Part shown: positions 1 to 64,000 of the stretch, one piece after another
How positions within the stretch are numbered: position 1 is the first letter of the stretch
How the letters are laid out: each line of letters opens with the position of its first letter
Assembly (NCBI GenBank): GCA_964540475.1
Contig: CAZIMC010000002.1
Coordinates: 6,709 to 70,708 of the forward strand
Origin: an uncultured Gammaproteobacteria bacterium
Lineage (GTDB): Bacteria; Patescibacteriota; Microgenomatia; UBA8517
DNA length: 64,000 nt
Direction: 5' to 3'
Translations under genes and position numbers: made by a program
The notes under the pieces: model-generated
Databases searched by the model: none
Told to the model about the DNA's origin: nothing
What the model saw: only the letters and a program-made list of their open reading frames with translations

Positions 1-1574
1 ATTGCCTGGCTATATGACTCTAAAGCAAACTGGTCGGCACCCTCAGCAAAGGCAATTATCGACTGATAAGTTTGTCCGAGAAGTTCCCAGTTACCGGCTC
101 GGAATTGATTGAGAAGTACTGTGGTCTTCGCTTCTCTAATTGCTTGCTGAATGAGTTGTGCAATTATGTTTCTATCTTCCTCTGTTATATTTTCATTTTG
201 CGCAATCACATTTGCCAATGCCAAGTTTATTTGAGTGTAGCTCGCATGGTAACGATCAACATATGGATTAAGCGTTATTGCCTCGCGCATTAAGTCGTAA
301 GTAAGCCTGCCATCATTTGTGGCTGCCGCATCAAGTGCTTGCTTAAACTTATTTTCAGCATAGACGGCTCTTGATCCAAAACCCAAGAAAAGTACTACGA
401 GGACTAATGCAGGAGCTGCAATCAAAAATGAGGGAGCCTTTGACGACTTGGTGGATGACTGACTATACATAAAAGCTGAAAGTTGTATAGCTACTGGTTC
501 TACTTTCATATTTATCGCCAGAACCACAAAAAGGACAAATAAAAGCGATAAGTTCGCAGGAAAGAGAAGTAGCAGTACAGAAATTAGAGCCAAGGAGACA
601 AGGGGTAATTCATTCCTTCCTAACTGATATCCAACCCTTTCTTTAAAAAGGCTTCTGACCATCTTGAAAACCTTGAAAGCAATAAGAAGAAATGCTGCAA
701 ATCCCAGTAACCCAACTTCAGTGAGAAGGGTAAATGGCCAATTTCTTGCAGTCGTAAATCTAACTCCCCACATATCGGTGGAATTATAGGTAAAAGGTCT
801 AAACCTGTTAAAAGCAGTAAGATAGTTTCCTGGTCCAACTCCTAATACAGGAGTTTCTTTCAACGCATCAACTGATACACTCCAGGAGGTTTGAAAACTT
901 GCCAAGGCGGGTGTAGCACTTTTTCCGGGTAGCATATTAAATACCGAGAGAGCCAGACTTCCTGCAACTAAAATCATTGAAAGTGCGGCAACAGTCTTTT
1001 TGATAGGAGTTTTTTCCCTTAATACGATTTGAACCCCGAAAGGTATTATTGTTGCAAGAAATATTGCTTCGGGCAACTTACCTTCAAACAAGCTAAACTG
1101 TGGACTTCGTAAAAAAGCGGGTAGCTGGGGAATAGCAGAAAAGACATTAAAATATGTAAATATCGAGACTAACGAAACAAGTGCACCTGAGAAGAAAAGA
1201 AGAGTGGAAATCTTTTCTTTGGTAGCGGTGGCATTTAAAAGGAAGTATAGAAGTATTAGTGAAATAATTGCAGTTGCCGTCCCTGGGAACAAAAATGCCT
1301 CCATTTTGTTTGGAGTCCTTAGTAACGCTGAAATGATATAGGAGACCGCAAGAAGTAAGAGGGGGAAATCTATCGGACTTGTGCCAATCTTAAACTCTCC
1401 TTTTCTTAAGGTTATTATAGCTTTTGCTAATACGGCCAGGCTGACACCAAAGCTCAAAAGTACAAGCTTGGGGAATTCAAGAAAATTAGTGAAGGCAGTG
1501 CTAACAAACAAAGGAAGCAAAAAAACAATTGCTAAAAGTATATACTCCTGGACAGTTTCAAGTATTTTAGTCAT
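1..1574 (-). CDS. O-antigen ligase-like (Wzy_C) polytopic membrane protein with C-terminal TPR-like region. C-terminus runs off the window start. It is missing from the ORF track because there is no in-window stop.
   Basis: Hand translation of the minus strand from ATG at 1574 gives an uninterrupted frame of about 525 aa. It has around 12 hydrophobic segments and the Wzy_C-like motif ARNWPFTLLTEVGLLGFAAFLL, and is a paralog of 58436..60484. Confidence 0.6.
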   Translation of the reverse strand, partial: MTKILETVQEYILLAIVFLLPLFVSTAFTNFLEFPKLVLLSFGVSLAVLAKAIITLRKGEFKIGTSPIDFPLLLLAVSYIISALLRTPNKMEAFLFPGTATAIISLILLYFLLNATATKEKISTLLFFSGALVSLVSIFTYFNVFSAIPQLPAFLRSPQFSLFEGKLPEAIFLATIIPFGVQIVLREKTPIKKTVAALSMILVAGSLALSVFNMLPGKSATPALASFQTSWSVSVDALKETPVLGVGPGNYLTAFNRFRPFTYNSTDMWGVRFTTARNWPFTLLTEVGLLGFAAFLLIAFKVFKMVRSLFKERVGYQLGRNELPLVSLALISVLLLLFPANLSLLFVLFVVLAINMKVEPVAIQLSAFMYSQSSTKSSKAPSFLIAAPALVLVVLFLGFGSRAVYAENKFKQALDAAATNDGRLTYDLMREAITLNPYVDRYHASYTQINLALANVIAQNENITEEDRNIIAQLIQQAIREAKTTVLLNQFRAGNWELLGQTYQSIIAFAEGADQFALESYSQA

Positions 1575-1691
1575 TAGATCAGTTTATATTTTTAGTTTCT
1601 TTTTTCAATATGTCAATAGGTATATGCTACGAAATAATATTATATATATGAAATTATATAAATTGACATATTTATATAAGGTAATGAATCA

Positions 1692-4600
1692 CTATTCTTC
1701 CGCCGAGTCTAGGTCAATTACCCACCAATTAAATTCCACATCTACATCAAGAACGTTGCTAAAGCCTACAATGAAAAAGCCTTCGCCCTTGGCTTTTACA
1801 TATAGTACTCGGTTTTTTGTCGTAGAGGTGGGAGTTACATAGACTAGGGTTTTATCACTGACGTTTTCGTTTCTTACGATAATTTCATTAAGGCCGGCTG
1901 CGACAGTTGCTTTTCCGGCGGATGCATTACTTTCTATGATTTGTTTTGTGGCCAGGGAGGCAGAGGGGCTAGCAATATCGGCCGCAATAATGAGTTTTTG
2001 GGTCTGAACTTGTCTGAATTCAGCAGAACCGGAAGCATCGATTGCTGCATCGGTCCCAAAGAATGCATTCTGTGCATGGATATTTCCGGTTAAGTATAGA
2101 TTGCCAAAGATTTCTACATCACCATTTGTGTTTATTCTTACCTTACCTGCCATAAGGTCGATTGGAGCAAGAGCCAGGGATTGTAGTGATAAGGGAGCAA
2201 AAAGAGTATTAATACTATTGTCCTGTGAACTTATTACCATATCCGTACCGAAGGCTAGTGAAGTAGAAACTGACATACTGAAAAAAGCCGCCTGATCTGT
2301 AACAAAGAGGTGGTTGAGTGATAAGCTTGATAAATTGTTATATGTAGAATCAAGGTTGTTGTCGGTTGCAACCTCGTCAGTACCCACTTCAGTGGTTTGT
2401 GCCAATCCAGACAGAAGTTTTTGATTAAATTCTATCTCCTTCAGTAGATTTTCGATCTCCAATATTTTCTCCTTGGTAAGACCATCTGGGCTTTCAACAA
2501 AATTTGCAATAACCCTGTCAGCATAAATTGTTCCCGCAATTGTGGCGTCGTTACTTACTGCTAACTGGTTACTGTTTACAGTTCCGGAAAGTGTCGCGTC
2601 GGCTGCGGATATGCTACCCGCAAAATAGGCGTTACCCCGTGTGTCTATGCTAGATACCTCCACTTGGTCAGTATTTTGAACTACAAACCTTGACTCAGGC
2701 TCTAGTTCAGAAGATTCCAATCTGACTACCAAATCCTGACCACTGTTGGGGGTTATGAGTGCTGTTTTAACACTTGGCGTAACAAGACCGGAGGAAATAA
2801 GCAGATTATCAACTGTTGCCGTTGCTATATAAGAAGACTCGGCCACTAATTTTTTTGTCACCAAAGTTCCCGCAGTTATATTGGTGGTTATGATATCCAG
2901 AGCAATCAGGCTTTCTTCAATCGCTATTTTGGTTGCGGTGATTGTGCCAGCCTTAATGTTCTCAGCAATAAGATTCGCCGCAACCACGCTTGCAGCGATT
3001 ATCTTTTCTGTGAATATGTGAGAGGAAGCTATCACTCCCTTTTCCACCTTCTCATCCAGCTCCTGAACTGCTTTTACTAATGGGACTACTAAAGACGCAT
3101 AATCAACCCCCTTTATATCGTGAGCTATATATTGGACTGCTTCCGGGAAAACATTTTCTACATTTTGGGCAATAAGCCCTAGATTGCTTCGTTGGTTTCG
3201 TGTGGGATCTATCCAGCTATAAGTAACTGCTTCCAAAGACTTAATTTTGGTTAGAGCATCCTCCACGGGTGCAATATTTTGCTTAAGCCTGGAATCCGAG
3301 GCACAAGTAACTCCAGCCCCATCTCCAATTACGCAAGTTGTTCCCGAACCATAAAAATATGCATCTCCGTTATTTTTTATTTCGAACTTTGTCTCACCGG
3401 CTACCGAGGCGGTTAGGGGAGAGTTACTCCCAGTTTCATTAAAGACAGCCAGTGCAATGCTTTGTGTGGCAGTTCCCTCTATTGTGATCGGGTTTAGAAA
3501 GCTGGAAGTTGCTCTTATAGTAAAGTTGTTCTCGATTGAATTTCCCAAAGTCACATTTCCGTTTGCCTTGAATGTTTCGCCAACTGTCAGGTTATCTCTT
3601 ATTAATACATTACCTTTGGGAACATAGATGGCATAGGAGTCAGGCAAACCACCACTTCTTGTTACCACCAAAGTGTTAGTTGCAGAACCCGCTTCCTGTT
3701 CAATCTCATTTAGATCAAGAACTAGAAGGTCGGATGTGGAGGGGTTCATATCCTTTGTTATATTTTTACGTATTAAAGCATAGTCGTCAGCCAGTTGATT
3801 TATTTCAAACCGCCCCTGGGTTTGGTTATAGCCGGTAATATTTGCCAGCCCGCCACCGCTATCGAAGCGAACACTTTCTCCAATTCTCAGATCTCCAGTA
3901 AGGTTGACATCAAAAACTCCTAGGATGCTACCAGCCATACTCGTGTTTCCATTAGCATCGATTTGAAACTTCGTTTCGGGATCTGACCCGGTTTGGAATA
4001 CTAAGAGATCGTATGTACCACTGTCGTTGCCAACATATCCATAAAATAAGCTTCCGGAATTAAGATTTGCCGCTGCAGCTCCAAATAGATTACCTTCTTC
4101 ACCCTCTAAAATAACATTCAGTTTACCCTTCCCATCTGGGTTTAACGTAATATCACCGTCCGAAGCATCAGGGGTTGACAGAACGAGTTCTTGCCCTTGA
4201 AGAAGAAGGGCTTGATCGCTTACAATTCCGGGAGCATCACCTTCTAATTTGATTACACCTGCCTCAGAATAAACCCTAGTAAGCGCTTCTTGGTATGCAC
4301 CCAAAACACTTGTAGACCCAGACGGTATTTGCTCAGAGCTTAGGATGTCTTCAGGTAGAGTGGGTGTTGGCGTGAAGAAATTTTCGTTATCAAGGAGTAT
4401 AATTCCGGTTCCAACAATCAGCACCAAAACCCCGCCGCTAAAAAGAGCCTTAAATAAGCTTGACGCCTTTTTCCTGCTTTCCGGAAATACCACTGTGGCT
4501 TGTGGTGTAAGCTCAGGTTTAATTACCGCGTCTCTTGCGGTTATTTGAAGTGTAATGTGATTTTTTCGTGCCCAATCTAGGAACTTTTTGATGGACACGG

Positions 4601-5165
4601 CTTTTCGTTGGGCGGTCGAAGCAGAGAAGCTGTTTTCAAGATATGCCCTGTAAGCTGTAAGCGTCCCCTCTGATACTTTCAGATGACCCAGCCAGGCGAG
4701 GAAGTGGCGCACATCCGAAACGTAATTTTTAATTGTATTTTTAGAAACACGAAGTAGAGTTAAGTGGGTCTTAAAGCTGCCGATAATGCTCTCAAAGTCG
4801 TTTTTGTGCGGCAAGACGCTTAGGTTTTGTAGTCCTTGCGTAAAATCTGTATCCACCAACTGTCTGTTTACCAAAAATCGGGACAAAGCTCTTAGGGTTG
4901 AAAGTCTCCGGTTTATGGTTTTAATGGGGGTGTTAAGTGTAAGTAAGTGCTGCTTGTAATCCTTTGATATGTTTGGGTGTATAAAGGGAATACTTTCAGT
5001 AAAACTGTCTACAAAGACGCCATCCTGTCTTATTTTGTCAACAAACCACTGGGCGAAATGGTTTGCGTCCGACTTGTAATTTTTAAGTGTCATAAAACTT
5101 CTACCCGAGTTATCCAAGTCGAGGATAAAGTTTGTTAGTGTGGGGTCAATTGCTGAATTTTTCAT
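1692..5165 (-). CDS. Giant membrane-anchored surface protein. It has two N-terminal tyrosine-recombinase-type core-binding (SAM-like) domains, one TM helix, a beta-rich fibre-like ectodomain, and an internal Peptidase_S74 (intramolecular chaperone / autoproteolysis) motif.
   Basis: 1157-aa ORF. N-terminal repeats LKNYKSDANHFAQWFVDK and IKNYVSDVRHFLAWLGH resemble the phage-integrase N-terminal SAM-like domain. TM helix GGVLVLIVGTGIILL. SDSRLKQNIAPVEDALTKIKSLEAVTYSWID...GLIAQNVENVFPEAV matches the S74 self-cleavage consensus. Confidence 0.7.
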   Translation of the reverse strand: MKNSAIDPTLTNFILDLDNSGRSFMTLKNYKSDANHFAQWFVDKIRQDGVFVDSFTESIPFIHPNISKDYKQHLLTLNTPIKTINRRLSTLRALSRFLVNRQLVDTDFTQGLQNLSVLPHKNDFESIIGSFKTHLTLLRVSKNTIKNYVSDVRHFLAWLGHLKVSEGTLTAYRAYLENSFSASTAQRKAVSIKKFLDWARKNHITLQITARDAVIKPELTPQATVVFPESRKKASSLFKALFSGGVLVLIVGTGIILLDNENFFTPTPTLPEDILSSEQIPSGSTSVLGAYQEALTRVYSEAGVIKLEGDAPGIVSDQALLLQGQELVLSTPDASDGDITLNPDGKGKLNVILEGEEGNLFGAAAANLNSGSLFYGYVGNDSGTYDLLVFQTGSDPETKFQIDANGNTSMAGSILGVFDVNLTGDLRIGESVRFDSGGGLANITGYNQTQGRFEINQLADDYALIRKNITKDMNPSTSDLLVLDLNEIEQEAGSATNTLVVTRSGGLPDSYAIYVPKGNVLIRDNLTVGETFKANGNVTLGNSIENNFTIRATSSFLNPITIEGTATQSIALAVFNETGSNSPLTASVAGETKFEIKNNGDAYFYGSGTTCVIGDGAGVTCASDSRLKQNIAPVEDALTKIKSLEAVTYSWIDPTRNQRSNLGLIAQNVENVFPEAVQYIAHDIKGVDYASLVVPLVKAVQELDEKVEKGVIASSHIFTEKIIAASVVAANLIAENIKAGTITATKIAIEESLIALDIITTNITAGTLVTKKLVAESSYIATATVDNLLISSGLVTPSVKTALITPNSGQDLVVRLESSELEPESRFVVQNTDQVEVSSIDTRGNAYFAGSISAADATLSGTVNSNQLAVSNDATIAGTIYADRVIANFVESPDGLTKEKILEIENLLKEIEFNQKLLSGLAQTTEVGTDEVATDNNLDSTYNNLSSLSLNHLFVTDQAAFFSMSVSTSLAFGTDMVISSQDNSINTLFAPLSLQSLALAPIDLMAGKVRINTNGDVEIFGNLYLTGNIHAQNAFFGTDAAIDASGSAEFRQVQTQKLIIAADIASPSASLATKQIIESNASAGKATVAAGLNEIIVRNENVSDKTLVYVTPTSTTKNRVLYVKAKGEGFFIVGFSNVLDVDVEFNWWVIDLDSAEE

Positions 5166-5721
5166 TTATTATTGTCAGGCACGAATTACACAGATTACAC
5201 TGCTTATACCATTAAAAATTGACGGCTTAGTTATGTCAATGGTATTTTACACGCACGGGGCTAGCTTGGACTAATTACTGTTTTCATGCATCCTTATAAC
5301 ACAATTACCGCATAAATGTCACGCACGAGTAGGCTATTTTTACCATGACAGATTCGTCCTATAAGAACGTAAGATTGCAAAAGTGAGCTAATGTTTTCGT
5401 GCCTATTTCTACCATTGCGGAATATTGCGGTAAATGATTTCCGCAGGCATGTTGAAGCTGCAATCCGATAGCTATGCTACTAATTGGTGTGCTAAAGTGT
5501 AATTAGCAGACTGCTAATTTGAGTGATAGGAATTTTAACCAGTATTTTGGCCCGTGTGGTGGGCTATTTGTATTGCTGCTAGTTACTTATATTTTATTAC
5601 ACTAAAGACGTTTGCTTGAAGAGTTTACAGAACCTGGCTACTGGTCAAATAGTCACTATAATTGCTATTATTATTTTAATCCAGGCTCTACACTTTCTAA
5701 TTGCCAGCTAATAATCATACT

Positions 5722-5729
5722 TGTATAAT
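5722..5729 (+). promoter_or_regulatory. Extended -10 (TGtTATAAT) 8 nt upstream of the leuS ATG, suggesting a leaderless or near-leaderless leuS transcript.
   Basis: tgtataat at 5722-5729 and ATG at 5738. No SD sequence lies between them. Confidence 0.3.
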
Positions 5730-5737
5730 TTACAAGT

Positions 5738-8659
5738 ATGGTGAGCAAAAATATTACCTACGATCATAGGTCAGTTGAGGCTAGATGGCGGGATTACTGG
5801 GACAATTCAGGACTATACAAAACTGATCTGAATGCTTCGAGGGGACGTTTTTACAATTTATGGATGTTCCCGTATCCTTCCGGGGAGGGTCTACATGCCG
5901 GGCACGCTTTTGCTTCAACAGGTAGCGACATTTACGGCCGTTTTATGAGAATGAAAGGTAGAGAAGTGTTTCAGCCAATCGGCTACGACTCATTTGGCAT
6001 TCATTCTGAAAATTTTGCGATCAAGACAGGTGAAACGCCTCAAATAATGCTTACACGCACAACTAAGCACTACGAAGCACAGTTAAGAAGCCTGGGCCAC
6101 GGCTATGATTGGAGTAGAGTGTTGAGTACTTCTGATATAGATTATTATAAATGGACACAGTGGCTATTTGTCGAAATGTTTAAGGCTGGCCTTGCATACA
6201 AGAAAAAAGCTAGCGTTAATTATTGTCCTTCGTGCAAGACGGTGTTGGCAGACGAGCAGGTAATGACGCCAAAGCAGGCTGGGAAAGAACCCAAAGACGC
6301 AAGGGGTAATAGGGTTTCTGGAACTGATGATACCCGAGTTTGCGAGCGATGTGGTACGGTGGTCCAAAAAAAAGAATTGGATCAGTGGTTTTTTAGGATT
6401 ACCGACTATGCAGACCGGCTACTTTCTGGTTTAGATAAAATTGATTGGAGCGAGCGCGTTAAGATTGCTCAAAGAGAGTGGATAGGGCGGTCCGAGGGGC
6501 TTCGGATCCAATTCCAAATTACAAATTCCAAATTACAAATTCCGGTGTGGACTAAGTTTTGGGAAACAATATATGGGGCTACTTTTCTGGTTGTTGCACC
6601 CGAATACGCACAAAACGAGCTTGTCCACTTGATTCCCCAGGAAAATAAAAAGAAAGTTCTTGAATATATCAAAATGTCTCTTAGTAAGTCAGAACAGCGG
6701 AGGAAAGAAGAGGCAAAAGAAAAAACCGGAGTGTTTACAGGAATTTACGCTGTAAATCCGGCAAATGGTCAAAAGATCCCTGTTTGGGTTACCGACTATG
6801 TGTTATTGGGTGTTGGAACGGGTGCTGTAATGGGAGTTCCTGCGCACGACAAGCGCGACTTTGAATTTGCAAGAAAATTCAACTTGAGACTTCTCCCTGT
6901 TGTCAAACCTAAAGATAGCGCATATAGAAGCTATTTGATGGGTGCAAAAGATATATCAGATAAAGATCTGGAAGATATCAAAGTAATGCTTGTCGAGACC
7001 GATAAAGACGGAGACAAAAAGCTTATCATACCTTCGGATTCACTTGCTGAATATAAAAAGCTTATAAAAGAGAAGTTAGACTTTGGATTTTGGAATGAAG
7101 TGGTGGGAGATACTGTATGGTTTTGCTTTAAAGATAAAACTGGTAATACAACAGAATATATATTATCAGAAAATAATATGTCAGAAATTGCTAAAAAATG
7201 TTCTGAGTTTAACAACGATCCGCTTGAAAAAACAGAGAACCTGTGGCTCTATTTAGCAGAGAATGATTGGTATCAGCCACTCATTGTTCAAGAAAATGGC
7301 GGGGAGTTAATTAACTCAGGGCGGTTTGATGGCATGTCCGCCTGGGGAGAGGGTAAGAAAAAGATGGCTGAGTGGATGATTAAGGAAAGTTTTGCCGAGT
7401 GGAGCACGACTTACCATTTACGAGATTGGTTAGTAAGCAGACAGCGCTACTGGGGGCCTCCGATTCCAATGATCTACTGCCCGAAATGCGCCAAGGAGGG
7501 CAGGAGCTGGCTTAGTCAAAATGAAGCTAACGTTAGGAAAGATCAGACAGACTGGACTCATGCGGGTTGGTACCCTGAAGAAAATTTACCTGTCATCTTG
7601 CCAGAAATGGATAACTATCAGCCCTTAGGTACCGGCAAAAGTCCTTTGGCATCTGTGCCTGATTTTTATGAGGCTAAATGTCCTTACTGTGATGGCGATG
7701 CTACTCGCGAGACAGATGTTTCAGATACATTTGTTGATTCCGCGTGGTATTTCTTAAGATATCCGAGTGTTAATGCAGAAAGTAATAGTAAATTACCCTT
7801 TGATCCAGGAATAACAAAGAAATGGTTACCAGTTTCACTATACTTTGGCGGTGCCGAACATTCAGTGCTGCATTTGATGTATGCCCGTTTTGTAACAATG
7901 ATGCTTTATGATTTGAAGCTAGTTGATTTCGAGGAGCCTTTCCCGAAGTTTTTTGCCCACGGTTTAATGATCAAGGACGGTGCAAAGATGAGTAAATCCA
8001 GAGGAAATGTGGTTAACCCGGATGAGTATATTGAAAAATATGGCGCAGACACCTTGAGACTTTACACCATGTTTATGGGGCCAATGGATGGATATCCGGA
8101 TTTTCGTGACAGTGGGATTGAGGGCATGAGGAGATTTATTAATAAGGTTTATAAACTTTTCGGTGAAGCATTGGTGGAGGAAGAAGCGAATGAAGTAATC
8201 ACAAAACTGCATCAAACCATAAAAAAGACTACCGAAGATATTCAAGGTTTTAGATACAATACCGCAATTGCGTCAATTATGGAATTGGTAAATCTTATCC
8301 AGGTCAAAGGTACTTCAGAAAATACACTAAATGTACTAGCCAGACTCCTGGCGCCATTCACCCCGCACTTAGCCGAGGAATTATGGCAAGAAGTGTTGAA
8401 GCAGAGCGGGTCAGTTCACAATGCAAGCTGGCCAGAACACAATCCTGAATTGATAAATGTGGATCAAGTTGAGCTTGTAGTTCAGGTAGACGGAAAAGTT
8501 CGTGCCCAATTAATGGTAGGCATTAATCATTCCAAGGATCGTGACTTTGTATTCGATTTAGCCAGAAGGGAGCCTAAAGTCGTTAAATGGCTAGAGGGTA
8601 AAGAGGTCAAAGATGAGATATTTATTCCTGAAAAGCTCATTAACTTTGTTACTAAATAA
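5738..8659 (+). CDS. leuS: Leucyl-tRNA synthetase
   Basis: HAGH (HIGH) motif near the N-terminus and KMSKS motif (KMSKSRGN), 973 aa, class I LeuS architecture with editing insertion. Confidence 0.95.
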   Translation: MVSKNITYDHRSVEARWRDYWDNSGLYKTDLNASRGRFYNLWMFPYPSGEGLHAGHAFASTGSDIYGRFMRMKGREVFQPIGYDSFGIHSENFAIKTGETPQIMLTRTTKHYEAQLRSLGHGYDWSRVLSTSDIDYYKWTQWLFVEMFKAGLAYKKKASVNYCPSCKTVLADEQVMTPKQAGKEPKDARGNRVSGTDDTRVCERCGTVVQKKELDQWFFRITDYADRLLSGLDKIDWSERVKIAQREWIGRSEGLRIQFQITNSKLQIPVWTKFWETIYGATFLVVAPEYAQNELVHLIPQENKKKVLEYIKMSLSKSEQRRKEEAKEKTGVFTGIYAVNPANGQKIPVWVTDYVLLGVGTGAVMGVPAHDKRDFEFARKFNLRLLPVVKPKDSAYRSYLMGAKDISDKDLEDIKVMLVETDKDGDKKLIIPSDSLAEYKKLIKEKLDFGFWNEVVGDTVWFCFKDKTGNTTEYILSENNMSEIAKKCSEFNNDPLEKTENLWLYLAENDWYQPLIVQENGGELINSGRFDGMSAWGEGKKKMAEWMIKESFAEWSTTYHLRDWLVSRQRYWGPPIPMIYCPKCAKEGRSWLSQNEANVRKDQTDWTHAGWYPEENLPVILPEMDNYQPLGTGKSPLASVPDFYEAKCPYCDGDATRETDVSDTFVDSAWYFLRYPSVNAESNSKLPFDPGITKKWLPVSLYFGGAEHSVLHLMYARFVTMMLYDLKLVDFEEPFPKFFAHGLMIKDGAKMSKSRGNVVNPDEYIEKYGADTLRLYTMFMGPMDGYPDFRDSGIEGMRRFINKVYKLFGEALVEEEANEVITKLHQTIKKTTEDIQGFRYNTAIASIMELVNLIQVKGTSENTLNVLARLLAPFTPHLAEELWQEVLKQSGSVHNASWPEHNPELINVDQVELVVQVDGKVRAQLMVGINHSKDRDFVFDLARREPKVVKWLEGKEVKDEIFIPEKLINFVTK
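6509..6544 (+). repeat. In-frame tandem repeat (about 14-nt unit caaattccaaatta x2.5) inside leuS, encoding IQFQITNSKLQIP.
   Basis: ccaattccaaattacaaattccaaattacaaattcc read directly from the sequence. Confidence 0.8.
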
Positions 8660-8703
8660 TACCGATTGCGTGGGCTTAAATCTTTCCTATATGATGATAG
8701 TTG

Positions 8704-9357
8704 ATGGGAAGTTCCGAATCGGGCTTGAGTGAACTTTGGGAAAAGCTTCAGGGTATATTCTTCAAATTCAGGTTCTCCATCATTGTAACATTCATGGGGC
8801 TTATCTTGGTGGGTTTGGGGACGTTTTTCGTGAAAACTGAGGGTGAAGTATCGGGCGACCGTGTAGAGGTCCTTAAAAGTGCCACAGAAAGTCAAGAGAG
8901 GCAAATATTCGTTGAGGTTTCCGGTGCTGTTCAAAAACCTGGCGTTTACAGTTTTGACGGGTTGGCTAGAGTAGAGGATGCATTGGTGGCAGCGGGCGGG
9001 TTTTCAGAGAAAGCCGACCGGCAGTGGGTTGATAGAACTTTGAATCGAGCAAGTAAGTTGGTAGATGGTCAAAAGATCTACATACCTCATGTTAGCGAGC
9101 AGTCTTTGGTTTCAAGTGCTAATAATCAGGTGGTATATCAAAATGGATCATCCACTTTTGGAGCTTCCGATGGAGGACTAATCAATATTAACACTGCGAG
9201 CTCAAGTGAATTACAATCATTGAATGGAATTGGCCCTGCCTACGGCCAAAAGATCATTGATCAAAGACCTTACTCAAATATAGATGAGCTGTTAACTAAA
9301 AAGGTTATCCCTAAAAATACTTACGAAAAGATAAAGGATAGAATTTCTGTTTACTGA
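8704..9357 (+). CDS. comEA: ComEA-like competence protein (TM anchor plus SLBB and helix-hairpin-helix DNA-binding domain)
   Basis: C-terminal ININTASSSELQSLNGIGPAYGQKIIDQRP is a HhH motif. There is an N-terminal hydrophobic segment. Confidence 0.8.
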   Translation: MGSSESGLSELWEKLQGIFFKFRFSIIVTFMGLILVGLGTFFVKTEGEVSGDRVEVLKSATESQERQIFVEVSGAVQKPGVYSFDGLARVEDALVAAGGFSEKADRQWVDRTLNRASKLVDGQKIYIPHVSEQSLVSSANNQVVYQNGSSTFGASDGGLININTASSSELQSLNGIGPAYGQKIIDQRPYSNIDELLTKKVIPKNTYEKIKDRISVY

Positions 9358-9416
9358 TTGCAGTTTGCTGTTTTAATTGAGTAAGTGATAGCCAGCCGAC
9401 AGTTAATAAGTATATT

Positions 9417-10478
9417 ATGTACCGCATTTTCTTCTATGCATTTTTACTTACTATCATTGTAGTCAGATTTATAATGGTTCGGCCGGTTTATAAGGACGGT
9501 GATTTTGTGCGAGTTACCTCAAAGGTTAGGACACCTCCGACATACTATGAGGATTTTCAAGGCGTGTCTGTCGCCGGGTTAAGGACCTATCTGCCGCTGG
9601 ATCAGGAAATTTCATATGGCGACTTTATAGTGATAGAAGGTTTAGTAGAAGATAACAAAATCAAAAAGCCTCAAGTAATTAGCATTAGAAAGGCCGAAGG
9701 ATTTTTAGTTGGCTTAAGAAGCTTAATTCTTAACTTTTTTAACAAATATTTGCCGCAGGATCATGCGGCATTAATTGCAGGCATAGTATTGGGGGATAAA
9801 GGAGGCCTAAGTGAGGGTTTTTCCGACAAACTAAAAGCAAGTGGCACCATACATGTAGTTGTAGCATCAGGTCAAAACGTCACATTTGTGGCAGCATTTC
9901 TTGTTGCAATAATAACAATTGCACTAAAAAGAAGCATTGCTATACCTTTTGTTATAGGCGGGATTTTTATCTACAGTGTTTTGGCGGGTTTTGAACCACC
10001 AATTGTTAGAGCTGCCATTATGGGAACCTTTGCCTTTGTTGCTCAGGAATTCGGGCGTATATATACAACTTGGCACGCGCTTGTTTTGACCGCATTGGGT
10101 ATGTTGGTAATAAACCCGCTCTGGTCAGTCGATCTTGGTTTTATCCTTTCGTTTGTGGCTACAGTGTCAATTTTACTGTTCCATTCACGAATTAATAAAA
10201 AACTACTTGGACTGCCCAACTTCTTTCGAGAAGGTCTATCATCATCTTTTGCTGCTCAAATTGGGGTAACACCAATTCTTTTTGTCACTTTCGGTAACTT
10301 CAACATTCTTTCGCCAATAATCAATGCGCTTATTCTTTGGACTATTCCACTGATAATGAGCCTCGCAGGTTTGGCAGCCTTAACTTCTTTGTTGTCGGGT
10401 AGGTTGGCTAGTCTAATTCTATATTTAACATATCCTCTGACAAGCTGGTTTATATTTATTGTTGAACTGTTTAGCTAG
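9417..10478 (+). CDS. comEC: ComEC/Rec2 N-terminal competence (membrane channel) domain. It is in the same frame as the next ORF, separated only by an in-frame TAG.
   Basis: DHAALIAGIVLGDKGGLSEGFSDKLKASGTIHVVVASGQNVTFVAAFL competence-domain signature. Polytopic. Confidence 0.8.
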   Translation: MYRIFFYAFLLTIIVVRFIMVRPVYKDGDFVRVTSKVRTPPTYYEDFQGVSVAGLRTYLPLDQEISYGDFIVIEGLVEDNKIKKPQVISIRKAEGFLVGLRSLILNFFNKYLPQDHAALIAGIVLGDKGGLSEGFSDKLKASGTIHVVVASGQNVTFVAAFLVAIITIALKRSIAIPFVIGGIFIYSVLAGFEPPIVRAAIMGTFAFVAQEFGRIYTTWHALVLTALGMLVINPLWSVDLGFILSFVATVSILLFHSRINKKLLGLPNFFREGLSSSFAAQIGVTPILFVTFGNFNILSPIINALILWTIPLIMSLAGLAALTSLLSGRLASLILYLTYPLTSWFIFIVELFS

Positions 10479-10481
10479 AGA

Positions 10482-11369
10482 ATGGAGAGATATTGGAAAA
10501 TTGTCTTTGGGTTATTATTGCTCACGGCCAGTATGGTCTGGATTTCAGTATTAGTAGTTCCAGACAAAACATTTAAACTTATTGCCTGCGATGTAGGACA
10601 GGGTGATGCCATTCTTGCTGTTTACGGAGCAAATCAAATATTAACAGATGGGGGGCCGGGGAGTAGCGTAATTTCTTGTCTAGAAAAATACATGCCGTTT
10701 TATGATAGAAAAATCGAGCTTGTGGTTTTAACACACGCAGACCGTGACCATTACGGGGGATTGGTACATGTGTTTAAAAGATATGAGGTAAATACTTTAG
10801 TGGTAAGTAGTGTTGATTCTGGCAGTAGTGGATATGAAGTGCTAAAAAATGCCGTAGGGGGTAGTGCTACGCGAGTTATATACCCGGAAGAAGGGATTAC
10901 TGTCAGGTTGGGAAAGATGCATTTAGATATAGTCTATCCAAATGATTTGGCGTTGCGAGAAGAATATTCGCAAGTATTAGGTGCATCAGTACTTGAAGGA
11001 AAAACAAACGAAAATTCGATAGTTACTTTACTCTCATTCGGGGATTTTGATGCCTTATTAACAGGGGATATTGGTCCCAATGAAAACGATATGGTTGCCG
11101 ATAGAATCTTAAATAAGTATGCAAGCAAAACGCTCGAATATATCAAAGTGCCTCACCATGGCTCTAAAAATGGTTTGACTATCAAACTACTAGATGCAGT
11201 GAAGCCTAAACTAGCAGTAATTTCATCTGGTAAGGGAAACTCCTACGGTCATCCACACGCGGAGATTGTGGATATGTTAACCAAACATAGAGTTCAGATA
11301 TTAAGAACAGATGAACTTGGCGAAATTGTGTTGGAATCTGATGGAAGGCGAGTTTGGCTATCAAATTAA
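10482..11369 (+). CDS. comEC: ComEC C-terminal metallo-beta-lactamase domain
   Basis: CDVGQGDAILAV and HADRDHYGG MBL motifs. Same reading frame as 9417..10478. Confidence 0.8.
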   Translation: MERYWKIVFGLLLLTASMVWISVLVVPDKTFKLIACDVGQGDAILAVYGANQILTDGGPGSSVISCLEKYMPFYDRKIELVVLTHADRDHYGGLVHVFKRYEVNTLVVSSVDSGSSGYEVLKNAVGGSATRVIYPEEGITVRLGKMHLDIVYPNDLALREEYSQVLGASVLEGKTNENSIVTLLSFGDFDALLTGDIGPNENDMVADRILNKYASKTLEYIKVPHHGSKNGLTIKLLDAVKPKLAVISSGKGNSYGHPHAEIVDMLTKHRVQILRTDELGEIVLESDGRRVWLSN

Positions 11370-11861
11370 TTACCCACCCTCCAATCTTTACGGGAAATAG
11401 AAACATTTTTGCTAAATTGCTTCCTTTACACCTCTCTTTCGACTTAATTGTTTCGTTTCTGTATATAAACTGCTGGCTATCCAGGCTGACATATATTAAA
11501 ATATCTATTATGGGGGAGCGAAAGGAATATTTTATTTCAGATCTGACTGATTCAGAAATTGAAAGGTTAAGAGGCGTGTTAAGCAAGAATTGGGTGAGAG
11601 CGAGCCCCTGCCGTTTCGTGCTACTGATGAGGCAGCGGCACCGGCTGTGGGGGAGGCTGATATTTGGCAACCGGACGAGAGGTGTGTAACAATTTACAAA
11701 CAAACCAGCGCAGTTCACGCAAGCGAAATTGATATTGACTCCCGGCTGGGAGTTCTTCTTGAAGAACTTTCAAAGCTGCATCCTTCTAACGACTAACAGT
11801 AACACCAGGCTGTTTTAGCGGTTTGTTTAAACAAAGATTAATTTGATGTAAAATTGGTTAA

Positions 11862-13610
11862 ATGCCAAAGAAAGCTATTGAAAAAGCAATAAAAGATGTG
11901 ACTGGAGTTACCGACATTGAACTTTCTATTCCTGAAAATGAACTGCATGGGGATTACACGACAAACATCGCCATGATCATGTTTGCAAATTTTCAAAATC
12001 CAAATTCCAATTTTCAATCAAGCACCAATAATCAATTTTCAAAATACAAAAACCCAAGAGAACTTGCGAACGAATTAGTGACGGAACTTCAAAAAGACAA
12101 AGAGCTTTATAAAGTTGTTGAGAAAATTGATGTAGCAGGACCTGGGTTTGTTAACTTCTGGCTCAAGAAAGATGTGCTGTTTGATACTCTACTTAATATT
12201 AACTCACATATTGATACATTTGCAAAAGTAGATGTATTGGCTGGCAAGCGGATAATGATTGAGTTTGGTCAGCCTAACACTCACAAGCTTCCTCACATTG
12301 GGCATTTGTTTTCTTATATTTATGGTGAGAGTGTGGCTAGGCTACTTGAGGCTAACGGAGCCGAGGTGTTTAGAGCCAATTATCAGGGCGATGTAGGGTT
12401 ACATGTTGCAAAATGTCTTTGGGCCATAAGAGAAATTGGGATGGAAGAGTTTAGGAAAGTGGAAGCCAAAAGCTTACCAGAAAAGGCAGCCTATCTACAA
12501 AAAATGTATCAGGAAGGCAGTAAAGCTTATGATGAAAATGAGAACGCAAAAACTGCGATTCAGTCGTTAAATAAACAAATTTACGAAAAAGACGTTGAAG
12601 CTTTTCCATTATGGGAGGTGACTCGTGGTTGGAGTGTTGAATATTATAAAGAATTCGAAAAACGTTTGGAGATTAATTACGACCGGTATTTTTACGAATC
12701 TCAAGTCTACAAAGAAGGTGTTGAAATAGTTGAGCGTAATTTAAATAAAGTATTTAAGAAAAGCGAAGGGGCAGTAATTTTTGAAGGGAGCAAGCGCGGC
12801 CTTCATGATCGGGTTTTTGTAACGCGGTATGGAACTCCTACTTATGAGGCCAAAGACCTCTATCTTGAACAGCTGAAATATAAAGAGTGGCCGTTTGATC
12901 TTTTGATAATCACGACTGCCAATGAACAATCCGACTACTTTAAGGTGGTATATAAGGCGATTGAGGAAGTGGAGCCAAACCTCACAGGGAAATTAAAGCA
13001 TATAGGGTTTGGAATGGTTAACTTAAAGAGCGGAAAGATGAGCTCCCGAACGGGTAATATCATTAGTGCTATTGAACTGGTTGATGCAGTAGTTGATAGA
13101 GTGAGACAGTTAGGTAGTACTGGCGAAACTACAGAGATAGTCGGGATCGGGGCAGTTAAATATTCATTCCTGAAGAACAATCCTTTGCAGGATACCAGAT
13201 TTTCCCTGGAAGAAAGTATTGCAGCAGAAGGAAACAGTGGACCTTACCTTCAGTATACATACGCTCGTACGCATAGCGTACTGGCAAAAGCAAGGGCAAA
13301 TGGCAAATGGCAAATGACAAATTCAGCATTTAGCGTTGAGCATTTAGCGTTGAGCGCAGAAGAACTCGTTCTTGTGCGAATTTTATCCCAATTTCCTGAG
13401 ATTATTGCCGCTGCCGCCAAAAATTACTCACCAAACACACTCTGCAATTATCTTTTTAATTTAGCCCAAAAATACAACTCTTTCTATAATAGCAATAAAA
13501 TTCTCGGGGGTGAAAATGAGGAATTTCGGTTAATACTAACTTCGGCAGTGGCAAATATTCTTAAAAAAGGGCTTTATCTTCTTGGGATTTCGTCGCCTGC
13601 GAAAATGTGA
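11862..13610 (+). CDS. argS: Arginyl-tRNA synthetase
   Basis: HIGH motif (PHIGHLFSY), KMSSRTG (KMSKS-like), anticodon-binding C-terminus. 582 aa. Confidence 0.9.
   Translation: MPKKAIEKAIKDVTGVTDIELSIPENELHGDYTTNIAMIMFANFQNPNSNFQSSTNNQFSKYKNPRELANELVTELQKDKELYKVVEKIDVAGPGFVNFWLKKDVLFDTLLNINSHIDTFAKVDVLAGKRIMIEFGQPNTHKLPHIGHLFSYIYGESVARLLEANGAEVFRANYQGDVGLHVAKCLWAIREIGMEEFRKVEAKSLPEKAAYLQKMYQEGSKAYDENENAKTAIQSLNKQIYEKDVEAFPLWEVTRGWSVEYYKEFEKRLEINYDRYFYESQVYKEGVEIVERNLNKVFKKSEGAVIFEGSKRGLHDRVFVTRYGTPTYEAKDLYLEQLKYKEWPFDLLIITTANEQSDYFKVVYKAIEEVEPNLTGKLKHIGFGMVNLKSGKMSSRTGNIISAIELVDAVVDRVRQLGSTGETTEIVGIGAVKYSFLKNNPLQDTRFSLEESIAAEGNSGPYLQYTYARTHSVLAKARANGKWQMTNSAFSVEHLALSAEELVLVRILSQFPEIIAAAAKNYSPNTLCNYLFNLAQKYNSFYNSNKILGGENEEFRLILTSAVANILKKGLYLLGISSPAKM
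13295..13357 (+). repeat. Two adjacent in-frame tandem duplications inside argS (ggcaaat x3; gcatttagcgttgag x2). A second low-complexity caaatt-rich tract lies at about 11984-12060.
   Basis: gcaaatggcaaatggcaaatgacaaattcagcatttagcgttgagcatttagcgttgagc encodes ANGKWQMTNSAFSVEHLALSAEE. Confidence 0.8.
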
Positions 13611-14039
13611 TTACTTAAAGGTTACTGTTTCATCTGTTTTGACAGTTATCTTCTTGCCACGGCTTTTAAGCTCTTTGTGATATTTATGGTGAAGGTTCTT
13701 AAATTGCTGATGGAGTTCTTCAAGTTCGTCGTCGGAGACATCCTCAATGTTTACAAGGCTGGTTCTTGCCCCCTTAACACCTTTTAAAAGTTCATCGAGT
13801 TTGATGTGGATTGCTTTGGCGTCTCTATTTTGCGTGTTCTGAATTAAAAAAACCATTAAGAACGTGACTATTGTTGTCGAAGTGTTAATTATTAGTTGCC
13901 AAGTGTCTGAAAAGTTAAAAAGTGGGCCGCTTCCTGCCCAGACCAAAATTATTAAAATTGCACCCACAAATGCCGCTGGCGTGCCTACAGTTGTAGAAAT
14001 TTTCTCAGAAACCTTGCGAAAAATGTCGGACAGAGACAT
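13611..14039 (-). CDS. Low-affinity iron permease family small membrane protein (PF04120-like)
   Basis: FSDTWQLIINTSTTIVTFLMVFLIQNTQNRD is a close match to the conserved core of that family. Convergent and abutting the argS stop. Confidence 0.7.
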   Translation of the reverse strand: MSLSDIFRKVSEKISTTVGTPAAFVGAILIILVWAGSGPLFNFSDTWQLIINTSTTIVTFLMVFLIQNTQNRDAKAIHIKLDELLKGVKGARTSLVNIEDVSDDELEELHQQFKNLHHKYHKELKSRGKKITVKTDETVTFK

Positions 14040-14148
14040 GACCTAAATATAGACCTAAAATTTTTCCTTGCCAAGGGGATTTTATTACCGGTTTTGCCTT
14101 TTACACTTACTGCCACTTCTGTTAGAATCACAATATTACTTGTAAACC

Positions 14149-15423
14149 ATGAAATTTGAGAAGAGCAATCTTAAAAACGGCCTCACAATTCTAACTGTTC
14201 CCATGCCATCCCTCGAATCTGCAACTGTGACAGTATGGGTAAATACAGGTTCCAGAAAAGAAGAAAGGAAAACAAATGGCATTTCGCACTTTTTAGAGCA
14301 TATGACCTTCAAGGGTAGCAAAAAGCGCCCCAGCGCGAGGGCTATAGCGGAAGCTGTTGATTCATTTGGCGGAGAATTTAACGCAAGTACCTCTAAGGAG
14401 TGGACAAACTTTTATATAAAATCCCGAGCCGCGAATTTAAATGTTGCCTTTGATGTACTTTCCGATATGGTTTTAAACCCTATTTTGGACCCAACCGAAA
14501 TTGAACGGGAAAAGGGAGTGATTGTTGAGGAGATAAACATGTATGAAGACACACCACTTTGGAAAGTATGGGAGGTGTTTGAAACACTTATATTTGCAGG
14601 CAATAAGCTTAGCTGGGATATAGCAGGAAGTCCTGAGACAGTTCGCGCCACAAAGCAAAAAGACTTTATTAATTATAGGCAAACGCATTACTATCCTAAA
14701 AACATGCTCGTTAGCGTTGTAGGGAGTGTTACCCAAAAACAGGTTACTGCACATGTCGAAAAATACCTAAGCAATCTTAAAAACGGAAGAAGCAAGTCCG
14801 AGCCTCAAAAATTTGTGAGTAAGCAAAAAGGGGCCCAACTTAGGCTTCATGCGAAAAAGAAAGAACAGGCGCATTTTGTCCTAGGGTTCCCAAGCAGCCC
14901 CTTGGGTGATAAGAATAGATTTAAAGAAACTTTGATCGCAGCAATTCTTGGCGGCGGAATGAGTAGTAGGCTTTTCACTGAAGTACGCGAGAGACGGGGA
15001 CTAGCATATTCTGTTAAAACAGACGTAGAGCGGCTTACAGATACTGGTTATATTGCAGGTTATGCCGGGGTTGATCCTAAAAAAGCAGAAGAAGCTATAA
15101 AAGTAATGCTTGATCAATTTTATGGGTTAGCTGAAGGCCGATATGATATTGGAGAAATCGAGCTTAAAAAAGCAAAGGAGTATGTTAAGGGGCATTTAGC
15201 ACTTTCACTTGAAGACACACACGATGTTAGCAGGCTTTTTGGTGCAAGACAACTTCTGACAGGTAAAATCGATGCACCTGAAGATCTTTATACAGGAATT
15301 GATGCAGTTACCAAAGATGAGATTGTTGCCCATGCCAAAAAACTATTTGTGCATGAGAAGCTAAATTTAGCTATAATTGGGCCATACAAATCCGAAAGCA
15401 AGTTTGAGAAATTGATTAAATGA
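14149..15423 (+). CDS. M16 family zinc peptidase (insulinase-like)
   Basis: HFLEHMTFKGS inverted zinc-binding HxxEH motif. 424 aa. Confidence 0.85.
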   Translation: MKFEKSNLKNGLTILTVPMPSLESATVTVWVNTGSRKEERKTNGISHFLEHMTFKGSKKRPSARAIAEAVDSFGGEFNASTSKEWTNFYIKSRAANLNVAFDVLSDMVLNPILDPTEIEREKGVIVEEINMYEDTPLWKVWEVFETLIFAGNKLSWDIAGSPETVRATKQKDFINYRQTHYYPKNMLVSVVGSVTQKQVTAHVEKYLSNLKNGRSKSEPQKFVSKQKGAQLRLHAKKKEQAHFVLGFPSSPLGDKNRFKETLIAAILGGGMSSRLFTEVRERRGLAYSVKTDVERLTDTGYIAGYAGVDPKKAEEAIKVMLDQFYGLAEGRYDIGEIELKKAKEYVKGHLALSLEDTHDVSRLFGARQLLTGKIDAPEDLYTGIDAVTKDEIVAHAKKLFVHEKLNLAIIGPYKSESKFEKLIK

Positions 15424-16040
15424 AAACAAAACTACACGAGCAAACTTTGGTTCTTCTAAAGCCCGATTCCGTACAAAGAGGATTGGTGGGTGAGATAATT
15501 GGTCGTTTTGAAAGGAAGGGCTTAAAGATTGTTGCAGCAAAACTTGTAATGGCAGATACCAAACGTGCACGAGATCATTACGACATGCCAGAAGAGGATA
15601 AAATTAAGCTTGGAATGAAGTCGATCGAAAGCTATAAAGAACGCGGTATAACTATTGAAAAATCGCCAATGGAAATTGCGCAAGATATTCAAAAAAGGTT
15701 AGTGAGATATTTAACGAGCGGCCCAGTTTTGGCACTGGTTATTGAAGGCGCCCATGCCATTGAGCATGTAAGGAAAATACGTGGCAATACAAGTCCGTTG
15801 TCTGCTGATGTAGGAACAATAACGGCAGACCTAACAATTGACTCATACTTTCTATCCGACCCTGATGAGCGGGCTGTTAGAAACCTTGTTCATGCTTCCG
15901 GAAGTAAAGAAGAAGCAGAAAGAGAGATAAAGCTATGGTTTAAACCCGATGAGATATTGGAATATGACTTGGCGATTGAAAAGATCCTATACTCCAAGGA
16001 GTGGGAAGAAACCCGAAAAGAGCTTACTAAGCCTGAATAA
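15420..16040 (+). CDS. ndk: Nucleoside diphosphate kinase with an internal insertion of about 40 aa
   Basis: LVLLKPDSVQRGLVGEIIGRFERKGLKIVAAK N-terminus and HASGSKEEAEREIKLWF C-terminus. It is 206 aa against about 140 typical. 4-bp overlap with the upstream gene. Confidence 0.85.
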   Translation: MKTKLHEQTLVLLKPDSVQRGLVGEIIGRFERKGLKIVAAKLVMADTKRARDHYDMPEEDKIKLGMKSIESYKERGITIEKSPMEIAQDIQKRLVRYLTSGPVLALVIEGAHAIEHVRKIRGNTSPLSADVGTITADLTIDSYFLSDPDERAVRNLVHASGSKEEAEREIKLWFKPDEILEYDLAIEKILYSKEWEETRKELTKPE

Positions 16041-16138
16041 CTATCTTCTAGGGAGGAAAGCAGAGCTTGGCCATTATCAAGGCTAATGGTAAGGAAACCT
16101 TAGCCATTCTCAGTAGAGAATGGTAAAATACATCTTAA

Positions 16139-16210
16139 GCCCTCGTAGCTCAATGGACAGAGCATACCCGTCCTAAGGGTGTGATGTCAGTTCGATTCTG
16201 GCCGAGGGCA
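16139..16210 (+). tRNA. tRNA-Arg (anticodon CCT). The anticodon call depends on a fold with G at position 32.
   Basis: Hand-folded cloverleaf: acceptor GCCCTCG/CGAGGGC, T-loop TTCGATT, anticodon loop GTCCTAA. Confidence 0.6.
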
Positions 16211-16275
16211 CTAAAAAATCGTAGATTTTCAGTGTAAACACTAAAGTTCTTAATAGCATTTTAGAAGTAAGATTT

Positions 16276-16347
16276 CGGGATGTAGTGAATCGGTATCACG
16301 CTGCTTTCGGGTAGCAGAGACACTGGGTTCAATTCCCAGCATCCCGA
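16276..16347 (+). tRNA. tRNA-Pro (anticodon CGG)
   Basis: Acceptor CGGGATG/CATCCCG, anticodon stem CTGCT/AGCAG with loop TTCGGGT, T-loop TTCAATT. Confidence 0.75.
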
Positions 16348-16401
16348 CCCTGGGAGAATAACCCTCGATATGATCGATGTTAATTCCTGAGTACCGACCC
16401 A

Positions 16402-17613
16402 TTACTTCACAGTCAAAGAATACAAATTCGGGGGGTTTGAGTTTGCGCCGAGATTGGTCAGTATAAGTAGCCTATTGGTATTTACAAACGGATATGCAAA
16501 AGGTGCTGAATAGACCCCAGAATAAACCACTTGGCTGTTGGTGCCATCATAATCGGCAATTGCAACTTTGTCAGGTTCGGTAATTACTACATGCCTGGAA
16601 GTAGGGAACCAGCGAATTGCCAAGCTTTCTCCTTGCGGTTGGTCAGAAATGAGAAAATTGCGATCCTCTTTGATATCGTACACATAGGTGTTACCAGGTT
16701 TGATATCCCTGTCTTGGCGTTGAGTTGAAGAGCCAGGAAGCTGTTTTACCAGGTCCTCCTTAAGCGAAGCGGATGAGCTGGCGATATATAAAATCTTATT
16801 TTCGTCTGGTGAGAAACTTATACTTGTAGCGTTATTGGTGAATATTTCTATGAGCTCGGGATGGAGAGGCCTGAGTTGAGCAGTTAACTTGTTGAGTTTT
16901 TCCTCTTCCCATAAATCTAGCGTTTCCTGCTTTTTTACGGCGGACAGGCCCGTGAGTTGAGCCTGTGGGGTAAATGTGGTTGCATCTAGAAGGTATGAGA
17001 CTTCGGTTGCTGCTAATGTGCGCGTTCCTGCTGTGGTTTTGGTAAGCATAATTTGCCTGCCATTGGGTGAAAATTCATAAGTTGTATTTGACAGGTCACC
17101 ATCTGTAATTCTTCTCGGGTCTCGGGAAAAACCAAGTGGAAGGTTGATGGTCTCAATTACCCACAAGCCACCTTTTTCGGGATCTTCCTGGTTAAACGGA
17201 ACTGTGTATGCAATTTTTGTGTAGTCTGATGTTGTAATTGGGTTAATACTTGGCGAGAAGGTGGCAGGGGAAAGGGCCGGTGCTGTTCTAAAAAGTGTTA
17301 TGTTTGCTTCAGTAACAATTTCTTTTTCAATCACTAATGTTTTTTCCCAAGTAAAATATCCGTCTTTTCGTATGCTAATCTCATATTCACCCGGAGGGAG
17401 AGAAAGCGTTGCATTTGTGGCTGTCTTAAGCTCGCCGTCTATAAATATTTGTGCTGCTTCGGGATCACTCCTTATAACCAGGATACCATTCGGGGCGAAT
17501 TTAAATGTTTTAGGATCGAATCGGTATCCTCTGGCATAAAAGCCAAATAGAGTGCCAAAAGTGATAACCACAATGATGGTTAGAAAGAATACAAGTACGC
17601 GAAGCCTGGTCAT
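16402..17613 (-). CDS. Membrane-anchored PEGA-domain protein with TolB-like beta-propeller region
   Basis: N-terminal TM. PEGA-like DPEAAQIFIDGELKTATNATLSLPPGEYEISIRKDGY. Repeated beta-propeller-like blades follow. Confidence 0.6.
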   Translation of the reverse strand: MTRLRVLVFFLTIIVVITFGTLFGFYARGYRFDPKTFKFAPNGILVIRSDPEAAQIFIDGELKTATNATLSLPPGEYEISIRKDGYFTWEKTLVIEKEIVTEANITLFRTAPALSPATFSPSINPITTSDYTKIAYTVPFNQEDPEKGGLWVIETINLPLGFSRDPRRITDGDLSNTTYEFSPNGRQIMLTKTTAGTRTLAATEVSYLLDATTFTPQAQLTGLSAVKKQETLDLWEEEKLNKLTAQLRPLHPELIEIFTNNATSISFSPDENKILYIASSSASLKEDLVKQLPGSSTQRQDRDIKPGNTYVYDIKEDRNFLISDQPQGESLAIRWFPTSRHVVITEPDKVAIADYDGTNSQVVYSGVYSAPFAYPFVNTNRLLILTNLGANSNPPNLYSLTVK

Positions 17614-17796
17614 TCGTATATTATATAACAGACTGCAGAACTGATAAACTGTGTAACTAGTTTATAACTGAGCGAACTCAACAGTTTTCCAGTCAATCCG
17701 CTTCTCAATTAGTCAGTTGTCAATAGTTTTGTGCTAAAATGAATTCTTAGGATATGTCGAATAGTATATCAAAATATCTAACTAATATATAAGAGT

Positions 17797-18807
17797 ATGT
17801 CACTTCGTAAACGGATTGCTATAGATTTGGGTACAGCCAATACAGTAGTGTGGTTGGCCGGCGAGGGGATAGTCGCAAACGAGCCTACGGTTGTCGCCAT
17901 ATCGGCTGATGACAATAAGGTTGTTGCCGTTGGCGAAGATGCCAAAAAGATGCTTGGAAGAACCCCTGAAACGTTAATTGCAAGCAGGCCAATGCGTGAT
18001 GGAGTTATTGCCGATTATCAAGTAACCGAGGCAATGCTTCGCTATTTTATTGGCAAAGTAACTGGCAGATTCCAATTTATTAAGCCTGAGGTCATGGTCT
18101 GCGTGCCTGCAGGCTGCACACAGGTTGAAAGGCGGGCTGCGCTTGAGGCAACGCTTGCTGCAGGAGCAGGACATGCATATCTAATTGACGAGCCCCTGGC
18201 TGCGGCAATAGGAGCAGGAATTCCGGTTTCGGCTCCTTCCGGCCATATGATTGTTGATATTGGTGGTGGTTCAAGTGAGGCAGCCGTAATTTCACTGGGA
18301 GGCGTTGTAATACACCGCTCTGTTCGTGTTGCGGGTAATAAAATTGACGAAGCAATACAAAACTACATGAAGAAAAAGCACAACCTGATTATTGGCGACC
18401 AAACAGCAGAGGAACTTAAAATTAAACTTGGATCAGCTATAGATCTTCCTAAAGCGGAAACAATGGAGATTTCAGGCAGAGATCAGGTTTACGGATTGCC
18501 CCGTACTCATATGGCAACTTCAAAGGAGGTTACAGAAGCAATACGACCCATATTATTACAAATGATAGGCGCAGTTAAGGCTGTGCTTGAAGATACACCT
18601 CCGGAGCTTGCTGCTGACATTATTGATAAGGGGATAGTTATGAGCGGGGGGACAAGTAGCCTACGGAATTTTGAAAAGCTGATGACCGAAGAAACTGGTG
18701 TCCCTGCCCATGTTGCAGAAGATCCACTGTTTTGTGTGGTTAAAGGTACAGGTTTGGTACTTGAGAACCTGGAGCTTTGGAAAAGAAGCGTGACCACAAA
18801 GGGCTGA
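17797..18807 (+). CDS. mreB: Rod-shape-determining actin homolog MreB (paralog 1)
   Basis: IDLGTANTVVW phosphate-1 motif. 336 aa. About 45% identical by eye to 60549..61601. Confidence 0.9.
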   Translation: MSLRKRIAIDLGTANTVVWLAGEGIVANEPTVVAISADDNKVVAVGEDAKKMLGRTPETLIASRPMRDGVIADYQVTEAMLRYFIGKVTGRFQFIKPEVMVCVPAGCTQVERRAALEATLAAGAGHAYLIDEPLAAAIGAGIPVSAPSGHMIVDIGGGSSEAAVISLGGVVIHRSVRVAGNKIDEAIQNYMKKKHNLIIGDQTAEELKIKLGSAIDLPKAETMEISGRDQVYGLPRTHMATSKEVTEAIRPILLQMIGAVKAVLEDTPPELAADIIDKGIVMSGGTSSLRNFEKLMTEETGVPAHVAEDPLFCVVKGTGLVLENLELWKRSVTTKG

Positions 18808-19158
18808 ACCTACGCACCTTATCAATCCCAATAACGCTTATCTGTAAACTTTAAATAGATCCTATATTTATATCTACTATAATTAATATTATTTGAGGAC
18901 ACATTGAGGATAAATGAAATTTAATGAAGCTGTTAAATGAATCAATAATTTATACAAAATGTGTGTAATATTATCAAAAAAGTTACATCGCGGAGTCCTG
19001 TAGTAAATTTGACAAAATCAACTGTTTTACTGGTAAACAGAAATACTAACCAAACTGGCTGTTATAAGAGTAACCTTTCAGTTTAACTGCGTTTCAGTCA
19101 TTCAGTTGTTGTATTTTTTCTGCTAATATGGGTTCTAAGGATAATTCAGTAGCCTCAA

Positions 19159-19947
19159 ATGAAAAATCAATTGTATAAAACGTCCCAAGATATAGCCACT
19201 ATATTGGGAGTAAGAGTTGATAGCACTTCGACAATCAAAGTGCTAGATAAAATAATTGAAAAATTGCGCTTTAGCCACGAAAATAGCAAGTTTTATGTTG
19301 TTACGCCCAACCCGGAGATAGTGTTACAGGCACAAACCGATGAAAAATTAATGGACGTAATCAATAAAGCGGATGTAAGTGTGCCTGACGGGGTGGGTTT
19401 AAAACTTTTTGGTGATTTTACAATTAATATTATTCCAGGTAGGAAGCTTATGCTTAGTCTTTGTAGAGTGGCTACGGAGCATGGTTACCACTTATTTCTA
19501 CTTGGTGGTAGCAAGAAAGCAAATAGAAAGGCAGTTATTAACCTCCAGACGCGTTTTCCTGGATTACAAATTGAAGGATATGAGGGGCCGGTTTATGACA
19601 GTGAAGCAAATCCTGTATCAGAAGTTGATCTTGCGAGACACTTTGATACAGTTGAGAGAATAAATAAGTTTAAACCTCACTTAATCTTTGTAGCATTGGG
19701 TGCACCCAAGCAGGAAAAGTGGATTGATAAATACTTGCCGGTTGTAAACGCCCGGGGTGCGATGACCGTTGGCGGAGCAGTTGATTATTTATCAGGCGAG
19801 GCGAGCTTGCCGCCAGCTTGGATGGAAAACTTGAAACTGGAATGGCTCTGGCGTTTTGTGTCTCAGCCCTGGAGAGTTGGGAGAATACTAAATGCCACGT
19901 TGGTTTTCCCAGTACGGGTACTACTTAAAAGATACAAATTTGCATAG
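19159..19947 (+). CDS. WecB/TagA/CpsF family glycosyltransferase (N-acetylmannosaminyltransferase-like)
   Basis: LLGGSKKANRKAV...LIFVALGAPKQEKWI family signature. Confidence 0.8.
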   Translation: MKNQLYKTSQDIATILGVRVDSTSTIKVLDKIIEKLRFSHENSKFYVVTPNPEIVLQAQTDEKLMDVINKADVSVPDGVGLKLFGDFTINIIPGRKLMLSLCRVATEHGYHLFLLGGSKKANRKAVINLQTRFPGLQIEGYEGPVYDSEANPVSEVDLARHFDTVERINKFKPHLIFVALGAPKQEKWIDKYLPVVNARGAMTVGGAVDYLSGEASLPPAWMENLKLEWLWRFVSQPWRVGRILNATLVFPVRVLLKRYKFA

Positions 19948-19965
19948 GCATAATATAATTTTAGA

Positions 19966-20823
19966 ATGCCTGAGAAATTAAGTTACGTACCAGATTCACA
20001 CTCTTCGCTTTTAAGGGCTGAAAAAGTATTGAAGCCACTAAGAGGCTTGTATAGCTGTGTACCTCTTTCAATGCGCCAACCTATTGCCAGAATACTGCGA
20101 GGAGGTAATTTGCGCTTAAATACGGTAAGGCACATATCATTTGGTGGTGCAGAGGCCGATTTCCTTGTAAGAAGACATATTGAAGCTTTGCGTGTGCAGG
20201 TCAACTACGAACCAGAGTTGTTGCAGTCAATCCTAGTAACACTTAAAGATTATAAAGACGCGGGTTGTGATTGCAATTTTGTTAATGTTGGAGCAGCCGA
20301 GGGGCTTTATACAGTTTTAGGGGCAAGGTTTGCCAGCAAGGTTTACTCGTTTGAGCCTGATATCGAATGTCTAGCCTCTTTGTATCACAATGTAGAGCTT
20401 AACCGGTTGAATAATGTTACTATCTTCCCGTTCGCTTTGGGATCTTATGATGGTGAAGCTAGGTTTTACATCGACCCAAAACGGGGAAATGCAGCAAGCC
20501 TTCAAAGAACTTATGATCAGGATTGCGAGACACTGGTTGCCGTAAGAAAATACATTAGTCTCAACTGTGAAGGTGTTATAGAAACTCCCGACGTAATGTT
20601 AATTGATGTAGAAGGTGCCGAAGCGGAGGTATTAAAGGGGATGGGCGAAGTTAGGCCGAATCACTTGTTTATTGAACTGCACCGAGATTATTTGCCAGTT
20701 TTTGGAAGTTCAGTGGATGAAGTTATGGATATAGTTGGCAATTTGGGCTATTCAGCGGACTTTGCTGTCCGCAGGAAAGCAGAGTTGCAAGTGCATTTTG
20801 TACACAGAAATGGTTGCAATTGA
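19966..20823 (+). CDS. FkbM-family SAM-dependent methyltransferase
   Basis: NVGAAEGLYTVLGARFASKVYSFEPD...NVTIFPFALGSYDGEARFY matches the FkbM domain pattern. Confidence 0.7.
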   Translation: MPEKLSYVPDSHSSLLRAEKVLKPLRGLYSCVPLSMRQPIARILRGGNLRLNTVRHISFGGAEADFLVRRHIEALRVQVNYEPELLQSILVTLKDYKDAGCDCNFVNVGAAEGLYTVLGARFASKVYSFEPDIECLASLYHNVELNRLNNVTIFPFALGSYDGEARFYIDPKRGNAASLQRTYDQDCETLVAVRKYISLNCEGVIETPDVMLIDVEGAEAEVLKGMGEVRPNHLFIELHRDYLPVFGSSVDEVMDIVGNLGYSADFAVRRKAELQVHFVHRNGCN

Positions 20824-20875
20824 TGATTGTGTCAAAGCGCGTCTACCAATCTTAGCAACTGATTAATACCAAGAG

Positions 20876-21325
20876 CTAATCGCTCTCAATCACTTTCAAT
20901 AGTCGTACTGATTTTAAGTTGGATGGTTTTTGAGTTAAGGCCAACATTAGCGATTCTTTAAGAAACGCTTTTCTTAAAGGGTATTTATCTGCCATCAAGT
21001 TTTCCAAGGAAGCCCAAGCAAAGTTTCTGACTTCAGATTCTTGAATCGTTATTTTACTTTCATCATCAATTTCAGCATAGAAAAAGGCTATTACATAGTC
21101 ATTGTCTTTGTAGTGTGCGATATTGGTTTGCACAAGGCCAGTGAGATTTACTTCTAAGCCTGTCTCTTCTTTTATTTCGCGTCTTGCGCAGTCAATTAAG
21201 CTTTCTCCTGGTTCTGCGTGGCCAGAAGGCGGTCCCCATTTGTTTGGTTGTTTGCTTTCTTTTGTGGTTTGGAGAAGGAGGATTTTATTGTCTTTAACAA
21301 TACAACCTCCGGCGATAAATATCAT
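20876..21325 (-). CDS. NUDIX hydrolase
   Basis: Nudix box GHAEPGESLIDCARREIKEETGL. Confidence 0.85.
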   Translation of the reverse strand: MIFIAGGCIVKDNKILLLQTTKESKQPNKWGPPSGHAEPGESLIDCARREIKEETGLEVNLTGLVQTNIAHYKDNDYVIAFFYAEIDDESKITIQESEVRNFAWASLENLMADKYPLRKAFLKESLMLALTQKPSNLKSVRLLKVIESD

Positions 21326-21367
21326 TATGGTAATGATTATACAGGGTGTGATACAATTTTTCTCACT

Positions 21368-22642
21368 GTGGGTACTAAATTAAGCCTGCCAAAAGGCACA
21401 CAAACACCCAATCACATAGCCATTATTCCAGACGGGAACAGGCGTTGGGCCAGGGCTCGCGGCCTTCATACGCTAAGGGGACACAAAAGAGGCTTTGAAG
21501 CTGCTGTCAAAATTGGTAGGGCAGCACGCGATTTGGGGATTCACACCATCACTCTCTGGGGGTTCTCGACCGAAAATTGGGACAGGGATAAATCAGAAGT
21601 TGACTACTTAATGCGCCTGTATGTAAAGCTAGTGGACGACTATTTAAAAGAAGCAATGGAGAACAAGGTTAAAATAGTACATTTAGGAAGAAAGGATAGG
21701 CTACCAAAATTCCTTTTAAAAAAGCTTTCATACGCAGAAGAAAAGACAGCCCATTTTGACAAATTTATAATGAATATCGCCATAGATTATGGGGGGCAAG
21801 ATGATATTATTCGAGCAGTAAAGGCCATGATTGCAGAAGGGGTGAGTGGGGATGAAGTGGAAAAAGAACTGTTTGACAGATTTGTAGATACAAAAACCCA
21901 GCCATATCCATATGTAGATTTAATGATCAGGACTTCGGGCGAGCAACGCACAAGTGGGTTTTTATTATGGCAATCTGCATATACTGAGTATTATTGGGAG
22001 AGAGAACATTTCCCGGATTTTACTCCTGAAAAGTTTAAAGAGGCGATAATGGATTACTCACGGAGAAGAAGGAGGTTTGGTGGTAACGATGCCGTTGAGC
22101 ACTTTACATTTAAACCGGAAATTGCTGCTAAGTTTGAGCTTGCGTGGTGGCGTCTTGCTAAAATCCCGGAAGGAACAAAGTTCGTTGACTATGCAGTTAA
22201 CCATTTAAAGGAGCAGTACGGCCTTAGCAAGAAATTTGCTAAAGAGGCGGCTAAATTAATGCTCGAGGCAGCACTTCATGAAGAAGATGACAAATGGGAG
22301 AAAGCTAGAATCAAGCTTAAGAAGTTCTACGGCATAATTAAAGAGGAAGTTCAGCTTGCGTTTGAGCCGGAACTGGTCGCTCACCTAGAAGTTAAGTTAA
22401 GGCGGGAGATTGAAGGGAAAACTGAAGTTGAGGGGGTCGGGGAAGCTGAGGAGACTGCAAAAAGCTTATACGCAGAGGTTTACAGGATTTCGCTTTTCCA
22501 GGCTGCCAAACTGGCGCACCTTCGAGTTTTGGCTTCAGTTGAGCGTAATTTAGCAAGACGGGGTTTTGGAGATCATCATTGGGACCGCGCTCAGGACTAC
22601 CTCGAAAAATTCTACTATGCGCTGAAGGAACGCGTAGCGTGA
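21368..22642 (+). CDS. uppS: Undecaprenyl-diphosphate synthase (cis-prenyltransferase) fused to a helical K/E-rich C-terminal extension of about 200 aa. The start is uncertain. The ORF is open from 21218 but overlaps the NUDIX gene; a GTG at 21368 is proposed.
   Basis: HIAIIPDGNRRWA and MIRTSGEQRTSGFLLWQSAYTEYYW UppS motifs. The extension carries RRRRRFGG and has no recognisable domain. Confidence 0.75.
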   Translation: MGTKLSLPKGTQTPNHIAIIPDGNRRWARARGLHTLRGHKRGFEAAVKIGRAARDLGIHTITLWGFSTENWDRDKSEVDYLMRLYVKLVDDYLKEAMENKVKIVHLGRKDRLPKFLLKKLSYAEEKTAHFDKFIMNIAIDYGGQDDIIRAVKAMIAEGVSGDEVEKELFDRFVDTKTQPYPYVDLMIRTSGEQRTSGFLLWQSAYTEYYWEREHFPDFTPEKFKEAIMDYSRRRRRFGGNDAVEHFTFKPEIAAKFELAWWRLAKIPEGTKFVDYAVNHLKEQYGLSKKFAKEAAKLMLEAALHEEDDKWEKARIKLKKFYGIIKEEVQLAFEPELVAHLEVKLRREIEGKTEVEGVGEAEETAKSLYAEVYRISLFQAAKLAHLRVLASVERNLARRGFGDHHWDRAQDYLEKFYYALKERVA

Positions 22643-22752
22643 CGACTGCGCAGAGCCAAGCTACGCTTACCACGCACTCAAAGAGAGAGTTGCTTAAAGA
22701 TAATGCGTGGCCAAGCTCTGCTTACTATGCGCTGAAGGAACGAGTAGCCTAG
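22613..22752 (+). repeat. Direct repeat of the uppS 3' terminus (30 bp, synonymous variants only) flanking an insert of about 80 bp. The insert carries two copies of the GGCCAAGCT(NN)GCTTAC motif and a tRNA-Thr-5'-end-like fragment.
   Basis: tactatgcgctgaaggaacgcgtagcgtga occurs at 22613-22642 and tactatgcgctgaaggaacgagtagcctag at 22723-22752. Motif copies at 22654-22670 and 22707-22725. Confidence 0.8.
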
Positions 22753-23020
22753 GTAAAAACTTCAATATCCAAACTTCAAGAAACAAACAAATTCCAATTA
22801 CTTAAAATCCAATCCACTGGCATTAGTAGTTATGAATTACTTGTAACTTGGTGCTTGGTTATTGGAATTTCCCTTGAAAGGGGCTTGACACTCTTGTACT
22901 GCTTTGATATGTTGTGATTAACATAGTTAGCAAATACGCTCAAGGTAATATAAAAGAGCATACAAATGCTTAAAAGTATATCAGCGTGAAAACTAACTCA
23001 GTTTAGATAACAGCTAGACA

Positions 23021-23239
23021 ATGGACGAAAATAAAAAGAAAAAAGTACGGCTTGAGGACCTTCCAGACCTTTTGACAGTTCGTGAGGTCTCAGACCTGCT
23101 CCGAGTATCTCCGCTCACAATAAAAAGATGGGGAAAACGCGGCAAACTTCCCGCAATTCGAATAAATTCTAGGGGCGACAGAAGATACAAGAAAGAGGCA
23201 GTACTTTGGCTTCTCGGAATGCAAGAAAAATCTTCTTAA
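23021..23239 (+). CDS. Excisionase-family / AlpA-like helix-turn-helix DNA-binding protein (72 aa). No integrase is nearby.
   Basis: LTVREVSDLLRVSPLTIKRWGKRGKLPAIRI fits the HTH_17/excisionase DNA-binding domain pattern. Confidence 0.65.
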   Translation: MDENKKKKVRLEDLPDLLTVREVSDLLRVSPLTIKRWGKRGKLPAIRINSRGDRRYKKEAVLWLLGMQEKSS

Positions 23240-23282
23240 ACGATTTTTGTTTTCTCGCTGCTATTTTGATAATATATTATTG

Positions 23283-23563
23283 TTGACAGCTAAATAAATG
23301 CGTTAATATCGGAGTCGCGATCCGAGAGCAGCGGTAATAAATAACCGACGGATGCAAACCGTAAAAAGTTGCTAGAGTGTGTCGGAAACGGAGCACTCGA
23401 AATAATTGAGGGTTTAGCCCGCGTTTCGAGTCCCGCTTAGGCGGGTTTTTTAATGGGATAAACTAATAAAGGGTGGTACCGCACGTAAGAAGTGCCCCTT
23501 CAACGGCTTAAATAATTAGGCAGTTGGAGGGGCTTTTTTGTTGCCTTAAAGGGAGTATGTTAG
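23283..23563 (+). promoter_or_regulatory. Structured non-coding leader element L1. It has a sigma70-like promoter, a hairpin containing GCAAACC, two tandem intrinsic terminators and a GGTGGTACCGC box. It is a paralog of 25620..25911.
   Basis: TTGACA 23283-23288 and TAATAT 23304-23309. Terminator cccgcttaggcggg+U6 at 23432-23451. Terminator gccccttcaac...gttggaggggc+U6 at 23494-23538. ATG at 23564. Confidence 0.55.
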
Positions 23564-24385
23564 ATGGAAAGAGAAACAACAAGAACAGAATATGCAAACC
23601 AGGACTTATGGTCATTGATGGAATCTTCATGGCCGGGAGCCGTTGTAAAGAATAAGGAAAATTTTAAATTTGGACCAGTATCTAATGTATGCATTGTACT
23701 CTGTCCTTTATACAAAAAAGGCGATATTAAGAGAACCGACATTCTTGATGTCGGTGAGAGCTTGGAAGAATCGCGGGTTTTTGGTAAGACGAAAGCATAT
23801 GAAGCTGCTTTACGAGCGTTGAGTTTTTCTTTACAAAAAACGAGCTCGTCGTTAAGGGTGAATTTTGTTATTGCCAACAAAGGAGTTTTGCTTGAAAGAA
23901 ACCCTGTTGCTGAAGATTACGAAAAGCTTAAGTACCACAACGAACTTTATACCAGATTGATTGACGAATGGGCTCAAATAATGGGATTTGAGTATATCTT
24001 GACTGATTATTTTGAGAGAGGGATTGATTTCCCAGAGTTTGTGAGGGTGACCCAAAAGATCCCGAAAAATACTGAACACAGTGAAGATATCAATAAAAAT
24101 GAACCCTTTTTGCTGATAGAATATCTTAATAGATATCTGAAGCCAGTTGAGCTGATTCAAAACAATGGCAATAATAGGCATGTTGCAAAAAGTCTCATTA
24201 AGGCGTTCGGATTGAATGCAGCCTTTTGGCTGACTGCCGGATATTTGGTATTTGACCATAAAATCCCCGAAATCATTGGAGAAAATGGAATTTACATTGT
24301 GTCGGAGAGATTTGACCCTTTATATTCCATTGTTAAGTTTACACCAAACCTTGAGAAACTAACCAGAATCCAGTTAAAAGCATGA
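23564..24385 (+). CDS. Hypothetical protein (273 aa), no recognisable domain
   Basis: Long ORF directly downstream of the L1 leader, translationally coupled (ATGA) to the next gene. Confidence 0.6.
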   Translation: MERETTRTEYANQDLWSLMESSWPGAVVKNKENFKFGPVSNVCIVLCPLYKKGDIKRTDILDVGESLEESRVFGKTKAYEAALRALSFSLQKTSSSLRVNFVIANKGVLLERNPVAEDYEKLKYHNELYTRLIDEWAQIMGFEYILTDYFERGIDFPEFVRVTQKIPKNTEHSEDINKNEPFLLIEYLNRYLKPVELIQNNGNNRHVAKSLIKAFGLNAAFWLTAGYLVFDHKIPEIIGENGIYIVSERFDPLYSIVKFTPNLEKLTRIQLKA

Positions 24386-25170
24386 AGTTCAAATTTTTCT
24401 CATTCAACAAGATAGGGGGCACATTTTATGATAGTGAGTCAGGAAGTAAAACCTTGGTTATTTATGCCATGGGGGCACCGACAGTGCCTGACAATGGCAC
24501 GCTTACCATCGCACCTTATATTTTAGATAAGAAAATTGACTTGTTTGTTCCCGATTATATTGGATTTGGCAGAAGCTATGGAAAGTTTACTCCGAAAGGT
24601 TGCATTCGAACACTCCTCCTTCTTTATAACAGTTTTAAGAGAGGGGTGTTTGGGGTCAATCATTATGAGCTTGAGAAAAGGTTTTTCAAATACAAAAGAA
24701 TAATTTTTGTAGGCAAAAGCTTGGGTGCTGTTTATGTTGTCCTCCTTCCAAAATATAAAAGGGAAATTAAGGAGATTGGAATATTTTGTGGGTCTATGGA
24801 TCAAAGCGAGCAAGGGAAAATTAAAGGTGAAGAAAGCAATAAGAGTTTTATTGAAGGCCTCTCAAAGGATTTTACCTTCTTATACAGGGGAATGAATCCC
24901 GGCATTTGGTGGAAGCATGTTGAGGATGGGGATGGACTATCGCCAATGGATAATATAGGTTATCTCGAGAATACAAGGGTTTTTATCGCTCATGGCGCAA
25001 AAGATACATGTGTTCATTACTCAAAATCAGTAAAATTTTACGAAAAGTTAGTGAAAACATTTCCCAACAAAGTATCCAGTTTTAAGCTTAGACTTTACAG
25101 AAATGGTGACCACGGAGCCTCTACCACAGACAACGCGATTAATGATTTTCTTAAGTGGATTTCAGTTTAA
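24382..25170 (+). CDS. Alpha/beta-hydrolase fold protein
   Basis: Nucleophile elbow GKSLG, downstream acidic and HG motifs (FIAHGAKD, NGDHG). 262 aa. Confidence 0.6.
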   Translation: MKFKFFSFNKIGGTFYDSESGSKTLVIYAMGAPTVPDNGTLTIAPYILDKKIDLFVPDYIGFGRSYGKFTPKGCIRTLLLLYNSFKRGVFGVNHYELEKRFFKYKRIIFVGKSLGAVYVVLLPKYKREIKEIGIFCGSMDQSEQGKIKGEESNKSFIEGLSKDFTFLYRGMNPGIWWKHVEDGDGLSPMDNIGYLENTRVFIAHGAKDTCVHYSKSVKFYEKLVKTFPNKVSSFKLRLYRNGDHGASTTDNAINDFLKWISV

Positions 25171-25242
25171 AGTAATTGATTTTGACTTATTGCTTTACAA
25201 TAATGTTGCAGAAAATAGTTAACTATCATTCATTGGGACTCT

Positions 25243-25578
25243 ATGATTGAAATTAAATTTAACCAGATGGTTTCAGGGCTAACTACTGAAGATGAGGTTA
25301 ACAGGTATGCACAAGAAGGTCATTGCAGACTTTGGGTACTTCATGCTGCCGAAACATTGATGCGCGAGTTTGGTATAACTAAAAACGAGATAGAGTTTAG
25401 GGAGGTGGAGGTTTCGCCTATGTTTTTCCACACCTTTTTAAAAGTGAGTATTGGAGAAGACAATTATTTTTTGGATGGAGCGGGAGTCAACGGTTCAGGT
25501 AGTTACTTCGGTTTAGAATGTGAGGCGCCTGTTTACTTGCAAAACAGTAGGCAGGATAGTCTCAATTTCTATATTTGA
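25243..25578 (+). CDS. Hypothetical small protein (111 aa)
   Basis: ORF only. Confidence 0.4.
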   Translation: MIEIKFNQMVSGLTTEDEVNRYAQEGHCRLWVLHAAETLMREFGITKNEIEFREVEVSPMFFHTFLKVSIGEDNYFLDGAGVNGSGSYFGLECEAPVYLQNSRQDSLNFYI

Positions 25579-25619
25579 CAATTAATACCTGTTGCAAGTA
25601 GAATAGTTTTACTTTAAAA

Positions 25620-25911
25620 AGTTAATAGGATTGCTGAGAAGGAGCACAGTAGGTTTTTCTGGTGGCCATAGAGAGAACTGGTGGTTGGTGCAAACCAGTC
25701 GTACAGAAAAAAGCGAATTACACTCTGGAGCTGGTTTAAAGTAAATTAAACCCGGGTCGCCCGTAATAGCAAAAGGCGTGTCGCGCGAGTGATAAGCCCG
25801 AAAAGGTTAAGATGGTAACATTTTAACGAATCAAGGTGGTACCGCCTTAGAATGAAGGCCCTTGTTTGAACCTAGCATGTGGGTTCAAACAAGGGCCTTT
25901 TTTGATTTTAT
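25620..25911 (+). promoter_or_regulatory. Structured non-coding leader element L2, paralog of L1. It shares the GCAAACC-containing hairpin, the AAGGTGGTACCGCC-TTAGAA box, and a terminator hairpin of different sequence but the same position (covariation).
   Basis: ggtggtaccgcc at 25836-25847. Hairpin aaggcccttgtttgaacc...ggttcaaacaagggcctt plus U5 at 25855-25903. ATG at 25912. Confidence 0.55.
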
Positions 25912-26841
25912 ATGCCAGAAAGAATAAAAGACAAACAGGAACTGAAAGATATGTTTGTGTCTCAACCGACAATTGGGACAATTCTGCGTGTGTTGGATAA
26001 TGAAGTATACAGAAATTCGCATTTAGAAGAGCGTTTGGGATGGGTGGGAATATCTGGTAGTAAGGCTAGACATGCTGGGCTTGAAGGAAAGAACGGGGTG
26101 GTGAGTGACGAAGACTTGGTTATTATCCTAAAGGGATCTTCACAAAATGACCCATTAAACATGCAAGCTTATGAACAAGTCCTTGATTGTATTAATCAGG
26201 CAACGAAAATTATGGTTGAGGAAAAGGGTATTATTCCTGTATATGCATCAACAATCAGACTGGAAGATGCGCAAATGGCGCTTGCTAGACTGATTCATGC
26301 AAGTGGTCAGATAAGGATGATACACTCTCTAATTTATCCGTCTCCTGAGGCAGTGGTTGCGTTTGAACCGCCGCTTCTGGCACGCAATCTAGTAGGCCAA
26401 GCCCTGACTCTTTGGGGTGATGAAAGAATAGCAGAGGATGTAAACCGATCAGCCAGAAATGGTGCACGCGTAGAAAACATAAACTTGACGATAGGTGGAC
26501 TTGATGGAATCAGTGATAATTTTAGAATGCTCAGAACAAATAGACATGTCCTGCCGGCTCTATTCTTGGGCCCGCAGGCCGTGCATGTTCTTGACTACAG
26601 TGTAAAATGGGCAATGGCTCAAGTTGTAGAAAAAGCTGGTGGAGCAGAATGCGCAACTTGGGGTGAAATAATAGATAATTTTCCCTCTGAGGAGGGCGGT
26701 CAATTGTTGATAGAGGTAGTAAAAAAGATTAGACTGCTTCGGGCCCAAGAGGAACATGTCGATTTGGATGAATTAGAAAATCTATATAGAGAGGTAATTT
26801 CCTTGTGGCCACTATTTACCTCTATTAGAAGCGGAAAGTGA
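25912..26841 (+). CDS. Pol-beta-superfamily nucleotidyltransferase domain protein (309 aa). It resembles the ANT/AadA-like or CD-NTase-like GS...DxD architecture. Substrate unknown.
   Basis: GISGSKARHAGLEGKNGVVSDEDLVIIL fits the hG[GS]-x9-13-[DE]h[DE]h NTase active-site motif. Confidence 0.55.
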   Translation: MPERIKDKQELKDMFVSQPTIGTILRVLDNEVYRNSHLEERLGWVGISGSKARHAGLEGKNGVVSDEDLVIILKGSSQNDPLNMQAYEQVLDCINQATKIMVEEKGIIPVYASTIRLEDAQMALARLIHASGQIRMIHSLIYPSPEAVVAFEPPLLARNLVGQALTLWGDERIAEDVNRSARNGARVENINLTIGGLDGISDNFRMLRTNRHVLPALFLGPQAVHVLDYSVKWAMAQVVEKAGGAECATWGEIIDNFPSEEGGQLLIEVVKKIRLLRAQEEHVDLDELENLYREVISLWPLFTSIRSGK

Positions 26842-27608
26842 AGATAACTTTTCTTGGAACAGGTGGTGACGGGGGTATCCCGCAAATCAACTGCAGGTGT
26901 ATAAACTGTCGTAAAGCTCTCAATAACACCAGGCTTCGACGTTTACGTAGCTCGCTTATGGTTGTCCGAGATAGCAAAATGATAGTGATGGATTGTGGTC
27001 CAGACTTTAGACAACAGCTATTAAATGCTAATATATGGCTTAAAGATATCGCCCTTATTGTGATAACACATTTACATTTTGACCATGTAAATGGACTGAT
27101 GGAGCTGTCAACTGGAGCGCCTTATAACACCCCTTTGTATACATCAGAAAAGAACAAGAATTTACTTCTTCAAATGTCTAACATTTCATATCTTGTAAAA
27201 GCAGGATATGCCAGATTTGTTACCCCCAAGCAAGCATCGGAATTTGGAGTAAGTTTGTTTGAAATTCCGCATAGCAAAAGTTTTCCCACAAGCGCGGTAA
27301 TAGTAGCAGAGAAAGATAAGTCAGTTTGGTATTCACCGGATATATCGGATATTACACAAGAGATCAATAATAAGCTGACAAAAATGTCCCTGGTCATATT
27401 TGACTCCACTTTTTTGAATGAAGATAATCTACCAGCGCATAAGTTGGGTCACATAACCGTGGAGAATTCCTCTATAGTACTTTCCAATCTAGGAAGAAAA
27501 GTTTTGTATACACACATTAATCATACAGAGGATCAACGTGACCTAAATAGATATTTGGAAAAATTTGGATTCAGGCTTGCCCATGACATGTTATCATTAG
27601 AAGTTTGA
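26838..27608 (+). CDS. PqqB-like MBL-fold metallo-hydrolase
   Basis: N-terminal LGTGGDGGIPQINCRCINCR resembles PqqB (LGSAAGGGFPQWNCNCxNC). HxHxDH motif ITHLHFDHVNG. ATGA overlap with the NTase gene. Confidence 0.65.
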   Translation: MKITFLGTGGDGGIPQINCRCINCRKALNNTRLRRLRSSLMVVRDSKMIVMDCGPDFRQQLLNANIWLKDIALIVITHLHFDHVNGLMELSTGAPYNTPLYTSEKNKNLLLQMSNISYLVKAGYARFVTPKQASEFGVSLFEIPHSKSFPTSAVIVAEKDKSVWYSPDISDITQEINNKLTKMSLVIFDSTFLNEDNLPAHKLGHITVENSSIVLSNLGRKVLYTHINHTEDQRDLNRYLEKFGFRLAHDMLSLEV

Positions 27609-27734
27609 CAGAACGATACCCCGGGGTTTATGCAATTATTGACAAGAATGATTGGTTAGTTTATCATCACTTCAATAACTTGAATTGATAATGACAATTC
27701 TTTATACATATTTAATTTCGAAAGCGGAGAGATA

Positions 27735-27759
27735 AACGCGCCACAAGCGCGTTTTTTTT
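27735..27759 (+). terminator. Rho-independent terminator (acgcgcc-acaa-ggcgcgt plus U8) ending 5 nt before the ATG of the next gene
   Basis: aaacgcgccacaagcgcgtttttttt. Confidence 0.7.
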
Positions 27760-27764
27760 GTTTT

Positions 27765-29009
27765 ATGGCAGTTGAGATTGATATACATCCACAATCAAAC
27801 GGAGTTGTTGATAGGACGGATTGGGCTCGAGAAAACCTTCCGTTTCTTGATGCAAGAGGGGAGCTTGTTTATTTGAAGGAATGGCGAGATTCAAAAAGCT
27901 CCGCAGTGGGGTGGTTGGCAAGATGGGGTGACCCAGAAGTAAATGTTTCTGGTGGAGGTGTGCGTATGAAAATAGGTGGACAACCTCATGAAGCTGTATT
28001 TCTTGCATCAACAATGTATGAAAAATTCGGCATAGCAGGACCTCAGATTAACGGATCGAAATTTGTTATAGATTATGATCCCACTGCACCAGACAAGTTG
28101 GATGTACTGGACAGATTTCTCACAGCATTTTTGCTGGATCTTGAAAATGTGGGCACTGCTGGCGACTTAAATGTTTCTGAAAGTGAGGTGGCAGGTGTTT
28201 TGGGAAGGCACGGTATAGGCAATCCACAGCAAGGAATTCTTAAGTCCTTGGGTATTGAAGGCAACCTGGGAAGGTTGACTCAACTTATGAGAATGCCTTT
28301 TTCTGAAAGTTTTAGTCCAAAGCACAGTCACCTAATGGATGTTACGGCGGGTTGGAGCACGTACATTGCTACTGAAACGTACTTTAGAAAAATGGGTATG
28401 GATTTGCATGGTCGCACAATTGCAATTCAAGGGATAGGAGCGGTTGGGGGTAGCGCGGCTTACTTTTTCGAAAAAGCTGGCGCAAGGGTCGTTGCCGCTG
28501 CTGATGCACAAGGATCCTTCCGTATCGGCCCCGGGGGATTAACGTCTTGCCTTAGAAACATAGATACGGTAACAGGATGTGTGCCTCGAGAGAAAGGGCT
28601 AGAGGTTGCGGGAGATTCTCAGGCAATTCTTCAGATTCCAGTGGACGTTTTAGTGCTCGCTGCGAAATCGGAAGTTGTGGGCCTAGAAGAAGCAAGATGT
28701 ATACAAGCCCCGCTTATAGTAGAAGGAGCAAATCATCCCATCCTGCGTGATGCCGAAAAGTATCTCACACAGCGGGGGGTAAAAGTTTTGCCAGACTTTA
28801 TTGCTAATGCGGGCACCGCTGAATTTTTCACTATTGGTATGTTGGGAAGCGAGGAACTTTCCGAACAGGGCGTATTAGACCAGGTTGCGCAGATTACTAT
28901 AAACGCTATGACAGAAACCATTGAAACCGCTGACAATTCGGGATTAACGTATAGACAGGCAGCTCAGATAGTATCTACCAATAACTTGTGGCAGAAAGTT
29001 GTGAGATAA
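27765..29009 (+). CDS. Glu/Leu/Phe/Val-dehydrogenase-family amino-acid dehydrogenase-like protein. It is visibly more G+C-rich than its neighbours.
   Basis: Rossmann GIGAVGGSAAYFFEKAGARVVAAAD and C-terminal VLPDFIANAGTAEF resemble the family. The N-terminal catalytic Lys/GGG box is not clearly conserved. Confidence 0.55.
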   Translation: MAVEIDIHPQSNGVVDRTDWARENLPFLDARGELVYLKEWRDSKSSAVGWLARWGDPEVNVSGGGVRMKIGGQPHEAVFLASTMYEKFGIAGPQINGSKFVIDYDPTAPDKLDVLDRFLTAFLLDLENVGTAGDLNVSESEVAGVLGRHGIGNPQQGILKSLGIEGNLGRLTQLMRMPFSESFSPKHSHLMDVTAGWSTYIATETYFRKMGMDLHGRTIAIQGIGAVGGSAAYFFEKAGARVVAAADAQGSFRIGPGGLTSCLRNIDTVTGCVPREKGLEVAGDSQAILQIPVDVLVLAAKSEVVGLEEARCIQAPLIVEGANHPILRDAEKYLTQRGVKVLPDFIANAGTAEFFTIGMLGSEELSEQGVLDQVAQITINAMTETIETADNSGLTYRQAAQIVSTNNLWQKVVR

Positions 29010-29012
29010 TTT

Positions 29013-30278
29013 ATGACAAAAGAGATTTTAGCTTCCTTACTTTCTCCAGAGAGGGCTGCCACTTCCATAAATGACGCATTGACAAGGGGTGTGGTGGAAA
29101 TCTTACCCGATAGGGAGAGTTTGGAAGCTGTTATGCGTGGGAATAAAATCCGGCTTTATTTAGGAATCGATCCCACAAGCCCCGATCTTCATATTGGCCA
29201 CACAGTACCCCTTCGAAAGCTTAGGCAGTTTCAGGATCTTGGACACGATGTAATCCTTTTGTTTGGTACTTTTACTGGTATGATAGGCGATCCTACTGAC
29301 AAATCTGCTTCCAGGGTCCGACTAACTCGAGAGCAAATTGAAGGAAACGTGAGTAGTTATGCTGACCAGGCAAGTAGAATATTGGACATGTCAAAAGATG
29401 CTCCCAACCCGGTTACCATACTATATAACCACGAATGGCTGGGTGAATTGAAATTTGAACAAGTTGTAGATATTGCTTCGAATTTCACAATTTCTGAAAT
29501 GCTTGATCGATCCATGTTTCAGCGGAGGTTAGAAGAAGGTAAACCTCCCAGATTGCATGAAATTTTATATCCATTGATGCAGGGCTACGACTCTGTTGCT
29601 ATGAATGTAGATTTAGAAGTGGGAGGCAGTGACCAAACATTTAATATGCTTGTAGGGCGCGATCTAATGAAAGTTTATGGTGGAAAAGAGAAGTGGGTTA
29701 TGGCAACACGACTAATTTCTGACCCTGCTGGAAACAAGATGGGTAAAACCGAGGGAAATATTGTAAACGTTCGTGATTTGCCGGAGGTTAAATACGAAGC
29801 CATTATGTCTTGGCCAGATACTGCAATTGGTGTCGGGTTTGAGCTATTAACAAATGTTCCTATGTCAGTTGTAAAAAGAATACAAGACGAAATTTTGCCA
29901 CAATCGATTGAAGGAGGTTCTGAGATTGGCATCGTTGCATTAAAGGAGGCGTTGGCTTTTCGGGTGGTAGCTGAATTGGATGGGGAGCCTGAGGCTCGTT
30001 TTGCAATGGAGGAGTTTGATCGCGTAAAAAGAAAGAAGAAGTTCCCAAGGCGAATGAGGGAGATCAGTGTACCTCGTGGATCACTAGTTGAAGATATATT
30101 AGTTGCGTCAGGTTTAGTAAAAGATGTTGATGAAGCGAGGGCTCGCATAGCCCAAGGCTCTGTTGTCCTTGGTGAGCAGCCGGTTAGAAGGAGTATGTAT
30201 GCTAATTTTGATTCGGCGATAATCTCAATCGGTAAAAACCCTATACGCTTAATAGCGCGTGTGAACACAAAGAAATAG
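29013..30278 (+). CDS. tyrS: Tyrosyl-tRNA synthetase with C-terminal S4 domain
   Basis: GIDPTSPDLHIGHTVPL (HIGH), GDPTDKS, KMGKTEGN (KMSKS). 421 aa. Confidence 0.9.
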   Translation: MTKEILASLLSPERAATSINDALTRGVVEILPDRESLEAVMRGNKIRLYLGIDPTSPDLHIGHTVPLRKLRQFQDLGHDVILLFGTFTGMIGDPTDKSASRVRLTREQIEGNVSSYADQASRILDMSKDAPNPVTILYNHEWLGELKFEQVVDIASNFTISEMLDRSMFQRRLEEGKPPRLHEILYPLMQGYDSVAMNVDLEVGGSDQTFNMLVGRDLMKVYGGKEKWVMATRLISDPAGNKMGKTEGNIVNVRDLPEVKYEAIMSWPDTAIGVGFELLTNVPMSVVKRIQDEILPQSIEGGSEIGIVALKEALAFRVVAELDGEPEARFAMEEFDRVKRKKKFPRRMREISVPRGSLVEDILVASGLVKDVDEARARIAQGSVVLGEQPVRRSMYANFDSAIISIGKNPIRLIARVNTKK

Positions 30279-30314
30279 CTTTGTTTATTGTGAGGTTTTA
30301 TTTTAGATACAAAT

Positions 30315-30926
30315 CTATTTAACGAGCCTTGAGAAAACGACCAGGCGGTCGGTGTAGTTTCTTTCAGTTCTGTCAAAAACTCCCTCGCAGGTAATTAGAA
30401 TTACATTTGACTCGTTGTTTGGGCCAAACACCAAATCTAAGGGAAAACTTCTGTCTTCAAAAATAGAAACTCTATAAACTTCATATGTCAATGTGTTGCC
30501 CGAAGTATCGGTGACCTGAATAGCATCGCCGATTGCTATCCGGTCAAGGTTATAAAACACAGCAGCACCACCCGAGCTGGTATCTAAGTGTCCGGCGAAA
30601 ACGGCATTTCCTGCTTCACCCGGTTTTGCGCCGTACATATACCAGCCAACATTCTCATTCAGTTTTGGTACATCCATCTTTTTTTCGGAATCTAACCCCA
30701 CTTCCTCAACTGTTGCCGAAACGTTTATCTTTGGAATAGTAAGTTGCCCAGGATTTGAAAAAACTACCTCTGGTGATGGGGTCGGGAGGGGAGTTTGGAT
30801 TTGTGTAACCTGCGCGGTTTTTGGGATTGAGGATGGGGAAAATTGCGCCAAGACAACACGAAAAGCCAAAAAGGCTGATATTAGTGCAATTGGGATCAAA
30901 AGAAATATTTTTTTCATCTTACACAT
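30315..30926 (-). CDS. Sortase-family transpeptidase (class E/F-like)
   Basis: N-terminal anchor. Catalytic His in NAVFAGHLD, Cys in VILITCEG, Arg in TDRLVVFSRLV. Confidence 0.85.
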   Translation of the reverse strand: MCKMKKIFLLIPIALISAFLAFRVVLAQFSPSSIPKTAQVTQIQTPLPTPSPEVVFSNPGQLTIPKINVSATVEEVGLDSEKKMDVPKLNENVGWYMYGAKPGEAGNAVFAGHLDTSSGGAAVFYNLDRIAIGDAIQVTDTSGNTLTYEVYRVSIFEDRSFPLDLVFGPNNESNVILITCEGVFDRTERNYTDRLVVFSRLVK

Positions 30927-30996
30927 GGCAAGTGCCTAAGCGTGTTGTACCCAGACACTTGCCTCCTCGGTGATCTTCAATTTTACCACTCGCCTG

Positions 30997-31167
30997 CTAC
31001 ATTCCCCCAAAGCCGGTTGCCGGTGCTCCCGCTGGTGTAGGGGAAGCTGTTGGGCTAGGCGAAGGCGACGGGGATGGCGACGGGGATTGCGCGTACGCAA
31101 CTCCGGTCATTAAAACTACCGCACCCATAATAAGTGAAACAATAAACACTGCTATTTTCTTCTGCAT
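30997..31167 (-). CDS. Small secreted peptide (56 aa): signal peptide plus a (SP)n / Pro-rich tail. It sits immediately upstream of the sortase on the same strand and is below the ORF-track cutoff.
   Basis: Hand translation: MQKKIAVFIVSLIMGAVVLMTGVAYAQSPSPSPSPSPSPTASPTPAGAPATGFGGM. Confidence 0.4.
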   Translation of the reverse strand: MQKKIAVFIVSLIMGAVVLMTGVAYAQSPSPSPSPSPSPTASPTPAGAPATGFGGM

Positions 31168-31279
31168 ATTATTCACCCCCTTCCAATAAAGAAACTACTA
31201 GGGAAATGTTATGTCGGAAGAAAAATAGGGTAAGAGAAAAGTAAGATGTAGATCTAAACATGCCCATCGGGTGTTGGGG

Positions 31280-33070
31280 TTAAGTTAAATCAACTTGAAG
31301 GTCCCAGAGATGCTTATATAAGCCATTTTCCTTCATAAGTAATTCTTTGTGTGAACCAATTTCCTTTATTTTTCCATCCTGCATGACAACAATTTTGTCC
31401 GCCTTCATGATTGTTGAAAGACGGTGGGCGATAACAATTGTTGTTTTGTTTTTAGCCGTTTTCCAGAAAGACTCCTGAATAAGGCGCTCAGATTCAGAAT
31501 CAAGGTGGCTTGTTGCCTCGTCAAAAATGATTATAGAAGGATCCGCCAAAATTACTCTTGCGATTGCAAGACGTTGTTTTTGGCCGCCAGAGAGCTTAAC
31601 TCCACGTTCGCCAACTTCTGTTTTATACTTCTTGGGTAGACTTTCAATAAACTCATCAATATTTGCAAGCTTGGTCGCCGCTTTTATTTCTTTTAAGCTA
31701 GCTTCCGGCTTGGCGTAGCCGATGTTATAAGCAATAGTGTTGTTAAAAAGTATTGGCTCCTGGGGGACAAGGCCAATGAAGCTTCTTAAATTGCTTTTTG
31801 TAACATCCTTAATGTTAACGCCGTCGATAGTAATTTCTCCCTTTTGTGGATCGTAAAAGCGCATTAAAAGCCGAATCATCGTAGTTTTACCGGAACCAGA
31901 TCTTCCAACAAGTGCAACGGATTGTCCCTGGCGGATATTTAGAGATAGGCCATTGATCGCATGTTTGGTACGCTCTTTATATGAAAAGGAAATATTTTTA
32001 AATTGAATTTCACCACGAACTTGCTCCAAACCGACCGGATTGTCAGGATCTTTAACAGATATGTTATAGTCCAATACACCGAAATATTTCTCTATATCCG
32101 AGTAATTTTTAGCAATCTCTCTAAAGCCCCATACCATGTCCCACAGTCTAGGGTAGAAAATCCCAATAAAACCCGTAACTAGAACAAAGTCTGCGATAGT
32201 CATTGTACCCGTGACGGTCTCCCTAAGACTTAATAGAAGTATCGCAAACATACTAATGTTTATTATTGAGAAAACATCAATATCGATATATCTGAATGAA
32301 TATGTATATCCCCAAAGTGCTTTAAGCCAGGGGACGAGGCTACCACTCAAACGGTTTCTTTCCCAGGATTCTTTTGCAAAATATTTAACAGTGTCAAAGT
32401 TTATTAGATTATCAACGATTACTCCTGAGACCTTATCCTCCTCGGAATTAAATTCATCGCGACGTTGAACATTTTTCTTGATTAGAAACTTCATACTTAC
32501 AATAGTTACGATGAATGAAAGCAGTACAATTCCAGCAACCATAATGTTAAGGCTTACGAAAAAACCGAACATTACAATGAAGCCAACCAGAACGTTTAAT
32601 AAATTGTGGTGAATTGAGTGAAACAAGTTATAATATGCCCCATCGCCTCGTTTGAAAGTTGAGATCAGTGAACCGGTGCTTTTTGATGAATGAAAAGCAA
32701 AATCAAGGTCCTGGACGTGGTTAAAAATTTCTCGTCTAGCGTCGGTTGCCGCGCTAAAGAGAACCTTGTCTCCAACTAAAAACGAACCAATATCCAAAGC
32801 TTGACCAACGATGCGAACCCCCATAAAAACTAAAAGAATACCAACAAGTTTTTGGTAATCTAAGGAAGGGATGTTTTCTACAAAGAGCTTATAAAAGTAT
32901 GGGTTTAATGAAAATATAACTGCGGTTCCAATAACCATAAAAAGGAAGACAATAAAAATTGCCTTTTTCTTAAAAACAAAGCTATAAAATACTTTTAGAA
33001 CTTTAAACATAATTTTTTTATTGTTACTTTCTTGCGTCTCCAAGAAAGTAACCAAAGAAAGAGCCGCCAA
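31280..33070 (-). CDS. ABC transporter, fused permease/ATPase (MsbA-type exporter)
   Basis: Walker A GRSGSGKTT, signature LSGGQKQRLAIAR, Walker B IIIFDEATSHLD. Six N-terminal TM helices. Confidence 0.9.
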   Translation of the reverse strand: MAALSLVTFLETQESNNKKIMFKVLKVFYSFVFKKKAIFIVFLFMVIGTAVIFSLNPYFYKLFVENIPSLDYQKLVGILLVFMGVRIVGQALDIGSFLVGDKVLFSAATDARREIFNHVQDLDFAFHSSKSTGSLISTFKRGDGAYYNLFHSIHHNLLNVLVGFIVMFGFFVSLNIMVAGIVLLSFIVTIVSMKFLIKKNVQRRDEFNSEEDKVSGVIVDNLINFDTVKYFAKESWERNRLSGSLVPWLKALWGYTYSFRYIDIDVFSIINISMFAILLLSLRETVTGTMTIADFVLVTGFIGIFYPRLWDMVWGFREIAKNYSDIEKYFGVLDYNISVKDPDNPVGLEQVRGEIQFKNISFSYKERTKHAINGLSLNIRQGQSVALVGRSGSGKTTMIRLLMRFYDPQKGEITIDGVNIKDVTKSNLRSFIGLVPQEPILFNNTIAYNIGYAKPEASLKEIKAATKLANIDEFIESLPKKYKTEVGERGVKLSGGQKQRLAIARVILADPSIIIFDEATSHLDSESERLIQESFWKTAKNKTTIVIAHRLSTIMKADKIVVMQDGKIKEIGSHKELLMKENGLYKHLWDLQVDLT

Positions 33071-33404
33071 TAAAAATTTGAGTTCCTTCAGCTTCGTTCA
33101 TGCCCTGCAAAATAACTTCCTTCGATACATATCTCAGTCGAACATATTTTGCTCTGATAGAGTATTCACTCAGCCAAATGAAAGCAAATTTTTAAAGGCG
33201 ATAAAGCACTAACCCATTGCTGACTCGCGTGCTCGGAACACTATTTGTGGCCGCGATCGCTAGTCAGCAGGGACCCGCAAAAGTGGACGCCGACGCGAGA
33301 GGCAGTAAACGTCTGCCATTTGATTGCTAAGGGAAGGCTAATTATTGCATATTTAAAACTTAAATTGCTAGAGGTGGCGGAAAGCGCACTGAAAATAGTA
33401 TAAT

Positions 33405-34268
33405 ATGGCTACTTTCTTTAACTTAAATCCCATGCGTAAACCTTTCATATTATTGGCGTTTTTAGTAAGTCTTTTCGGTAGCTTTTTTGCAAGTACGGCA
33501 GTTTTTGCGCAAGCTCAGGTTACTGAGGAGAAAGTAGAATTACAGCAGCAGGTTACAGGATTAGAATTGCAACTTGAAACTCAAGAATTAGGGCCAGTGC
33601 TGCCATTTAACCCAGTTAAATACGCTATACGCCGTGCGGTGTCTGCAGGTGTTCCAGCAAACACAATTGTAATGCTACTCCTTTTACCATTAGTAGCTGC
33701 CATCATAGCTGCAACACGGCATATTGTGGGGCTTCGGGGGTTTGGGATTTTTCTTCCTGCCGCTCTGGCCGTAACATTTCTGGCGATTGGTCCGCTTTTG
33801 GGAATAGGGTTATTTTTAATAATTGTTACTGTTTCAACAATTTCAAGAATTACACTCAGGCGTCTCAAGTTAAAGCTTCAGTACTTGCCCCGCATGGCAT
33901 TAATTTTATGGTTCGTGTCATTTGCCGTTTTGGTGGTACTGTTCGCTGCACCACTGGCTCCGCTTTTGGGGTTAGCGAACATTTCTATCTTTGCTGTTCT
34001 AATATTAGCCCTGTTGGCCGAAGACTTCACCCGGGTTCAGTTAGGCAAGAGTGCCAAGGTGGCTGTGAATTTAACGATTGAGACTATTATTCTGGCTTTA
34101 ATCTCATTCTTCTTCTTGACCTTGCCTGCTATCCAAGCATTTGCACTTCTGCGACCAGAAATTATGTTACTTGGCATATTTGCTTTCAATCTATTACTTG
34201 GTCGTTACACGGGTCTTCGACTTTTGGAAATTTGGCGGTTCAGGAAAATGATTTTTAACTTGAAATGA
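33405..34268 (+). CDS. Signal peptide plus 7TM membrane protein of the type that partners RimK-like ATP-grasp ligases (7TM_transglut-like). No transglutaminase-like domain is present.
   Basis: Seven hydrophobic helices after a coiled N-terminal segment. ATGA overlap with the downstream ATP-grasp gene. Family assignment is by architecture and context, so this is an inference. Confidence 0.5.
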   Translation: MATFFNLNPMRKPFILLAFLVSLFGSFFASTAVFAQAQVTEEKVELQQQVTGLELQLETQELGPVLPFNPVKYAIRRAVSAGVPANTIVMLLLLPLVAAIIAATRHIVGLRGFGIFLPAALAVTFLAIGPLLGIGLFLIIVTVSTISRITLRRLKLKLQYLPRMALILWFVSFAVLVVLFAAPLAPLLGLANISIFAVLILALLAEDFTRVQLGKSAKVAVNLTIETIILALISFFFLTLPAIQAFALLRPEIMLLGIFAFNLLLGRYTGLRLLEIWRFRKMIFNLK

Positions 34269-35584
34269 AGTTAGCTAATGTCCTTGGTCTAAACGCAAGA
34301 TCGCAATTGTTTGCCTACAAATACAATAATCTGCGTAGTAAAAAGGTGGCAGATTCAAAAATCCAAACTGCACGGATATTGGCAAACGCCGGTGTTCCGA
34401 CCCCTCAACTTTATCAGAAGTTCAGAAATGCAAGAGAAATATTTAATTTTGATTGGCTTACATTACCTGATTCGTTTGCTCTAAAGCCAAGTAAAGGCTT
34501 GGGAGGGGAGGGTATCATTGTCATAAAAAAACGTAGCGAAGGCGGAGAAGGCTATATAACTACACAAAGGAAAAAAGTTACTCCAGATGACTTGAAACTT
34601 CACGCATTGGATATAGTAGAAGGTGCATTTAGTATGACGAGTGAGCCGGATGTTGCTTTGGTTCAGGAGTATGTGGGAAGACATAAGGCGTTTAGAAAGT
34701 ACGCCTATCGCGGCACTCCGGATATAAGAATTATAGTTTTTAATAAAGTGCCTGTTATGGCTATGCTTCGGCTTCCAACTAAAGAATCAGGGGGTCGGGC
34801 GAATATGTTTCAAGGAGCAATTGCGGTTGGTGTTGATATAGCCACGGGAATTACCACCAGGGCAGTTCTTCATGGTGATTTAATTACCTATAAACCTGGA
34901 ACTAAACGTAAACTGCGAGGAATTAAAATACCCAACTGGACAGAAGTATTAGAAACCGCAGTTAAGGCCCAGATTGCATCGGGACTGGGATACTTGGGTG
35001 TTGATATCGTATTGCACCCGGAGAAGGGACCCCAGGTTTTAGAATTAAATGCCCAGCCGGGGCTTAAGATTCAACTTGCGAATATGGCAGGGCTAAAGAA
35101 GCGTTTAGAAAGAGTTGAAGATTTAGAAGTACGCGATGCCGAGCATGGTGTTAAAATTGCAAAAGCTCTTTTTGCCTCTTCATTTGCCACCAAGGTAAAG
35201 CCGGATGAGTCACTGAAGATAATAGAGCCAGTTGAAACTGTAAAAGTTTTGTCGGCCAGCGGGAAGAAGGAAGGTGTTTTGGCGAGGATTGATACTGGCG
35301 CTGTAAGAAGTTCAATAGACAAAGGCTTAGCAGATAAGCTTGGACTAATGACTAAGGAGAACATACTTTGGAAAGATAGATATGAGTACAGGTCGGCAAC
35401 AGGTTTACAAACTCGTCCAGTAATCGGTATAACCTTTTGGTTAGGAGGAAAGAAAAAAGTTACAAGCGCTTCGGTTGCCGACAGATCGAAAATGCAATAC
35501 AAGATGTTGATTGGAAGAAGGGATATGAGTGGTTTTCTTGTAAAGCCGGAATTTACCGGCCAATCTCCTCTAGGTAGTCAATAA
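34265..35584 (+). CDS. RimK-like ATP-grasp ligase (alpha-L-glutamate-ligase-related) fused to a C-terminal retropepsin-like 'putative ATP-dependent Zn protease' domain
   Basis: ATP-grasp core (ALKPSKGLGGEGIIVIKK...VLELNAQPG). C-terminal RIDTGAVRSSID...MLIGRRDMSGF resembles the PF05618 aspartyl-protease-like domain. Confidence 0.7.
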   Translation: MKLANVLGLNARSQLFAYKYNNLRSKKVADSKIQTARILANAGVPTPQLYQKFRNAREIFNFDWLTLPDSFALKPSKGLGGEGIIVIKKRSEGGEGYITTQRKKVTPDDLKLHALDIVEGAFSMTSEPDVALVQEYVGRHKAFRKYAYRGTPDIRIIVFNKVPVMAMLRLPTKESGGRANMFQGAIAVGVDIATGITTRAVLHGDLITYKPGTKRKLRGIKIPNWTEVLETAVKAQIASGLGYLGVDIVLHPEKGPQVLELNAQPGLKIQLANMAGLKKRLERVEDLEVRDAEHGVKIAKALFASSFATKVKPDESLKIIEPVETVKVLSASGKKEGVLARIDTGAVRSSIDKGLADKLGLMTKENILWKDRYEYRSATGLQTRPVIGITFWLGGKKKVTSASVADRSKMQYKMLIGRRDMSGFLVKPEFTGQSPLGSQ

Positions 35585-36389
35585 TCCTGGAAGCAACATT
35601 TATACCGGTAGTCTTTGTAAAGCCTTCCCATTGCGGAATACTGTTTGTCTCGATCATATAAACCTTTTCTTTGTTTTGCATAAAATCTACGCCTGCAATT
35701 TCTAGGTCAAGATTTTTACATATTAGTTCAGACATGTTAAAAAGTCTCATTCTCAGGTCGGCATTTTCGACTTTCTCACCGAAACCTCCGAGGGATATAT
35801 TGGCCCTAAATTCTCCCTGTTTCGGCCTACGCTTAAAAGTACCCACCGCCTTGCCCCCCACAACTATAACCCGATAATCTCCGTCGTTTTCAAGGAATTC
35901 TTGAAGGATAAAACTTGTCAGGTTTGTGGATTCTATTGTAGCTTTAAGTTCATCATTATCTTTACAGAGGAAAACGCCTTCTCCTTTAGCGCTTATATTA
36001 CTTTTAACGACGAGGGGAAAGCCTAGAATTTTGGAAGCATTTTCAATTGCATTTCTCGAAGATTTAATGAAAAATGTTTTAGGGGTCGGTATACCCAGCT
36101 TTTGTGCTTCCGAGATTTGGTAATATTTCCTTCCTATTAAAGGTTTCGTGGCATACGCAGTGTTGATAAACGGAATACTGCGCAAGAGTGCCTCCTTTGC
36201 AACAACACTTCTTTTTTCTGGATGCCCAACGCGCCAATATATAGCCTGGTGTGACTCAAAAAAATTGCCAAAGGGCACTGGGATGATATCGGAATTGATA
36301 ACATCCAAGACATGACTCCTTCTCTTTGCCACTTCAAAGAGATTTTTGTCTTGGAAAAACTGACCCGTCGAGATTAGTGCGAATTTCAT
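35553..36389 (-). CDS. RimK-family ATP-grasp ligase (paralog 2). Start assigned to MKFALIS; the ORF track extends to 36425.
   Basis: KGEGVFLCKDNDEL and LDLEIAGVDFMQ...YMIETNSIPQWEGF ATP-grasp motifs. Confidence 0.75.
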   Translation of the reverse strand: MKFALISTGQFFQDKNLFEVAKRRSHVLDVINSDIIPVPFGNFFESHQAIYWRVGHPEKRSVVAKEALLRSIPFINTAYATKPLIGRKYYQISEAQKLGIPTPKTFFIKSSRNAIENASKILGFPLVVKSNISAKGEGVFLCKDNDELKATIESTNLTSFILQEFLENDGDYRVIVVGGKAVGTFKRRPKQGEFRANISLGGFGEKVENADLRMRLFNMSELICKNLDLEIAGVDFMQNKEKVYMIETNSIPQWEGFTKTTGINVASRIIDYLEEIGR

Positions 36390-37351
36390 ATCGTAAGTTT
36401 TGGTCCGGAAAACAAGCCGTTCCACTCCGCCAGTAGCATTATAACTAAAGTATTGGCGTGCTCAAATAAGGCGTCCTTTGATTCATTCAGATCGAGTAGT
36501 CCAGTATCCTCGTTAACTTTTTGGTAAATTAGCTCTTTATAACCTTCTAGCTCCGTCTCGTAGTCTGGATTTAACTTAAACACTACGCCGGTTTCAGCAA
36601 TCAGGTCAAGATTTTGTGAATTAAAGATATAAGACCTATTAGATTTAAAGTATTCATAAACCCAGCAATACTCTTTGTTGTTAGGGTATTTTTGGTAATA
36701 ACCAGAATCAGCAATAAGGATGTGTGTGTACGCATAAATGTTATTCAAAAAATTAAATTCTGAGGTGGTATTAATTTTAGTGGCAGGGTAAAGGAGTTTG
36801 AGAGATTTTATAACGCTATCGGTAATATTGGTTATTTCCAAATCTTTTAACCAGAATGCTAAATTTATATTCTGAACAGGATCAAAAAATAGTAGATCAT
36901 TATCTGAGAATATTTTTTTCCAATCAATTCTGCCTAATCTTGTGATGGCCACTTTATATCCTTGTGAGTTAAGATATTTGCTAACTTGGTAATCTGAAAT
37001 TTTTAGCATTAAATAAATCAAACTTTGATAATATTTTATTTCTGGATGTTTTTCGTAATACTCCCATCGTATTTTTTTGAGGGGGGATAGATCTTTAAGA
37101 AGATTTAGTTTTTCTAACCCTTCCCGTTTCTCTTTACTTATATCTCCGGCAATTTTAGCTTTGTTCTCAAAATCCCGCATTAATTCCTGGAAAGCACTGG
37201 AAAGTGGAGGAATAAACCGTGCTTGACCTGTGACTCTATACATACGCTCATAAAAGTGAAGTTTTCTGTTAGGCCTAAAGCTTTCTATTCTTTTGGCTAG
37301 ATTGGTTATGGCCCGCTCTGAAGCTTTCTTGTAAATTGGGTTTGCTGTCAT
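36386..37351 (-). CDS. Conserved hypothetical protein (321 aa) embedded between two ATP-grasp genes with overlapping stop/start codons
   Basis: ORF only. Translational coupling on both sides. No domain recognised by eye. Confidence 0.6.
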   Translation of the reverse strand: MTANPIYKKASERAITNLAKRIESFRPNRKLHFYERMYRVTGQARFIPPLSSAFQELMRDFENKAKIAGDISKEKREGLEKLNLLKDLSPLKKIRWEYYEKHPEIKYYQSLIYLMLKISDYQVSKYLNSQGYKVAITRLGRIDWKKIFSDNDLLFFDPVQNINLAFWLKDLEITNITDSVIKSLKLLYPATKINTTSEFNFLNNIYAYTHILIADSGYYQKYPNNKEYCWVYEYFKSNRSYIFNSQNLDLIAETGVVFKLNPDYETELEGYKELIYQKVNEDTGLLDLNESKDALFEHANTLVIMLLAEWNGLFSGPKLTI

Positions 37352-38187
37352 TAAAGTTGTGAAAGCCTTGCCACGATTTTTTTAGCCACACTGACTCCGG
37401 TTATTTCTTCTAAAGTTTTAAAACCAGCGTCTATGTTTATCTCCAATATCCTGGGCTTTCCGCCAATATGGATGATATCAACACCCAGACAGTCAGCTTC
37501 TAGATGTTTTGAGGCAGAAAGAGCAAGAGAGACCTCTTCATTTGTGGGGGTATAGTTTTCTGAAATACCGTCAATGGCAGATTTAAAACTATTAGTTGCA
37601 ATCCTCTTATACGAGGCAACAACGCTTTCTCCTACAACAAAAATTCTTAAATCATACCCAGTATCAATAAATGGTTGTATAAACACATTTGCTAAACGAT
37701 GTTTTTTTAACTCAAGACTTAAATCTTTTTCGGAATTAACTTTCCAAACCTTCTTGGACCTATTTCCTTTGGTTGCTTTTAATATTACAGGAAAATCAAA
37801 AGGGGATTTGAAATTAGATTTTAAGGATTGAAAGCTTGGAACAACAGGAATCCCGGCCTCTTCAAGTACTAAATACTCGATTAGTTTGTTGTAATCAGGT
37901 AATTTAAGAATTAAGTTTTTGTTAAATGTCTTTACCCCAAGCTCATCTGCTTTTCTCACAAGGATTGTTCGTTGATTATAATATCCGTCGCTTATTCTGG
38001 TTAGCAGGTGTGTATATTCCCTGAGTGGTTTTTCCCCAAGCTCGATTTGTAAACCGTTTTCTCCCCAGTGAAAGCAGACCTCTTTCCAGTTATATATGTC
38101 AATTACCTGAAAATTTTCTCTTGCCTCTTGGCAGATTCTCTTGATTGAATATAAGCTTTTTTTATTACCAATAATAGCCAACTTCAT
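37351..38187 (-). CDS. RimK-family ATP-grasp ligase (paralog 3)
   Basis: DLRIFVVGESVVASYKR and GVDIIHIGGKPRILEINIDAGF ATP-grasp motifs. Confidence 0.75.
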   Translation of the reverse strand: MKLAIIGNKKSLYSIKRICQEARENFQVIDIYNWKEVCFHWGENGLQIELGEKPLREYTHLLTRISDGYYNQRTILVRKADELGVKTFNKNLILKLPDYNKLIEYLVLEEAGIPVVPSFQSLKSNFKSPFDFPVILKATKGNRSKKVWKVNSEKDLSLELKKHRLANVFIQPFIDTGYDLRIFVVGESVVASYKRIATNSFKSAIDGISENYTPTNEEVSLALSASKHLEADCLGVDIIHIGGKPRILEINIDAGFKTLEEITGVSVAKKIVARLSQL

Positions 38188-38242
38188 GATGAGTTGTTAA
38201 ATTATATCAAAGAAGCTATTCATTTGGTAAAATAGGTAAGAT

Positions 38243-39133
38243 ATGAAGTTATTGGTATTAAACCGGAGTAGGAACGATTACGCAAAAGGGAGGTTTTTAA
38301 GTGAAGCGAGAAATTTAGGAATTGAGGCAAATGTTATAAACTATTCGCATCTTCATATTTTTCTAAAGGAAGGCCGGTTAAGCGTCACTGCGATGGATGG
38401 ACAGAACTTAGAAGACTTTGACTTGATGGTTGTAAGAAGCCCGGGTTTGACCAACCGTTATACTTGGCAGGAAAGAGTAATTATCGAGTGGATGCATGGT
38501 TACGGGAAAAGAGTTCTTAACTATGATTCTTTAACAACTTACCCGGGAGAATTTGATAAGCTTTTGCAAACGCATATATTCCTAAAAAACGGTATTCCTT
38601 TTGTTGAAACCCACAGTTTGGGCACTTCCACCTTTTTGGAACAGAATGTACTTACATATCCATTTATTTTAAAACGAACAATGGGAAGTTTGGGTCGCGA
38701 CTTTATAGTGGTTAGAAGCAAAGTCCAGTTAGATGAGTTTTTAAGAGATAAGAGTTTGTTCGAGTTTATTGCGCAGCCATTTTTGCCTACAGGCGCGGAC
38801 TTTCGGGTTATTGTTCTGGGGGGGCAAGTTCTGGGAGCAATGAAACGAAGTACCGATTCTCCCGACAAGCCAACAAATGCCGCGGCAGGCGGACGAGTTG
38901 AAAAGGCAGAATTAACTCCCAAGCTTGAAGAACTCGCCCTAAGAGCGGCAAAAAGCCTGAGTTGTGAATTTTGCGGGGTTGATATTATGCATGACCTGGA
39001 AGGAACTGCATACGTATTGGAGGTTAACAGATATTCTGTCTTTAAAGAGTTTGAAAAAGTTACCGGAGTTAATGTTGCAGGGAAAATCATTGAGTATTTA
39101 ATTGCAACTGTTAAAAATGACGGAAAATCCTAA
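38243..39133 (+). CDS. RimK-family ATP-grasp ligase (paralog 4)
   Basis: DFRVIVLGGQVLGAMKR and CGVDIMHDLEGTAYVLEVNRYS ATP-grasp motifs. Confidence 0.75.
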   Translation: MKLLVLNRSRNDYAKGRFLSEARNLGIEANVINYSHLHIFLKEGRLSVTAMDGQNLEDFDLMVVRSPGLTNRYTWQERVIIEWMHGYGKRVLNYDSLTTYPGEFDKLLQTHIFLKNGIPFVETHSLGTSTFLEQNVLTYPFILKRTMGSLGRDFIVVRSKVQLDEFLRDKSLFEFIAQPFLPTGADFRVIVLGGQVLGAMKRSTDSPDKPTNAAAGGRVEKAELTPKLEELALRAAKSLSCEFCGVDIMHDLEGTAYVLEVNRYSVFKEFEKVTGVNVAGKIIEYLIATVKNDGKS

Positions 39134-39860
39134 ATCACCGGAAGTTTTGTCGCGGGGGAAAGTTTTAATAATAAATGCTTCACCCGGCAGAAACGCCCAT
39201 TTTGAAATAGCCGAAAGACTTTTTGATATCAAATCCGATACATTTGATAGTTTCGGAAACGCTGTAGTAAATCAGATAAAATCTCCGCCAAAAGAGGCTG
39301 GAATAACAAATACTCAAAGGTCAAATCAATCAGAGCTTGCTTTACCAGATTCCGTCGATGACTTTAAAGCCATAATTGTTAGCGGGAGTCCATATTCAGC
39401 CTATCCTTATGAAAGGAAAGAAGGGGGATATAAGCTTGCTTGGTGGAAACACGATCTTTTGCAGTTTGTATCACAGGCTGTTCGTTCTGGTAAACCCTAT
39501 TTTGGCATATGTTTTGGTGCGCAGATTCTAGCCGAAGCAACCGGTGGAAGGGTAGTTGAAATGCGCTCCGTAATGGGTAAAAAGCTAATCGAAAAGGGCT
39601 ATAGCATGGTCAACAAGTCTGCGGGTGCATTTAGTGATTCTGTGATGCGCGAATTGCCTGATAACTTTGTTGTAGACCAGAATCACTGGTCAGTTGTTGC
39701 AAACCTTCCCCCTGGTGGTGTTTTACTTGCTGAGAATAAATATGGAGTACAGGCCTTCAAAGTGGGGAATGCATATGGGGTGGAATTTCACCCAGAAAGG
39801 GGTACGCCCGTTACAGACTCACTGTTTAGGAATTTTCTCCAACTGGCTTGGAAAGAGTAG
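39102..39860 (+). CDS. Class-I glutamine amidotransferase-like / peptidase C26 (gamma-glutamyl hydrolase-like)
   Basis: Nucleophile Cys in YFGICFGAQILAEA, His in VEFHPE. 252 aa. Confidence 0.7.
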   Translation: MQLLKMTENPKSPEVLSRGKVLIINASPGRNAHFEIAERLFDIKSDTFDSFGNAVVNQIKSPPKEAGITNTQRSNQSELALPDSVDDFKAIIVSGSPYSAYPYERKEGGYKLAWWKHDLLQFVSQAVRSGKPYFGICFGAQILAEATGGRVVEMRSVMGKKLIEKGYSMVNKSAGAFSDSVMRELPDNFVVDQNHWSVVANLPPGGVLLAENKYGVQAFKVGNAYGVEFHPERGTPVTDSLFRNFLQLAWKE

Positions 39861-39874
39861 TGCTTTAAACCAAA

Positions 39875-39905
39875 AATCCGAACCTTGAGGTTCGGATTGC
39901 TTTGG
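39875..39905. terminator. Bidirectional hairpin terminator between convergent genes
   Basis: aatccgaacc-ttga-ggttcggatt followed by gcttt. Confidence 0.65.
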
Positions 39906-39966
39906 GCACTTAAATGAGTTTTATCCTCACTTAAGTTCAACTGTGGTTTACTGCGTAGATTGAGGT

Positions 39967-40431
39967 TTACTTCAACTCTACCGTAGCACCCGCAGCTTTG
40001 AGTTTCTCTTCAGCAGCTTTTGCATCTTCAGCTTTTGCATCTTTCAAAACCTCTGCAGGAACTGCTTCGGTCATTCCCTTGGCATCCATAAGAGTTAAGT
40101 TTTGATTAATCTCACGAAGTGCTTTGATAACAGCAATTTTGTTAGCTCCTGCATTGGTCATAACAACTGTTTGGTTTGCGCCTCCAGCTGTTTCAGCTGC
40201 AGGTGTGTCACCATTTGCTGCAGGTGCTGCAACGGTAGGAGCGGCTACTGGCATCGCAGAAACTCCAAGTTTGTCTTGGAGCGCATTAACCAATTCTGAA
40301 AGCTCCAAAACTGAAAGTTCTGAAATTGAGTCTACTAATTTAGAAACATTTGAAGAAAGCTTTTTCTCCTCTTTTGATTCTTCCTTAGCTACTTCTTTTA
40401 CTTCTTCTTGATTTGTTGGTTCATCAGCCAT
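39967..40431 (-). CDS. rplL: Ribosomal protein bL12 (L7/L12) with an E/K-rich N-terminal extension of about 25 aa
   Basis: ANKIAVIKALREI...AEEKLKAAGATVELK C-terminal domain. Confidence 0.9.
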   Translation of the reverse strand: MADEPTNQEEVKEVAKEESKEEKKLSSNVSKLVDSISELSVLELSELVNALQDKLGVSAMPVAAPTVAAPAANGDTPAAETAGGANQTVVMTNAGANKIAVIKALREINQNLTLMDAKGMTEAVPAEVLKDAKAEDAKAAEEKLKAAGATVELK

Positions 40432-40436
40432 TATTT

Positions 40437-40961
40437 TTATTCACCGCCTCTCGACTTCTGATCTAAAATATAAACTAATTTCTGCAAATTTCCATTAAGC
40501 GTTCCCACTAGACCATAAGTGGGGGACATTAAGGCCCCTAAGACTTGGCCAAGTAGAGCATCCCGTCCTGGTAACGTTGAAAGTTTGGTTAGCCCTGCTT
40601 CGTCCTGGAACATTCCTTCGACAATGCCAATTTTAAATTTGGGAATTTCGTTTTCCTTGGCAAATTTACCTAATACTTGAATTGGAGCAATTGGGTCTTC
40701 ATCTGCCAAAATTAAAGCGGTCTGGCCGGAAAGAACTGTATCTGCAAAATTAGTTGTATCCAATTTTGCTTCCTTTGCTGCAAGTTTTAGCAGTGTGTTT
40801 TTAACCACCAGCATACGCCCATTGGCTTCTTTAAGCTTTTTTTTAAGATCCTGTTGAGATTTAACTGAAAGCCCTGCGTAGTTAACCAATACGAGAGCTT
40901 TAGAACCTTTTAATTCCTCTCTTAAATTTTCCACAAAAGCTTGTTTGTCTGTTTTGTTCAT
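40437..40961 (-). CDS. rplJ: Ribosomal protein uL10
   Basis: Position upstream of rplL and a typical L10 N-terminus (MNKTDKQAFVENLREELKGSKALVLVNYAGLSV). Confidence 0.9.
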   Translation of the reverse strand: MNKTDKQAFVENLREELKGSKALVLVNYAGLSVKSQQDLKKKLKEANGRMLVVKNTLLKLAAKEAKLDTTNFADTVLSGQTALILADEDPIAPIQVLGKFAKENEIPKFKIGIVEGMFQDEAGLTKLSTLPGRDALLGQVLGALMSPTYGLVGTLNGNLQKLVYILDQKSRGGE

Positions 40962-41158
40962 TTTTACATTAAAAAAGGCACCATCGAGGTGCCAAAATCT
41001 AGTGCCTAGTTTCTACCGGTGAAACCGGCCAAGCTTAGCTTATTGCCTAGTGCCTAGTTTTTTACCCTCGGTACGACTTATGAATGCGTACTGTCTTCGG
41101 ACAACTGTTAATATATCAAAACTCTAATATAAACGCAAATACGCCAAATACCCTAAAC
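40962..41158 (-). promoter_or_regulatory. rplJ 5' leader region (expected L10(L12)4 autoregulatory leader). It contains a hairpin and one copy of the GGCCAAGCTTAGCTTA motif.
   Basis: ggcaccatcgaggtgcc hairpin. Motif at 41026-41041. Confidence 0.4.
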
Positions 41159-41959
41159 TTATTTGACCTCTACCTTAACAGACGGACCCATTGAGGCCTT
41201 GGTGTAAACGCTAATAATCTGCTTATTGCCCCCCAAAGCCTTGAAAATGCTTTCTGCATTTTCCACCAACTTTCCGGTCTCCTGGCTTACTTTACCAATT
41301 GCAGTGTGAATTAGGGGAGCTGACTTTTCGGTTTTCAGAGTTACCGAATTAGCAGAATAATTTTTAGCTTTAGAGGGGTCAGAAATAAGAGTTTCATTTT
41401 TTGGATTTGGCATCATACCCCTGGGGCCTAGGATTCTTGCAAATGGGACTAATTTTGGCATCATGTCAGGGGTTGCCAAAAGTACGTCAAAGTCAACTTT
41501 TCCTTCGCTTAATTTTTTAATTGTTTCATCGGTCGCAACCTCAACTCTTTTTTCTTTTCCTGTTGAGTTGGGGAGAGTGACGTTTGCGCTCGTACCAACC
41601 CTCTTAACCATTATATGAAGCTCAACTGAGCCGTCAAAACTTGAATATGATGTTTCCTGAGCCAGTTTTATTGCCTCAGGGAGATTATATGCCTTGCCTT
41701 GCGCGACTTTGGCCTTTGCTTCATCGTATTTCTTTGAGCGGGTTCTTGGCTTCGTAGCTTCTTTGGTTTTCTTGGTATCTTTATCACCCAGTTTCTCAGT
41801 ATCTTCTGGTAGTTGTTCAGCTTCTACAATCTTAACCCTCCTTTGTCCGCCTTTCAATCCTGCCACGCGAACCCTTCGGCTTTGCTCAGGGCCTTTAGCC
41901 TTATCCTTATTTTTATCTTGCGTTTCTTCGCCAATGAATGCGGTTTTAGTTTTTCCCAT
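41159..41959 (-). CDS. rplA: Ribosomal protein uL1 with a K-rich N-terminal extension. Start set at MGKTKTAF, 2 nt after the rplK stop.
   Basis: L1 core (ATPDMMPKLVPFARILGPRGMMPNPK). The ORF-track start at 42004 would overlap rplK by 44 nt. Confidence 0.85.
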   Translation of the reverse strand: MGKTKTAFIGEETQDKNKDKAKGPEQSRRVRVAGLKGGQRRVKIVEAEQLPEDTEKLGDKDTKKTKEATKPRTRSKKYDEAKAKVAQGKAYNLPEAIKLAQETSYSSFDGSVELHIMVKRVGTSANVTLPNSTGKEKRVEVATDETIKKLSEGKVDFDVLLATPDMMPKLVPFARILGPRGMMPNPKNETLISDPSKAKNYSANSVTLKTEKSAPLIHTAIGKVSQETGKLVENAESIFKALGGNKQIISVYTKASMGPSVKVEVK

Positions 41960-41960
41960 T

Positions 41961-42386
41961 TTATTCTGTCTTGACCCCCATGCTTCTTGCCACACCTTCA
42001 ACAACCCGTTTGGCAGATTCTAAATTGTCTGTATTAAGATCGTCAATTTTGTCCTTAGCGATGGCTTCAACCTGATCTCTGGTAAGTGTTCCAACAATTT
42101 CTTTGGGAGTTGAACCTGAACCCTTCTCAAGACCCAGTGTTTTCTTAATCATGTCCGCAATTGGTGCTTTTTTGATCTCAAAATCAAATGTCCTGTCTTC
42201 ATAGATTGTGATAACAGCAGGTACGACTTGCCCGCGCATATCGGCGGTTTTGTCGTTATACGCCTTAACAAAATCCATAATTGCAACACCGTGCTGCCCC
42301 AATGCCGTTCCTACCGGAGGAGCGGGAGTTGCTTCTCCTGCTTTAAGATTAATTTTTACGACTGTTTTTATTTTTTTAGCGGCCAT
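41961..42386 (-). CDS. rplK: Ribosomal protein uL11
   Basis: MAAKKIKTVVKINLKAGEATPAPPVGTALGQHGVAIMDF. Confidence 0.95.
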   Translation of the reverse strand: MAAKKIKTVVKINLKAGEATPAPPVGTALGQHGVAIMDFVKAYNDKTADMRGQVVPAVITIYEDRTFDFEIKKAPIADMIKKTLGLEKGSGSTPKEIVGTLTRDQVEAIAKDKIDDLNTDNLESAKRVVEGVARSMGVKTE

Positions 42387-42819
42387 ATATTAAAGAATTA
42401 TAAATTACATATGCTAAATTAAGAGCAAGAAGAAATGATAGAAGAAATTCTAAAGATTTCGACTTGCGTCTCCCTCGCAATTTACGAGGTATAGAAATTA
42501 TAACACCTGACTGACAAAAAGTGAATAGTTGACACGGTGATTTCTACAAACTAACATAACTGTATGGGTATCGAGGGTGACAGCGGTTCGACAGACGATA
42601 AATCACCGCGTGCAAATTGGGAGACGCCACCTAGGCACGTCAGAGATATTTCGCAAGTTCCAGTTGGGAAATTGGAGGATGCTTATAATCGCAGGGGTAC
42701 TCAAGTAAATTTTGGTGCTCCCCAGAAGGACGGCAGTATTCCTGCAGATGTAAATAGGGTGAGTGTTGAGGGAATGCCCACCAAACGTTGGTGGCAGTTT
42801 TGGAAAAAGTAACCGCTCA

Positions 42820-43020
42820 CTATTCTTCCGCACCTTCTGGGTATCTAGCGGCAATTACTCCGTCCATGAATGCGTTTACAACTTCTGGAGGAGTCCGTGG
42901 GTCTTGAAGCAGTCTCTTCATGTTATCGCTTACCTGATTTAGCGAACCAGCTATTCGGCCGGCGATTGTCGCTCCCGCAATTATGTGGTCTGATTTTCCT
43001 GGGTTATCTTCTATTGACAT
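42820..43020 (-). CDS. Small ORF (66 aa) translationally coupled to the nusG stop (TAATG), inserted between nusG and rplK
   Basis: The ATG overlaps the nusG TAA by 1 nt. No recognisable domain. Confidence 0.45.
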   Translation of the reverse strand: MSIEDNPGKSDHIIAGATIAGRIAGSLNQVSDNMKRLLQDPRTPPEVVNAFMDGVIAARYPEGAEE

Positions 43021-43625
43021 TAAACCTTCTGAATTTGCAAAAAGTCTAGTTCTACCGGAGTCTCTCTTCCGAAGATGCTAACTAAAACCTTAACTTTTCC
43101 TTTTTCCTCATCAATTTCATGAATTGTTCCAAGAAAGTCTGCAAAAGGACCATCTGTGATTTTGATTGCCTCTCCAGTTGAAAACTTAGTTTTAAATCTT
43201 GGTGCCGGTGCTGAAATAAACTTTTGAATATTTAAAACCTCAGCTTCTGAAAGGGGGGTTGGTTTATTGCCAACGCCAACGAAACCGGTTACTCCCGGAG
43301 TAGTGCGCACAGCTAGCCATGCCTCATCGTCAAGGATCATCTTAACTAAAAGGTATCCGGGGAAAATTTTATCTTTAACTGTAGCTTTTTTACCGCCCCG
43401 AATGACAACTTTGTCTTGAGTGGGGACAAGAAGCTCAAAAACTTTGGCTTTGTAACCCATTGTCTCAACTCTTTGCCTTAATGTTTCAGAAACGCGGGCC
43501 TCGTGACCGGAAGCTGTATGCACAACATACCATTTTGCATTTGGGTCTTCAGTTTTACCTATAACGATGTGGCCCGGAATTTTCTTTTTTCCGGTTCCGC
43601 GTTCATTTACTGATTCAGGGTTCAT
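43020..43625 (-). CDS. nusG: Transcription antitermination factor NusG
   Basis: NGN and KOW domains (WYVVHTASGHEARV...GEAIKITDGPFADFLGTI). Confidence 0.9.
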   Translation of the reverse strand: MNPESVNERGTGKKKIPGHIVIGKTEDPNAKWYVVHTASGHEARVSETLRQRVETMGYKAKVFELLVPTQDKVVIRGGKKATVKDKIFPGYLLVKMILDDEAWLAVRTTPGVTGFVGVGNKPTPLSEAEVLNIQKFISAPAPRFKTKFSTGEAIKITDGPFADFLGTIHEIDEEKGKVKVLVSIFGRETPVELDFLQIQKV

Positions 43626-43807
43626 ATTGATAATATAGTTTCTAAAAGCTTTGTAAGTGTAAAATCTACAGCTCCGATATAACTACCAACTATTGCTGCG
43701 ATTAATACAACCACGAAAGTAAGCCTAACGACTTCCTCTCTCTTGGGCCAAGTTACTTTGGAAAGTTCTAACCTAACCTCAGAGAAGAATGAGATTACTT
43801 TGTTCAC
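43622..43807 (-). CDS. secE: Preprotein translocase subunit SecE
   Basis: 61 aa, FFSEVRLELSKVTWPKREEV followed by a single TM. 4-bp overlap with nusG. Confidence 0.85.
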   Translation of the reverse strand: MNKVISFFSEVRLELSKVTWPKREEVVRLTFVVVLIAAIVGSYIGAVDFTLTKLLETILSI

Positions 43808-43832
43808 AGAATGAAATTATATCAGATATTTT

Positions 43833-44263
43833 TTGGGATTGCGAATGTGGTGTAAATCGAGTGATATAATTTCTATTATGCCCAAAGAAAGGCTATTTAA
43901 TAAAAGATTTGGTTTTGAAAGGAGGGCGACATACCTTCCTCCCGAAGGTACTTTTGAATCCGCATTAATGGTGGTGAAAGAAGTTTTTCCTGATCAAACC
44001 CTGGTGTGTCGGACACTTCATTTTGGTCAGAGTTTGAAAACAAAGCCACAATGGATCCCAGGGCTGCTTGCCTTCAATATTTTCTGGCAGGTAAGGGTCA
44101 TAGGAAATTAGCGTCTGAACTTTTAAATCACTTTGCAATGTTTAGAGAGGGAGTTCAAACTGGAAAGATTAGTAGATCAGAGAAGGATGAAATGACAGGC
44201 AGGCTTTCTAATAGACTATATCGTTATTATCCTGTTAGGTATAAGGAAAAAATAAAAAGATGA
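43833..44263 (+). pseudogene. Two overlapping ORFs in different frames (43833..44111 and 44006..44263) upstream of rnhB. Possibly one gene disrupted by a frameshift, or two small genes.
   Basis: The frames overlap for about 100 nt. No domain recognised. Confidence 0.3.
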
Positions 44264-44946
44264 ATTCTCCAACTTTTTCTTTCGAACAAGGACTTTGGGA
44301 AAAAGGCTTCAAGCATATTTGTGGGGTAGATGAAGTGGGAAGGGGAAGCTTTGCCGGTCCGGTGTTTGCGGGGGCGGTTGTTTTTGCTCCCTTTAGTAGT
44401 TTTCAGTTTCCAATCTTCAATAAATTTTCAAAAAGGATATTAATCAATGATTCAAAAAGATTAACTGCAAAGCAAAGGGAAGCTGCAGCCAGCTGGATCA
44501 AGGAAAATGCGATTGGCTGGGGAGTGGGGAGTGCAAGCGTTGGGCAAATAAATCGGTTGGGCATCAAGAAAGCCACGGAAGTTGCATACCGGCGAGCTAT
44601 TAGAGGTGTTGATGTTTTAGTCTCAAATATCGAATATCTGCTAATCGATGCTTTTTATATCCCCAATGTGCGCGGACTAGGTAGGGGTAAACAGCTTCCG
44701 ATTGTTAAGGGAGACAACTTAAGTTTTACAATCGCCGCAGCATCAATCATTGCCAAAGTGGCAAGAGACGAGTATATGTCTGAACTTGGGAAACAAGCAG
44801 AATACCGGAATTATTATTGGGGCAAAAATAAAGGTTATGGAACAAGGGATCACCGAACCGCCATAAACTGTAATGGGGCCACGGTGCATCATAGAACCCA
44901 ATTTATAAATAATTATTTACCAGATTCCAAAAGTCGAAGAAATTAA
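44260..44946 (+). CDS. rnhB: Ribonuclease HII
   Basis: ICGVDEVGRGSFAGPVFAGAVVF and INDSKRLTAKQRE motifs. Confidence 0.9.
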   Translation: MNSPTFSFEQGLWEKGFKHICGVDEVGRGSFAGPVFAGAVVFAPFSSFQFPIFNKFSKRILINDSKRLTAKQREAAASWIKENAIGWGVGSASVGQINRLGIKKATEVAYRRAIRGVDVLVSNIEYLLIDAFYIPNVRGLGRGKQLPIVKGDNLSFTIAAASIIAKVARDEYMSELGKQAEYRNYYWGKNKGYGTRDHRTAINCNGATVHHRTQFINNYLPDSKSRRN

Positions 44947-44949
44947 ATA

Positions 44950-45144
44950 TTAATAGCTTCTTTTCTTTTCCATCTCCCTGAGGTATTGAATTCTGTATTT
45001 TTTCTCTTTCCTTTTCTCCGCAGGCTTTTTATAGCGTTCGCGGTCTTTAAGCTCCAGCAGAATCCCCTCGTTTAAGACCTTTTTCTTGAAACGAGCTATC
45101 AACTTGTCGTCTGACTCTCCCTTTTTCTTTTTGACAAAAAACAT
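44950..45144 (-). CDS. rpsU: Ribosomal protein bS21
   Basis: 64 aa, basic. LIARFKKKVLNEGILLELKDRERYKKPAEKRKEKK matches the S21 pattern. Confidence 0.75.
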   Translation of the reverse strand: MFFVKKKKGESDDKLIARFKKKVLNEGILLELKDRERYKKPAEKRKEKKYRIQYLREMEKKRSY

Positions 45145-45255
45145 AATTTGTCATCGCCTCCTTCCAGATTGTATATGTAGTGAGTTTATTAAAATAAACC
45201 ATTTAAAATCACCAGACCTATATTTTATCAGGTTACTGCAATATATTAAAGTGGA

Positions 45256-45501
45256 TCAGCTAGTATTAGGTTGCTTATTTCTAAACGAGAAGCCTGTTGT
45301 CTTATTAAGCTTATTTGCCTCACGTTTTGCCCGTTCTTGCTCTAGCTGTTTGTCTAATTTTTTCTGACAAAGCGGGTCTTCACACCTCATCTCCCTGCTT
45401 GTAACCAAACTGTTCCCGATAAGTTCCTCCGTTTCCGATACAACAATACGTTGTTTACCGCAAAGAGAGCAGGTATTGGAAACACTGTCTGGTTTTACCA
45501 T
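45256..45501 (-). CDS. Small zinc-ribbon protein (CxxC...CxxxxC)
   Basis: CSLCGK and CEDPLC pairs. Confidence 0.5.
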   Translation of the reverse strand: MVKPDSVSNTCSLCGKQRIVVSETEELIGNSLVTSREMRCEDPLCQKKLDKQLEQERAKREANKLNKTTGFSFRNKQPNTS

Positions 45502-45860
45502 CGCTTAGACCTCCCGCCTCGGCTAAAACCACCTCTTCGGTTGTCATCTCGTCTTCCGCCACCTCCGTGACCACCTCGACCTCCTCCATGAAAGTCGTTT
45601 CTGGGCCTTTCTTCTAATGGTCTTGCTTCGTTAACGATGATTTTTCTTCCGTCAACTTCGGTGTCGTTAAGTTCGTCAATCGCTTTTTGAGCTTCTTCTT
45701 CGGTTGACATTTCAACAAACCCAAAGCCCTTGCTGCGTCCGGAAAATTTGTCAATTATTACATTAGCAGAAACTACTGTACCAACTTTAGCGAAGATTTC
45801 GTTTAATTGCTGATCATTTACTGCCCAGGGAAGTCCGCCTACAAATAATCTTTTATTCAA
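45495..45860 (-). CDS. RRM-type RNA-binding protein with Gly/Arg-rich tail
   Basis: RNP2 LFVGGL and RNP1 KGFGFVEM. C-terminal GGGRGGHGGGGRR. Confidence 0.85.
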   Translation of the reverse strand: MNKRLFVGGLPWAVNDQQLNEIFAKVGTVVSANVIIDKFSGRSKGFGFVEMSTEEEAQKAIDELNDTEVDGRKIIVNEARPLEERPRNDFHGGGRGGHGGGGRRDDNRRGGFSRGGRSKRW

Positions 45861-46001
45861 TTTAAATCACCACCATTCATATCTCTTGCTAACCAGTTAG
45901 TGGTAATAATAAAGTCTTTTGAGAAGTTTTATTAATTAACCGATACCGTTTATGCAAACACGCTTATTGCGTAATTTATTTTACCACAATATGGCTTAAA
46001 A

Positions 46002-46967
46002 CTAAATCGGTAAATATTGATGAAGAATCTGGGTAGTTAAAAAGACCAGATAGACAGCCATAAGGATTAAGCCTTCTTTGCGCGAAATATCTCTATGTGA
46101 TCTGGAAAACCGGTAAAATATTGTTAGGCCTACAATTGCTAGAATTATTGTAAAGAGAAATCCGTTTTCTGCTTTTACGTCACCATTATTTATAAGTGTT
46201 AATACTCCAAAAAGAAAAGTGGTGGACGAGGCTGCGCCAATATAATCACCAAAGGCAATATCCTTTTTTCTAAGATATATCGATCTTATCGCAAGTGATA
46301 ATTCTGGCAGGTTAGTCCCGACAGAGAGGAAAAGCAGGCTTATTAAAAAGGGGGAAATGCCAAGAACGATTGAAAATTCTATTGTCTTATCAACGATAAT
46401 GTGCCCCGAAACGAAAACGATTGCAACACCGGCCATTGTTTTAAATATATCCCAAAGTGAGTATGAACGGATTTGTAGAAGTTTGTGATTTGAATTGTCA
46501 AAGATGCCCTTATCAAGCTGAATCACAACAAACAGAATCAGGTACAAAACTATACAGATAATACCTTCTGTATTTGTTACCTTCCGGTCAAGCACAAAAA
46601 ACAAAGGAGCTGTTGCAACAACGAGCGCGAGAATTAGTTGGTGGCCTTTGAGATCCTGGCCAATCTTTATCCCACCTCCCAGAATAGCTAGAATTGGTAT
46701 AACCAGAAAAAACAGCACTATTTTTCCGCCTATCAAATTTCCAATAAATATTTCTGGCAAACCTTCGGAAATTGACGTAAGCCCAACAGCAAGTTCCGGT
46801 ATAGAAGTCAAAATTCCTAAAATAAAAAATGAAATTGCAAACGCCGAAAGCTTAAGTCGCCGAGCAAAATCATCAACTGCATTGACTATCAAACCCGCAC
46901 CAATCCAAATGGCGAAGAATGAGCCTATATAAATGACAGCATCCTGGGCAAGCATAATATCCAGCAC
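46002..46967 (-). CDS. Ca2+/cation antiporter (CaCA family, YrbG-like)
   Basis: Two alpha-repeat signatures (G-SIPELAVG, GTNLPELSLAIRS). 10 TM. Confidence 0.8.
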   Translation of the reverse strand: MLDIMLAQDAVIYIGSFFAIWIGAGLIVNAVDDFARRLKLSAFAISFFILGILTSIPELAVGLTSISEGLPEIFIGNLIGGKIVLFFLVIPILAILGGGIKIGQDLKGHQLILALVVATAPLFFVLDRKVTNTEGIICIVLYLILFVVIQLDKGIFDNSNHKLLQIRSYSLWDIFKTMAGVAIVFVSGHIIVDKTIEFSIVLGISPFLISLLFLSVGTNLPELSLAIRSIYLRKKDIAFGDYIGAASSTTFLFGVLTLINNGDVKAENGFLFTIILAIVGLTIFYRFSRSHRDISRKEGLILMAVYLVFLTTQILHQYLPI

Positions 46968-47003
46968 AACAAAGTATATATGAACGGTGTAAGTTTGTAA
47001 TCC

Positions 47004-47453
47004 GTGAATTTGATTGTTATACTACGGGCTATGTCAGAAAGAATAGCACGGTTAGCGGCACTTGGTGCTTTTGCAATTGGTACATCAGCCTGTAGGGCAG
47101 GGGTTGACATAGAAGCAACTCAAACACAGCAATGGGACTGGGTTGAAGGCACTGCTACTCAACTAGTACTTTCCAGGACTCCTACACCAACTATTACACC
47201 TACTCCAACACCAGATATGACAATGGTTGCAGAGGTCAACAACCGAGTAATAAGAGCATTAGCTGCCTCAACTGGAACACAAATGAGAACTAACACAATT
47301 GCCACAGCCACGCAAGTTGCAAAAATTCATGCACAGCAAGTGCGTAACGAACGAAGTAAAGATATGCTTGTTAAAGGAGCCTTGGCAACAGCCATCCTCG
47401 GAGGAGCTGGTTACATAGTTAATCGCAGGATGCGAGTAGGCAGAAAGAAGTAA
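47004..47453 (+). CDS. Hypothetical secreted/membrane protein with a (TP)n linker
   Basis: ORF, signal-like N-terminus, C-terminal TM. Confidence 0.45.
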   Translation: MNLIVILRAMSERIARLAALGAFAIGTSACRAGVDIEATQTQQWDWVEGTATQLVLSRTPTPTITPTPTPDMTMVAEVNNRVIRALAASTGTQMRTNTIATATQVAKIHAQQVRNERSKDMLVKGALATAILGGAGYIVNRRMRVGRKK

Positions 47454-47483
47454 CCTTCAATAACAGCTTTGTTATGACTAAAT

Positions 47484-47505
47484 ACGCCACACGCGTGGCG
47501 TGTTT
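47484..47505 (+). terminator. Rho-independent terminator
   Basis: acgccacacgcgtggcgt followed by gttt. Confidence 0.6.
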
Positions 47506-47924
47506 GATATAATACCTGAACCAATCTGATAATTATGTCACAAGTTGAAGTAATATTTTATTTTGATCCTAAAATTCAAGAGCATGCCAATGAACGGTTA
47601 ACAAAGGCAGAAGACATATTAAGTAATCATGGGACAATAACAGGTGGAAGCTACAGATTGCTTAAGAGGGGAATTGAAGAGGTCACACTGCTTTCGAAAG
47701 CAAGCTAAACAGAGCCTGGCCTGAGGGCTGTGGTGCAGGCATTGTTCAGGAAGCTTAGGGTATAGAACAGCAAGACATAGAACTTAACACTGCACTCCTC
47801 GTTTACGAAGCATTTGATAATAGTACCCACAATCCTCACGGCTTAAATAATACCGAAACCATTATGGTTGAGAGAAAACAGGTGCGAGGATTAAAAACGA
47901 GCACAACACAATAAAGTATGTTTT

Positions 47925-48194
47925 TTACTGCCTAAAATATAGCATAAGGATCGCAGCAGTAAGGAGGATTAGTAGTACTACAATTCCAGCAAAAATTAAA
48001 GTAAGCAGTGTAGAAATTTTGTTCAATGAATTAGTAAAGTTGTTAAACCAACGAAGCACCGCTTCCATCTTCGGATAGTTTTTCTCCATCCCAGATAGTC
48101 TGGTGCGCAGTTTGGGTAGGAGAAGTGGGCCCAAAAGGGCAGCAGCAATGATTACTAATATCTTCATCACAATATAATTATAACATTGGGTCAT
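47925..48194 (-). CDS. Small membrane protein (89 aa, 2 TM)
   Basis: ORF with two hydrophobic helices. Confidence 0.45.
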   Translation of the reverse strand: MTQCYNYIVMKILVIIAAALLGPLLLPKLRTRLSGMEKNYPKMEAVLRWFNNFTNSLNKISTLLTLIFAGIVVLLILLTAAILMLYFRQ

Positions 48195-48272
48195 AGAAGT
48201 TTTTGTATTTTAATTAATATGTAGACAAGCTGCTTATTGACAAATGCAACCCTGTTGCATTAGTATATTCGA

Positions 48273-49052
48273 ATGATAAATTTGGTTCAACCAAGCCGAA
48301 TTGAGCAAATTTACACAAGCATATTAGCTTTTAAGTCGTTAAAGCCTAACAACGAGGTAAACACAGCGTTTGAAAACTTAGTTAGATACTCACTTAGTCA
48401 ACATAAAATTGAACTAGATGTTAGAAAAATAAGTCGCCTTCAAAAAATATGCAGCAAAGCAGAATATGAGCTTGAGCTGCACTGGAGTAAATTAATAGCA
48501 AAAAGTGATAATTCCTGGGAAAAACTGCGACAGTTTCCATACCACAAGAACTATCAAGGTCTGACGAAAATGGAATGGCTCAGTTTACTTGGTTGTACGA
48601 ACCATAAAAGTCATTCTGTACTTTTTATTGGTGGCGGGCCACTTCCGCTTACAGCAATTGAATTAGCTAAAAACTACAATATTCCAGTCACAGTCCTCGA
48701 GAGAGTAAAAGAGGCTGCAGTTTTATCTAATAAATTAATTACCAAGTTGCAGCTTGGCGACAGAGTTAAGATATTACAAAGAGACGCGGCACGTTTTCAG
48801 GATTATTCAAAGTACAACGTCATATTTTTGGCTGCATTAGCGGGGGTTAAGGCAGATGAAAAAACTAGAATATTATCGCTTTTTAAAACACATGCAAAAT
48901 CCGGGACACATATTTTAGCAAGAAGTAGTTGGGGTAATCGCAAGCTACTTTATAAACCACTCAACGTTCGGGAAATAATGATGCTTAAGCCGATTTTGGA
49001 AGTCAGGCCTCATAATGACGTGGTCAATTCTGTAATAATTTTCCAAGTATGA
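48273..49052 (+). CDS. Nicotianamine-synthase-like (NAS/CntL-like) SAM-dependent aminobutyryl transferase
   Basis: LFIGGGPLPLTAIELA and VIFLAALAGVKADEKTRIL...GTHILARSSWGNRKLLYKP match conserved NAS blocks. Confidence 0.7.
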   Translation: MINLVQPSRIEQIYTSILAFKSLKPNNEVNTAFENLVRYSLSQHKIELDVRKISRLQKICSKAEYELELHWSKLIAKSDNSWEKLRQFPYHKNYQGLTKMEWLSLLGCTNHKSHSVLFIGGGPLPLTAIELAKNYNIPVTVLERVKEAAVLSNKLITKLQLGDRVKILQRDAARFQDYSKYNVIFLAALAGVKADEKTRILSLFKTHAKSGTHILARSSWGNRKLLYKPLNVREIMMLKPILEVRPHNDVVNSVIIFQV

Positions 49053-49534
49053 GAATTATTATTCCATCTGAAATGAAACTCTCACTTGTGAGGGATTTTA
49101 TGTTGTTTATAGTTGAGGACGATTTTAATTATAAGTTTAACCCGGAATGGCACTGGGATATTGCGTCACTTAAGGAGACTTACTTAAATTCCAAGAGCTT
49201 ACTGTTGGCAGCAGAAGAGAAAGGTGAGATTATTGCAACTATTGCCGGGCGGCCATACGACCGGGATTATAGAAAACTAAAAGGAAAATATGATAATAAT
49301 ACGTTGGGAGTTTGGAGGCACTATGTTAAAAAAGAGTTACGCGGCAACGGAATTGGGACAAAATTATTAGATGAGTTTGAGAAACAAGCAAAGAATAAGG
49401 GCTATAAAAAGCTATACCTTCATACACAAAAAACAATACCTGGTTCACTTGAATATTGGCTCGCCAAGGGTTACCTGATTACAAATGATACTAATGATCG
49501 GTTTAAGACCGTTCACTTAGAGAAAACTTTTTAA
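49049..49534 (+). CDS. GNAT-family N-acetyltransferase, ATGA-coupled to the NAS-like gene
   Basis: Acetyl-CoA binding motif RGNGIGTKLLDEFEKQAKNKGYKKLYLHT. Confidence 0.75.
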   Translation: MRIIIPSEMKLSLVRDFMLFIVEDDFNYKFNPEWHWDIASLKETYLNSKSLLLAAEEKGEIIATIAGRPYDRDYRKLKGKYDNNTLGVWRHYVKKELRGNGIGTKLLDEFEKQAKNKGYKKLYLHTQKTIPGSLEYWLAKGYLITNDTNDRFKTVHLEKTF

Positions 49535-49537
49535 GGT

Positions 49538-50116
49538 TTAGTTTTCGTATCGAAAGCTTTCCAGAAGTCGATAATAAATTTCTCTGTCGGAATCTAAACT
49601 ATCTGGAGAAGAAAAGAGCCTGAACCAGAAAGTTTGGTTGTTTGCTGTAGCTACGAATTCAAGTTGGCTTTCTGGCATTTCCGGGTTATGGGAGGTTTCT
49701 TGCGTGGTTGCTATAAACAATTTCCCTGTTAAATTGCCGAACTCTCGTTCTTCTTCCAGTTGTCCATCAAACTCAGTTATAATTTTATCTTCAATCGACT
49801 GGGGTGATTCTTCTGTCATAATGACTGCAATGCTTGAAGCGGTGAAGTTGTTTTCTTCAGTTTGCTCAACAACATCAACCCGGTTAACTACTGGAGGGGT
49901 GGGGGGTTGGCCAATGGTCAATATCCAGTCTGCAGGGTACAAGAACGAAAAGCCGTCTTCGTGGCCATACTGTTGCCATTCATTCTGGGATTCGGGTGTT
50001 GGTGCGGGGGCGGTTGGTGCAAGGAAGTTTCGGAGTCCGCCTGTCCTGGCTGCAAAACCTACCAGTATTATGAGAAGTATTCCAGTTACGATAATTAATA
50101 TTCTATTCCTGTTCAT
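49538..50116 (-). CDS. Hypothetical membrane-anchored secreted protein
   Basis: N-terminal TM, Pro/Thr linker. No domain recognised. Confidence 0.5.
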   Translation of the reverse strand: MNRNRILIIVTGILLIILVGFAARTGGLRNFLAPTAPAPTPESQNEWQQYGHEDGFSFLYPADWILTIGQPPTPPVVNRVDVVEQTEENNFTASSIAVIMTEESPQSIEDKIITEFDGQLEEEREFGNLTGKLFIATTQETSHNPEMPESQLEFVATANNQTFWFRLFSSPDSLDSDREIYYRLLESFRYEN

Positions 50117-50257
50117 ATAAAAGGATTATTTCAGAAGCTTGCTACAATATCAAGCGCTAGAGCTGGAAGTGTGCAGCCTGCGAGTTAGCTAGGAAGCGTA
50201 GGATCCGTATGCACAAAATGCTCCCTTGCTTGTCACGCAGCTCTCCTAGAAAAGCGG

Positions 50258-50328
50258 CAGGCTCGCTAGGATTCGAACCTAGAAAAGCGGTTTTGGAGAC
50301 CGCTGTGATACCATTTCACCACGAGCCT
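50258..50328 (-). tRNA. tRNA-Trp (CCA)
   Basis: Hand-folded cloverleaf: acceptor AGGCTCG/CGAGCCT, anticodon loop CTCCAAA, T-loop TTCGAAT. Confidence 0.75.
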
Positions 50329-50440
50329 ATGGAAGTATTATATCAGGAAGAGACTAGGAAGAAAAAAATCGGGCGCTTCTTGTGTCTGGTGTTACTGGTT
50401 GTCGCGGATGCGACTGACACAAAAAGCGCCCTTGATTTGG

Positions 50441-50716
50441 CTAGAGTCGGATGTTTAAAAACTTGAGCAGAGCTTGAGTGTCAACGTTTGACCCCTCGTA
50501 AGCCTTTTTGATGCGCTTTTTAAGCATCTCCAAGGCTTCCTTAGCCAGCTGCTCTTCCGTCTTGGCCGAATTGGTGGTCTCAGCTTCAGCCCGAAACGGT
50601 GTGCCATTACGATTGAAATCGGCGATGGCTCTCCGTACCGGACCCAAAGAAGTCGTTCTCACGATGAGCACGACATCCTTTCCACCAACATTTCCCCTCT
50701 TGCTCTTGTCAAGCAT
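50441..50716 (-). CDS. Hypothetical small protein (91 aa). Start placed at the ATG preceded by AAAGGAGG.
   Basis: Strong SD taaaggaggcaaagcaATG. The ORF track extends further upstream to 50773. Confidence 0.5.
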   Translation of the reverse strand: MLDKSKRGNVGGKDVVLIVRTTSLGPVRRAIADFNRNGTPFRAEAETTNSAKTEEQLAKEALEMLKKRIKKAYEGSNVDTQALLKFLNIRL

Positions 50717-50827
50717 TGCTTTGCCTCCTTTAAGGCTGGTATGGGGGATGATACGGTAGACTTTTGAGCGCAATTGCTCTTAGTCGATCAATTATACATT
50801 AACTATTCAAGTCTTTTGAAGAAATGC

Positions 50828-50999
50828 TACTTTAACTTCGAAGATTCTTTGTGTAGCTGAACCTTTTTGCAAACATTGCAGAACTTTTTGGTTTCGAGCT
50901 TTTTTTCCATGTTAACCTTGTTCCTGGTTGTAATGTAATTTTGGCTTTTACAAACGGAACAGATTAAAGCAACGTATTCTCGTGCGCCCTTTTTTGCCA
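50828..50999 (-). CDS. rpmG: Ribosomal protein bL33 (56 aa; below the ORF-track cutoff)
   Basis: Hand translation: MAKKGAREYVALICSVCKSQNYITTRNKVNMEKKLETKKFCNVCKKVQLHKESSKLK, with two CxxC pairs typical of L33. Confidence 0.8.
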
Positions 51000-51042
51000 T
51001 ATTTAGTTATTAGTTACTTAGTTATTGGTTACTTAGAAATGC

Positions 51043-51387
51043 TTAAACTTTGGATTTAAGTTTGCTAAGCTGTTTTGCCAGGATAACCAGTTGATTATAC
51101 CAGAATTGATATTGATTTCCAGTAATTAGATTATTTGTATGTGCTAGCTTTAACAGTGGCACACATTCGTAAACAGACCCTCTTGCAATTCCAATAAACC
51201 GCTTAAATTCAATTTTAGTTCTACTACTGCCTTCGGCGATGTTAAGTGAGATTGATAAAGATGCTCTTCTAAGTTGATCTGCAAGGGAATACTGGTACTT
51301 AGAAGGCCACTTTATAGTGTTTTTATATATATCATCTGCGAATTTCAAGGAAGAGTTGTAAACATCCAGTTTTTCAAAATTAAACAT
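51043..51387 (-). CDS. Four-helix-bundle protein (23S rRNA IVS-encoded protein family)
   Basis: FEKLDVYNSSLKFADDIY...ISLNIAEGSSRTKIEFKRFIGIARGSVYEC matches the TIGR02436-type family. Confidence 0.75.
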   Translation of the reverse strand: MFNFEKLDVYNSSLKFADDIYKNTIKWPSKYQYSLADQLRRASLSISLNIAEGSSRTKIEFKRFIGIARGSVYECVPLLKLAHTNNLITGNQYQFWYNQLVILAKQLSKLKSKV

Positions 51388-51470
51388 AATTAATTTTACT
51401 TACTATGTTTGGAGTTTCCAAGTAACCAATTAACCAAGGACGAAATAACCATTGCATTCAATATTTCAAA

Positions 51471-52715
51471 TTGACTAATATAAATGCAATTGTGAAGGTT
51501 TTTATATTGGCTACGCGTGTGGCGGGAAATGATGGCGTGTCTCTTGAAGCAGTTCGTTGGGAAGAAGTGCTTACAAGAATGGGACACAAAGTGAGTTTCA
51601 TTGCAGGACAGTTAGATAGAAAAGGAGTACTTCTTCCAGATCTTCATTTCCAAAATTCAAAGATTGTTAGGCTTCATGACAGCGTCGTGTATGGAAAAAA
51701 CAATTATCGTGATATCGAAAAAGAAATATTTACCATTGCAGGAAAAATTGAAGGGCAATTGAGAGAGATTTTTAATTCAAATGGAAAGATTGATCTATTA
51801 ATAGTTCCCAACGTGTTATCTTTGCCTGTGCACTTTCCACTAGCAGTTGCATTAGCACGGGTTATCGAAGAAAAAAATATTAAAACAATTGCCAGGCATC
51901 ACGATTTCTGGTGGGAGAGACAAAGATTTCTTAAGTCCAATTTATTTCCCTTTTTTAAGAAATGGTTTCCGCCGGATCTACCCAGTATATCGCATGTAGT
52001 TATTAATTCAGAAAGTCAGAGTGAGCTAAAAAGGAGAACTGGTTTGGATGCAGAAATAATTTGGGACTGCTTTGATTTTAATGCTGACAAGAGCATTGAT
52101 TCGTACTCCAGGAATTTCAGGAAAGACTTTGGGATCGCAGTGGAAGATTTTGTTTTTCTTCAGGCAACACGGATAGTTCCAAGAAAGAGAATTGAGCTTG
52201 CAATTGAGTTAGTTAAGAAATTAAACGACCCCAGGGTGGTATATGTTGTTGCAGGAAGAGCTGGAGATGAGGCGGGGGATTATGAAAAGTATGTTCGCAG
52301 ATTGGCAAAAGAGAGCGGTATTAGATATAAATTCATAGGAAACAGGATTAATTCCCACAGAAAAATTATAGATGGCAGAAGAATTTATACGCTTTGGGAC
52401 GCGTTTTTAAATTGCGATTTTGTGACATATCCAACGGAACTTGAGGGGTTTGGTAATCAATTTGTTGAAGCGGTATATTTTAAAAAACCAGTAATTATTA
52501 CTCCTTACCCTGTATACGAAAAAGATATTAGACCTTTGGGTTTTCAATCGATCGAAATGACTGAAAAGATTTCTGGCAGTGTCATCCAAAAAGTGCGGGA
52601 TTTAATGGAGGATAAAGCCAAAAGAGAATCACTAGCCTTGCACAACTTTGAATTGGGAAGAAAATATTTCTCCTACGAGTGGGTGCAAAATAAACTCGAG
52701 AAACTTTTAAAGTGA
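51471..52715 (+). CDS. GT-B fold glycosyltransferase (GT4-like)
   Basis: C-terminal E-x7-E region ELEGFGNQFVEAVYFKKPVI. 414 aa. Confidence 0.65.
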   Translation: MTNINAIVKVFILATRVAGNDGVSLEAVRWEEVLTRMGHKVSFIAGQLDRKGVLLPDLHFQNSKIVRLHDSVVYGKNNYRDIEKEIFTIAGKIEGQLREIFNSNGKIDLLIVPNVLSLPVHFPLAVALARVIEEKNIKTIARHHDFWWERQRFLKSNLFPFFKKWFPPDLPSISHVVINSESQSELKRRTGLDAEIIWDCFDFNADKSIDSYSRNFRKDFGIAVEDFVFLQATRIVPRKRIELAIELVKKLNDPRVVYVVAGRAGDEAGDYEKYVRRLAKESGIRYKFIGNRINSHRKIIDGRRIYTLWDAFLNCDFVTYPTELEGFGNQFVEAVYFKKPVIITPYPVYEKDIRPLGFQSIEMTEKISGSVIQKVRDLMEDKAKRESLALHNFELGRKYFSYEWVQNKLEKLLK

Positions 52716-52821
52716 TCCTGAGATGGGAATATGAATTGCAAATTCATATGACTTAGCTTGCTTTATTTCAATTCTTAAGAATTTTCAAGTCGCAAGATGC
52801 GTCATTGAACCCATATTGTTT

Positions 52822-52898
52822 GGGAGCCTGGATCGGGAGTCGAACCCGAGACCTCATTCTTACCAAGAATGCGCTCTGCCAACTGAGCTATCCAGGCT
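52822..52898 (-). tRNA. tRNA-Thr (GGT), CCA encoded
   Basis: Acceptor GCCTGGA/TCCAGGC, anticodon loop TTGGTAA, T-loop TTCGACT. Confidence 0.75.
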
Positions 52899-52953
52899 TA
52901 TCTCTTCTAAGGCGCAGGGAAATTATACCAGAAAACACTGCTATAATTTAAGC

Positions 52954-53865
52954 GTGAGAAGGGTAATTCCTTTACTAATTATCGGGTTCATGCTCATTGG
53001 TGTTGGGGTAGAATTTTTAGCTTCGCGATATACCAAGCAAACAGGCGGTATTACTACAAGTCGTAAACCCAAAGCGGAGGTCGAAATTATTTTAGCCGGG
53101 GATGTGATGCTTGGAAGAACGGTTATGAGCCGGAGCTTGGATATGAGCGATCCTGTTTACCCATTCAGAAAAGTAGGGGAGGTGCTTTCTCAAGCTGATA
53201 TTGTTTTTGTGAACCTAGAAAATCCAATTCTTGAAAATTGCCCTAGGCATTATACGGGATTTACTTTTTGCGCAGAACCCAAAATGATCGAAGGACTGGA
53301 ATTTGCGGGTGTAGATGTGGCGACTTTGGCTAATAATCGCTCAAGAAATTATGGAGAGCGAGGGTTGTTACGAACAAAAGAGCTATTGGAAGAAAAGGGA
53401 ATTTTGGTTACCGGTTTGGGGAATTTGGCAGTAATTGAGAAAAGTGGAGTCAAATTTGGCTTTTTGGGATTTGATTATGTAGATAAAAACATAACTGATG
53501 AAGATTTGGAGTTAGTGCGTGAATCAGATAAAAGGGTGGATGTTTTGATTGCCGGAGTACATTGGGGGGCGGAATACCGGGACACGGCATCGGCGAAGCA
53601 AAATGAAATTGCCAAGAAATTGGTAGAAAACGGAGTAGATCTAATAGCTGGTCACCATCCACATTGGGTGCAAAATCAGGAGACCATAAACGGGAAGCCA
53701 GTTTATTATTCACTAGGAAACTTTATTTTTGACCAGATGTGGAGCGCAAAGACTCGCGAAGGGTTGGCAATTAGGATTATTTATAACGAAAAAGGCGAGA
53801 TTGTGAGGGAAGAAGATCTGCCAGTCTTTATGTACAGCTGGGCCCAACCCGAATGGGTAGAGTAG
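52954..53865 (+). CDS. CapA-family metallophosphatase (poly-gamma-glutamate capsule biosynthesis CapA-like). The start is uncertain; the ORF-track N-terminus is a translation of the antisense tRNA.
   Basis: ILAGDVMLGR, VHWGAEY and GHHPH metallophosphatase/CapA motifs. GTG at 52954 is preceded by TATAAT. Confidence 0.7.
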   Translation: MRRVIPLLIIGFMLIGVGVEFLASRYTKQTGGITTSRKPKAEVEIILAGDVMLGRTVMSRSLDMSDPVYPFRKVGEVLSQADIVFVNLENPILENCPRHYTGFTFCAEPKMIEGLEFAGVDVATLANNRSRNYGERGLLRTKELLEEKGILVTGLGNLAVIEKSGVKFGFLGFDYVDKNITDEDLELVRESDKRVDVLIAGVHWGAEYRDTASAKQNEIAKKLVENGVDLIAGHHPHWVQNQETINGKPVYYSLGNFIFDQMWSAKTREGLAIRIIYNEKGEIVREEDLPVFMYSWAQPEWVE

Positions 53866-53868
53866 AAT

Positions 53869-55296
53869 CTAGAAATCTTCACCTCGTTGAGTACTCAAAC
53901 GGAACCTCTCGAAAGCTGCCTTTCTGGATCTATTAACTTGCCCACCCAGCAAGGTGATTCTGTCGAATATATCATGGTAGGTAGGCATTGGAGAAGGAAT
54001 TGTAGCAGGGAGGTTTCTTCGATCCCATAATTGTGGTTTATGGCGAAGCTCATTTATAGACTTGTGATATTCATCTGCCATAAGCAAGCAGTAGTTGCCA
54101 ATGGTTACCACATCTTCCTCGATGCGTATTCGGGTTTGTTCGGATAAATTAGAACCACTTAACAATTTTAATGCTTGCATAAGAGGTTTAGTAAAAAGAT
54201 TAATTTTTTGATTTTCAAAACTCTGTGAGGGATTGTACTTTGGTGCGGCTTTAAGCAGTTCATCGATTTGTTCATTGCTAAACCCTCCCCGTGTTGTAAT
54301 GTAGTTCATCAGCACGTCTCGGACATGCTCATAGACTTTTCCCGGCATGTAAAAAATTTTATCAGCCGGAAATTTTTTACCAGATTCTGCCACTGCTGGT
54401 ATACTTTCTGCGTAGCTAATAAAACTGGCAACCATTTCTGGCAGATATAATATTGTGGGCCAGTTCTCTTCAGTTTTGGTGCCGGGAAATTTTTTCTCGA
54501 CTTGATGAATTATTCCTAATGGGTATGGGTTAGTAAATGTTCCAGGATTTCGAGACCTTTCCAAGGCCAGCTCACTAAGCCATGACGCGACTCTCGAGAA
54601 GAATATGTCAATATCAAAATTAGAACCAGTATTTACAGAAGACAGGTCTTTAAAAATCTTTTCATCTACGAGCAACAAAAATCCACCGTATAACGCTTTG
54701 ATGTTTAAATCTAAACCATTTCGTTGTGTATGCTCTTTAAGTATGTGAAGATTTGAGGCGTTGTGCTGAAAGCTTTTGTCTGTTACTAACTTATATGCCA
54801 GAAGAGCATTCATAAAATTATCAACAAAGCTTTCCGGCCCAAATGGATCGTATGCAGTACGCGTATCGACTACTTTATCGTGTTCGTCAAAATGTTCTGC
54901 GAATATGCTATATGAGTATACTTTTAAGGGATCAGTACCGATTATTCGGCGTATATCCGGTATGACTTTGTGACCTTTAGACAAGAGTAGTTTTGATCTT
55001 TGTCTCCATACAAGTTCGCGAAGACTGGTGCTATTGTCATTAAGTAATGCAAGAAAGTCTTCGCGAGATAAAGTCGAGAACTTATATACCAAAGCGGAAT
55101 ATTCTCTTTGTTCGCGGGGTGACAGGGAATTAAAAGTAGCTCTTATATCGGGTCTGGATGAAAATATTGATTCTAAGATTTTAGACTCGGCTAATACAGT
55201 ACCTCTATGAGGTGCGATTGGCAGTTTTGCCGAGAGAGTAGAGTTTTCGAACTCACGCCAAAAATTGAATGGTTTATTGTCTCTTTCTGTAGTCAT
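53869..55296 (-). CDS. Hypothetical protein (475 aa)
   Basis: Long ORF. No domain recognised. Confidence 0.55.
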   Translation of the reverse strand: MTTERDNKPFNFWREFENSTLSAKLPIAPHRGTVLAESKILESIFSSRPDIRATFNSLSPREQREYSALVYKFSTLSREDFLALLNDNSTSLRELVWRQRSKLLLSKGHKVIPDIRRIIGTDPLKVYSYSIFAEHFDEHDKVVDTRTAYDPFGPESFVDNFMNALLAYKLVTDKSFQHNASNLHILKEHTQRNGLDLNIKALYGGFLLLVDEKIFKDLSSVNTGSNFDIDIFFSRVASWLSELALERSRNPGTFTNPYPLGIIHQVEKKFPGTKTEENWPTILYLPEMVASFISYAESIPAVAESGKKFPADKIFYMPGKVYEHVRDVLMNYITTRGGFSNEQIDELLKAAPKYNPSQSFENQKINLFTKPLMQALKLLSGSNLSEQTRIRIEEDVVTIGNYCLLMADEYHKSINELRHKPQLWDRRNLPATIPSPMPTYHDIFDRITLLGGQVNRSRKAAFERFRLSTQRGEDF

Positions 55297-55431
55297 TTAT
55301 CATATTGGCAGGTAGTAAAGCAGTAAGTTGATAATGTTGAGGCAAGCCTGCTTACGCAGGCAGGAATACGCCTTAAAAAACTATTCCATCTTGGCACTAT
55401 CGAACCTAAGCTCAAAGCACAAGTTTTCGTG

Positions 55432-55516
55432 TGCTGGGGGAAGGATTCGAACCTTCGTAGCCCTTTCGAGCGACAGTTTTACAGACTGTTGCAATTGTCC
55501 ACTCTGCCACCCCAGC
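55432..55516 (-). tRNA. tRNA-Tyr (GTA) with long variable arm
   Basis: Acceptor GCTGGGG/CCCCAGC, anticodon loop CTGTAAA, long variable arm, T-loop TTCGAAT. Confidence 0.7.
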
Positions 55517-55529
55517 TAATAATATTTAT

Positions 55530-55605
55530 TGGGAGCCGTCTTAGGGACTCGAACCCTAGACCTGCTGTTTACAAAACAGCTGCTCTACCACTGAGCTAAG
55601 ACGGC
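55530..55605 (-). tRNA. tRNA-Thr (TGT), CCA encoded
   Basis: Acceptor GCCGTCT/AGACGGC, anticodon loop TTTGTAA, T-loop TTCGAGT. Confidence 0.75.
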
Positions 55606-55679
55606 TAAGTTCAAAATGCTCGGTGGCCAAGCTTTGCTTACCACTGAGCTAAGACAGCAACGTTTTGGAAATTATACCA
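55606..55679 (-). repeat. Leader of the tRNA-Thr(TGT) transcript. It contains the GTGGCCAAGCTTTGCTTAC motif, a duplicated 17-nt copy of the tRNA-Thr 5' end (one mismatch), and the tRNA promoter -10.
   Basis: Motif at 55623-55641. ccactgagctaagacAgc at 55641-55658 against the tRNA's ccactgagctaagacGgc at 55588-55605. -10 ggaaattatacca at 55667-55679, reverse complement TGGTATAAT. Confidence 0.75.
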
Positions 55680-55905
55680 AAAATGGGGCATTCCGTGAAG
55701 CTAAAATGGTTTTGCCAAGGAATGACCCTGCTTCAGGATCGAGCAAACTTTCCTGGAAAATCCAGGTGGGTGAGCTGATTTTAACCCCACGGGGCCAAAA
55801 TACTTCGCCCTCCCAGTAAACTCAACTAGTCAGGAGAGTTTACCTCGAATCCCTTTAAACAGGGTCATATATATTCTAACAAAGCGGGTCAAGCAAATAA
55901 AAGCA

Positions 55906-56559
55906 CTAAATTAACGGGTTTCCGGGGACTAAAAGATTTAAAAGGAAATTGATTATGGGGGAGATAATCATAAAGACAGGCGATACTCCTCCTAAAATTG
56001 GGAAAATAAGGAAAAATAACATTATTATTCCAAACTGTCTCAAAAACATGTCAACCTGGTGCGATTCTTTTGGTGGTAATATTCCAACCAATATTTTTCC
56101 TCCATCAAGTGGGTGAATAGGGATTAGGTTAAAAACCGCCAGAACAACGTTAAGTAGAATGAATGGGTAAACAACATTTGTAAGCGCGTTAATAGGTGAG
56201 AAAGGTGTTGAAAATACTCTCACCAAAACAGAAAGAACAGTCGCCAATATAATATTAGCAGCTGGCCCGGCAAGTGAAATCAAGGCTGCGTCTCGCCTTG
56301 GATTAGTTAAATTGTACGGGTCAAATCTAACTGGTTTTGCCCAACCGAAAGGTATAACCGGGACACCTAAAGACCTTAGAATTACGAGTACAAAAAGAAG
56401 CGTTGTACCGACAGGGTCATAATGCACAAGAGGATTTAATGACAACCTTCCTTCCATCCGCGGTGTGGGGTCACCGAGCCTGTCAGCCGCCCAAGCGTGC
56501 GCTGCTTCGTGAATCGTTATAGCCACTGCAAAAGCTAAAAGCCAAAAAACTATTACCAT
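55906..56559 (-). CDS. Site-2 protease family (M50) zinc metalloprotease
   Basis: HEAAHAWAA (HExxH) and LNLIPIHPLDGGKIL. Confidence 0.85.
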   Translation of the reverse strand: MVIVFWLLAFAVAITIHEAAHAWAADRLGDPTPRMEGRLSLNPLVHYDPVGTTLLFVLVILRSLGVPVIPFGWAKPVRFDPYNLTNPRRDAALISLAGPAANIILATVLSVLVRVFSTPFSPINALTNVVYPFILLNVVLAVFNLIPIHPLDGGKILVGILPPKESHQVDMFLRQFGIIMLFFLIFPILGGVSPVFMIISPIINFLLNLLVPGNPLI

Positions 56560-56618
56560 AAGTTTGATAATCTCTCTCTTTATTAGTATAATCTACCAGA
56601 GCTAAAAGCTCAAAATAT

Positions 56619-56870
56619 ATGGCATATATGTGCGAAAACTGCGGTAAAACTTTAAGTGTAGGGCGAACCCAACGCCATGGACGTGGTGTTGCCGGAAAAC
56701 GCTGGAGGAAACGTGCCCAAAAGACAGTCAAGATTATTAAACCAAATATCCAAAAGATTGGGGTTTTGGTTGATGGTAAGAAAGTTTCCCTTAACCTTTG
56801 CACAAGCTGCATCAGAAGATTTAAAAAAGACGGGAAGTTAGGCTTTTATTCCTCGGTATCTGCTTCATAA
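56619..56870 (+). CDS. rpmB: Ribosomal protein bL28
   Basis: MAYMCENCGKTLSVGRTQRHGRG...LCTSCIRR. Confidence 0.75.
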   Translation: MAYMCENCGKTLSVGRTQRHGRGVAGKRWRKRAQKTVKIIKPNIQKIGVLVDGKKVSLNLCTSCIRRFKKDGKLGFYSSVSAS

Positions 56871-57835
56871 AAAACGCTTTCTGGATAGGCATCTTTGAAT
56901 TGTCCCCAGGAAACTGGGTTTTTGCCTTCAAGCTGTACAGTATCCAATACTAAGCTCACAGCAGACGGACTACTGTCTTCCGTGTGAGACTTTAAGAGTT
57001 TAATTCTCTTTTGAGCAGTAGCCTGTAGACTGTTACCTCTAAGCGAAACATGTGTCCACGCAACAGGCCAAGGTTGCATAGCACGAATAAATTGCTCAAG
57101 GGAATAGGCACTAGGCACAAGTGAACAGTTTTTAATAAAAGAAATTTCTAACTCGTCTTTAATAGATTTTCCTTGAAGGGCGGCATTTAATAATTTAGGT
57201 TTAATGAATGCGTGCTCTTTTTTAACCAGAATGGTGAAGGTTGCTTTTGTGTCGTCCTGCGGTTTGGGTCTGACCTTGCCTTTTATATACGGGGTTAAGA
57301 GTTCTGAAAGTACGTCAGCGGATCGTTCGAATAATCTGTTCCTTAATGTTTCGGTAGTGTCAGAATGCAAAATATCCTCTTTAAATTGAGTTATTATGGG
57401 GCCGTGATCAAGTTTCTCGTCAAGTTTGATTATTGTTGCTCCGGTTGTTTTTTCTCCCGAGGCAATAGCTGCCTGGACCGGCGAAGCTCCCCTGAACTTG
57501 GGAAGAAGTGAAGGGTGGATATTTAATATGCCGTGTGGAAAAAGGTTTAATACTTCTTTGGGGATAATTTCGCCAAAGCTCGCAAGAATTCCTAGATCGG
57601 CCTCAATATCGCTTTTAAGAATCTCACGGCTTGAATAAAAAACTGGTATGTTCCTGTCATGTGCCCATTCGTCAATTGGGCTAAATTGCCTGTATTTTTT
57701 TCTTCCAACTGGCTTGGGGCTTTGAGTGACAACGGCAACAATAGGAGACTTACCTGGGCCTGTCACGAATCTTTTGTGGATTTCATGAATAACAGGTACA
57801 ACGTATGCTGGTGTTCCAAAAAAGACTATTTTCAT
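56846..57835 (-). CDS. fmt: Methionyl-tRNA formyltransferase
   Basis: MKIVFFGTP, ILNIHPSLLPKFRGASPVQ. Confidence 0.9.
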   Translation of the reverse strand: MKIVFFGTPAYVVPVIHEIHKRFVTGPGKSPIVAVVTQSPKPVGRKKYRQFSPIDEWAHDRNIPVFYSSREILKSDIEADLGILASFGEIIPKEVLNLFPHGILNIHPSLLPKFRGASPVQAAIASGEKTTGATIIKLDEKLDHGPIITQFKEDILHSDTTETLRNRLFERSADVLSELLTPYIKGKVRPKPQDDTKATFTILVKKEHAFIKPKLLNAALQGKSIKDELEISFIKNCSLVPSAYSLEQFIRAMQPWPVAWTHVSLRGNSLQATAQKRIKLLKSHTEDSSPSAVSLVLDTVQLEGKNPVSWGQFKDAYPESVFYEADTEE

Positions 57836-57872
57836 ATTAATATAATTCTTCGACTTCGCTCAGGATTTCGCT

Positions 57873-58418
57873 CTATACGAGCTCAACCTCCTCCCAGTCT
57901 TTGCCTTCAAACTTGTATAACGGCTTTTTTTGCTCAAGGAGTCTGTCAATAAAAAGTATCCCATTTAGATGGTCAATTTCATGCAGAATAATTTGGGCAT
58001 ATAAATTATTAAACTCTTCTTCTTGGGTCATACCTGCTTCATCCATATATTTAATCTTTATATAATTTGGTCTTTTTATCGGTCCATAATAGTTGGGAAG
58101 CGAGAGACAGCCTTCCAATATATCCTGATTTTTCGGCTTTTTAACAGCCGCAACTTCTTTAATTTCTATTACTTCAGGGTTGATAACGACCTTTTTTACA
58201 TCTTTATGGTCTACAACAAATATTCTTACATTTTTGCCAATTTGCGGAGCGGCAAGCCCAACTCCTTCCGGATCTTTTTGAACAACCAATGTGTCTTTTA
58301 GATCCTGAATAACTTCAAGCACTTTCTTGTCAATTTTTTCAATGGGCCTACTAACTTCTCTAAGTTTCGCATCGCCGGAGTGGAGTACTTTTCTAATCAT
58401 ATCAATATTATATCCCAC
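57873..58418 (-). CDS. def: Peptide deformylase
   Basis: GVGLAAPQIG, EGCLSLP, HEIDHLNG. Confidence 0.95.
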   Translation of the reverse strand: MGYNIDMIRKVLHSGDAKLREVSRPIEKIDKKVLEVIQDLKDTLVVQKDPEGVGLAAPQIGKNVRIFVVDHKDVKKVVINPEVIEIKEVAAVKKPKNQDILEGCLSLPNYYGPIKRPNYIKIKYMDEAGMTQEEEFNNLYAQIILHEIDHLNGILFIDRLLEQKKPLYKFEGKDWEEVELV

Positions 58419-58435
58419 CTATAGTTATGATTCCA

Positions 58436-60484
58436 TTACATATTTTTAATTTCTTCCAAAAAATCTTTAATGCCTGTATCTTTTGGATCAATCTCTGTTA
58501 GCACATATTCAAGAAGTTTTATGGCTTCAGCCCTTTCTCCTTTATCGGCAAGCAAGGCAGCAAGAGTGAAATATCCCTCTTTATAATTAGGTTTAATAGT
58601 AATAACTTCACGAAGTAATGGTTCGGCAGTATCATTTTGTCCAATCCTTAAATAACTTAATGCCAGGTTAAACTTAATTTTTGCATCGGTCGGTGCTAAT
58701 CTATCAGCCTCCACCAATGTGCGATTGGCTTTTAGAAGATATGAGTTATCAACCATCGCGAGTTTGGTGAGCGAACCGGCTGTGTCTCTTTTGATATTCA
58801 AGTTGCGGGACGAAAGCCTTTGGGCGGTACTCATGTGCCTCTCAGCTAATTGGGCCAGTTCACTTGCCTCATCGCTTCTCTCGTTTTCGTGAAGGATCAA
58901 GGCAAGGTTTGTGTCTGCTTTTGCTAGCTCACTTATGTAAAGAGCCTCCCGGGGAGACAAATAAATTGCTTTTGTGAGAAAATTTCGTGCAGCCAGGTAA
59001 TTTTGGCGCTCGTTTTCAAGTTTACCCTTGGCATACAAAGTGTCTGCATACCAGTATTTTGAAATTGCGAATAGTGCATAGAGCATAGTGCATAGGACGA
59101 TAAGCAAGAAGGACTTTTGAGAGGCAGCCAAGCTGGAAATATTATTACTCTGCGCTATGGGCTTTGCGCTACTTTCTATAGTCGATGACATTGCCGGGAA
59201 AAGGAAAAACATTAGAGCTACGGTCACGACGGAGAAACCGAAAAAATTGGTAATTAAGATGCTCGCAAATCCCGCCAATAATCCTGCCTTCCAAATTTGC
59301 GAATCTTCCGAAGGATTGGTTGCAGATGGTTGTTGTTTCTTTCCTTTACTAATCTGGTATAGGCAAAATATTATTAATAATATGTAGCTTATAATTCCAA
59401 CCGTGCCTGTTGTAGCTGCGAAGTTTAAGTATTCGTTATGGGCTTTGTTGTATAAGAAGTCCCACTCAGACACCAGGTTATGTTTTACTGGTCTGAACTG
59501 ATAATAAGAAAAGGCAAAGGTTTCAAGGCCACTCCCGAAAATCGGATAGTTTTTCCAGACATCAATTGCTCCTTTCCATACAATTTTTCTTATTTCACCG
59601 GATTCGGTTCCGCCGGTTTCAAGAACTGTACCGGAAATTGGAGTAGCGGGCTGTTGTTTGTTTGTGACATTTGTAATTGATGGTGTCCAGGGGGTACCTA
59701 TTAACAGTATAAGAATTATGAATGATGAATTATGAATGATGAAAGATTTGAACGCATGTATTTTGTCTTTCCAAATTACATACGGCCAGAATATAAGCCA
59801 TGCCGCGGTTAAACCCAACATTCCGGAGCGGGACTTGGTGTATAAAAGTGTCAGAAAAAAAACTGCAGATAGAACTGTCCAGAGGTAATGCTGAATTTTC
59901 TTTTTGGAGCTCTTCATTGAAAACACCCAAGCAACAGGAATCAAAGAGACCAGCCAAGCAGCAAGCCAGTTAGGCTGACCCATGGTAGAAAAAATTCTGT
60001 TTTGTACGTCCTGAACCCACAAATTTTTATCTATACCAAAATGTTGTAGAACTCCATATGCACACACAACAAATCCTGATGCCAAAAGTGTCTTAAGCCC
60101 GGTTGTAGTTTTTTGCCTGTCGATATTACTTACATAAGCCCAGTATAGAAGGGAATAGACAATTACTGATGCGAGTCCGCCATGGAATCTGGAGTAATAT
60201 CCTAAAAATGACGTGCGCGTGTCTATTGATAAAATAGCTGATATAAATTGAGAGACTAAAAATAGTAATAAAGGTATATCCAATATTGTGCGACGAAATA
60301 CGAATTTATTCTCAATAACCATTATTCCTACCCAAGAAGCAACAATAACTGAAGTAAATGCATAAACAAGAACCAGTTTATTGAATTCAAAAATTTCAGA
60401 GCTAAAGGGATACAAAATTAAGGGAACAAAAAAAAATATACCCAGGTAGCAATAAGTAATTACCTTTTTGAATAACATTACCAT
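58436..60484 (-). CDS. O-antigen ligase-like (Wzy_C) polytopic membrane protein with C-terminal TPR repeats. It contains two in-frame tandem duplications.
   Basis: NKAHNEYLNFAATTGTVG Wzy_C motif. TPR-like C-terminal third. Repeats at 59043-59095 and 59712-59750. Confidence 0.75.
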   Translation of the reverse strand: MVMLFKKVITYCYLGIFFFVPLILYPFSSEIFEFNKLVLVYAFTSVIVASWVGIMVIENKFVFRRTILDIPLLLFLVSQFISAILSIDTRTSFLGYYSRFHGGLASVIVYSLLYWAYVSNIDRQKTTTGLKTLLASGFVVCAYGVLQHFGIDKNLWVQDVQNRIFSTMGQPNWLAAWLVSLIPVAWVFSMKSSKKKIQHYLWTVLSAVFFLTLLYTKSRSGMLGLTAAWLIFWPYVIWKDKIHAFKSFIIHNSSFIILILLIGTPWTPSITNVTNKQQPATPISGTVLETGGTESGEIRKIVWKGAIDVWKNYPIFGSGLETFAFSYYQFRPVKHNLVSEWDFLYNKAHNEYLNFAATTGTVGIISYILLIIFCLYQISKGKKQQPSATNPSEDSQIWKAGLLAGFASILITNFFGFSVVTVALMFFLFPAMSSTIESSAKPIAQSNNISSLAASQKSFLLIVLCTMLYALFAISKYWYADTLYAKGKLENERQNYLAARNFLTKAIYLSPREALYISELAKADTNLALILHENERSDEASELAQLAERHMSTAQRLSSRNLNIKRDTAGSLTKLAMVDNSYLLKANRTLVEADRLAPTDAKIKFNLALSYLRIGQNDTAEPLLREVITIKPNYKEGYFTLAALLADKGERAEAIKLLEYVLTEIDPKDTGIKDFLEEIKNM

Positions 60485-60548
60485 ACAATCTTTAAGCAGA
60501 TTTCGTATATACTGTGCTTGCTATACTACTCACTACTTAGCTTAACAA

Positions 60549-61601
60549 ATGAAAATAAAAATTGTAGACAAATTGTTCGGACTTTTTTCCCACGATGTGG
60601 GTATAGATTTGGGTACTGCCAACACATTGGTGTGGGTTTCCGGCAAAGGTGTTGTAATACGCGAGCCTTCCGTCGTTGCTAGACACAAAAAAACAAAGGA
60701 GATTCTGGCAATTGGTGCGTCAGCTAAAAAGATGCTTGGACGGGCCCCTGCGACAATTGAAACCATCAGGCCCCTTCGGGATGGTGTGATTGCGGATTTT
60801 GATGCTACTGAAGCAATGCTTACAAAATATATTAAGAAGGTTCATGAAAGTGGGACTATGTTACCCAAAATTCCCAAGCCAAAAGTGGTTATTGGTATAC
60901 CCTCGGGTGTAACAGAAGTAGAAAGAAGAGCTGTTTCTGATGCAGCAGTAGGAGCAGGAGCTCGGGAAGCGTACCTAATAGAAGAACCATTGGCAGCTGC
61001 AATTGGAGCAGGCTTACCAGTTGAATCGGCAGAAGGGGTTTTTATTGTTGATATTGGTGGAGGAACTTCGGAAATCGCTGTTATATCTCTTGGCGGTATT
61101 GTTTTGGGGCGCTCTGTAAGGACCGCGGGAGATGAGATGGATGAGGCGATAATTAATTATGTAAGACTTAAGTACTCACTACTTTTGGGGCAGCCGACAG
61201 CTGAAAGTATTAAAGTCAATATAGCTTCTTTGACAGGTGGTAAGGAAAAATTTACTGTTGTAAGGGGGCGAGATTTAGAGAGTGGGCTACCTAAATCTGT
61301 AAAACTGGAGAGTTCTGAAATCCGTGAGGCTTTGGCCCCAACCATTCAAGAAATAATTGTGAATATTGCACAAGTTCTAGAAGAGACTCCGCCAGAACTG
61401 GCTTCAGATATAATGGAAAAGGGAATATACTTGGCAGGAGGTGGGGCTCTCCTTCCGGGCATTGACAAGATGGTATCAGAAGAGACCAAAATGGATGTGT
61501 GGATTGCGGATGATCCACTAACATGCGTAGTGAGAGGCTGCGGGAAAGTCTTGGATGATTCTACCCTGGTTTCCAGAATAAAACTTACAAAAAATTATTA
61601 G
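60549..61601 (+). CDS. mreB: Rod-shape-determining actin homolog MreB (paralog 2)
   Basis: IDLGTANTLVW. 350 aa. Confidence 0.9.
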   Translation: MKIKIVDKLFGLFSHDVGIDLGTANTLVWVSGKGVVIREPSVVARHKKTKEILAIGASAKKMLGRAPATIETIRPLRDGVIADFDATEAMLTKYIKKVHESGTMLPKIPKPKVVIGIPSGVTEVERRAVSDAAVGAGAREAYLIEEPLAAAIGAGLPVESAEGVFIVDIGGGTSEIAVISLGGIVLGRSVRTAGDEMDEAIINYVRLKYSLLLGQPTAESIKVNIASLTGGKEKFTVVRGRDLESGLPKSVKLESSEIREALAPTIQEIIVNIAQVLEETPPELASDIMEKGIYLAGGGALLPGIDKMVSEETKMDVWIADDPLTCVVRGCGKVLDDSTLVSRIKLTKNY

Positions 61602-61603
61602 CT

Positions 61604-63232
61604 ATGCAGACCTTAGGGACAACCAATAAAGGAGGATGGCTTTCATGGTTCTTAAGGGGTGTTTTGTTTCTGGGTTTTATTATACTGGTTGGCAGACTTG
61701 GTGAACTTCAAATAATAAAGGGAGAGTATTATAAAAACCTATCTGAGGGTAACCGTGTAAGAAGAGTTCCTCTACCTGCCCCGAGGGGTCAAATTCTGGC
61801 ACGAGGCGGCGAGGTATTAGTTGGGAACACGAAAGTAATGAGTAGAGTTAAATATGATCCGGCCAGGGGATATGAATTAACAGATGATTTGGCAGAAGCA
61901 AGCGACGACGAAATAATTATTGATTGGTCGCGGGATTACAAATTGGGAGACGCAGCCGCACACGTAACCGGGTATTTGGGGGCGGTTTCAGAAAAAGAAG
62001 TTGGGAAAGTTGATCCATTATGTCCCGACAAAGGTCCACGTAAAGCATATTCCCTGGTGGGCAGAATGGGGTTGGAAGAAAAATATAATTGTTTATTATC
62101 AGGGGTAGATGGAGAGGAACTTATAGAGGTTGATACTGTGGGGAGAAAGGTGCGAACCATTGGGAGGAGAGACCCATTACCAGGTGCTGATATACGTGTA
62201 GCCATTGATGCTGGGTTACAAGAGACTGCATATAAGAGTTTGGAAGGAAGGAAGGGTGCTGTGGTTATAACTACTCCTAGAGGAGAAGTGATCGCGTTAG
62301 TTTCATCCCCTTCATTTGATCCTAACGAATTCAGCCGTAGGCCTGATGCCAATAAGGTCGCAGAAATTTTTGAGAATAAAGATTTACCGCTTTTTAATAG
62401 GGCAATAGGTGGCCTTTATCACCCTGGATCTGTTTTTAAGCCGGTAGTAAGCATTGCTGCCCTTGAAGAGGGTAAGATTAGTAGGGATTTTATATATCAT
62501 GATACAGGGATTATTACAGTTAATGATTTCTCTTATACGAACTGGTATTTAACACAGTATGGTGGAGTGGAGGGTGATATAGAACTAACTCGTGCACTTG
62601 CACGTTCAACAGATACATTTTTTTACAAAGTGGGTGAATTTTTGGGACCTAATAAACTAGCAGAGTGGTCTAGCAAGTTTGGCTTTGGTAAAAAGACTGG
62701 CATAGATATACCGGGGGAGGTTTTTGGTCTAGTACCTTCACCTGAATGGAAGCGGGAAGTTAAAAAAGAAAACTGGTTTTTGGGTAACACATACCATTAC
62801 GCTATTGGGCAAGGGGATTTGGCTGTGACGCCACTTGAAGTGAATATGGCAATTGCTTCTTTGGCTTCAGGGGGCTGGTATTGCACTCCCACTTTGGTCA
62901 TTGGCGAAGCGAAAACACATTGCAATGACCTGCACATTAGTGCAGCAAATATAAATCTAGTTGAGCTAGGTATGAAAAAGGCTTGTGAGGAAGGTGGAAC
63001 CGGATTTACCTTTTTTGATTTTGAGCCGCAAGTTGCCTGTAAGACTGGAACAGCTGAAACAGATGAAGAAGGGGCAAACCATGCCTGGTTTACACTATAC
63101 GGCCCCGTCGCGGAAGGATATGAGACGGAGTTGGTTATAACCGTCTTGGTTGAAAAAGCCGGAGAAGGATCTCGGGAGGCAGGGCCTGTGGCAAGAAAAA
63201 TTATGGACTTTTGGAAATCGCGTCTTCCATGA
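61604..63232 (+). CDS. mrdA: Penicillin-binding protein 2 (class B transpeptidase)
   Basis: SVFKP (SxxK), KTGTAE (KTG). N-terminal TM plus dimerisation domain. Confidence 0.9.
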   Translation: MQTLGTTNKGGWLSWFLRGVLFLGFIILVGRLGELQIIKGEYYKNLSEGNRVRRVPLPAPRGQILARGGEVLVGNTKVMSRVKYDPARGYELTDDLAEASDDEIIIDWSRDYKLGDAAAHVTGYLGAVSEKEVGKVDPLCPDKGPRKAYSLVGRMGLEEKYNCLLSGVDGEELIEVDTVGRKVRTIGRRDPLPGADIRVAIDAGLQETAYKSLEGRKGAVVITTPRGEVIALVSSPSFDPNEFSRRPDANKVAEIFENKDLPLFNRAIGGLYHPGSVFKPVVSIAALEEGKISRDFIYHDTGIITVNDFSYTNWYLTQYGGVEGDIELTRALARSTDTFFYKVGEFLGPNKLAEWSSKFGFGKKTGIDIPGEVFGLVPSPEWKREVKKENWFLGNTYHYAIGQGDLAVTPLEVNMAIASLASGGWYCTPTLVIGEAKTHCNDLHISAANINLVELGMKKACEEGGTGFTFFDFEPQVACKTGTAETDEEGANHAWFTLYGPVAEGYETELVITVLVEKAGEGSREAGPVARKIMDFWKSRLP

Positions 63233-64000
63233 CCGAAAAAGAGACACTGCTTGCACTAACGACTTTCGTACCCTTTGGTCCTGCAAGGCTGGGCTTGCTT
63301 ATTAATTATTTTGGCTCTGCCAAACGAGTGTGGAAAGCTTCTCGTACACAGTTACTTAAAGTTGGGTTGAGCCCCAAAATTGTCGAAACATTTCTGAAAC
63401 ATAAAGAAAATTTCCCGCGCGACTATTTTGATAGTTTAAGATTGAAGAACATTAGCTATATTACACAAGCGGATGATGCGTATCCGGAGAAATTAAAAGC
63501 GCAAAATGGCTCACCCGTTACTCTATATCTAAAGGGAAATGTAGATTGCCTCTTAGAAAAGTCTGTTGCAATCGTGGGAAGTAGAAAAATGACATCCTAC
63601 GGAAAGGAAGTGGCCGATATTTTTACACGGGACCTGGTTTTGGCTGGTGTGGCAATTATTTCAGGTCTTGCTCGTGGTATAGATACTGTTGCGCACAGGT
63701 CAACTGTTGATAGCGGTGGAAAAACTATTGCAGTGTTGGGTTGTGGTCTAGATAGCATTTATCCTCCTGAAAACACCAATTTAGCTCGCGAAATTGTCGA
63801 AAAAGGTGGGTCGCTAATTTCGGAATACCCCTTAGGATATCCGGCTTTCCCTGTAAATTTTGCAAATCGAAATAGAATAGTATCGGGGCTATCAGATGCG
63901 GTACTAGTAATTGAAGGTGCTGAAAAGAGCGGCACACTATTAACTGCTTCCCACGCGGCGGATCAAGGAAAAACTGTCTTTGCGGTACCCGGGCAAATAA
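63229..64000 (+). CDS. dprA: DNA-processing protein DprA/Smf (partial; runs off the window end, so it is absent from the ORF track)
   Basis: Hand translation: IVGSRKMTSYGKEVADIFTRDLVLAGVAIISGLARGIDTVAHRSTVDSGGKTIAVLGCGLDSIYPPEN. ATGA overlap with mrdA. Confidence 0.8.
   Translation, partial: MTEKETLLALTTFVPFGPARLGLLINYFGSAKRVWKASRTQLLKVGLSPKIVETFLKHKENFPRDYFDSLRLKNISYITQADDAYPEKLKAQNGSPVTLYLKGNVDCLLEKSVAIVGSRKMTSYGKEVADIFTRDLVLAGVAIISGLARGIDTVAHRSTVDSGGKTIAVLGCGLDSIYPPENTNLAREIVEKGGSLISEYPLGYPAFPVNFANRNRIVSGLSDAVLVIEGAEKSGTLLTASHAADQGKTVFAVPGQI

Follow-up and report, generated by a model that had tools for sequence, protein, structure and literature searches.

The 64,000-nucleotide stretch of DNA analysed here (the window) contains an ORF of 1157 aa, read from ATG to stop, whose product is probably a type-II surface fibre or adhesin of a Woesebacteria-like member of the Microgenomates (CPR/Patescibacteria). 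The protein is predicted to form a trimer, to be exposed at the cell surface, to bind a target and to cut itself between Ala622 and Ser623 by means of an S74 domain. Judged from its sequence, the variable centre of the ORF is a domesticated phage tail-fibre tip that has kept this domain. The sequence-only reading had called the protein unusual; it does not stand alone, however, but belongs with many other giant surface proteins, anchored by their N-terminus, to one large family in the Microgenomates. The features discussed below are located in Table 1.

Table 1. Features of the ORF and of the adjoining gene, with window coordinates and the basis of each assignment.
Feature	Nucleotides	Strand	Residues	Description and basis
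Whole ORF	1692..5165	(-)	1-1157	Tandem SAM-like module (predicted cytoplasmic), TM helix, ectodomain of fibre-like type with S74 inside it, then the conserved C-terminal module
SAM-like (tyrosine-recombinase core-binding) domain 1	4866..5144	(-)	~8-100	Pfam, NCBIfam, AF2, Foldseek
SAM-like domain 2	4563..4805	(-)	~121-201	Complete, Pfam profile 3-81 of 83; AF2
Part encoded separately in split relatives	4677..5165	(-)	1-163	Domain 1 plus domain 2 helices A-B; ~165-172-aa gene in split relatives
Part retained by giant proteins in split relatives	4551..4676	(-)	164-205	Domain 2 helices C-D; conserved N-terminus of those proteins
TM helix	4392..4448	(-)	240-258	RKK just before (positive-inside); hydropathy and charge
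Membrane-proximal ectodomain base	3546..4274	(-)	~298-540	Conserved; DGSDGDITLNPDG... motif region
Phage tail-fibre-like segment	3300..3710	(-)	~486-622	Adjoins predicted cleavage site upstream; PHROG profiles, tblastn
Catalytic dyad	Ser codon 3297-3299; Lys codon 3282-3284	(-)	Ser623, Lys628	Predicted scissile bond Ala622|Ser623
Peptidase_S74 domain (auto-processing intramolecular chaperone, ICA)	3036..3299	(-)	623-710	Pfam, PHROG, AF2, Foldseek
Linker	2898..3035	(-)	711-756	AENIxAGTI-type repeats; low-confidence structure model
Family-wide conserved C-terminal module	1710..2897	(-)	757-1152	~400 aa; HMM, AF2
Downstream gene	1..1574, runs off window	(-)		Polytopic membrane protein, Wzy_C-like core, TPR-like C-terminus

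Layout of the ORF product and its phage-like centre

The only strongly hydrophobic segment of the ORF is aa 240-258 (ALFSGGVLVLIVGTGIILL, KD 2.45), in agreement with the single TM helix proposed from the sequence. The N-terminal 240 aa carry a net charge of +14, against -26 for each of the two ectodomain parts, and hydropathy and charge thus fit an N-in/C-out, type-II topology. The ectodomain is acidic and measures 899 aa, matching the ~900 aa anticipated, and its fibre-like character is borne out by PHROG tail-fibre matches. The protein as a whole is acidic, rich in Ser, Thr, Asn and Gly and almost devoid of Cys, and the GC content of the ORF equals that of the remaining window.

Within the ectodomain, the Pfam Peptidase_S74 profile (PF13884) matches aa 623-677 (E=1.2e-16, 61.1 bits against a cut-off of 22, profile positions 1-57 of 58), with SDSRLK starting at aa 623 and GLIAQ at aa 663. 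The SDxxxK motif is defined in PMC10769870 and PMC8326128; SDSRLK aligns with SDERLK of the solved tail fibre 8jov and with SDRRIK of 6f45, showing that the Ser623/Lys628 dyad is intact, as claimed. Many ICA models of a viral fold library match the S74 region at probability 1.0, and the AF2 monomer model contains a helix (aa 689-711) at the C-terminal edge of the domain. Twenty PHROG tail-fibre families match the protein, and every match stops at aa ~709, ~5-25 positions short of the end of the phage profile. As ~447 residues follow the point at which the phage proteins end, the S74 domain is truly internal. The sequence-only reading was therefore correct in this respect, but had placed the domain slightly too early (around residues 540-640 rather than aa 623-710).

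The ~135 aa upstream of the S74 domain are homologous to phage tail fibres, and tblastn of this segment to 712 phage records gave identities of at most 33%. AF2 monomer models of the fibre parts have a mean pLDDT of 56, with pLDDT below 50 in the fibre. Sequence and fold homology to phage tail-fibre and tailspike proteins with a C-terminal chaperone (endosialidase K1F endoNF, T5 pb1/LtfA, GA-1 gp12; MEROPS S74, PF13884) extends over aa ~486-710, with the Ser/Lys dyad at the N-terminal edge of the S74 domain and a helix at its C-terminal edge in both. Unlike the phage fibres, the ORF product would be anchored by its N-terminus in the cell membrane, is not part of a virion and continues beyond the ICA.

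According to PMC8326128, S74 domains form trimers and cut themselves directly N-terminal to the Ser of the dyad, which in MyRF is the bond P586|S587. By analogy with that site, cleavage N-terminal to Ser623 would yield fragments of 622 and 535 aa. A C-terminal piece of ~500 aa had been expected from the sequence; the size roughly holds, but the piece would be no arbitrary tail, as it consists of the ICA and the family-wide C-terminal module. We envisage that, after export, S74 and the C-terminal module would bring three chains into register and aid folding of the upstream fibre, and that the Ser623/Lys628 dyad would then cut the chain. This would leave in the membrane a 622-aa fibre whose phage-like tip is exposed, and free the 535-aa C-terminal fragment, which may be released or held non-covalently. 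The probable targets of the fibre are glycans or proteins at the surface, either of a partner cell or of the envelope of the cell itself, and the Wzy_C/TPR protein encoded next to it may glycosylate the fibre or take part in its assembly.

The membrane-bound transcription factor MYRF/MyRF likewise combines a DNA-binding-type domain, one TM helix and an internal rather than C-terminal ICA with a Ser/Lys dyad (PMC3742443, PMC8326128). However, the order in MYRF is DBD-ICA-TM, such that cleavage frees the DBD, whereas in the ORF it is SAM-like module-TM-fibre-ICA, such that cleavage would separate two extracellular parts. The DBD folds differ too, being of Ndt80 type in MYRF and of recombinase core-binding type here. 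With the TM helix (aa 240-258) separating the SAM-like module (aa 8-201) from the ICA (aa 623-710), a cut cannot detach the cytoplasmic module in the manner of MYRF, and we rejected identity with a MYRF-type factor.

The Microgenomates family and its gene neighbourhood

A survey of related genomes, suggested by the sequence-only reading, recovered at least 388 representatives (E<=1e-30) of 1000-5657 aa throughout the Microgenomates, and 153 loci in species-representative genomes of Woese-, Gottesman-, Shapiro-, Pace-, Blackburnbacteria or Patescibacteria. We found no prior description of this family in the literature. Family members reach ~17 kb in genomes of ~0.8-1.2 Mb (where contigs are chromosome-sized); at 1157 aa, the protein studied here is among the smallest, and is giant only in a relative sense. 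Members share one plan, in which a half or full SAM-like module with a TM anchor leads into a conserved base, the centre is variable, and the C-terminal module is again conserved. Gene order is shared as well, a small SAM-like gene (or its fusion) being followed by the giant gene and then by a Wzy_C/TPR gene. The ORF has the SAM-like and TM N-terminus, the terminal C module and this gene order.

The base is common to giant proteins without S74, such as those at loci L004 (1571 aa) and L006 (5657 aa), and S74-less members have the same N anchor, base and C-terminal module. Seeded with the C-terminal sequence of the ORF itself, the family HMM matches aa 757-1156 with E=2.8e-157. The signature of the module is ...LQSLALAPIELMAG...LVYVTPTS...FNWWVI, and in nearly all of 150 listed representatives the profile reaches its C-terminal end at or close to that of the protein. 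Tailspike, pyocin-fibre and lectin-like folds are the structural neighbours of the module, and its last ~80 aa (nt 1710-1943) are confidently modelled as a beta-sandwich (AF2 pLDDT >90, aa 1075-1152).

S74 was found in 29 of 168 representatives and in 21 of 80 genome loci. It lies 280-660 aa from the C-terminus, with one outlier at 810 aa, and directly precedes the conserved C-terminal module in those members that have it. Wherever the motif region of an S74-bearing representative is on record, it contains the S...K dyad with SDxxxK spacing. In one relative (P0003) a pectate-lyase-type beta-helix stands ahead of S74, and thus a whole tailspike-like cassette is present. In this family S74 is an optional central cassette, derived from phage, ahead of the family-wide C-terminal module. 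Host-specific adhesins usually show the reverse of this pattern of conserved distal end and variable middle. That S74-less members conserve the C module might mean that it is the functional tip; cutting it off would then seem counter-productive, and S74 might serve solely for trimerisation, or the two fragments might remain in contact.

The Wzy_C/TPR gene lies downstream within 800 nt at 27 of 80 loci and within 10 kb at 49 of 80. The Wzy_C match of the partial copy in the window (E=7e-5) is under the Pfam cut-off, and its match to an HMM of the syntenic genes (E=7.6e-271) is partly circular, since that HMM included this sequence. Family loci are set in conserved housekeeping synteny (LeuRS, ComEA, ComEC, ArgRS), with ComEA and ComEC close by in the window and at L001, L003 and L006. 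The ComEC neighbourhood is absent at L004 and L008. Shufflon-type repeats were also searched for, and none were found.

The mosaic adhesive trimer (MAT) fibres of Bdellovibrio bacteriovorus (Caulton et al. 2024, PMC10769870) are likewise cellular, not viral, in bacteria living on bacteria. In both groups the N-terminal part, next to the cell, is conserved and is combined with a mosaic of beta-helical or fibre segments resembling those of phages; both occur as many paralogues or variants and include members with and without S74 (SDxxxK). The predator uses both S74 and non-S74 fibre adhesins, and removal of S74 exposes a binding cleft (PMC10769870). However, MATs begin with a signal peptide and a ~130-aa beta-rich domain and end with S74, whereas the present family begins with a cytoplasmic SAM-like module and a TM helix and has S74 internally, followed by a conserved module of ~400 aa. 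The hosts also differ (Bdellovibrionota and Microgenomates), and no sequence relationship was detectable outside S74 and the fibre segments, MATs being compared by description. Membership of the MAT superfamily was rejected for the ORF, whose N-terminus is all-helical SAM-like plus TM and has neither the MAT signal peptide nor the beta-rich domain.

The N-terminal SAM-like module in fused and split form

Two stretches of the ORF match Pfam Phage_int_SAM_1 (E=1.6e-11, 44.7 bits against a cut-off of 22.3), and NCBIfam XerC/XerD models match aa 20-114 and 133-205 (43-45 bits against cut-offs of 330-335). AF2 models the module with pLDDT of 90-98 (94-98 for the helices of domain 1, aa 8-100), and the nearest folds found by Foldseek are the core-binding domains of Cre, XerA and lambda Int, while 3nrw, a domain that stands alone, scores a TMt of 0.77. 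Pfam, NCBIfam and the structural comparison thus agree with the two tandem SAM-like domains originally described, and the AlphaFold check of the N-terminal region returned the core-binding fold. The module also keeps the family motifs KTINRRLSTLR and TIKNYxSD.

The XerC/XerD equivalog matches cover model positions ~5-96 of ~290. As they are confined to the N-terminal ~90 positions, no catalytic domain is present in the ORF, and Pfam gave no match to Phage_integrase (PF00589; R-K-H-R-H/W-Y active site) at E<=1. Both results bear out the catalytic absence noted earlier, and identity with a recombinase is ruled out. The ORF shares with tyrosine recombinases (XerC/XerD, Cre, lambda Int) the core-binding fold and sequence family (PF02899, PF13495, PF13102), here as a tandem pair; unlike in those enzymes, the module has no catalytic domain and is joined to a TM helix or split over two genes. 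The description of the protein as wired to a DNA-binding-type module holds for the fold alone.

The tandem arrangement is, moreover, the fused version of a module that is split within domain 2 in about half of relatives (11 split and 9 fused loci among those with a resolved N-terminus). In split relatives, a small protein of ~165 aa carries a full domain plus Pfam profile positions 3-35 of 83, and the giant protein begins with positions 40-83 (helices C-D). In the window the module is a single chain, with domain 2 spanning positions 3-81. We propose that the module is a partner-docking device on the cytoplasmic side. On the basis of gene structure and the single-chain model, the soluble 1.5-domain protein of split relatives would complete a four-helix bundle with the two helices at the giant N-terminus.

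Alternative readings and biological meaning

The strong PHROG tail-fibre and S74 matches could point to an ordinary prophage or tailocin tail-fibre gene, or to an assembly artefact joining a recombinase fragment to a fibre gene, and integrase-type domains and fibre genes do both occur in prophages. However, no phage genes flank the ORF; LeuRS, ComEA, ComEC, ArgRS and Wzy_C/TPR stand in the order seen in distant relatives. The GC content shows no departure from the surrounding DNA, the phage matches are distant (<=33% identical), and the TM anchor and C module are family-wide across the 153 genome loci. Fused N-termini occur in nine independent genomes, and the model shows domain 2 of the fused form, with good confidence, as a complete bundle. 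Such an origin is hardly credible and is already largely refuted. That the protein is no adhesin but a structural one, serving as envelope scaffold or in the manner of an S-layer, is possible though unlikely. Here the proteins would form a coat or stalks, with the C module making lateral or outer-layer contacts, Wzy_C/TPR glycosylating and S74 an interchangeable oligomerisation unit. A near-universal, syntenic, chromosomal family in one bacterial class, with conserved ends, a variable middle, an acidic, Ser/Thr/Asn/Gly-rich and almost Cys-free composition and a glycan-handling membrane protein as conserved neighbour, is consistent with that role. Against it, the central cassettes have their homologues among phage receptor-binding fibres and, for P0003, in a depolymerase-type beta-helix, which are binding or degrading modules and not lattice formers, and a length range of 1000-5657 aa is ill-suited to a regular lattice.

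It is rather unlikely that S74 has been kept purely for trimerisation and folding, leaving the protein in one piece. S74-less members do keep their C module covalently attached, and MyRF cleavage is described as needing correct trimer geometry and as open to inhibition (PMC8326128 and other papers). However, retention of the S...K dyad across all S74-bearing representatives with a recorded motif region, very divergent members included, argues for selection on catalysis, and every studied S74 domain with an intact dyad self-cleaves (PMC8326128, PMC10769870). Transmembrane coupling, whereby the SAM-like module binds DNA (as a ToxR/CadC-like regulator, or as a DNA tether near ComEA/ComEC) with an activity that follows the external state of the fibre, be it contact or S74 cleavage, strikes us as improbable. 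The true core-binding-domain fold with its family motifs and charge of +14, the single TM helix joining module to fibre, the partly detachable, soluble form of the module in split relatives and the proximity of ComEA/ComEC in the window and at three further loci (L001, L003, L006) all favour coupling. Yet the position of the TM helix precludes release of the module by cleavage, and the ComEC neighbourhood is missing at L004 and L008. Isolated core-binding domains usually bind DNA only weakly without a catalytic domain, and we know of no mechanism by which one TM helix signals from a fibre of >900 aa. A long shot is that the module is a working DNA-binding or partner-recruiting platform, mechanically coupled via one TM helix to the surface fibre and, in split relatives, assembled on demand by four-helix-bundle complementation. 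If so, these ultra-small bacteria would link contacts of a surface fibre, for example with a host cell, to intracellular DNA events, such as regulation or the handling of DNA imported via the neighbouring ComEA/ComEC.

Read as a surface fibre or adhesin, the family has its parallel in the fibre adhesins recently described from predatory Bdellovibrio. It shows two new features: a recombinase-type helical module as the predicted cytoplasmic foot of a surface protein, in one chain or split mid-domain, and an S74 domain that sits within the protein, in front of a conserved module. From both follow simple predictions for expression work that would not need the organism in culture. The genomes of Microgenomates and other CPR bacteria are tiny, attachment to other cells is their presumed way of life, and to our knowledge almost nothing is known of their surface molecules. 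The size of these proteins, their class-wide conserved position and their recycled phage receptor-binding cassettes (S74 and, in one relative, a depolymerase-like beta-helix) make the family a leading candidate for the apparatus of attachment or of the envelope in these organisms.

Architecture of the window protein

The sequence-only reading had described a giant surface protein whose N-terminus carries two tandem tyrosine-recombinase core-binding (SAM-like) domains and no catalytic domain, and profile searches bear this out. Pfam matched Phage_int_SAM_1 in two stretches of the protein (E=1.6e-11), and the NCBIfam XerC/XerD models were matched over their first ~90 positions only (aa 20-114 and 133-205), with scores roughly a seventh of the family cut-offs. 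Neither Pfam nor NCBIfam revealed an integrase catalytic domain in the protein. An AlphaFold2 (AF2) model of aa 1-290, built from a 72-sequence alignment, folded aa 10-205 into two helical bundles with pLDDT of 90-98; helices C-D (aa 169-201) retained 90-94 although they lie outside the alignment coverage. The best PDB matches in Foldseek were all core-binding domains (Cre, XerA, lambda integrase) or stand-alone integrase N-terminal domains (3nrw: TMt 0.77, 2.7 Å), with weak E-values owing to the small size of the domain. One further alignment (A4) placed the half-SAM N-termini of two relatives, P0002 and P0003, on helices C-D of domain 1 and was excluded from modelling for that reason; the mis-registration itself demonstrates homology of the SAM-like repeats. 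A 36-nt direct repeat is the trace of this tandem duplication at the DNA level.

The protein has a single hydrophobic segment, the proposed TM helix, immediately preceded by RKK. The 240 residues N-terminal to it are basic (net charge +14), whereas the 899 residues that follow, matching the ectodomain of about 900 aa first estimated, are acidic (-26 and -26) and nearly Cys-free. From this asymmetry we infer an N-in/C-out topology. The second most hydrophobic segment (KD 1.44 at aa 988, under the TM threshold) coincides with the most conserved stretch of the family, APLxLQSLALAPIELMAGKV.

The Peptidase_S74 intramolecular-chaperone domain (S74 or ICA) was recovered by Pfam at aa 623-677 (E=1.2e-16; 61 bits, cut-off 22), and its SDSRLK motif, starting at aa 623, lined up with SDERLK and SDRRIK in tail fibres of known structure, so that the Ser/Lys dyad is in place. 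Twenty PHROG tail-fibre or baseplate families matched the protein, and in each of the 20 the alignment reached to ~5-25 positions from the end of the phage profile, stopping at window residue ~709. As ~447 residues lie beyond the point where phage fibres stop, the S74 is truly internal and not C-terminal, as had been noticed. Ahead of Ser623, ~135 residues show distant homology to phage fibres, with identity never exceeding 33% across 712 phage records.

Taken as a whole, the AF2 model of aa 596-1157 was poor (mean pLDDT 56), which is to be expected when a probable trimer is modelled as a monomer. The S74 region was reasonable (70-80), and the last ~80 residues, folded as a beta-sandwich, were excellent (pLDDT >90). 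In Foldseek the model matched many models of ICA-bearing phage fibres (probability 1.0, 28-38% identity); its other neighbours were C-terminal parts of phage tailspikes and depolymerases, pyocin fibre domains and a trimeric lectin. We tentatively assign these latter matches to the terminal beta-sandwich, the Foldseek output being silent on which part of the 562-aa model was matched. A profile search found no sequence relative of the C-terminal module among PDB sequences.

Coordinates of the features discussed (nt of the window or of the named locus; aa of the window protein)
Feature	Location	Description
Giant fibre gene	1692..5165(-)	1157 codons, frame without interruption
SAM-like domains 1 and 2	aa 8-100, 121-201	Helices of the AF2 model
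Direct repeat	4701-4736 / 5055-5090	72% identity, spacing 354 nt (118 codons)
TM helix	aa 240-258	Sole hydrophobic segment
Conserved stretch	aa 986-1010	nt ~2136-2210
Downstream neighbour	1-1574(-)	Polytopic membrane protein, Wzy_C-like core, TPR-like tail
Inverted repeat	1599-1680	AT-rich, imperfect; 26-nt arms, 77% complementary, 30-nt spacer
Upstream gap	5166-5737	570 bp, non-coding, between divergent fibre gene and leuS
ComEC, Competence ORF	9417-10478(+)	Competence domain
ComEC, adjacent ORF	10482-11369(+)	Metallo-beta-lactamase domain
T-box leader	25627-25866(+)	Full length; 105 bits, gathering score 93
ORF after T-box	25912-26841	309 aa
Second Wzy_C/TPR protein	58436-60484(-)	Wzy_C E=2.8e-17; adjoins no fibre gene
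Intervening ORF	L008 8602-8769	55 aa; Roizmanbacteria, GCA_016214055.1
Upstream gene blocks	L004 994-7478; L005; L008 1467-7336	Five or six genes without Pfam hits before the fibre locus

A family with a split or fused cytoplasmic module

The protein had been called unusual. Its plan is in fact family-wide: at E≤1e-30 an exhaustive profile search returned 388 representatives (clustered at 50% identity), and a scan of one genome per species returned 153 loci. What we regard as novel is the split or fused foot and the internal S74. Family members range from ~1000 to 5657 aa, the window protein, the only copy in the window, being among the shortest. The sensibly named hosts are Candidatus Woesebacteria, Gottesman-, Shapiro-, Pace- and Blackburnbacteria, Microgenomates or Patescibacteria. 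Among 150 listed representatives, the C-terminal end of the profile aligned at or near the protein C-terminus in nearly all. Moreover, a 1571-aa member without S74 has three modules in common with the window protein: its first ~40 residues, which correspond to window aa 163-201, the base that follows the TM helix (aa 298-414) and the C-terminal module (aa 787-1152). The proteins of this family are thus built from an anchor, a base, a variable centre and a conserved C module.

Some genomes hold two family members (CAZRJH010000004.1, loci L006, L046, L055; CAZRGC010000002.1, L047, L059; JBGQJK01, L027, L048), including same-contig neighbours that each exceed 3500 aa. Many MAG records with this Microgenomates-specific family bear the title 'uncultured Gammaproteobacteria', 'Pseudomonadales', 'Methanosarcinales archaeon', 'Caldithrix' or 'Gemmatimonadota' (L015, L019, L023, L024, L031, L057, L075, L012, L013 and others); these are probably mislabelled or contaminated bins.

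The SAM-like module is continuous in the window protein, where domain 2 covers profile positions 3-81 of 83. In five relatives (L001, L003, L004, L006, L008), by contrast, a separate gene of ~165-195 aa lies directly upstream of the giant gene, and its product consists of one full SAM-like domain and only profile positions ~3-35 of 83 of the second. The giant proteins of the split relatives open with positions ~40-83 of 83, after which come a linker and the TM helix. A programmed frameshift was considered for these pairs. The genes overlap by 17 nt in the +1 frame in L001 and by TAATG in the other frame in L003, and each downstream giant gene has its own ATG; the unlike offsets and separate start codons rule out a frameshift, and these are real, translationally coupled genes. 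In total, 71 stand-alone small SAM-like proteins were found, and the resolved N-termini among genome loci comprise 11 split and 9 fused (two or one SAM-like domains). Such recurrent fusion is classic 'Rosetta stone' evidence that the small and giant proteins work together, and the position of the split suggests that they associate by completing a four-helix bundle. In L008 a further small ORF separates the small SAM-like gene from the 3227-aa giant gene; no counterpart was found in the other loci examined.

An optional S74 cassette and its predicted cleavage

S74 was detectable in 29 of 168 retrieved representatives and at 21 of 80 genome loci. It lies 280-660 aa from the C-terminus in all cases but one outlier (810 aa), and the C module often starts within a few residues of the last S74 helix. 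Every S74-bearing representative whose motif region is on record has the S...K dyad with SDxxxK spacing, which speaks for selection acting on catalysis. In P0003 a Beta_helix/NosD (pectate-lyase-type) domain precedes the S74, giving a whole tailspike-like unit. Given this unit, the optional S74 and the phage-fibre-like residues upstream of it, the centre of the family proteins seems to serve as a slot that takes receptor-binding or depolymerase cassettes of phage type.

If the S74 behaves as it does in endosialidase, T5 pb1, MyRF and Bd3182, it would form a trimer, chaperone the fibre that precedes it and afterwards cleave the chain immediately before the dyad Ser. MyRF is cut at P586|S587, its S587/K592 being equivalent to endoNF S911/K916 (PMC8326128), and in Bdellovibrio Bd3182 removal of S74 is described as laying bare the ligand-binding cleft (PMC10769870). 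A cut at Ala622|Ser623 would leave an anchored fibre of 622 aa (ectodomain 364 aa) and detach a 535-aa fragment of ICA and C module, which would either depart or remain bound. The main unexplained point is that S74-less relatives retain an attached C module. MYRF-like freeing of the cytoplasmic module is excluded, since the TM helix lies between the SAM-like module and S74.

Genomic setting and relation to known fibres

The fibre gene is accompanied by LeuRS, ComEA, ComEC (Competence and Lactamase_B ORFs), ArgRS and an M16 peptidase, in the same order in relatives. GC content is uniform across the window, and phage genes are absent from the surroundings of the fibre gene. No repeats suitable for a shufflon or invertible segment (inverted or direct) and no tandem repeats were found, and such switching was rejected; the sole notable direct repeat is the trace of the SAM-like duplication.

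Of 80 loci, 27 have a Wzy_C/TPR homologue within 800 nt downstream and 49 have one within 10 kb. O-antigen ligases and polymerases belong to the Wzy_C type, as do protein O-oligosaccharyltransferases, and a reasonable guess is that this one glycosylates or assembles the Ser/Thr-rich fibre. The window also encodes a paralogue of it (family HMM E=9.4e-27). The inverted repeat between the fibre-gene stop (1692) and the Wzy_C/TPR gene start (1574) may be a terminator or attenuator, or due to chance. The gap upstream of the fibre gene, long relative to most other gene spacings in the window, holds several promoter-like sites and gave no Rfam match. The ComEC split recurs in L006; two ORFs are likewise present in L001 and L003, where the neighbour of the Competence ORF lacks a Pfam hit. 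A T-box leader lies elsewhere in the window, just upstream of an ORF. The fibre loci of L004, L005 and L008 are preceded by these gene blocks and by a divergent gene for a small Big_1/Invasin_D3 protein, all of which could be additional components of the surface system.

In function, the closest known system is the Bdellovibrio MAT fibre superfamily, which likewise consists of cellular, phage-like fibres, some with S74 and some without. Unlike the MATs as published, the window protein lacks their defining N-terminal features and has an internal S74. No description of the family was found in the literature searched, which lacked most subscription journals. Although its S74 and its recombinase core-binding domains are bona fide, the window protein is not a phage fibre, and it is not a recombinase or a MYRF-type factor either. 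Taken together, we place it among a known kind, the cellular phage-like fibre adhesins with S74, to which it brings two novel traits: a recombinase-type cytoplasmic foot, split or fused, and an S74 set ahead of a conserved terminal module.

Follow-up and report, generated by a model that had tools for sequence, protein, structure and literature searches.

Tandem copies of a miniature hairpin-pair mobile element form the 3′-end of uppS in Woesebacteria

The 3′-end of the undecaprenyl-diphosphate synthase gene uppS, within the 64-kb stretch of DNA analyzed here (the window), consists of a miniature, non-autonomous mobile element of Woesebacteria in two tandem copies; the core of this element is a pair of hairpins of ~30 nt. 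We favor, at a probability of roughly 0.55, a target-healing miniature element that is moved as single-stranded DNA by a hairpin-recognizing enzyme acting in trans, a movement step that we infer from the architecture of the units. Entry of a mobile element into an essential gene normally calls either for splicing, as in introns and inteins, or for an integrase with a large att region; here ~50 nt suffice, comprising two hairpins and a healing copy of the gene end, which shows how small an element can be while remaining self-propagating and target-compatible. No published description of such an element was found in the literature searched.

Results

Two tandem units supply the end of uppS

The uppS gene (21368-22642, + strand; PF01255, E = 2.3e-70), whose start is uncertain (GTG at 21368 or ORF start at 21218), encodes a product with a Woesebacteria-type C-terminal extension of ~185 aa. 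The C-terminus (F/Y)YxALKERVA is present in 120/120 best homologues of UppS. A repeat finder (family D1) located YxALKERVA plus stop in three copies at an exact 55-nt spacing (22613, 22668 and 22723), which occupy three frames and end in three different stops. Within the window, TACTATGCGCTGAAGGAACG has exactly two occurrences (22613 and 22723; 0 expected from 100 shuffles), and these two 30-nt copies differ at only three positions (cgc/cga, gcg/gcc and tga/tag), all synonymous or stop-for-stop. The middle copy (22668-22697; tac cac gca ctc aaa gag aga gtt gct taa) encodes YHALKERVA* and differs from either outer copy at 10-11/27 nt with the peptide kept; since it is only 65% identical, Tandem Repeats Finder missed the 55-nt array.

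An earlier note on this DNA had recognized the synonymous outer repeat, which we confirm, but counted two copies where there are three at 55 + 55 nt; what it took for a tRNA-Thr-like fragment between them is the third uppS-end copy. Because of this copy, the insert is not a single piece of ~80 bp, as had been proposed, but two tandem 55-nt units inserted after a Tyr codon, TAC. Each unit comprises a 27-nt replacement gene end, a 12-nt linker and the motif GCCAAGC-NNN-GCTTAC, with the native end displaced downstream, and every downstream uppS-end copy is immediately preceded by the motif; the two motif copies noted earlier between the repeats are indeed present (GCCAAGCTNNGCTTAC at 22655 and 22710).

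The junction codon TAC (22613-22615, + strand) follows the host left flank AAATTC, marks the point where between-genome similarity jumps, and contributes its C as the first base of hairpin 1. Unit 1 (22616-22670, + strand) consists of the replacement gene end X_A (22616-22642, + strand, stop TGA), which constitutes the last 27 nt of uppS, a linker (22643-22654, + strand) and the motif forming hairpin 2 (GCCAAGCTACGCTTAC, 22655-22670, + strand); in hairpin 1, 22615-22623 pairs with 22647-22655, and in the stem of hairpin 2, 22658-22661 pairs with 22665-22668. Unit 2 (22671-22725, + strand) repeats this order with an earlier replacement end, X_B (22671-22697, YHALKERVA*, stop TAA, + strand), a linker (22698-22709, + strand) and the motif/hairpin 2 (22710-22725, + strand), its hairpin 1 pairing CCACGCA (22670-22676) with TGCGTGG (22704-22710). 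X_B differs from X_A at 11/27 nt and 1/9 residues. The displaced end X_C (22726-22752, + strand; YALKERVA*, stop TAG) is now untranslated and is followed by the native downstream flank GTAAAAACTTCA, which resembles the sequence directly past the stop at an empty uppS site (locus L001) and past the last copy in L003.

Outside the element lie, as context only, a promoter-like site (TTGACA-17-TATGTT, 22885-22913, + strand) and a 72-aa HTH_17/MerR gene (23021-23239, + strand). Both are conserved beside uppS in relatives, whether or not these carry the insert (L001, L003, L004, L129, L132 and L135), so that the gene formerly suspected to be an orphan excisionase represents ordinary synteny.

Compensatory changes support both hairpins

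Each unit folds as two adjacent hairpins, both of which are supported by compensatory changes. In the 50-nt family, 86.8% of alignment cells are paired and the covariation score is 0.283, compared to 0.087 upon shuffling (reached in 0/500 shuffles); the 55-nt family shows 83.9% pairing and a covariation of 0.349, compared to 0.122 (likewise 0/500). Sliding the partners by 1-3 columns brought pairing down to 21-47%. One pair of hairpin 1 occurs as AU, GC, CG and UA, and hairpin 2 occurs as AAGC/GCTT, AAGG/CCTT, AAAC/GTTT and AAGA/TCTT. Hairpin 1 is variable and unrelated in sequence to hairpin 2, which is conserved as (C/T)AAGS-NNN-SCTTA and ends in TTAC. Rfam returned no match over the units at gathering scores or permissive E-values.

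Occupied and empty sites in related genomes

A first scan of genome collections with generic UppS motifs recovered at least 12 Woesebacteria loci, and metagenomes were then scanned with the C-terminal domain alone. Collectively, 23/77 distinct Woesebacteria uppS loci are occupied and 54/77 are empty, counts that are not fully independent given that several metagenome loci share source populations. Assemblies produced independently (NCBI, JGI, ENA and Logan) share this architecture. The empty-site comparison that the earlier note had proposed revealed such sites: aside from L001, clean empty sites exist in strains 98% identical to an occupied strain, and the flanks of L242 (occupied) and L245 (empty) are 70/70 identical. 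The empty-site end of L245 matches the displaced copy of L242 at 25/27 nt and its new copy at only 18/27. These data agree with the note's suggestion of a target-restoring insertion of a tiny mobile element carrying a replacement gene end.

The junction codon is TAC in 23/23 occupied loci (35 TAC and 19 TAT among the 54 empty ones), and the left flank TT(C/T)TAC is found at uppS and at other unit sites (tRNA-Thr with CTCTAC, tRNA-Pro and a gene in L134). The stop codon is TGA in 17/23 occupied loci as opposed to 10/54 empty loci. Copies lie 42-79 nt apart in all occupied loci (spacings include 42, 50, 51, 53 and 55 nt), and arrays reach five units, some of them truncated.

Similarity between genomes is concentrated within the units. 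Unit 1 is 89-93% identical to its counterparts in L134, L242 and L285, compared to only 61-65% for upstream uppS; linker plus hairpin 2 are 23/23 identical in L228, L232 and L243, with upstream third codon positions close to saturation (36-43% identical). Relative to L242, third positions in the window are 89% identical within the new end and 36% identical upstream. The jump falls at TAC and no variable upstream conversion tract is seen. Furthermore, L131 and L231 carry an identical new end and linker before different displaced ends. New gene ends are more alike between genomes than displaced ends. The high similarity of units between genomes could partly reflect constraint rather than recent transfer.

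Across 20 loci, functional and displaced ends show 159 nt differences and only 5 amino-acid differences (95.6 ± 4.3 amino-acid changes under a null of random substitutions), where uppS-end copies were partly detected by their intact peptide; among the first units found by motif alone, the displaced end is intact in 11/13. The copies differ at up to 12/27 nt and include exchanges of Ser AGY for TCN and Arg AGA for CGT. No mis-targeted units (e.g., uppS cargo at another site) were seen, which could mean either that such units are removed by selection or that targeting uses the cargo.

Scanning IMG/VR with a 14-base motif gave chance matches only, and two longer unit patterns gave 0 matches and 4 chance matches in high-GC viral genes, respectively; from these scans there is no sign of a viral vector. 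An apparent 54-nt duplication in IMG/VR proved to be a coding tandem repeat of a phage protein.

Further units in the window

Four further units are present in the window: one in the D-loop of tRNA-Thr, one in the rplA-rplJ spacer and two cargo-free units upstream of tRNA-Arg. The corresponding motifs lie at 16056(-), 16104(-; the compensated variant GCTAAGGTTTCCTTAC), 41028(+) and 55626(+), and motif matches number five compared to 0.45 expected. The check for further motif copies with flanking duplications, which the earlier note had proposed, thus came out positive, with local target sequence duplicated.

The tRNA-Thr(tgt) unit (55589-55658, + strand) interrupts a minus-strand tRNA gene (55530-55606) after the left flank CTCTAC (TAC at 55586-55588). 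It carries a replacement tRNA 5′ part (55589-55605), a linker (55606-55625) and the motif (55626-55641), followed by the displaced tRNA-Thr 5′ fragment (55642-55658, 1 mismatch); in its hairpin 1, CCACTGAGC pairs with GCTCGGTGG. An equivalent insertion occurs in tRNA-Pro(ggg) of L206. The rplA-rplJ unit (41003-41066, + strand) comprises a copy of local sequence (TGCCTAGTTTCTA, 41003-41015), hairpin 1 (CCGGTGAAACCGG, 41016-41028), the motif (GCCAAGCTTAGCTTAT, 41028-41043) and the displaced copy (TGCCTAGTGCCTAGTTTTTTACC, 41044-41066). Targets with matching cargo include the tRNA-Thr and tRNA-Pro D-loops, the 3′-end of another gene in L134 and the rplJ leader region.

The two cargo-free units stand in tandem between ndk and tRNA-Arg(cct) (16056-16125, - strand). 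In the minus-strand reading, the first follows TAC as CCATTCTC-TACT-GAGAATGG + GCTAAGGTTTCCTTAC and the second reads CCATTA-GCCTTGA-TAATGG + GCCAAGCTCTGCTTTC, with AAGG/CCTT compensating for AAGC/GCTT. Cargo-free 30-nt units occur in intergenic DNA and within arrays, which suggests that the element amounts to the hairpin pair alone; an integrase-bearing parent element, which the earlier note had proposed looking for, was not found.

Discussion

A probable target-healing element and its possible movement

On balance, Woesebacteria, which belong to the candidate phyla radiation (CPR), probably harbor an undescribed class of mobile DNA, namely hairpin-pair elements of 30-55 nt with replacement cargo in the hairpin loop. 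The same reading tips the scales slightly towards insertion where essential genes, tRNAs and leaders are most conserved, with stacking into arrays. It also gives somewhat better than even odds to spread across lineages at synonymous saturation and to loss by recombination, leaving chimeric gene ends. Hairpin-pair elements would survive in conserved targets because a replacement for the displaced part is carried along.

The element lies directly after TT(C/T)TAC within highly conserved sequence. In genes, cargo in or around hairpin 1 is a copy of the sequence from the insertion point to the gene end (8 codons plus stop at uppS), such that the gene ends in element DNA and remains functional, and the native end is displaced downstream and decays. 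Repeated invasion gives rise to arrays, from which recombination between copies can delete units. As for movement, units may be excised and inserted in single-stranded form by a hairpin-recognizing strand transferase acting in trans, for which an HUH/Y1 enzyme of the IS200/IS605-RAYT kind would be the best candidate; it would putatively cut 3′ of TAC in the left flank and 3′ of the TTAC at the close of hairpin 2. Selection, rather than the enzyme, would account for only matching cargo being present at each site, and transfer of units from one lineage to another could proceed by single-strand DNA uptake via ComEA/ComEC, for which the window has genes.

Single-stranded transposition is consistent with a hairpin at each end, with the lack of terminal inverted repeats and of any duplication beyond TAC, and with a unit size that, judging from DNA stiffness, would be too small for a duplex circle. 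It is also consistent with the GC skew, which is positive over the entire window, and the TAC-bearing strand, which is the + strand in 4/6 units, an orientation bias that is not significant. Against an HUH step stand the unlikeness of hairpins 1 and 2 and a putative cleavage site only 0-2 nt from the hairpin feet. The arrival of units at the same uppS codon in genomes with saturated third positions is a further difficulty for the reading; the linker arm does not pair with the displaced end (e.g., in L212). No transposase, integrase or HUH gene was detected among 48 window ORFs compared to Pfam, and a crude motif scan of ~2 Mb of CPR loci revealed no Y1 HUH transposase.

Alternative explanations

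An alternative that we regard as unlikely assigns the movement of the same tiny unit to a site-specific recombinase with a folded or duplex attachment site, comparable to integron attC, CTX/Xer or another tyrosine/serine recombinase, with the hairpin pair as the site and TAC as the crossover. Arrays that grow at a fixed proximal site, as cassette arrays do, a recombination-site-like palindrome centered on hairpin 2 and an unusual protein of 1157 aa, encoded in the window and containing an integrase SAM-like domain, fit this explanation. So does the first codon of the displaced copy, which is unlike the empty allele and resembles that of the unit (L242 CGG vs L245 AGA; L285 CGA vs L273 AGA), as a staggered overlap region would predict. 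However, a 6-8-bp identical overlap is absent, because the sequence beside TAC differs freely between unit and target (AGC vs TCT in L212). AAC/GTT R-boxes are also absent, the conserved inner hairpin and variable outer arms are the reverse of attC, a 50-bp duplex circle is implausible as a substrate and no recombinase is linked to any unit.

The compensatory changes show long-term selection on both hairpins, and the two-hairpin module could also be one that benefits the host as a 3′-end or leader structure (RNA stabilizer, processing signal or terminator substitute) and that spreads by recombination after natural transformation rather than selfishly. The position of units at transcript ends and leaders (uppS 3′-end, pre-tRNA leader and rplJ leader) and the presence of ComEA and ComEC in the window are in keeping with such a module. 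We nonetheless consider it quite unlikely, considering that the left boundary always falls exactly at TAC without a variable upstream conversion tract, that flank identities of 61-70% are too low for homologous recombination, that 54/77 loci lack the module and strains 98% identical differ in occupancy, and that stacked arrays of up to five include truncated units. Moreover, a terminator-like T tract is lacking, and orientation is set by the target sequence and not by transcription (sense in uppS, antisense in tRNA genes).

One of the two readings offered in the earlier note was an attL/attR-style footprint. On a view of this kind, the repeats would be left over from a larger integrative element (phage, plasmid or island) with a uppS 3′-end in its attP, which has since been deleted. 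The pattern of synonymous differences fits this principle, known from e14 and phage 21 in icd, but only 23-28 nt separate the copies at ~29 occupied uppS loci in assemblies from four sources (52 nt in L134, with a decayed second motif between). In addition, the linker runs without a break into the motif as a single structure whose covariation spans their junction, cargo-free 30-nt units exist, no integrase lies nearby and the HTH gene is syntenic in empty relatives; we deem this explanation improbable.

Most improbable of all are local tandem duplication or replication slippage with drift, a strain-joining assembly artefact, or a translational device (frameshift or bypass) acting on the three copies: the exact 55-nt period with three frames and three different stops, and TAC...TAC at 50-55 nt with a hairpin, reminiscent of the 50-nt gap of T4 gene 60, would suit them, but drift cannot yield a middle copy 10-11/27 nt off with its peptide kept beside an outer pair differing at only 3 positions, the architecture recurs in independent assemblies, the spacings bear no consistent frame relation, no recoding is needed because the first copy already completes the ORF, and the same element also occurs in tRNA genes and intergenic DNA.

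Several narrower candidates were rejected as well. A CRISPR-like or Cas1-type duplication, or a long target-site duplication, does not fit copies that were not identical at origin (up to 12/27 nt, almost only synonymous). The linker arm pairs with the gene end of its own unit rather than with the displaced one, which speaks against a target guide; a hammerhead or another small ribozyme would need a conserved core, which is missing; and a frameshift or bypass function fails on spacings that are not frame-consistent. Translation of a mini-ORF from the conserved ATG that precedes hairpin 2 would be out of frame in the window, and this ATG is explained by its pairing with the C-A of TAC-A.

Implications

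A target-healing miniature element accounts for duplications of gene ends and for tRNA fragments that are puzzling features of CPR genomes and could otherwise be annotated as att sites or mistaken for assembly errors, and offers a route for horizontal exchange of the 3′-ends and stop codons of conserved genes. If this reading is true, these are the smallest cargo-bearing mobile elements known and offer a new way for alleles to be replaced at gene termini. It also points to a hairpin-specific strand transferase in CPR bacteria, as a candidate only; genome engineers would have an interest in this enzyme if it proved to be a compact integrase for single-stranded DNA with a simple site.

Comparison with known systems

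T4 gene 60 contains a 50-nt coding gap that is crossed by translational bypass. Similar to this gap and to mitochondrial byps, the units are coding inserts of ~50 nt with TAC...TAC at both borders and a hairpin; in contrast, the inserted DNA completes the ORF (after the first TAC, a normal C-terminus and stop are encoded), spacings are not frame-consistent and the element also resides in tRNA genes and spacers. With integron cassettes and attC, the units share a folded hairpin site, small promoterless modules and entry of new units at the proximal end of an array. They differ in lacking attI and in their inverted conservation (inner hairpin conserved, outer arms variable); the R''-L''/L'-R' boxes and AAC/GTT triplet of attC are absent from the unit alignments, and no IntI is encoded in the window.

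REP/REPIN-RAYT systems likewise involve hairpins of 20-40 nt with a conserved tetranucleotide at one end (hairpin 2 reads GTAA-GC-NNN-GCTTGGC on the opposite strand), and are non-autonomous and sometimes located inside genes. REP sequences carry the tetranucleotide tag GTAG, and target duplication or replacement is not mentioned in the REP survey (PMC3733652). Unlike the units, REPs are mostly extragenic, high-copy and usually arranged as inverted doublets; of the six unit copies in the 64-kb window, three are intragenic (a pair in uppS and one in tRNA-Thr), and no RAYT gene was found among the window ORFs scanned.

IS200/IS605 elements, among which IS608 inserts 3′ of TTAC through a single-stranded circle and uses the lagging-strand template (PMC5027513), and PATEs resemble the units in inserting right after a short fixed sequence, here TT(C/T)TAC with units that end in TTAC. 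As in IS200/IS605, a hairpin lies near each end, the architecture is strand-specific and the size is compatible only with a single-stranded intermediate; insertion occurs 3′ of the fixed sequence without target duplication or terminal inverted repeats, the shared flank being TAC only. In IS200/IS605, similar hairpins at both ends are bound by one TnpA; the two hairpins of a unit are unlike each other, and no TnpA was found among window ORFs or in the crude scan of CPR loci. The cleavage sites of IS608 reportedly lie 19 and 10 nt from its hairpins, whereas those proposed for the unit abut the hairpin feet. Known PATEs span 100-300 nt, compared to 30-55 nt for the element described here, which moreover carries a healing copy of its displaced target, a feature that to our knowledge no IS200/IS605 element has.

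That feature is shared with target-restoring integrative elements (e14 and phage 21 in icd, islands in tRNA and tmRNA genes), where an element-borne copy replaces the gene end and the native end persists as a diverged direct repeat with synonymous differences. Such elements span kilobases, bring an integrase of their own and replace only the 3′-end. At occupied loci, neither a kb-sized element nor an integrase separates the copies, and the units described here, 50-55 nt long and without a gene, replace the 5′ part in tRNA genes. The replacement of a native gene end by an element-borne one is nevertheless evident at uppS, where the empty site of L245 matches the displaced end of L242 and the new end travels with linker and motif.

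Repeated uppS ends mark an insertion

By its Pfam match (PF01255, E = 2.3e-70), the ORF ending at 22642 encodes an undecaprenyl-diphosphate synthase, which is extended at its C-terminus by ~185 aa; its top homologues carry the names Woesebacteria or Microgenomates, and the C-terminus reads (F/Y)YxALKERVA in 120/120 listed homologues. The 30-nt repeat that an earlier note described at this 3′ end is genuine, as TACTATGCGCTGAAGGAACG occurs within the window at 22613 and 22723 only (chance expectation, none), with differences confined to cgc/cga, gcg/gcc and tga/tag. A repeat finder located a third in-register copy at 22668, at a spacing of 55 + 55 nt (tac cac gca ctc aaa gag aga gtt gct taa, YHALKERVA*), which is 65% identical in nucleotides and encodes the same peptide except at the naturally variable position x; the fragment taken in the earlier note for a piece of tRNA-Thr is this third uppS end. 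GCCAAGCTNNGCTTAC lies at 22655 and 22710, each time immediately 5′ of a downstream gene-end copy.

Local duplication of the uppS end was ruled out by the pattern of divergence among the three ends, A (22616-22642), B (22671-22697) and C (22726-22752): A departs from C at 3 positions and B from either of them at 10-11, which is impossible by any order of local duplications. The closest relative (loci L001/L002, 77% aa identity) has neither repeat nor motif, and its stop joins directly the flank found after the last copy in the window; a second empty site, L245, is matched by the occupied locus L242. Judged by these empty sites, the uppS array is an insertion and the downstream copy is the native end.

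No gene-sized insert separates the gene-end copies at any locus, no transposase or linked integrase was found among the window ORFs, which are housekeeping genes, and the sequence after the hairpins has no T tract of the terminator kind. Rfam gave no match for the insert region, and the units were absent from an IMG/VR search. A 72-aa HTH_17/MerR gene and its promoter-like site (22885-22913) come after uppS both in relatives that carry units and in those that lack them, and the gene was accordingly rejected as the excisionase of the element.

The motif is dispersed

Further copies of the motif, or of GCTAAGGTTTCCTTAC, a variant with compensating changes, lie in the window at 16071(-), 16104(-), 41028(+) and 55626(+). 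At 55626 it stands between two copies of the 5′ part of the minus-strand gene tRNA-Thr(tgt), the copy after it having one mismatch and lying at 53-nt spacing; at 41028, in the rplA/rplJ spacer, it is likewise flanked by duplicated local sequence, so that flanking duplications, which the earlier note proposed to look for, were found at both sites. Two cargo-free units (16056-16125, -) lie between ndk and tRNA-Arg with no duplicated cargo. Equivalent arrangements were seen in L206, within the tRNA-Pro(ggg) D-loop, and in L134, at an unrelated gene's 3′ end (GTC TTC TAC followed by ACG AAG TGA), and the left host flank is almost always TT(C/T)TAC. From this recurrence, the motif is the mark of a dispersed element.

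Two covarying hairpins form the core of the unit

The unit falls into four segments when read on the TAC strand: TA-C[hairpin 1]G, C(C/T), hairpin 2 (AAGS-NNN-SCTT) and A(C). Hairpin 1 begins with the C that closes TAC. The opening codons of the replacement end make up its 5′ arm, the remainder of that end its loop, and the linker, often including the stop codon, its 3′ arm. These arms covary between loci and units (5′/3′: L208, TGCCCTCA/TGAGGGCA; L212, CGCACTCA/TGAGTGCG; L225, TGCGCTCA/TGAGCGCA; L228 and L243, CGCACTTAA/TTAAGTGCG, where stop TAA tracks Leu CTT; L257, AGTGCATT/AATGCACT; L242, CCGTGC/GCACGG; window unit 2 (22671-22725), CCACGCA/TGCGTGG; window tRNA-Thr unit, CCACTGAGC/GCTCGGTGG). 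Pairs were counted on two gap-free alignments against shuffles: 86.8% of cells were paired in the 50-nt family (covariation score 0.283 vs 0.087 shuffled) and 83.9% in the 55-nt family (0.349 vs 0.122 shuffled), scores reached in 0/500 shuffles in each case, and slid registers gave merely 21-47% pairing. The hairpin 2 stem also varies (AAGC/GCTT, AAGG/CCTT, AAAC/GTTT, AAGA/TCTT). Truncated in-array units consist of the two hairpins alone (L131, CGAGT-CAA-ACTCG plus motif; L257, AGTGT-GCTTAA-ACACT plus motif), and the intergenic units at 16056-16125 are similarly reduced, so the core is the hairpin pair (~30 nt), with the gene end as cargo.

The junction Tyr codon is TAC in 23/23 occupied uppS loci, compared with 35 TAC and 19 TAT among 54 empty loci (by a hypergeometric estimate, the absence of TAT from all 23 has a probability of ~4e-4). 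Stop TGA closes 17/23 unit-supplied functional ends vs 10/54 empty sites, a preference that fits the pairing of the stop with TCA in hairpin 1.

Units travel between lineages with their own gene end

When occupied genomes are compared, the 300-nt uppS stretch 5′ of TAC is 61-73% identical (third codon positions, 33-51%), and the units are far more alike, although structural constraint could account for part of this similarity. Linker and hairpin 2 are identical at 23/23 positions among L228, L232 and L243, and the new end shows 89-100% identity at third positions in four pairs (window-L242, L242-L285, L131-L231, L228-L243) whose displaced ends are less similar. The jump in similarity is located at TAC, and L131 and L231 share new end and linker but have differing displaced ends. 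By these comparisons, the unit moves horizontally, together with a gene end of its own.

A displaced end that is merely a decayed local duplicate was rejected on its near-synonymous divergence from the new end: within genomes, the two ends differ across 20 loci at 159 nucleotides but only 5 residues, where random substitution expects 95.6 ± 4.3, and the codon differences include Ser AGY vs TCN and Arg AGA vs CGT. Both copies thus trace back to functional genes whose divergence took place under selection. Residue x of FYxALKERVA is the same in unit-borne and displaced ends at 18/20 loci, even across codon families (AGA/CGT, AGY/TCN), which suggests lineage-specific selection on x or transfer chiefly among relatives.

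Occupancy and loss

Among 77 distinct Woesebacteria-type uppS loci from genome and metagenome collections, several drawn from the same or related samples, 23 are occupied, with a longest array of five units (L257). Unit detection relied partly on an intact peptide, and these counts are lower bounds because L252, initially scored empty, holds a unit whose displaced end has decayed. Three near-identical strain pairs were taken as informative on occupancy. Occupied L242 and empty L245 agree at 57/60 upstream and 70/70 downstream positions, and the empty-site gene end matches the L242 displaced copy at 25/27 and the new copy at 18/27. Occupied L246 and empty L266 are 98.3% identical, and the L266 end consists of 15 nt from the start of the L246 new copy joined to the old copy's final 12 nt. 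This looks like unit loss via recombination between copies that left a chimeric gene end, the direction being read from the L246 linker arm, which pairs with the 5′ part retained in L266. The chimera of unit-borne 5′ half and native 3′ half (L246 6423-6503 vs L266 1420-1450) implies recombination in a shared 9-nt stretch, and means that unit traffic can rewrite gene ends for good.

A putative single-strand mechanism

Units insert site-specifically after TAC, conserve two structured ends, restore their target through the cargo, transfer between lineages and can be lost through recombination between copies. Most economically, a single strand would be cut-and-pasted or copied by a putative hairpin-recognising strand transferase acting in trans, a route favoured because a 30-55-nt unit cannot circularise as duplex and because hairpins stand exactly at both borders. 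The candidate enzyme type is HUH/Y1, as used by IS200/IS605 elements; IS608 inserts 3′ of TTAC via a single-stranded circle, with a preference for the lagging-strand template (PMC5027513), and HUH/Y1 enzymes probably act likewise on tetranucleotide-tagged REP hairpins (PMC3733652). GC skew is positive throughout the window and the TAC strand lies on the + strand in 4/6 units, which is compatible with the single-strand model and not significant. Cargo may originate from a left cut made at an upstream TAC; in essential sequences only insertions with site-matching cargo would survive, which would explain the right cargo in every unit seen. The window also carries competence DNA-uptake genes (8701-11369, +), namely ComEA (SLBB + HHH_3) and a ComEC split into adjacent Competence-domain and Lactamase_B-domain ORFs, and uptake of single-stranded DNA by their products is a possible route between lineages.

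The single-strand model is weakened by the dissimilarity of hairpins 1 and 2 and by cut sites that abut the hairpins, and the mechanism more generally by the targeting of the same uppS codon in genomes with saturated third positions. A further weak point is the first codon of the displaced end, CGG or CGA vs AGA in the empty allele of two strain pairs (L242 6456-6520 vs L245 2271; L285 vs L273). All are Arg codons, the unit's own being CGT, and the difference could reflect right-junction sequence conversion, selection or polymorphism.

Other features of the window

A 1157-aa ORF (1692-5165, -) has both a SAM-like N-terminal domain of the phage-integrase type (residues 130-201) and a Peptidase_S74 intramolecular-chaperone domain (623-677), with no catalytic integrase domain at E <= 1e-4; a Xer-like recombinase interrupted by a large insertion is one possibility, a fusion another. 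A T-box leader (25627-25866, +; Rfam, 105 bits) lies upstream of an ORF without Pfam match (25912-26841), and a second T-box-like stretch (23280-23560, +), with AAGGGTGGTACCGC near 23470 and then a terminator-like hairpin, precedes a Pfam-less ORF (23564-24385); neither downstream gene resembles an aminoacyl-tRNA synthetase. The dense cluster at 33405-39860, in which five RimK/ATP-grasp genes accompany a class-I glutamine amidotransferase, DUF3541 and a 7TM-transglutaminase-like protein, is unusual for a small CPR genome and suggests chemistry that ligates peptides or poly-amino acids. Next to a nicotianamine-synthase-family gene (48273-49052, +; PF03059, E = 2.6e-52), on its downstream side, lies a GNAT acetyltransferase. 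The rplA ORF (41159-42004, -), 281 aa as listed, matches Ribosomal_L1 at residues 161-274 only and overlaps rplK; the listed start is probably too far upstream, or the protein carries an N-terminal extension.

Comparison with known systems

The element resembles IS200/IS605 miniatures and REPs in behaviour (short site, hairpins, no terminal repeats), gene-end-restoring integrase-borne elements in consequence, integron cassettes in array growth, and translational bypass gaps in size and matched border codons; each of these families has one or more defining features that the element lacks. Literature searches returned no description of such an element. We place it with known kinds, miniature non-autonomous elements and target-restoring insertion, and give it a fair chance of being a class of its own.

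Follow-up and report, generated by a model that had tools for sequence, protein, structure and literature searches.

The window, by which we mean the whole 64,000-nt stretch of DNA that was analysed, carries a two-gene operon on its forward strand (23564..25170) that encodes an uncharacterized 273-aa protein (23564-24385) and an S9-like alpha/beta hydrolase (24382-25170). Ahead of it lies a leader, here called L1, at about 23296-23539. Its GC content is enriched, as an earlier note on this DNA had remarked, but modestly (0.485 over 23300-23499 versus about 0.37–0.40 in the flanks), and its fold scores z = -3.9 against shuffles. A Shine-Dalgarno-like AGGGAG (about 23550-55) falls outside the switch, which ends in a hairpin followed by U6.

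Scanned at the Rfam gathering thresholds, the window returns one T-box leader, which is not L1 but L2 (25627-25866; RF00230, 105.4 bits), a canonical tyrosine T-box ahead of a tyrS operon that encodes an unknown 309-aa protein, an MBL-fold hydrolase, an ELFV-type dehydrogenase and TyrRS. Our reading of the Rfam alignment would make UAC (Tyr) its Specifier, and the tRNA-Tyr(GTA) encoded in the window has a discriminator, A73, that matches the L2 bulge UGGU. A third GGTGGNACC site, at 62993, was considered as a T-box and rejected, as it lies within coding sequence.

L1 itself emerges at a permissive threshold. In a search of 421 nt, RF00230 aligns end to end with 23294-23502 at 41.1 bits (E = 7.5e-08), far below the gathering score of 93 bits, and the score is low because 7 nt stand in place of 76 Stem I positions of the model. 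In the Rfam scan, which the earlier note had proposed as a check, the T-box is the only family that matches the region with a meaningful E-value. L1 belongs to a known kind, the T-box family, and not among new metabolite riboswitches or generic attenuators. It is very probably a T-box riboswitch, to judge from its sequence, that senses uncharged tRNA-Arg and controls the 273-aa protein gene (unk273) and the hydrolase gene by transcription antitermination. The earlier note had proposed riboswitch or attenuator control; a cis-acting leader with premature termination agrees with that proposal, but the ligand would be a tRNA and not a small molecule. It had also called the element at 25620..25911 a paralog of L1, which is right in so far as L2 is a related element but overstates the kinship, L2 being a canonical T-box with a long Stem I that the model of the L1 class does not match.

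The earlier note placed a promoter at TTGACA (23283-88) and TAATAT (23304-09). Both hexamers are there, but they are 15 nt apart, a promoter scan makes no call on them, and the proposed -10 element falls within the 5' strand of the conserved RNA structure, which starts at 23296. Among related leaders, 52 have strong sigma70-like promoters, and their -10 elements end 5–26 nt (mostly 14–20) upstream of the first model position and never inside the model. A likely promoter for L1, read by eye and equally without a scan call, is the extended -10 element TGaTAATAT at 23267..23275 (+), which ends 20 nt upstream of 23296 and would put the transcription start at about 23282-23290.

Related leaders and the decoding half

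A conserved-core pattern matched 18 GTDB genome contigs, nearly all of them CPR MAGs, with hosts that include Levy-, Davies- and Amesbacteria, Saccharibacteria and several genomes labelled "uncultured Gammaproteobacteria"; a relaxed pattern matched at least 120 metagenome stretches. For the decoding half we built a covariance model, R1, whose seed contains the L1 sequence, and L1's own R1 score of 93.5 bits is therefore high by construction. Within the collected loci, R1 finds 87 leaders, 78 of them distinct and, where named, nearly all from CPR/Patescibacteria MAGs; L2 is not matched. The related contig L001 carries a leader that repeats the L1 architecture down to an identical hairpin loop, GUCGCGA.

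The covariation that the earlier note had suggested looking for in relatives is present in this set. In the R1 alignment, which is fitted to the model and whose members were ascertained with an L1-derived pattern, 98.2% of cells are paired versus 27–36% in slid-partner controls, and 15 of the 23 pairs vary on both sides. The invariant Stem IIA and GNRA core carry no weight here, because the search pattern required both. For the discriminator half, in which a whole-module MAFFT alignment was too gappy in the variable helices, leaders were parsed one by one and cognate duplexes were scored against non-cognate ones. All helices modelled in L1 are fully paired.

The decoding half opens with a basal helix, P0 (23299..23330, +), in which UGC (23299-301) pairs with GCA (23328-30) and encloses Stem I. 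All three of its pairs vary on both sides over the 78 distinct leaders (one, for example, is AU in 47, UA in 13 and GU in 9), and the Rfam alignment of L1 pairs the same GC/GC. P0 occupies the position of the T-box K-turn stem, and its GA motif is degenerate in L1. Within P0 lies an ultrashort Stem I (23309..23325, +), a 5-bp hairpin of UCGGA and UCCGA whose five stem pairs all covary. Its 7-nt apical loop, GUCGCGA (23314-20), would hold the Specifier CGC (Arg) at 23316-18, followed by the purine G23319, an assignment drawn from the loop alignment and the gene context; in most class members the apical loop has 6 nt.

Stem II (23332..23347, +) is short, with CGGU and ACCG closing an A-rich 8-nt loop, AAUAAAUA, and its four basal pairs all covary. 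In L1 it has 4 bp and, by inspection, neither an S-turn nor a GAA/AGUA motif; in other members of the class, Stem II is longer and contains purine-rich internal loops. Directly behind it comes the Stem IIA/B pseudoknot (23348..23372, +), supported by the Rfam alignment and by a cognate-pairing test. Stem IIA pairs ACGG (23348-51) with CCGU (23359-62) around the loop AUGCAAA, which is the stretch that the earlier note had singled out as GCAAACC, and Stem IIB pairs GCAA (23354-57) with UUGC (23369-72); the F-box counterpart in L1 is CCGUAA, that is, the CCGU of Stem IIA followed by UAA. Stem IIA is invariant across the class, which partly reflects the search pattern. Stem IIB is free to change, and it pairs over at least 3 bp in 53 of 63 cognate combinations versus 35% of non-cognate ones, with swaps across the class such as GUC/GAC, GAC/GUC, GGA/UCC and GCC/GGC.

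The last decoding element is a class-specific GNRA-capped hairpin, GAGUGUGUCG-GAAA-CGGAGCACUC (23375..23398, +). Members cap it with a GAAA, GCAA or GUAA tetraloop, and three of its seven modelled pairs covary (one of them as CG in 45, UA in 21 and AU in 11), the core being invariant in part since the search pattern demanded it. Canonical T-boxes are without such a hairpin. The earlier note had drawn a different hairpin from these bases, CCGAC...GUCGG (23345-49/23381-85). It can be drawn, but the comparative data assign its bases to Stem II, Stem IIA and the GNRA-capped hairpin: there is covariation in the GNRA-capped hairpin and in Stem II, where it links the base on the 5' side of GACGG to its partner.

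Several parts of the best-known T-boxes were looked for in L1 and not found there, namely a long Stem I with a K-turn, an internal Specifier loop and a distal elbow platform (AG bulge and distal loop), nor could a GA motif of the K-turn or an S-turn in Stem II be made out.

Stem III, the internal hairpin T1 and the terminator switch

Between the two halves, a linker helix, P-alt (23396..23430, +), can form from CUCGAAA (23396-402) and UUUCGAG (23424-30), with 7 bp and -6.9 kcal/mol in L1; across the class, cognate P-alt duplexes average -2.84 versus -1.89 kcal/mol for non-cognate ones. We tentatively regard P-alt and Stem III as forming either a pseudoknot or alternative folds. Stem III itself is extended (23412..23463, +), and its outer helix joins GUUUA(G)CCC (23412-20) to GGG(A)UAAAC (23455-63), immediately 5' of the T-box sequence. 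Outer Stem III duplexes have a mean of -10.65 kcal/mol between cognate strands versus -4.91 kcal/mol between non-cognate ones, and in 50 of 64 leaders no more than 10% of the non-cognate partners outdo the cognate one.

At the tip of Stem III sits the first GC hairpin of the earlier note, which is indeed present and terminator-like by scan. This hairpin, T1 (CCCGC-UUAG-GCGGG, 23432-23445, +), has five G-C pairs and a 4-nt loop, folds at -9.6 kcal/mol and is followed by U6 (23446-23451). At least 64 of 77 distinct leaders keep the element, with 28 different stems and runs of U5–9, whereas about nine have a plain Stem III hairpin in its place. From the end of the T1 U-run to the T-box motif the median distance is 17 nt across the class.

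Downstream of Stem III, the conserved box of the earlier note, AAGGGTGGTACCGC at 23469-23483, is the T-box sequence. It forms the antiterminator (23470..23499, +; -8.3 kcal/mol as an explicit structure, in agreement with the Rfam alignment), built of helix A1 (AGGG 23470-73 with CCCU 23496-99), the 7-nt T-box bulge UGGUACC (23474-80) and helix A2 (GCAC 23481-84 with GUGC 23492-95). Within the bulge, UGGU (23474-77) is predicted to pair with the ACCA-3' end of the tRNA. The second terminator of the earlier note also holds up and is the regulated one: in the minimum-free-energy fold, 23494-511 pairs with 23516-33 (+) in an 18-position stem with one internal mismatch, and U6 follows at 23534-39, ending 24 nt before the ATG at 23564. 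The terminator region folds at about -34 kcal/mol versus -8.3 kcal/mol for the antiterminator. It reuses positions 23494-99 of the antiterminator's 3' strands, and the extended fold also takes 23492, so that the two folds are mutually exclusive.

Does this leader, then, hold two regulated terminators in tandem, as the earlier note proposed? Both hairpins exist, but the picture of T1 as an independent terminator with a switch of its own does not hold; the second terminator alone competes with the antiterminator, and T1 is the distal part of the extended Stem III. A more elaborate version would make T1 a separately regulated terminator, with anticodon binding relieving termination at 23446-51 and the acceptor end being sensed at 23534-39. 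The conservation of a hairpin and U5–9 through 28 different stems would fit such an arrangement, as would the likeness of T1 to a bona fide intrinsic terminator in the scan, and the adjacent P-alt could couple T1 to the decoding module. By inspection, however, neither L1 nor the class offers a consistent complement to either arm of T1, and hence no alternative pairing that would sequester one; P-alt does not overlap T1 and has weak class-wide support; T1 is absent from the leaders with a plain Stem III hairpin; and T1 is far weaker than the final terminator (class-wide medians of -9.5 versus -26.7 kcal/mol). We consider a second regulated checkpoint unlikely. T1 is more probably a pause site or leaky stop, passed before the discriminator is synthesized. 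Efficient termination at T1 would block expression.

Codon, regulated genes and rival readings

Across the class, the apical loop presents a triplet whose position is constant, preceded by a pyrimidine and in most cases followed by a purine, and we compared this triplet with the downstream genes, which were clustered and then identified with Pfam. The 48 distinct leaders with a CGC loop precede genes for ArgH-type lyase (10), ArgG (5) and ArgRS (2) and none for proline, with bulge UGGU in 44 and UGGC in 4. Conversely, the 26 distinct leaders with a CCY loop (CCC or CCU), all with UGGU, precede genes for ProRS (8), ProB (10), ProA (5), ProC (7) and ornithine cyclodeaminase (OCD, 3) and none for arginine. 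A UGG loop occurs in three distinct leaders, all with bulge UGGC; the downstream genes of this group were scanned in L058, where they encode IGPS and a TrpB-type enzyme.

Transfer RNA genes provide a further line of evidence. Genes for tRNA-Arg(UCU) stand directly behind the terminator in L051 and L102, and L065 has a tRNA-Arg(GCG) with A73 immediately behind a CGC leader whose bulge is UGGU, so that both predicted pairings are satisfied. (We assigned tRNA discriminators by acceptor-stem pairing, as automatic calls from ARAGORN ends are unreliable.) At the class level the Specifier matches the amino acid of the regulated genes, and no loop type crosses over to the genes of another amino acid. 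For L1 itself we infer this match, because the window's two genes have no assigned function. The only tRNA-Arg of the window is tRNA-Arg(CCT), and the arginine specificity of L1 rests on its relatives because the window has no tRNA-Arg that reads CGC and the operon has no argS. Given these relatives, an arginine tRNA is the most likely specificity, and we read CGC (23316-18) as the Specifier of L1 with high confidence.

The register of the triplet could be questioned. If the codon were instead GCG (Ala), at loop positions 4-6, it would be followed by the purine A and then the helix, which is canonical T-box grammar. The loops share a four-base core, C-G-C-N with N being A, G or C, or A-G-C-A in L012 and L076, and the resulting GCA, GCG and GCC are all alanine codons with a purine next; M15 (D-Ala-D-Ala dipeptidase-like) peptidases even occur in some of the operons. 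Yet these leaders precede genes for ArgG, ArgH-type lyase, ArgRS and tRNA-Arg, and no alanine gene was seen behind them. Furthermore, MAFFT aligns the CGC triplet with the unambiguous proline codons, and the loops ahead of tryptophan genes, UGG-G-A with bulge UGGC, have exactly the layout of L1 (codon, G, A, stem) and so fix the register as codon, purine and A. The match between the CGC leader of L065 and its tRNA-Arg(GCG) with A73 points the same way. Taken together, these observations make the alanine register highly improbable. A point against the arginine register is that L012 and L076 have AGC at the codon position, ahead of ArgH/ArgG.

One might also ask whether L1 is a decayed T-box remnant that lost its function along with Stem I, as its sub-threshold Rfam score, the shrinkage of 76 Stem I positions to 7 nt and the lack of argS in the window's operon could suggest. 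Decay would hardly leave what we see in the class, where the reduced architecture recurs in 87 leaders, compensatory changes run through Stem I, Stem II, P0, the GNRA hairpin, Stem III and the pseudoknot, and the codon is strictly associated with the genes. Moreover, T-boxes with a Specifier in an apical loop are experimentally established, as translational regulators (PMC10482949). We give the remnant reading very little credence. Least credible of all is a metabolite riboswitch or generic attenuator in which a ligand or leader peptide controls two tandem terminators, since the two hairpin and U-run signals in series ahead of a start codon and the structured leader would suit it, but the T-box as the sole meaningful Rfam match, the presence of T-box sequence, bulge and antiterminator/terminator pair, and loop triplets that track the amino acid of the regulated genes, as those of a metabolite aptamer would not, all stand against it.

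Mechanism, known T-boxes and the regulated genes

We propose that L1 would work as a minimal decoder, in which a 5-bp Stem I hairpin offers CGC in its apical loop without a tRNA-elbow platform and is backed by the short Stem II, the Stem IIA/B pseudoknot and the class-specific GNRA hairpin. The anticodon of tRNA-Arg (GCG or ICG) would pair with CGC, and T1 with its U6 in Stem III would serve as a pause site or leaky stop, so that the platform-less decoder has time to catch the tRNA. Once Stem III has closed, the bulge UGGU could pair with the free ACCA-3' end of an uncharged tRNA, which would stabilize the antiterminator, weak as it is at about -8 kcal/mol, in its competition with a strong terminator of about -34 kcal/mol, and permit read-through into the operon. 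With charged tRNA, the antiterminator would not be stabilized and transcription would end at 23534-39. Three parts of this scheme, tRNA binding by L1, the pausing role of T1 and the promoter, we infer.

Among known systems, the closest parallel is with the Class III ileS T-boxes of Nocardia farcinica and Mycobacterium tuberculosis (PMC10482949, PMC7583486). In these as in L1, Stem I is short and lacks the interdigitated T-loop (elbow) platform, and the Specifier lies in the apical hairpin loop (5–6 nt in Class III, 7 nt in L1); a Stem IIA/B pseudoknot comes directly after Stem II, and the discriminator has Stem III, a UGGN bulge and helices A1 and A2. They differ in readout, which is an intrinsic transcription terminator in L1 and mostly translational, by sequestration of the RBS, in Class III (PMC10482949, PMC7583486); in specificity, which is Arg, Pro and Trp for the L1 class and Ile for Class III; and in hosts, which are CPR/Patescibacteria for the former and Actinobacteria for the latter. 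Class III also has a Stem II S-turn that docks on the codon-anticodon duplex, of which none was seen in L1, whereas the L1 class has in addition a GNRA-capped hairpin after the pseudoknot and a terminator-like hairpin and U-run in Stem III.

With Class I, the Bacillus subtilis tyrS type described by RF00230 and represented here by L2, L1 has in common Stem IIA/B, the T-box sequence, a readout at the level of transcription and the antiterminator/terminator switch, as well as, at the class level, a codon that fits the regulated pathway. The fourth bulge base fits the tRNA discriminator on the related contig L065, and the class trends, UGGU in all CCY (Pro) leaders and UGGC in all UGG (Trp) leaders, agree with such a match. 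Absent from L1 is the Class I Stem I, which spans roughly 90 nt and comprises a K-turn, an internal Specifier loop, an AG bulge and a distal loop; RF00230 scores L1 at 41 bits and L2 at 105.

A comparison with glyQS bears on the role proposed for T1, as in both leaders a delay between synthesis of the decoding domain and synthesis of the discriminator would favour tRNA capture. To our knowledge, the glyQS pauses do not take the form of a conserved GC hairpin and U-run inside Stem III. They are programmed pauses that aid tRNA anchoring and are experimentally documented (PMC13001445), whereas the pause in L1 is read from its sequence. Reviews state that tRNA capture is faster with the elbow platform and that transcriptional T-boxes require it, whereas an ultrashort Stem I typifies T-boxes that act on translation (PMC7583486; PMC10482949). 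A platform-less T-box that acts by transcription termination would, if true, test the need for the elbow contact in fast tRNA capture, and the role of pausing could be tested directly in it.

In full-text searches, with most subscription journals outside their scope, no publication linking T-boxes to CPR lineages turned up. At its gathering score RF00230 misses all 18 of the class members tested, so that CPR genomes probably contain more T-box regulation than is annotated. We put forward, tentatively and with some reserve, a wider reading in which these leaders would form a previously undescribed T-box class widespread in CPR/Patescibacteria, with platform-less transcriptional control for which a T1 pause or leaky terminator, and possibly the GNRA hairpin, would compensate, and with uncharacterized genes linked to arginine and tRNA-Arg genes brought under T-box control.

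The codon in the loop could also serve as a functional label, tagging uncharacterized CPR genes as responsive to the charging of arginine tRNA. The genes so tagged include those for the 273-aa family, its partner hydrolase, a 619-aa HAD-containing protein, GNAT, M15 peptidases and PLP enzymes. The pair of 273-aa protein and hydrolase genes recurs behind the same type of leader in L001, L111, L090 and L003, and in L001 and L111, which have L1's loop type, argS follows the pair. L002 has the pair and argS behind an uncharacterised T-box-like upstream region.

The 273-aa protein has few close homologues, and its family comprises 133 representatives at 50% identity. It has no match in Pfam, in NCBIfam or in a sequence-profile search of the PDB with the family alignment, and the fusion partners of distant family members carry no Pfam domains. 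The 309-aa protein encoded by the first gene of the L2 operon was considered as a relative and set aside, as BLASTP and hhalign both gave a negative result. An AlphaFold model of the 273-aa protein is confident, with a pLDDT of 86.4 and a pTM of 0.85. Its best PDB matches are cyclodipeptide synthases of several species and TyrRS catalytic domains, all of them weak (E at best 4e-3, TM about 0.4–0.5), and the model suggests, as a lead and not an assignment, a cyclodipeptide-synthase/TyrRS-like fold.

tRNA-Arg and other genes behind CGC-class leaders

Leaders of the L1 type, with the probable Arg Specifier CGC in their apical loop (the CGC class), also precede tRNA genes. In four related contigs a tRNA-Arg gene lies directly 3' of the terminator of such a leader and before the protein genes: tRNA-Arg(UCU) at L051 1581-1655, L102 7436-7510 and L059 13479-13553, and tRNA-Arg(GCG) on the minus strand at L065 5768-5843. 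This placement suggests that tRNA genes could themselves come under T-box control. At L065, the downstream tRNA is the leader's own cognate, and its anticodon loop reads CCGCGGA, so position 33, at which U is nearly universal in tRNAs, would be C.

Further gene types found behind CGC-class leaders (L051 2766-4578, L090 10859-11902, L022 1094-2968 and L127 897-1499) encode a TrpB-type PLP enzyme, M15 (D-Ala-D-Ala dipeptidase-like) peptidases, a 619-aa HAD-containing protein with an adjoining nucleoside hydrolase, and a GNAT acetyltransferase. For none of these genes is a link to arginine obvious.

Leaders with unusual loops, extra hairpins or a divergent 5' part

Two leaders carry the loop UAGCAA, which places AGC, a Ser codon, at the position held by CGC in other leaders; one (L012, about 7796-7912) precedes an ArgH-type lyase and ArgG, the other (L076 508-623) an ArgH-type lyase, and the T-box bulge is UGGC in both. 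Some leaders have an additional hairpin 5' or 3' of the Specifier hairpin (L006, L007, L015/L084/L088, L010, L095 and L131); at L006 (6232-6300) its loop likewise shows CGC, giving two CGC loops in tandem.

The contig L002 holds the third locus in which the gene for the uncharacterized 273-aa protein found after L1 is joined by those for the S9-like hydrolase and argS. In this region (5640-5770) the T-box-like core is GAGUGGUACCGUG; it and a terminator are found some 240 nt 5' of the called start. The part upstream of the core differs from that of L1-type leaders. Rfam gave no hit for the region with an E-value of 0.01 or less, nor did R1, our covariance model of the decoding half, match it.

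The 273-aa protein and the surroundings of L1

The 273-aa protein itself (23564-24385) has no match in Pfam or NCBIfam. Its AlphaFold model is confident (pLDDT 86), and the nearest structures are cyclodipeptide synthases (CDPSs) and TyrRS catalytic domains, but these matches are weak (best E-value 4e-3; TM 0.4-0.5). The family comprises 133 representatives at 50% identity, some with C-terminal fusions to domains that lack Pfam matches, and its motif LCPLY (C47-P48) is invariant; this motif may occupy the place of the CDPS catalytic Ser.

Directly 5' of L1 lies a gene (23021-23239) whose 72-aa product is a helix-turn-helix protein of the MerR/excisionase type that resembles BldC-like proteins. 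A TTGAC(A/C) motif, seen in two sequences only (window 23283-23288; L001 about 5693-5698) and followed by a conserved UAAAUAAAUGCGUU, sits just 3' of the likely -10 element, close to the predicted transcription start.

Several contigs with the CPR-type leader (L012, L013, L017, L020, L022 and L023), one of them 784 kb long, bear the title 'uncultured Gammaproteobacteria bacterium', and these taxonomic labels may be wrong.

L2 and its tyrS operon

The second T-box of the window, L2 (25627-25866), is canonical (Rfam RF00230, 105 bits), and we read its Specifier as UAC (Tyr). The first gene of the operon behind it (25912-30278) codes for an unknown 309-aa protein; the others encode an MBL-fold hydrolase, a dehydrogenase-like protein of the ELFV (Glu/Leu/Phe/Val) type and TyrRS. 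The tRNA-Tyr(GTA) of the window (55431-55516) has the discriminator A73, which fits the L2 bulge UGGU.
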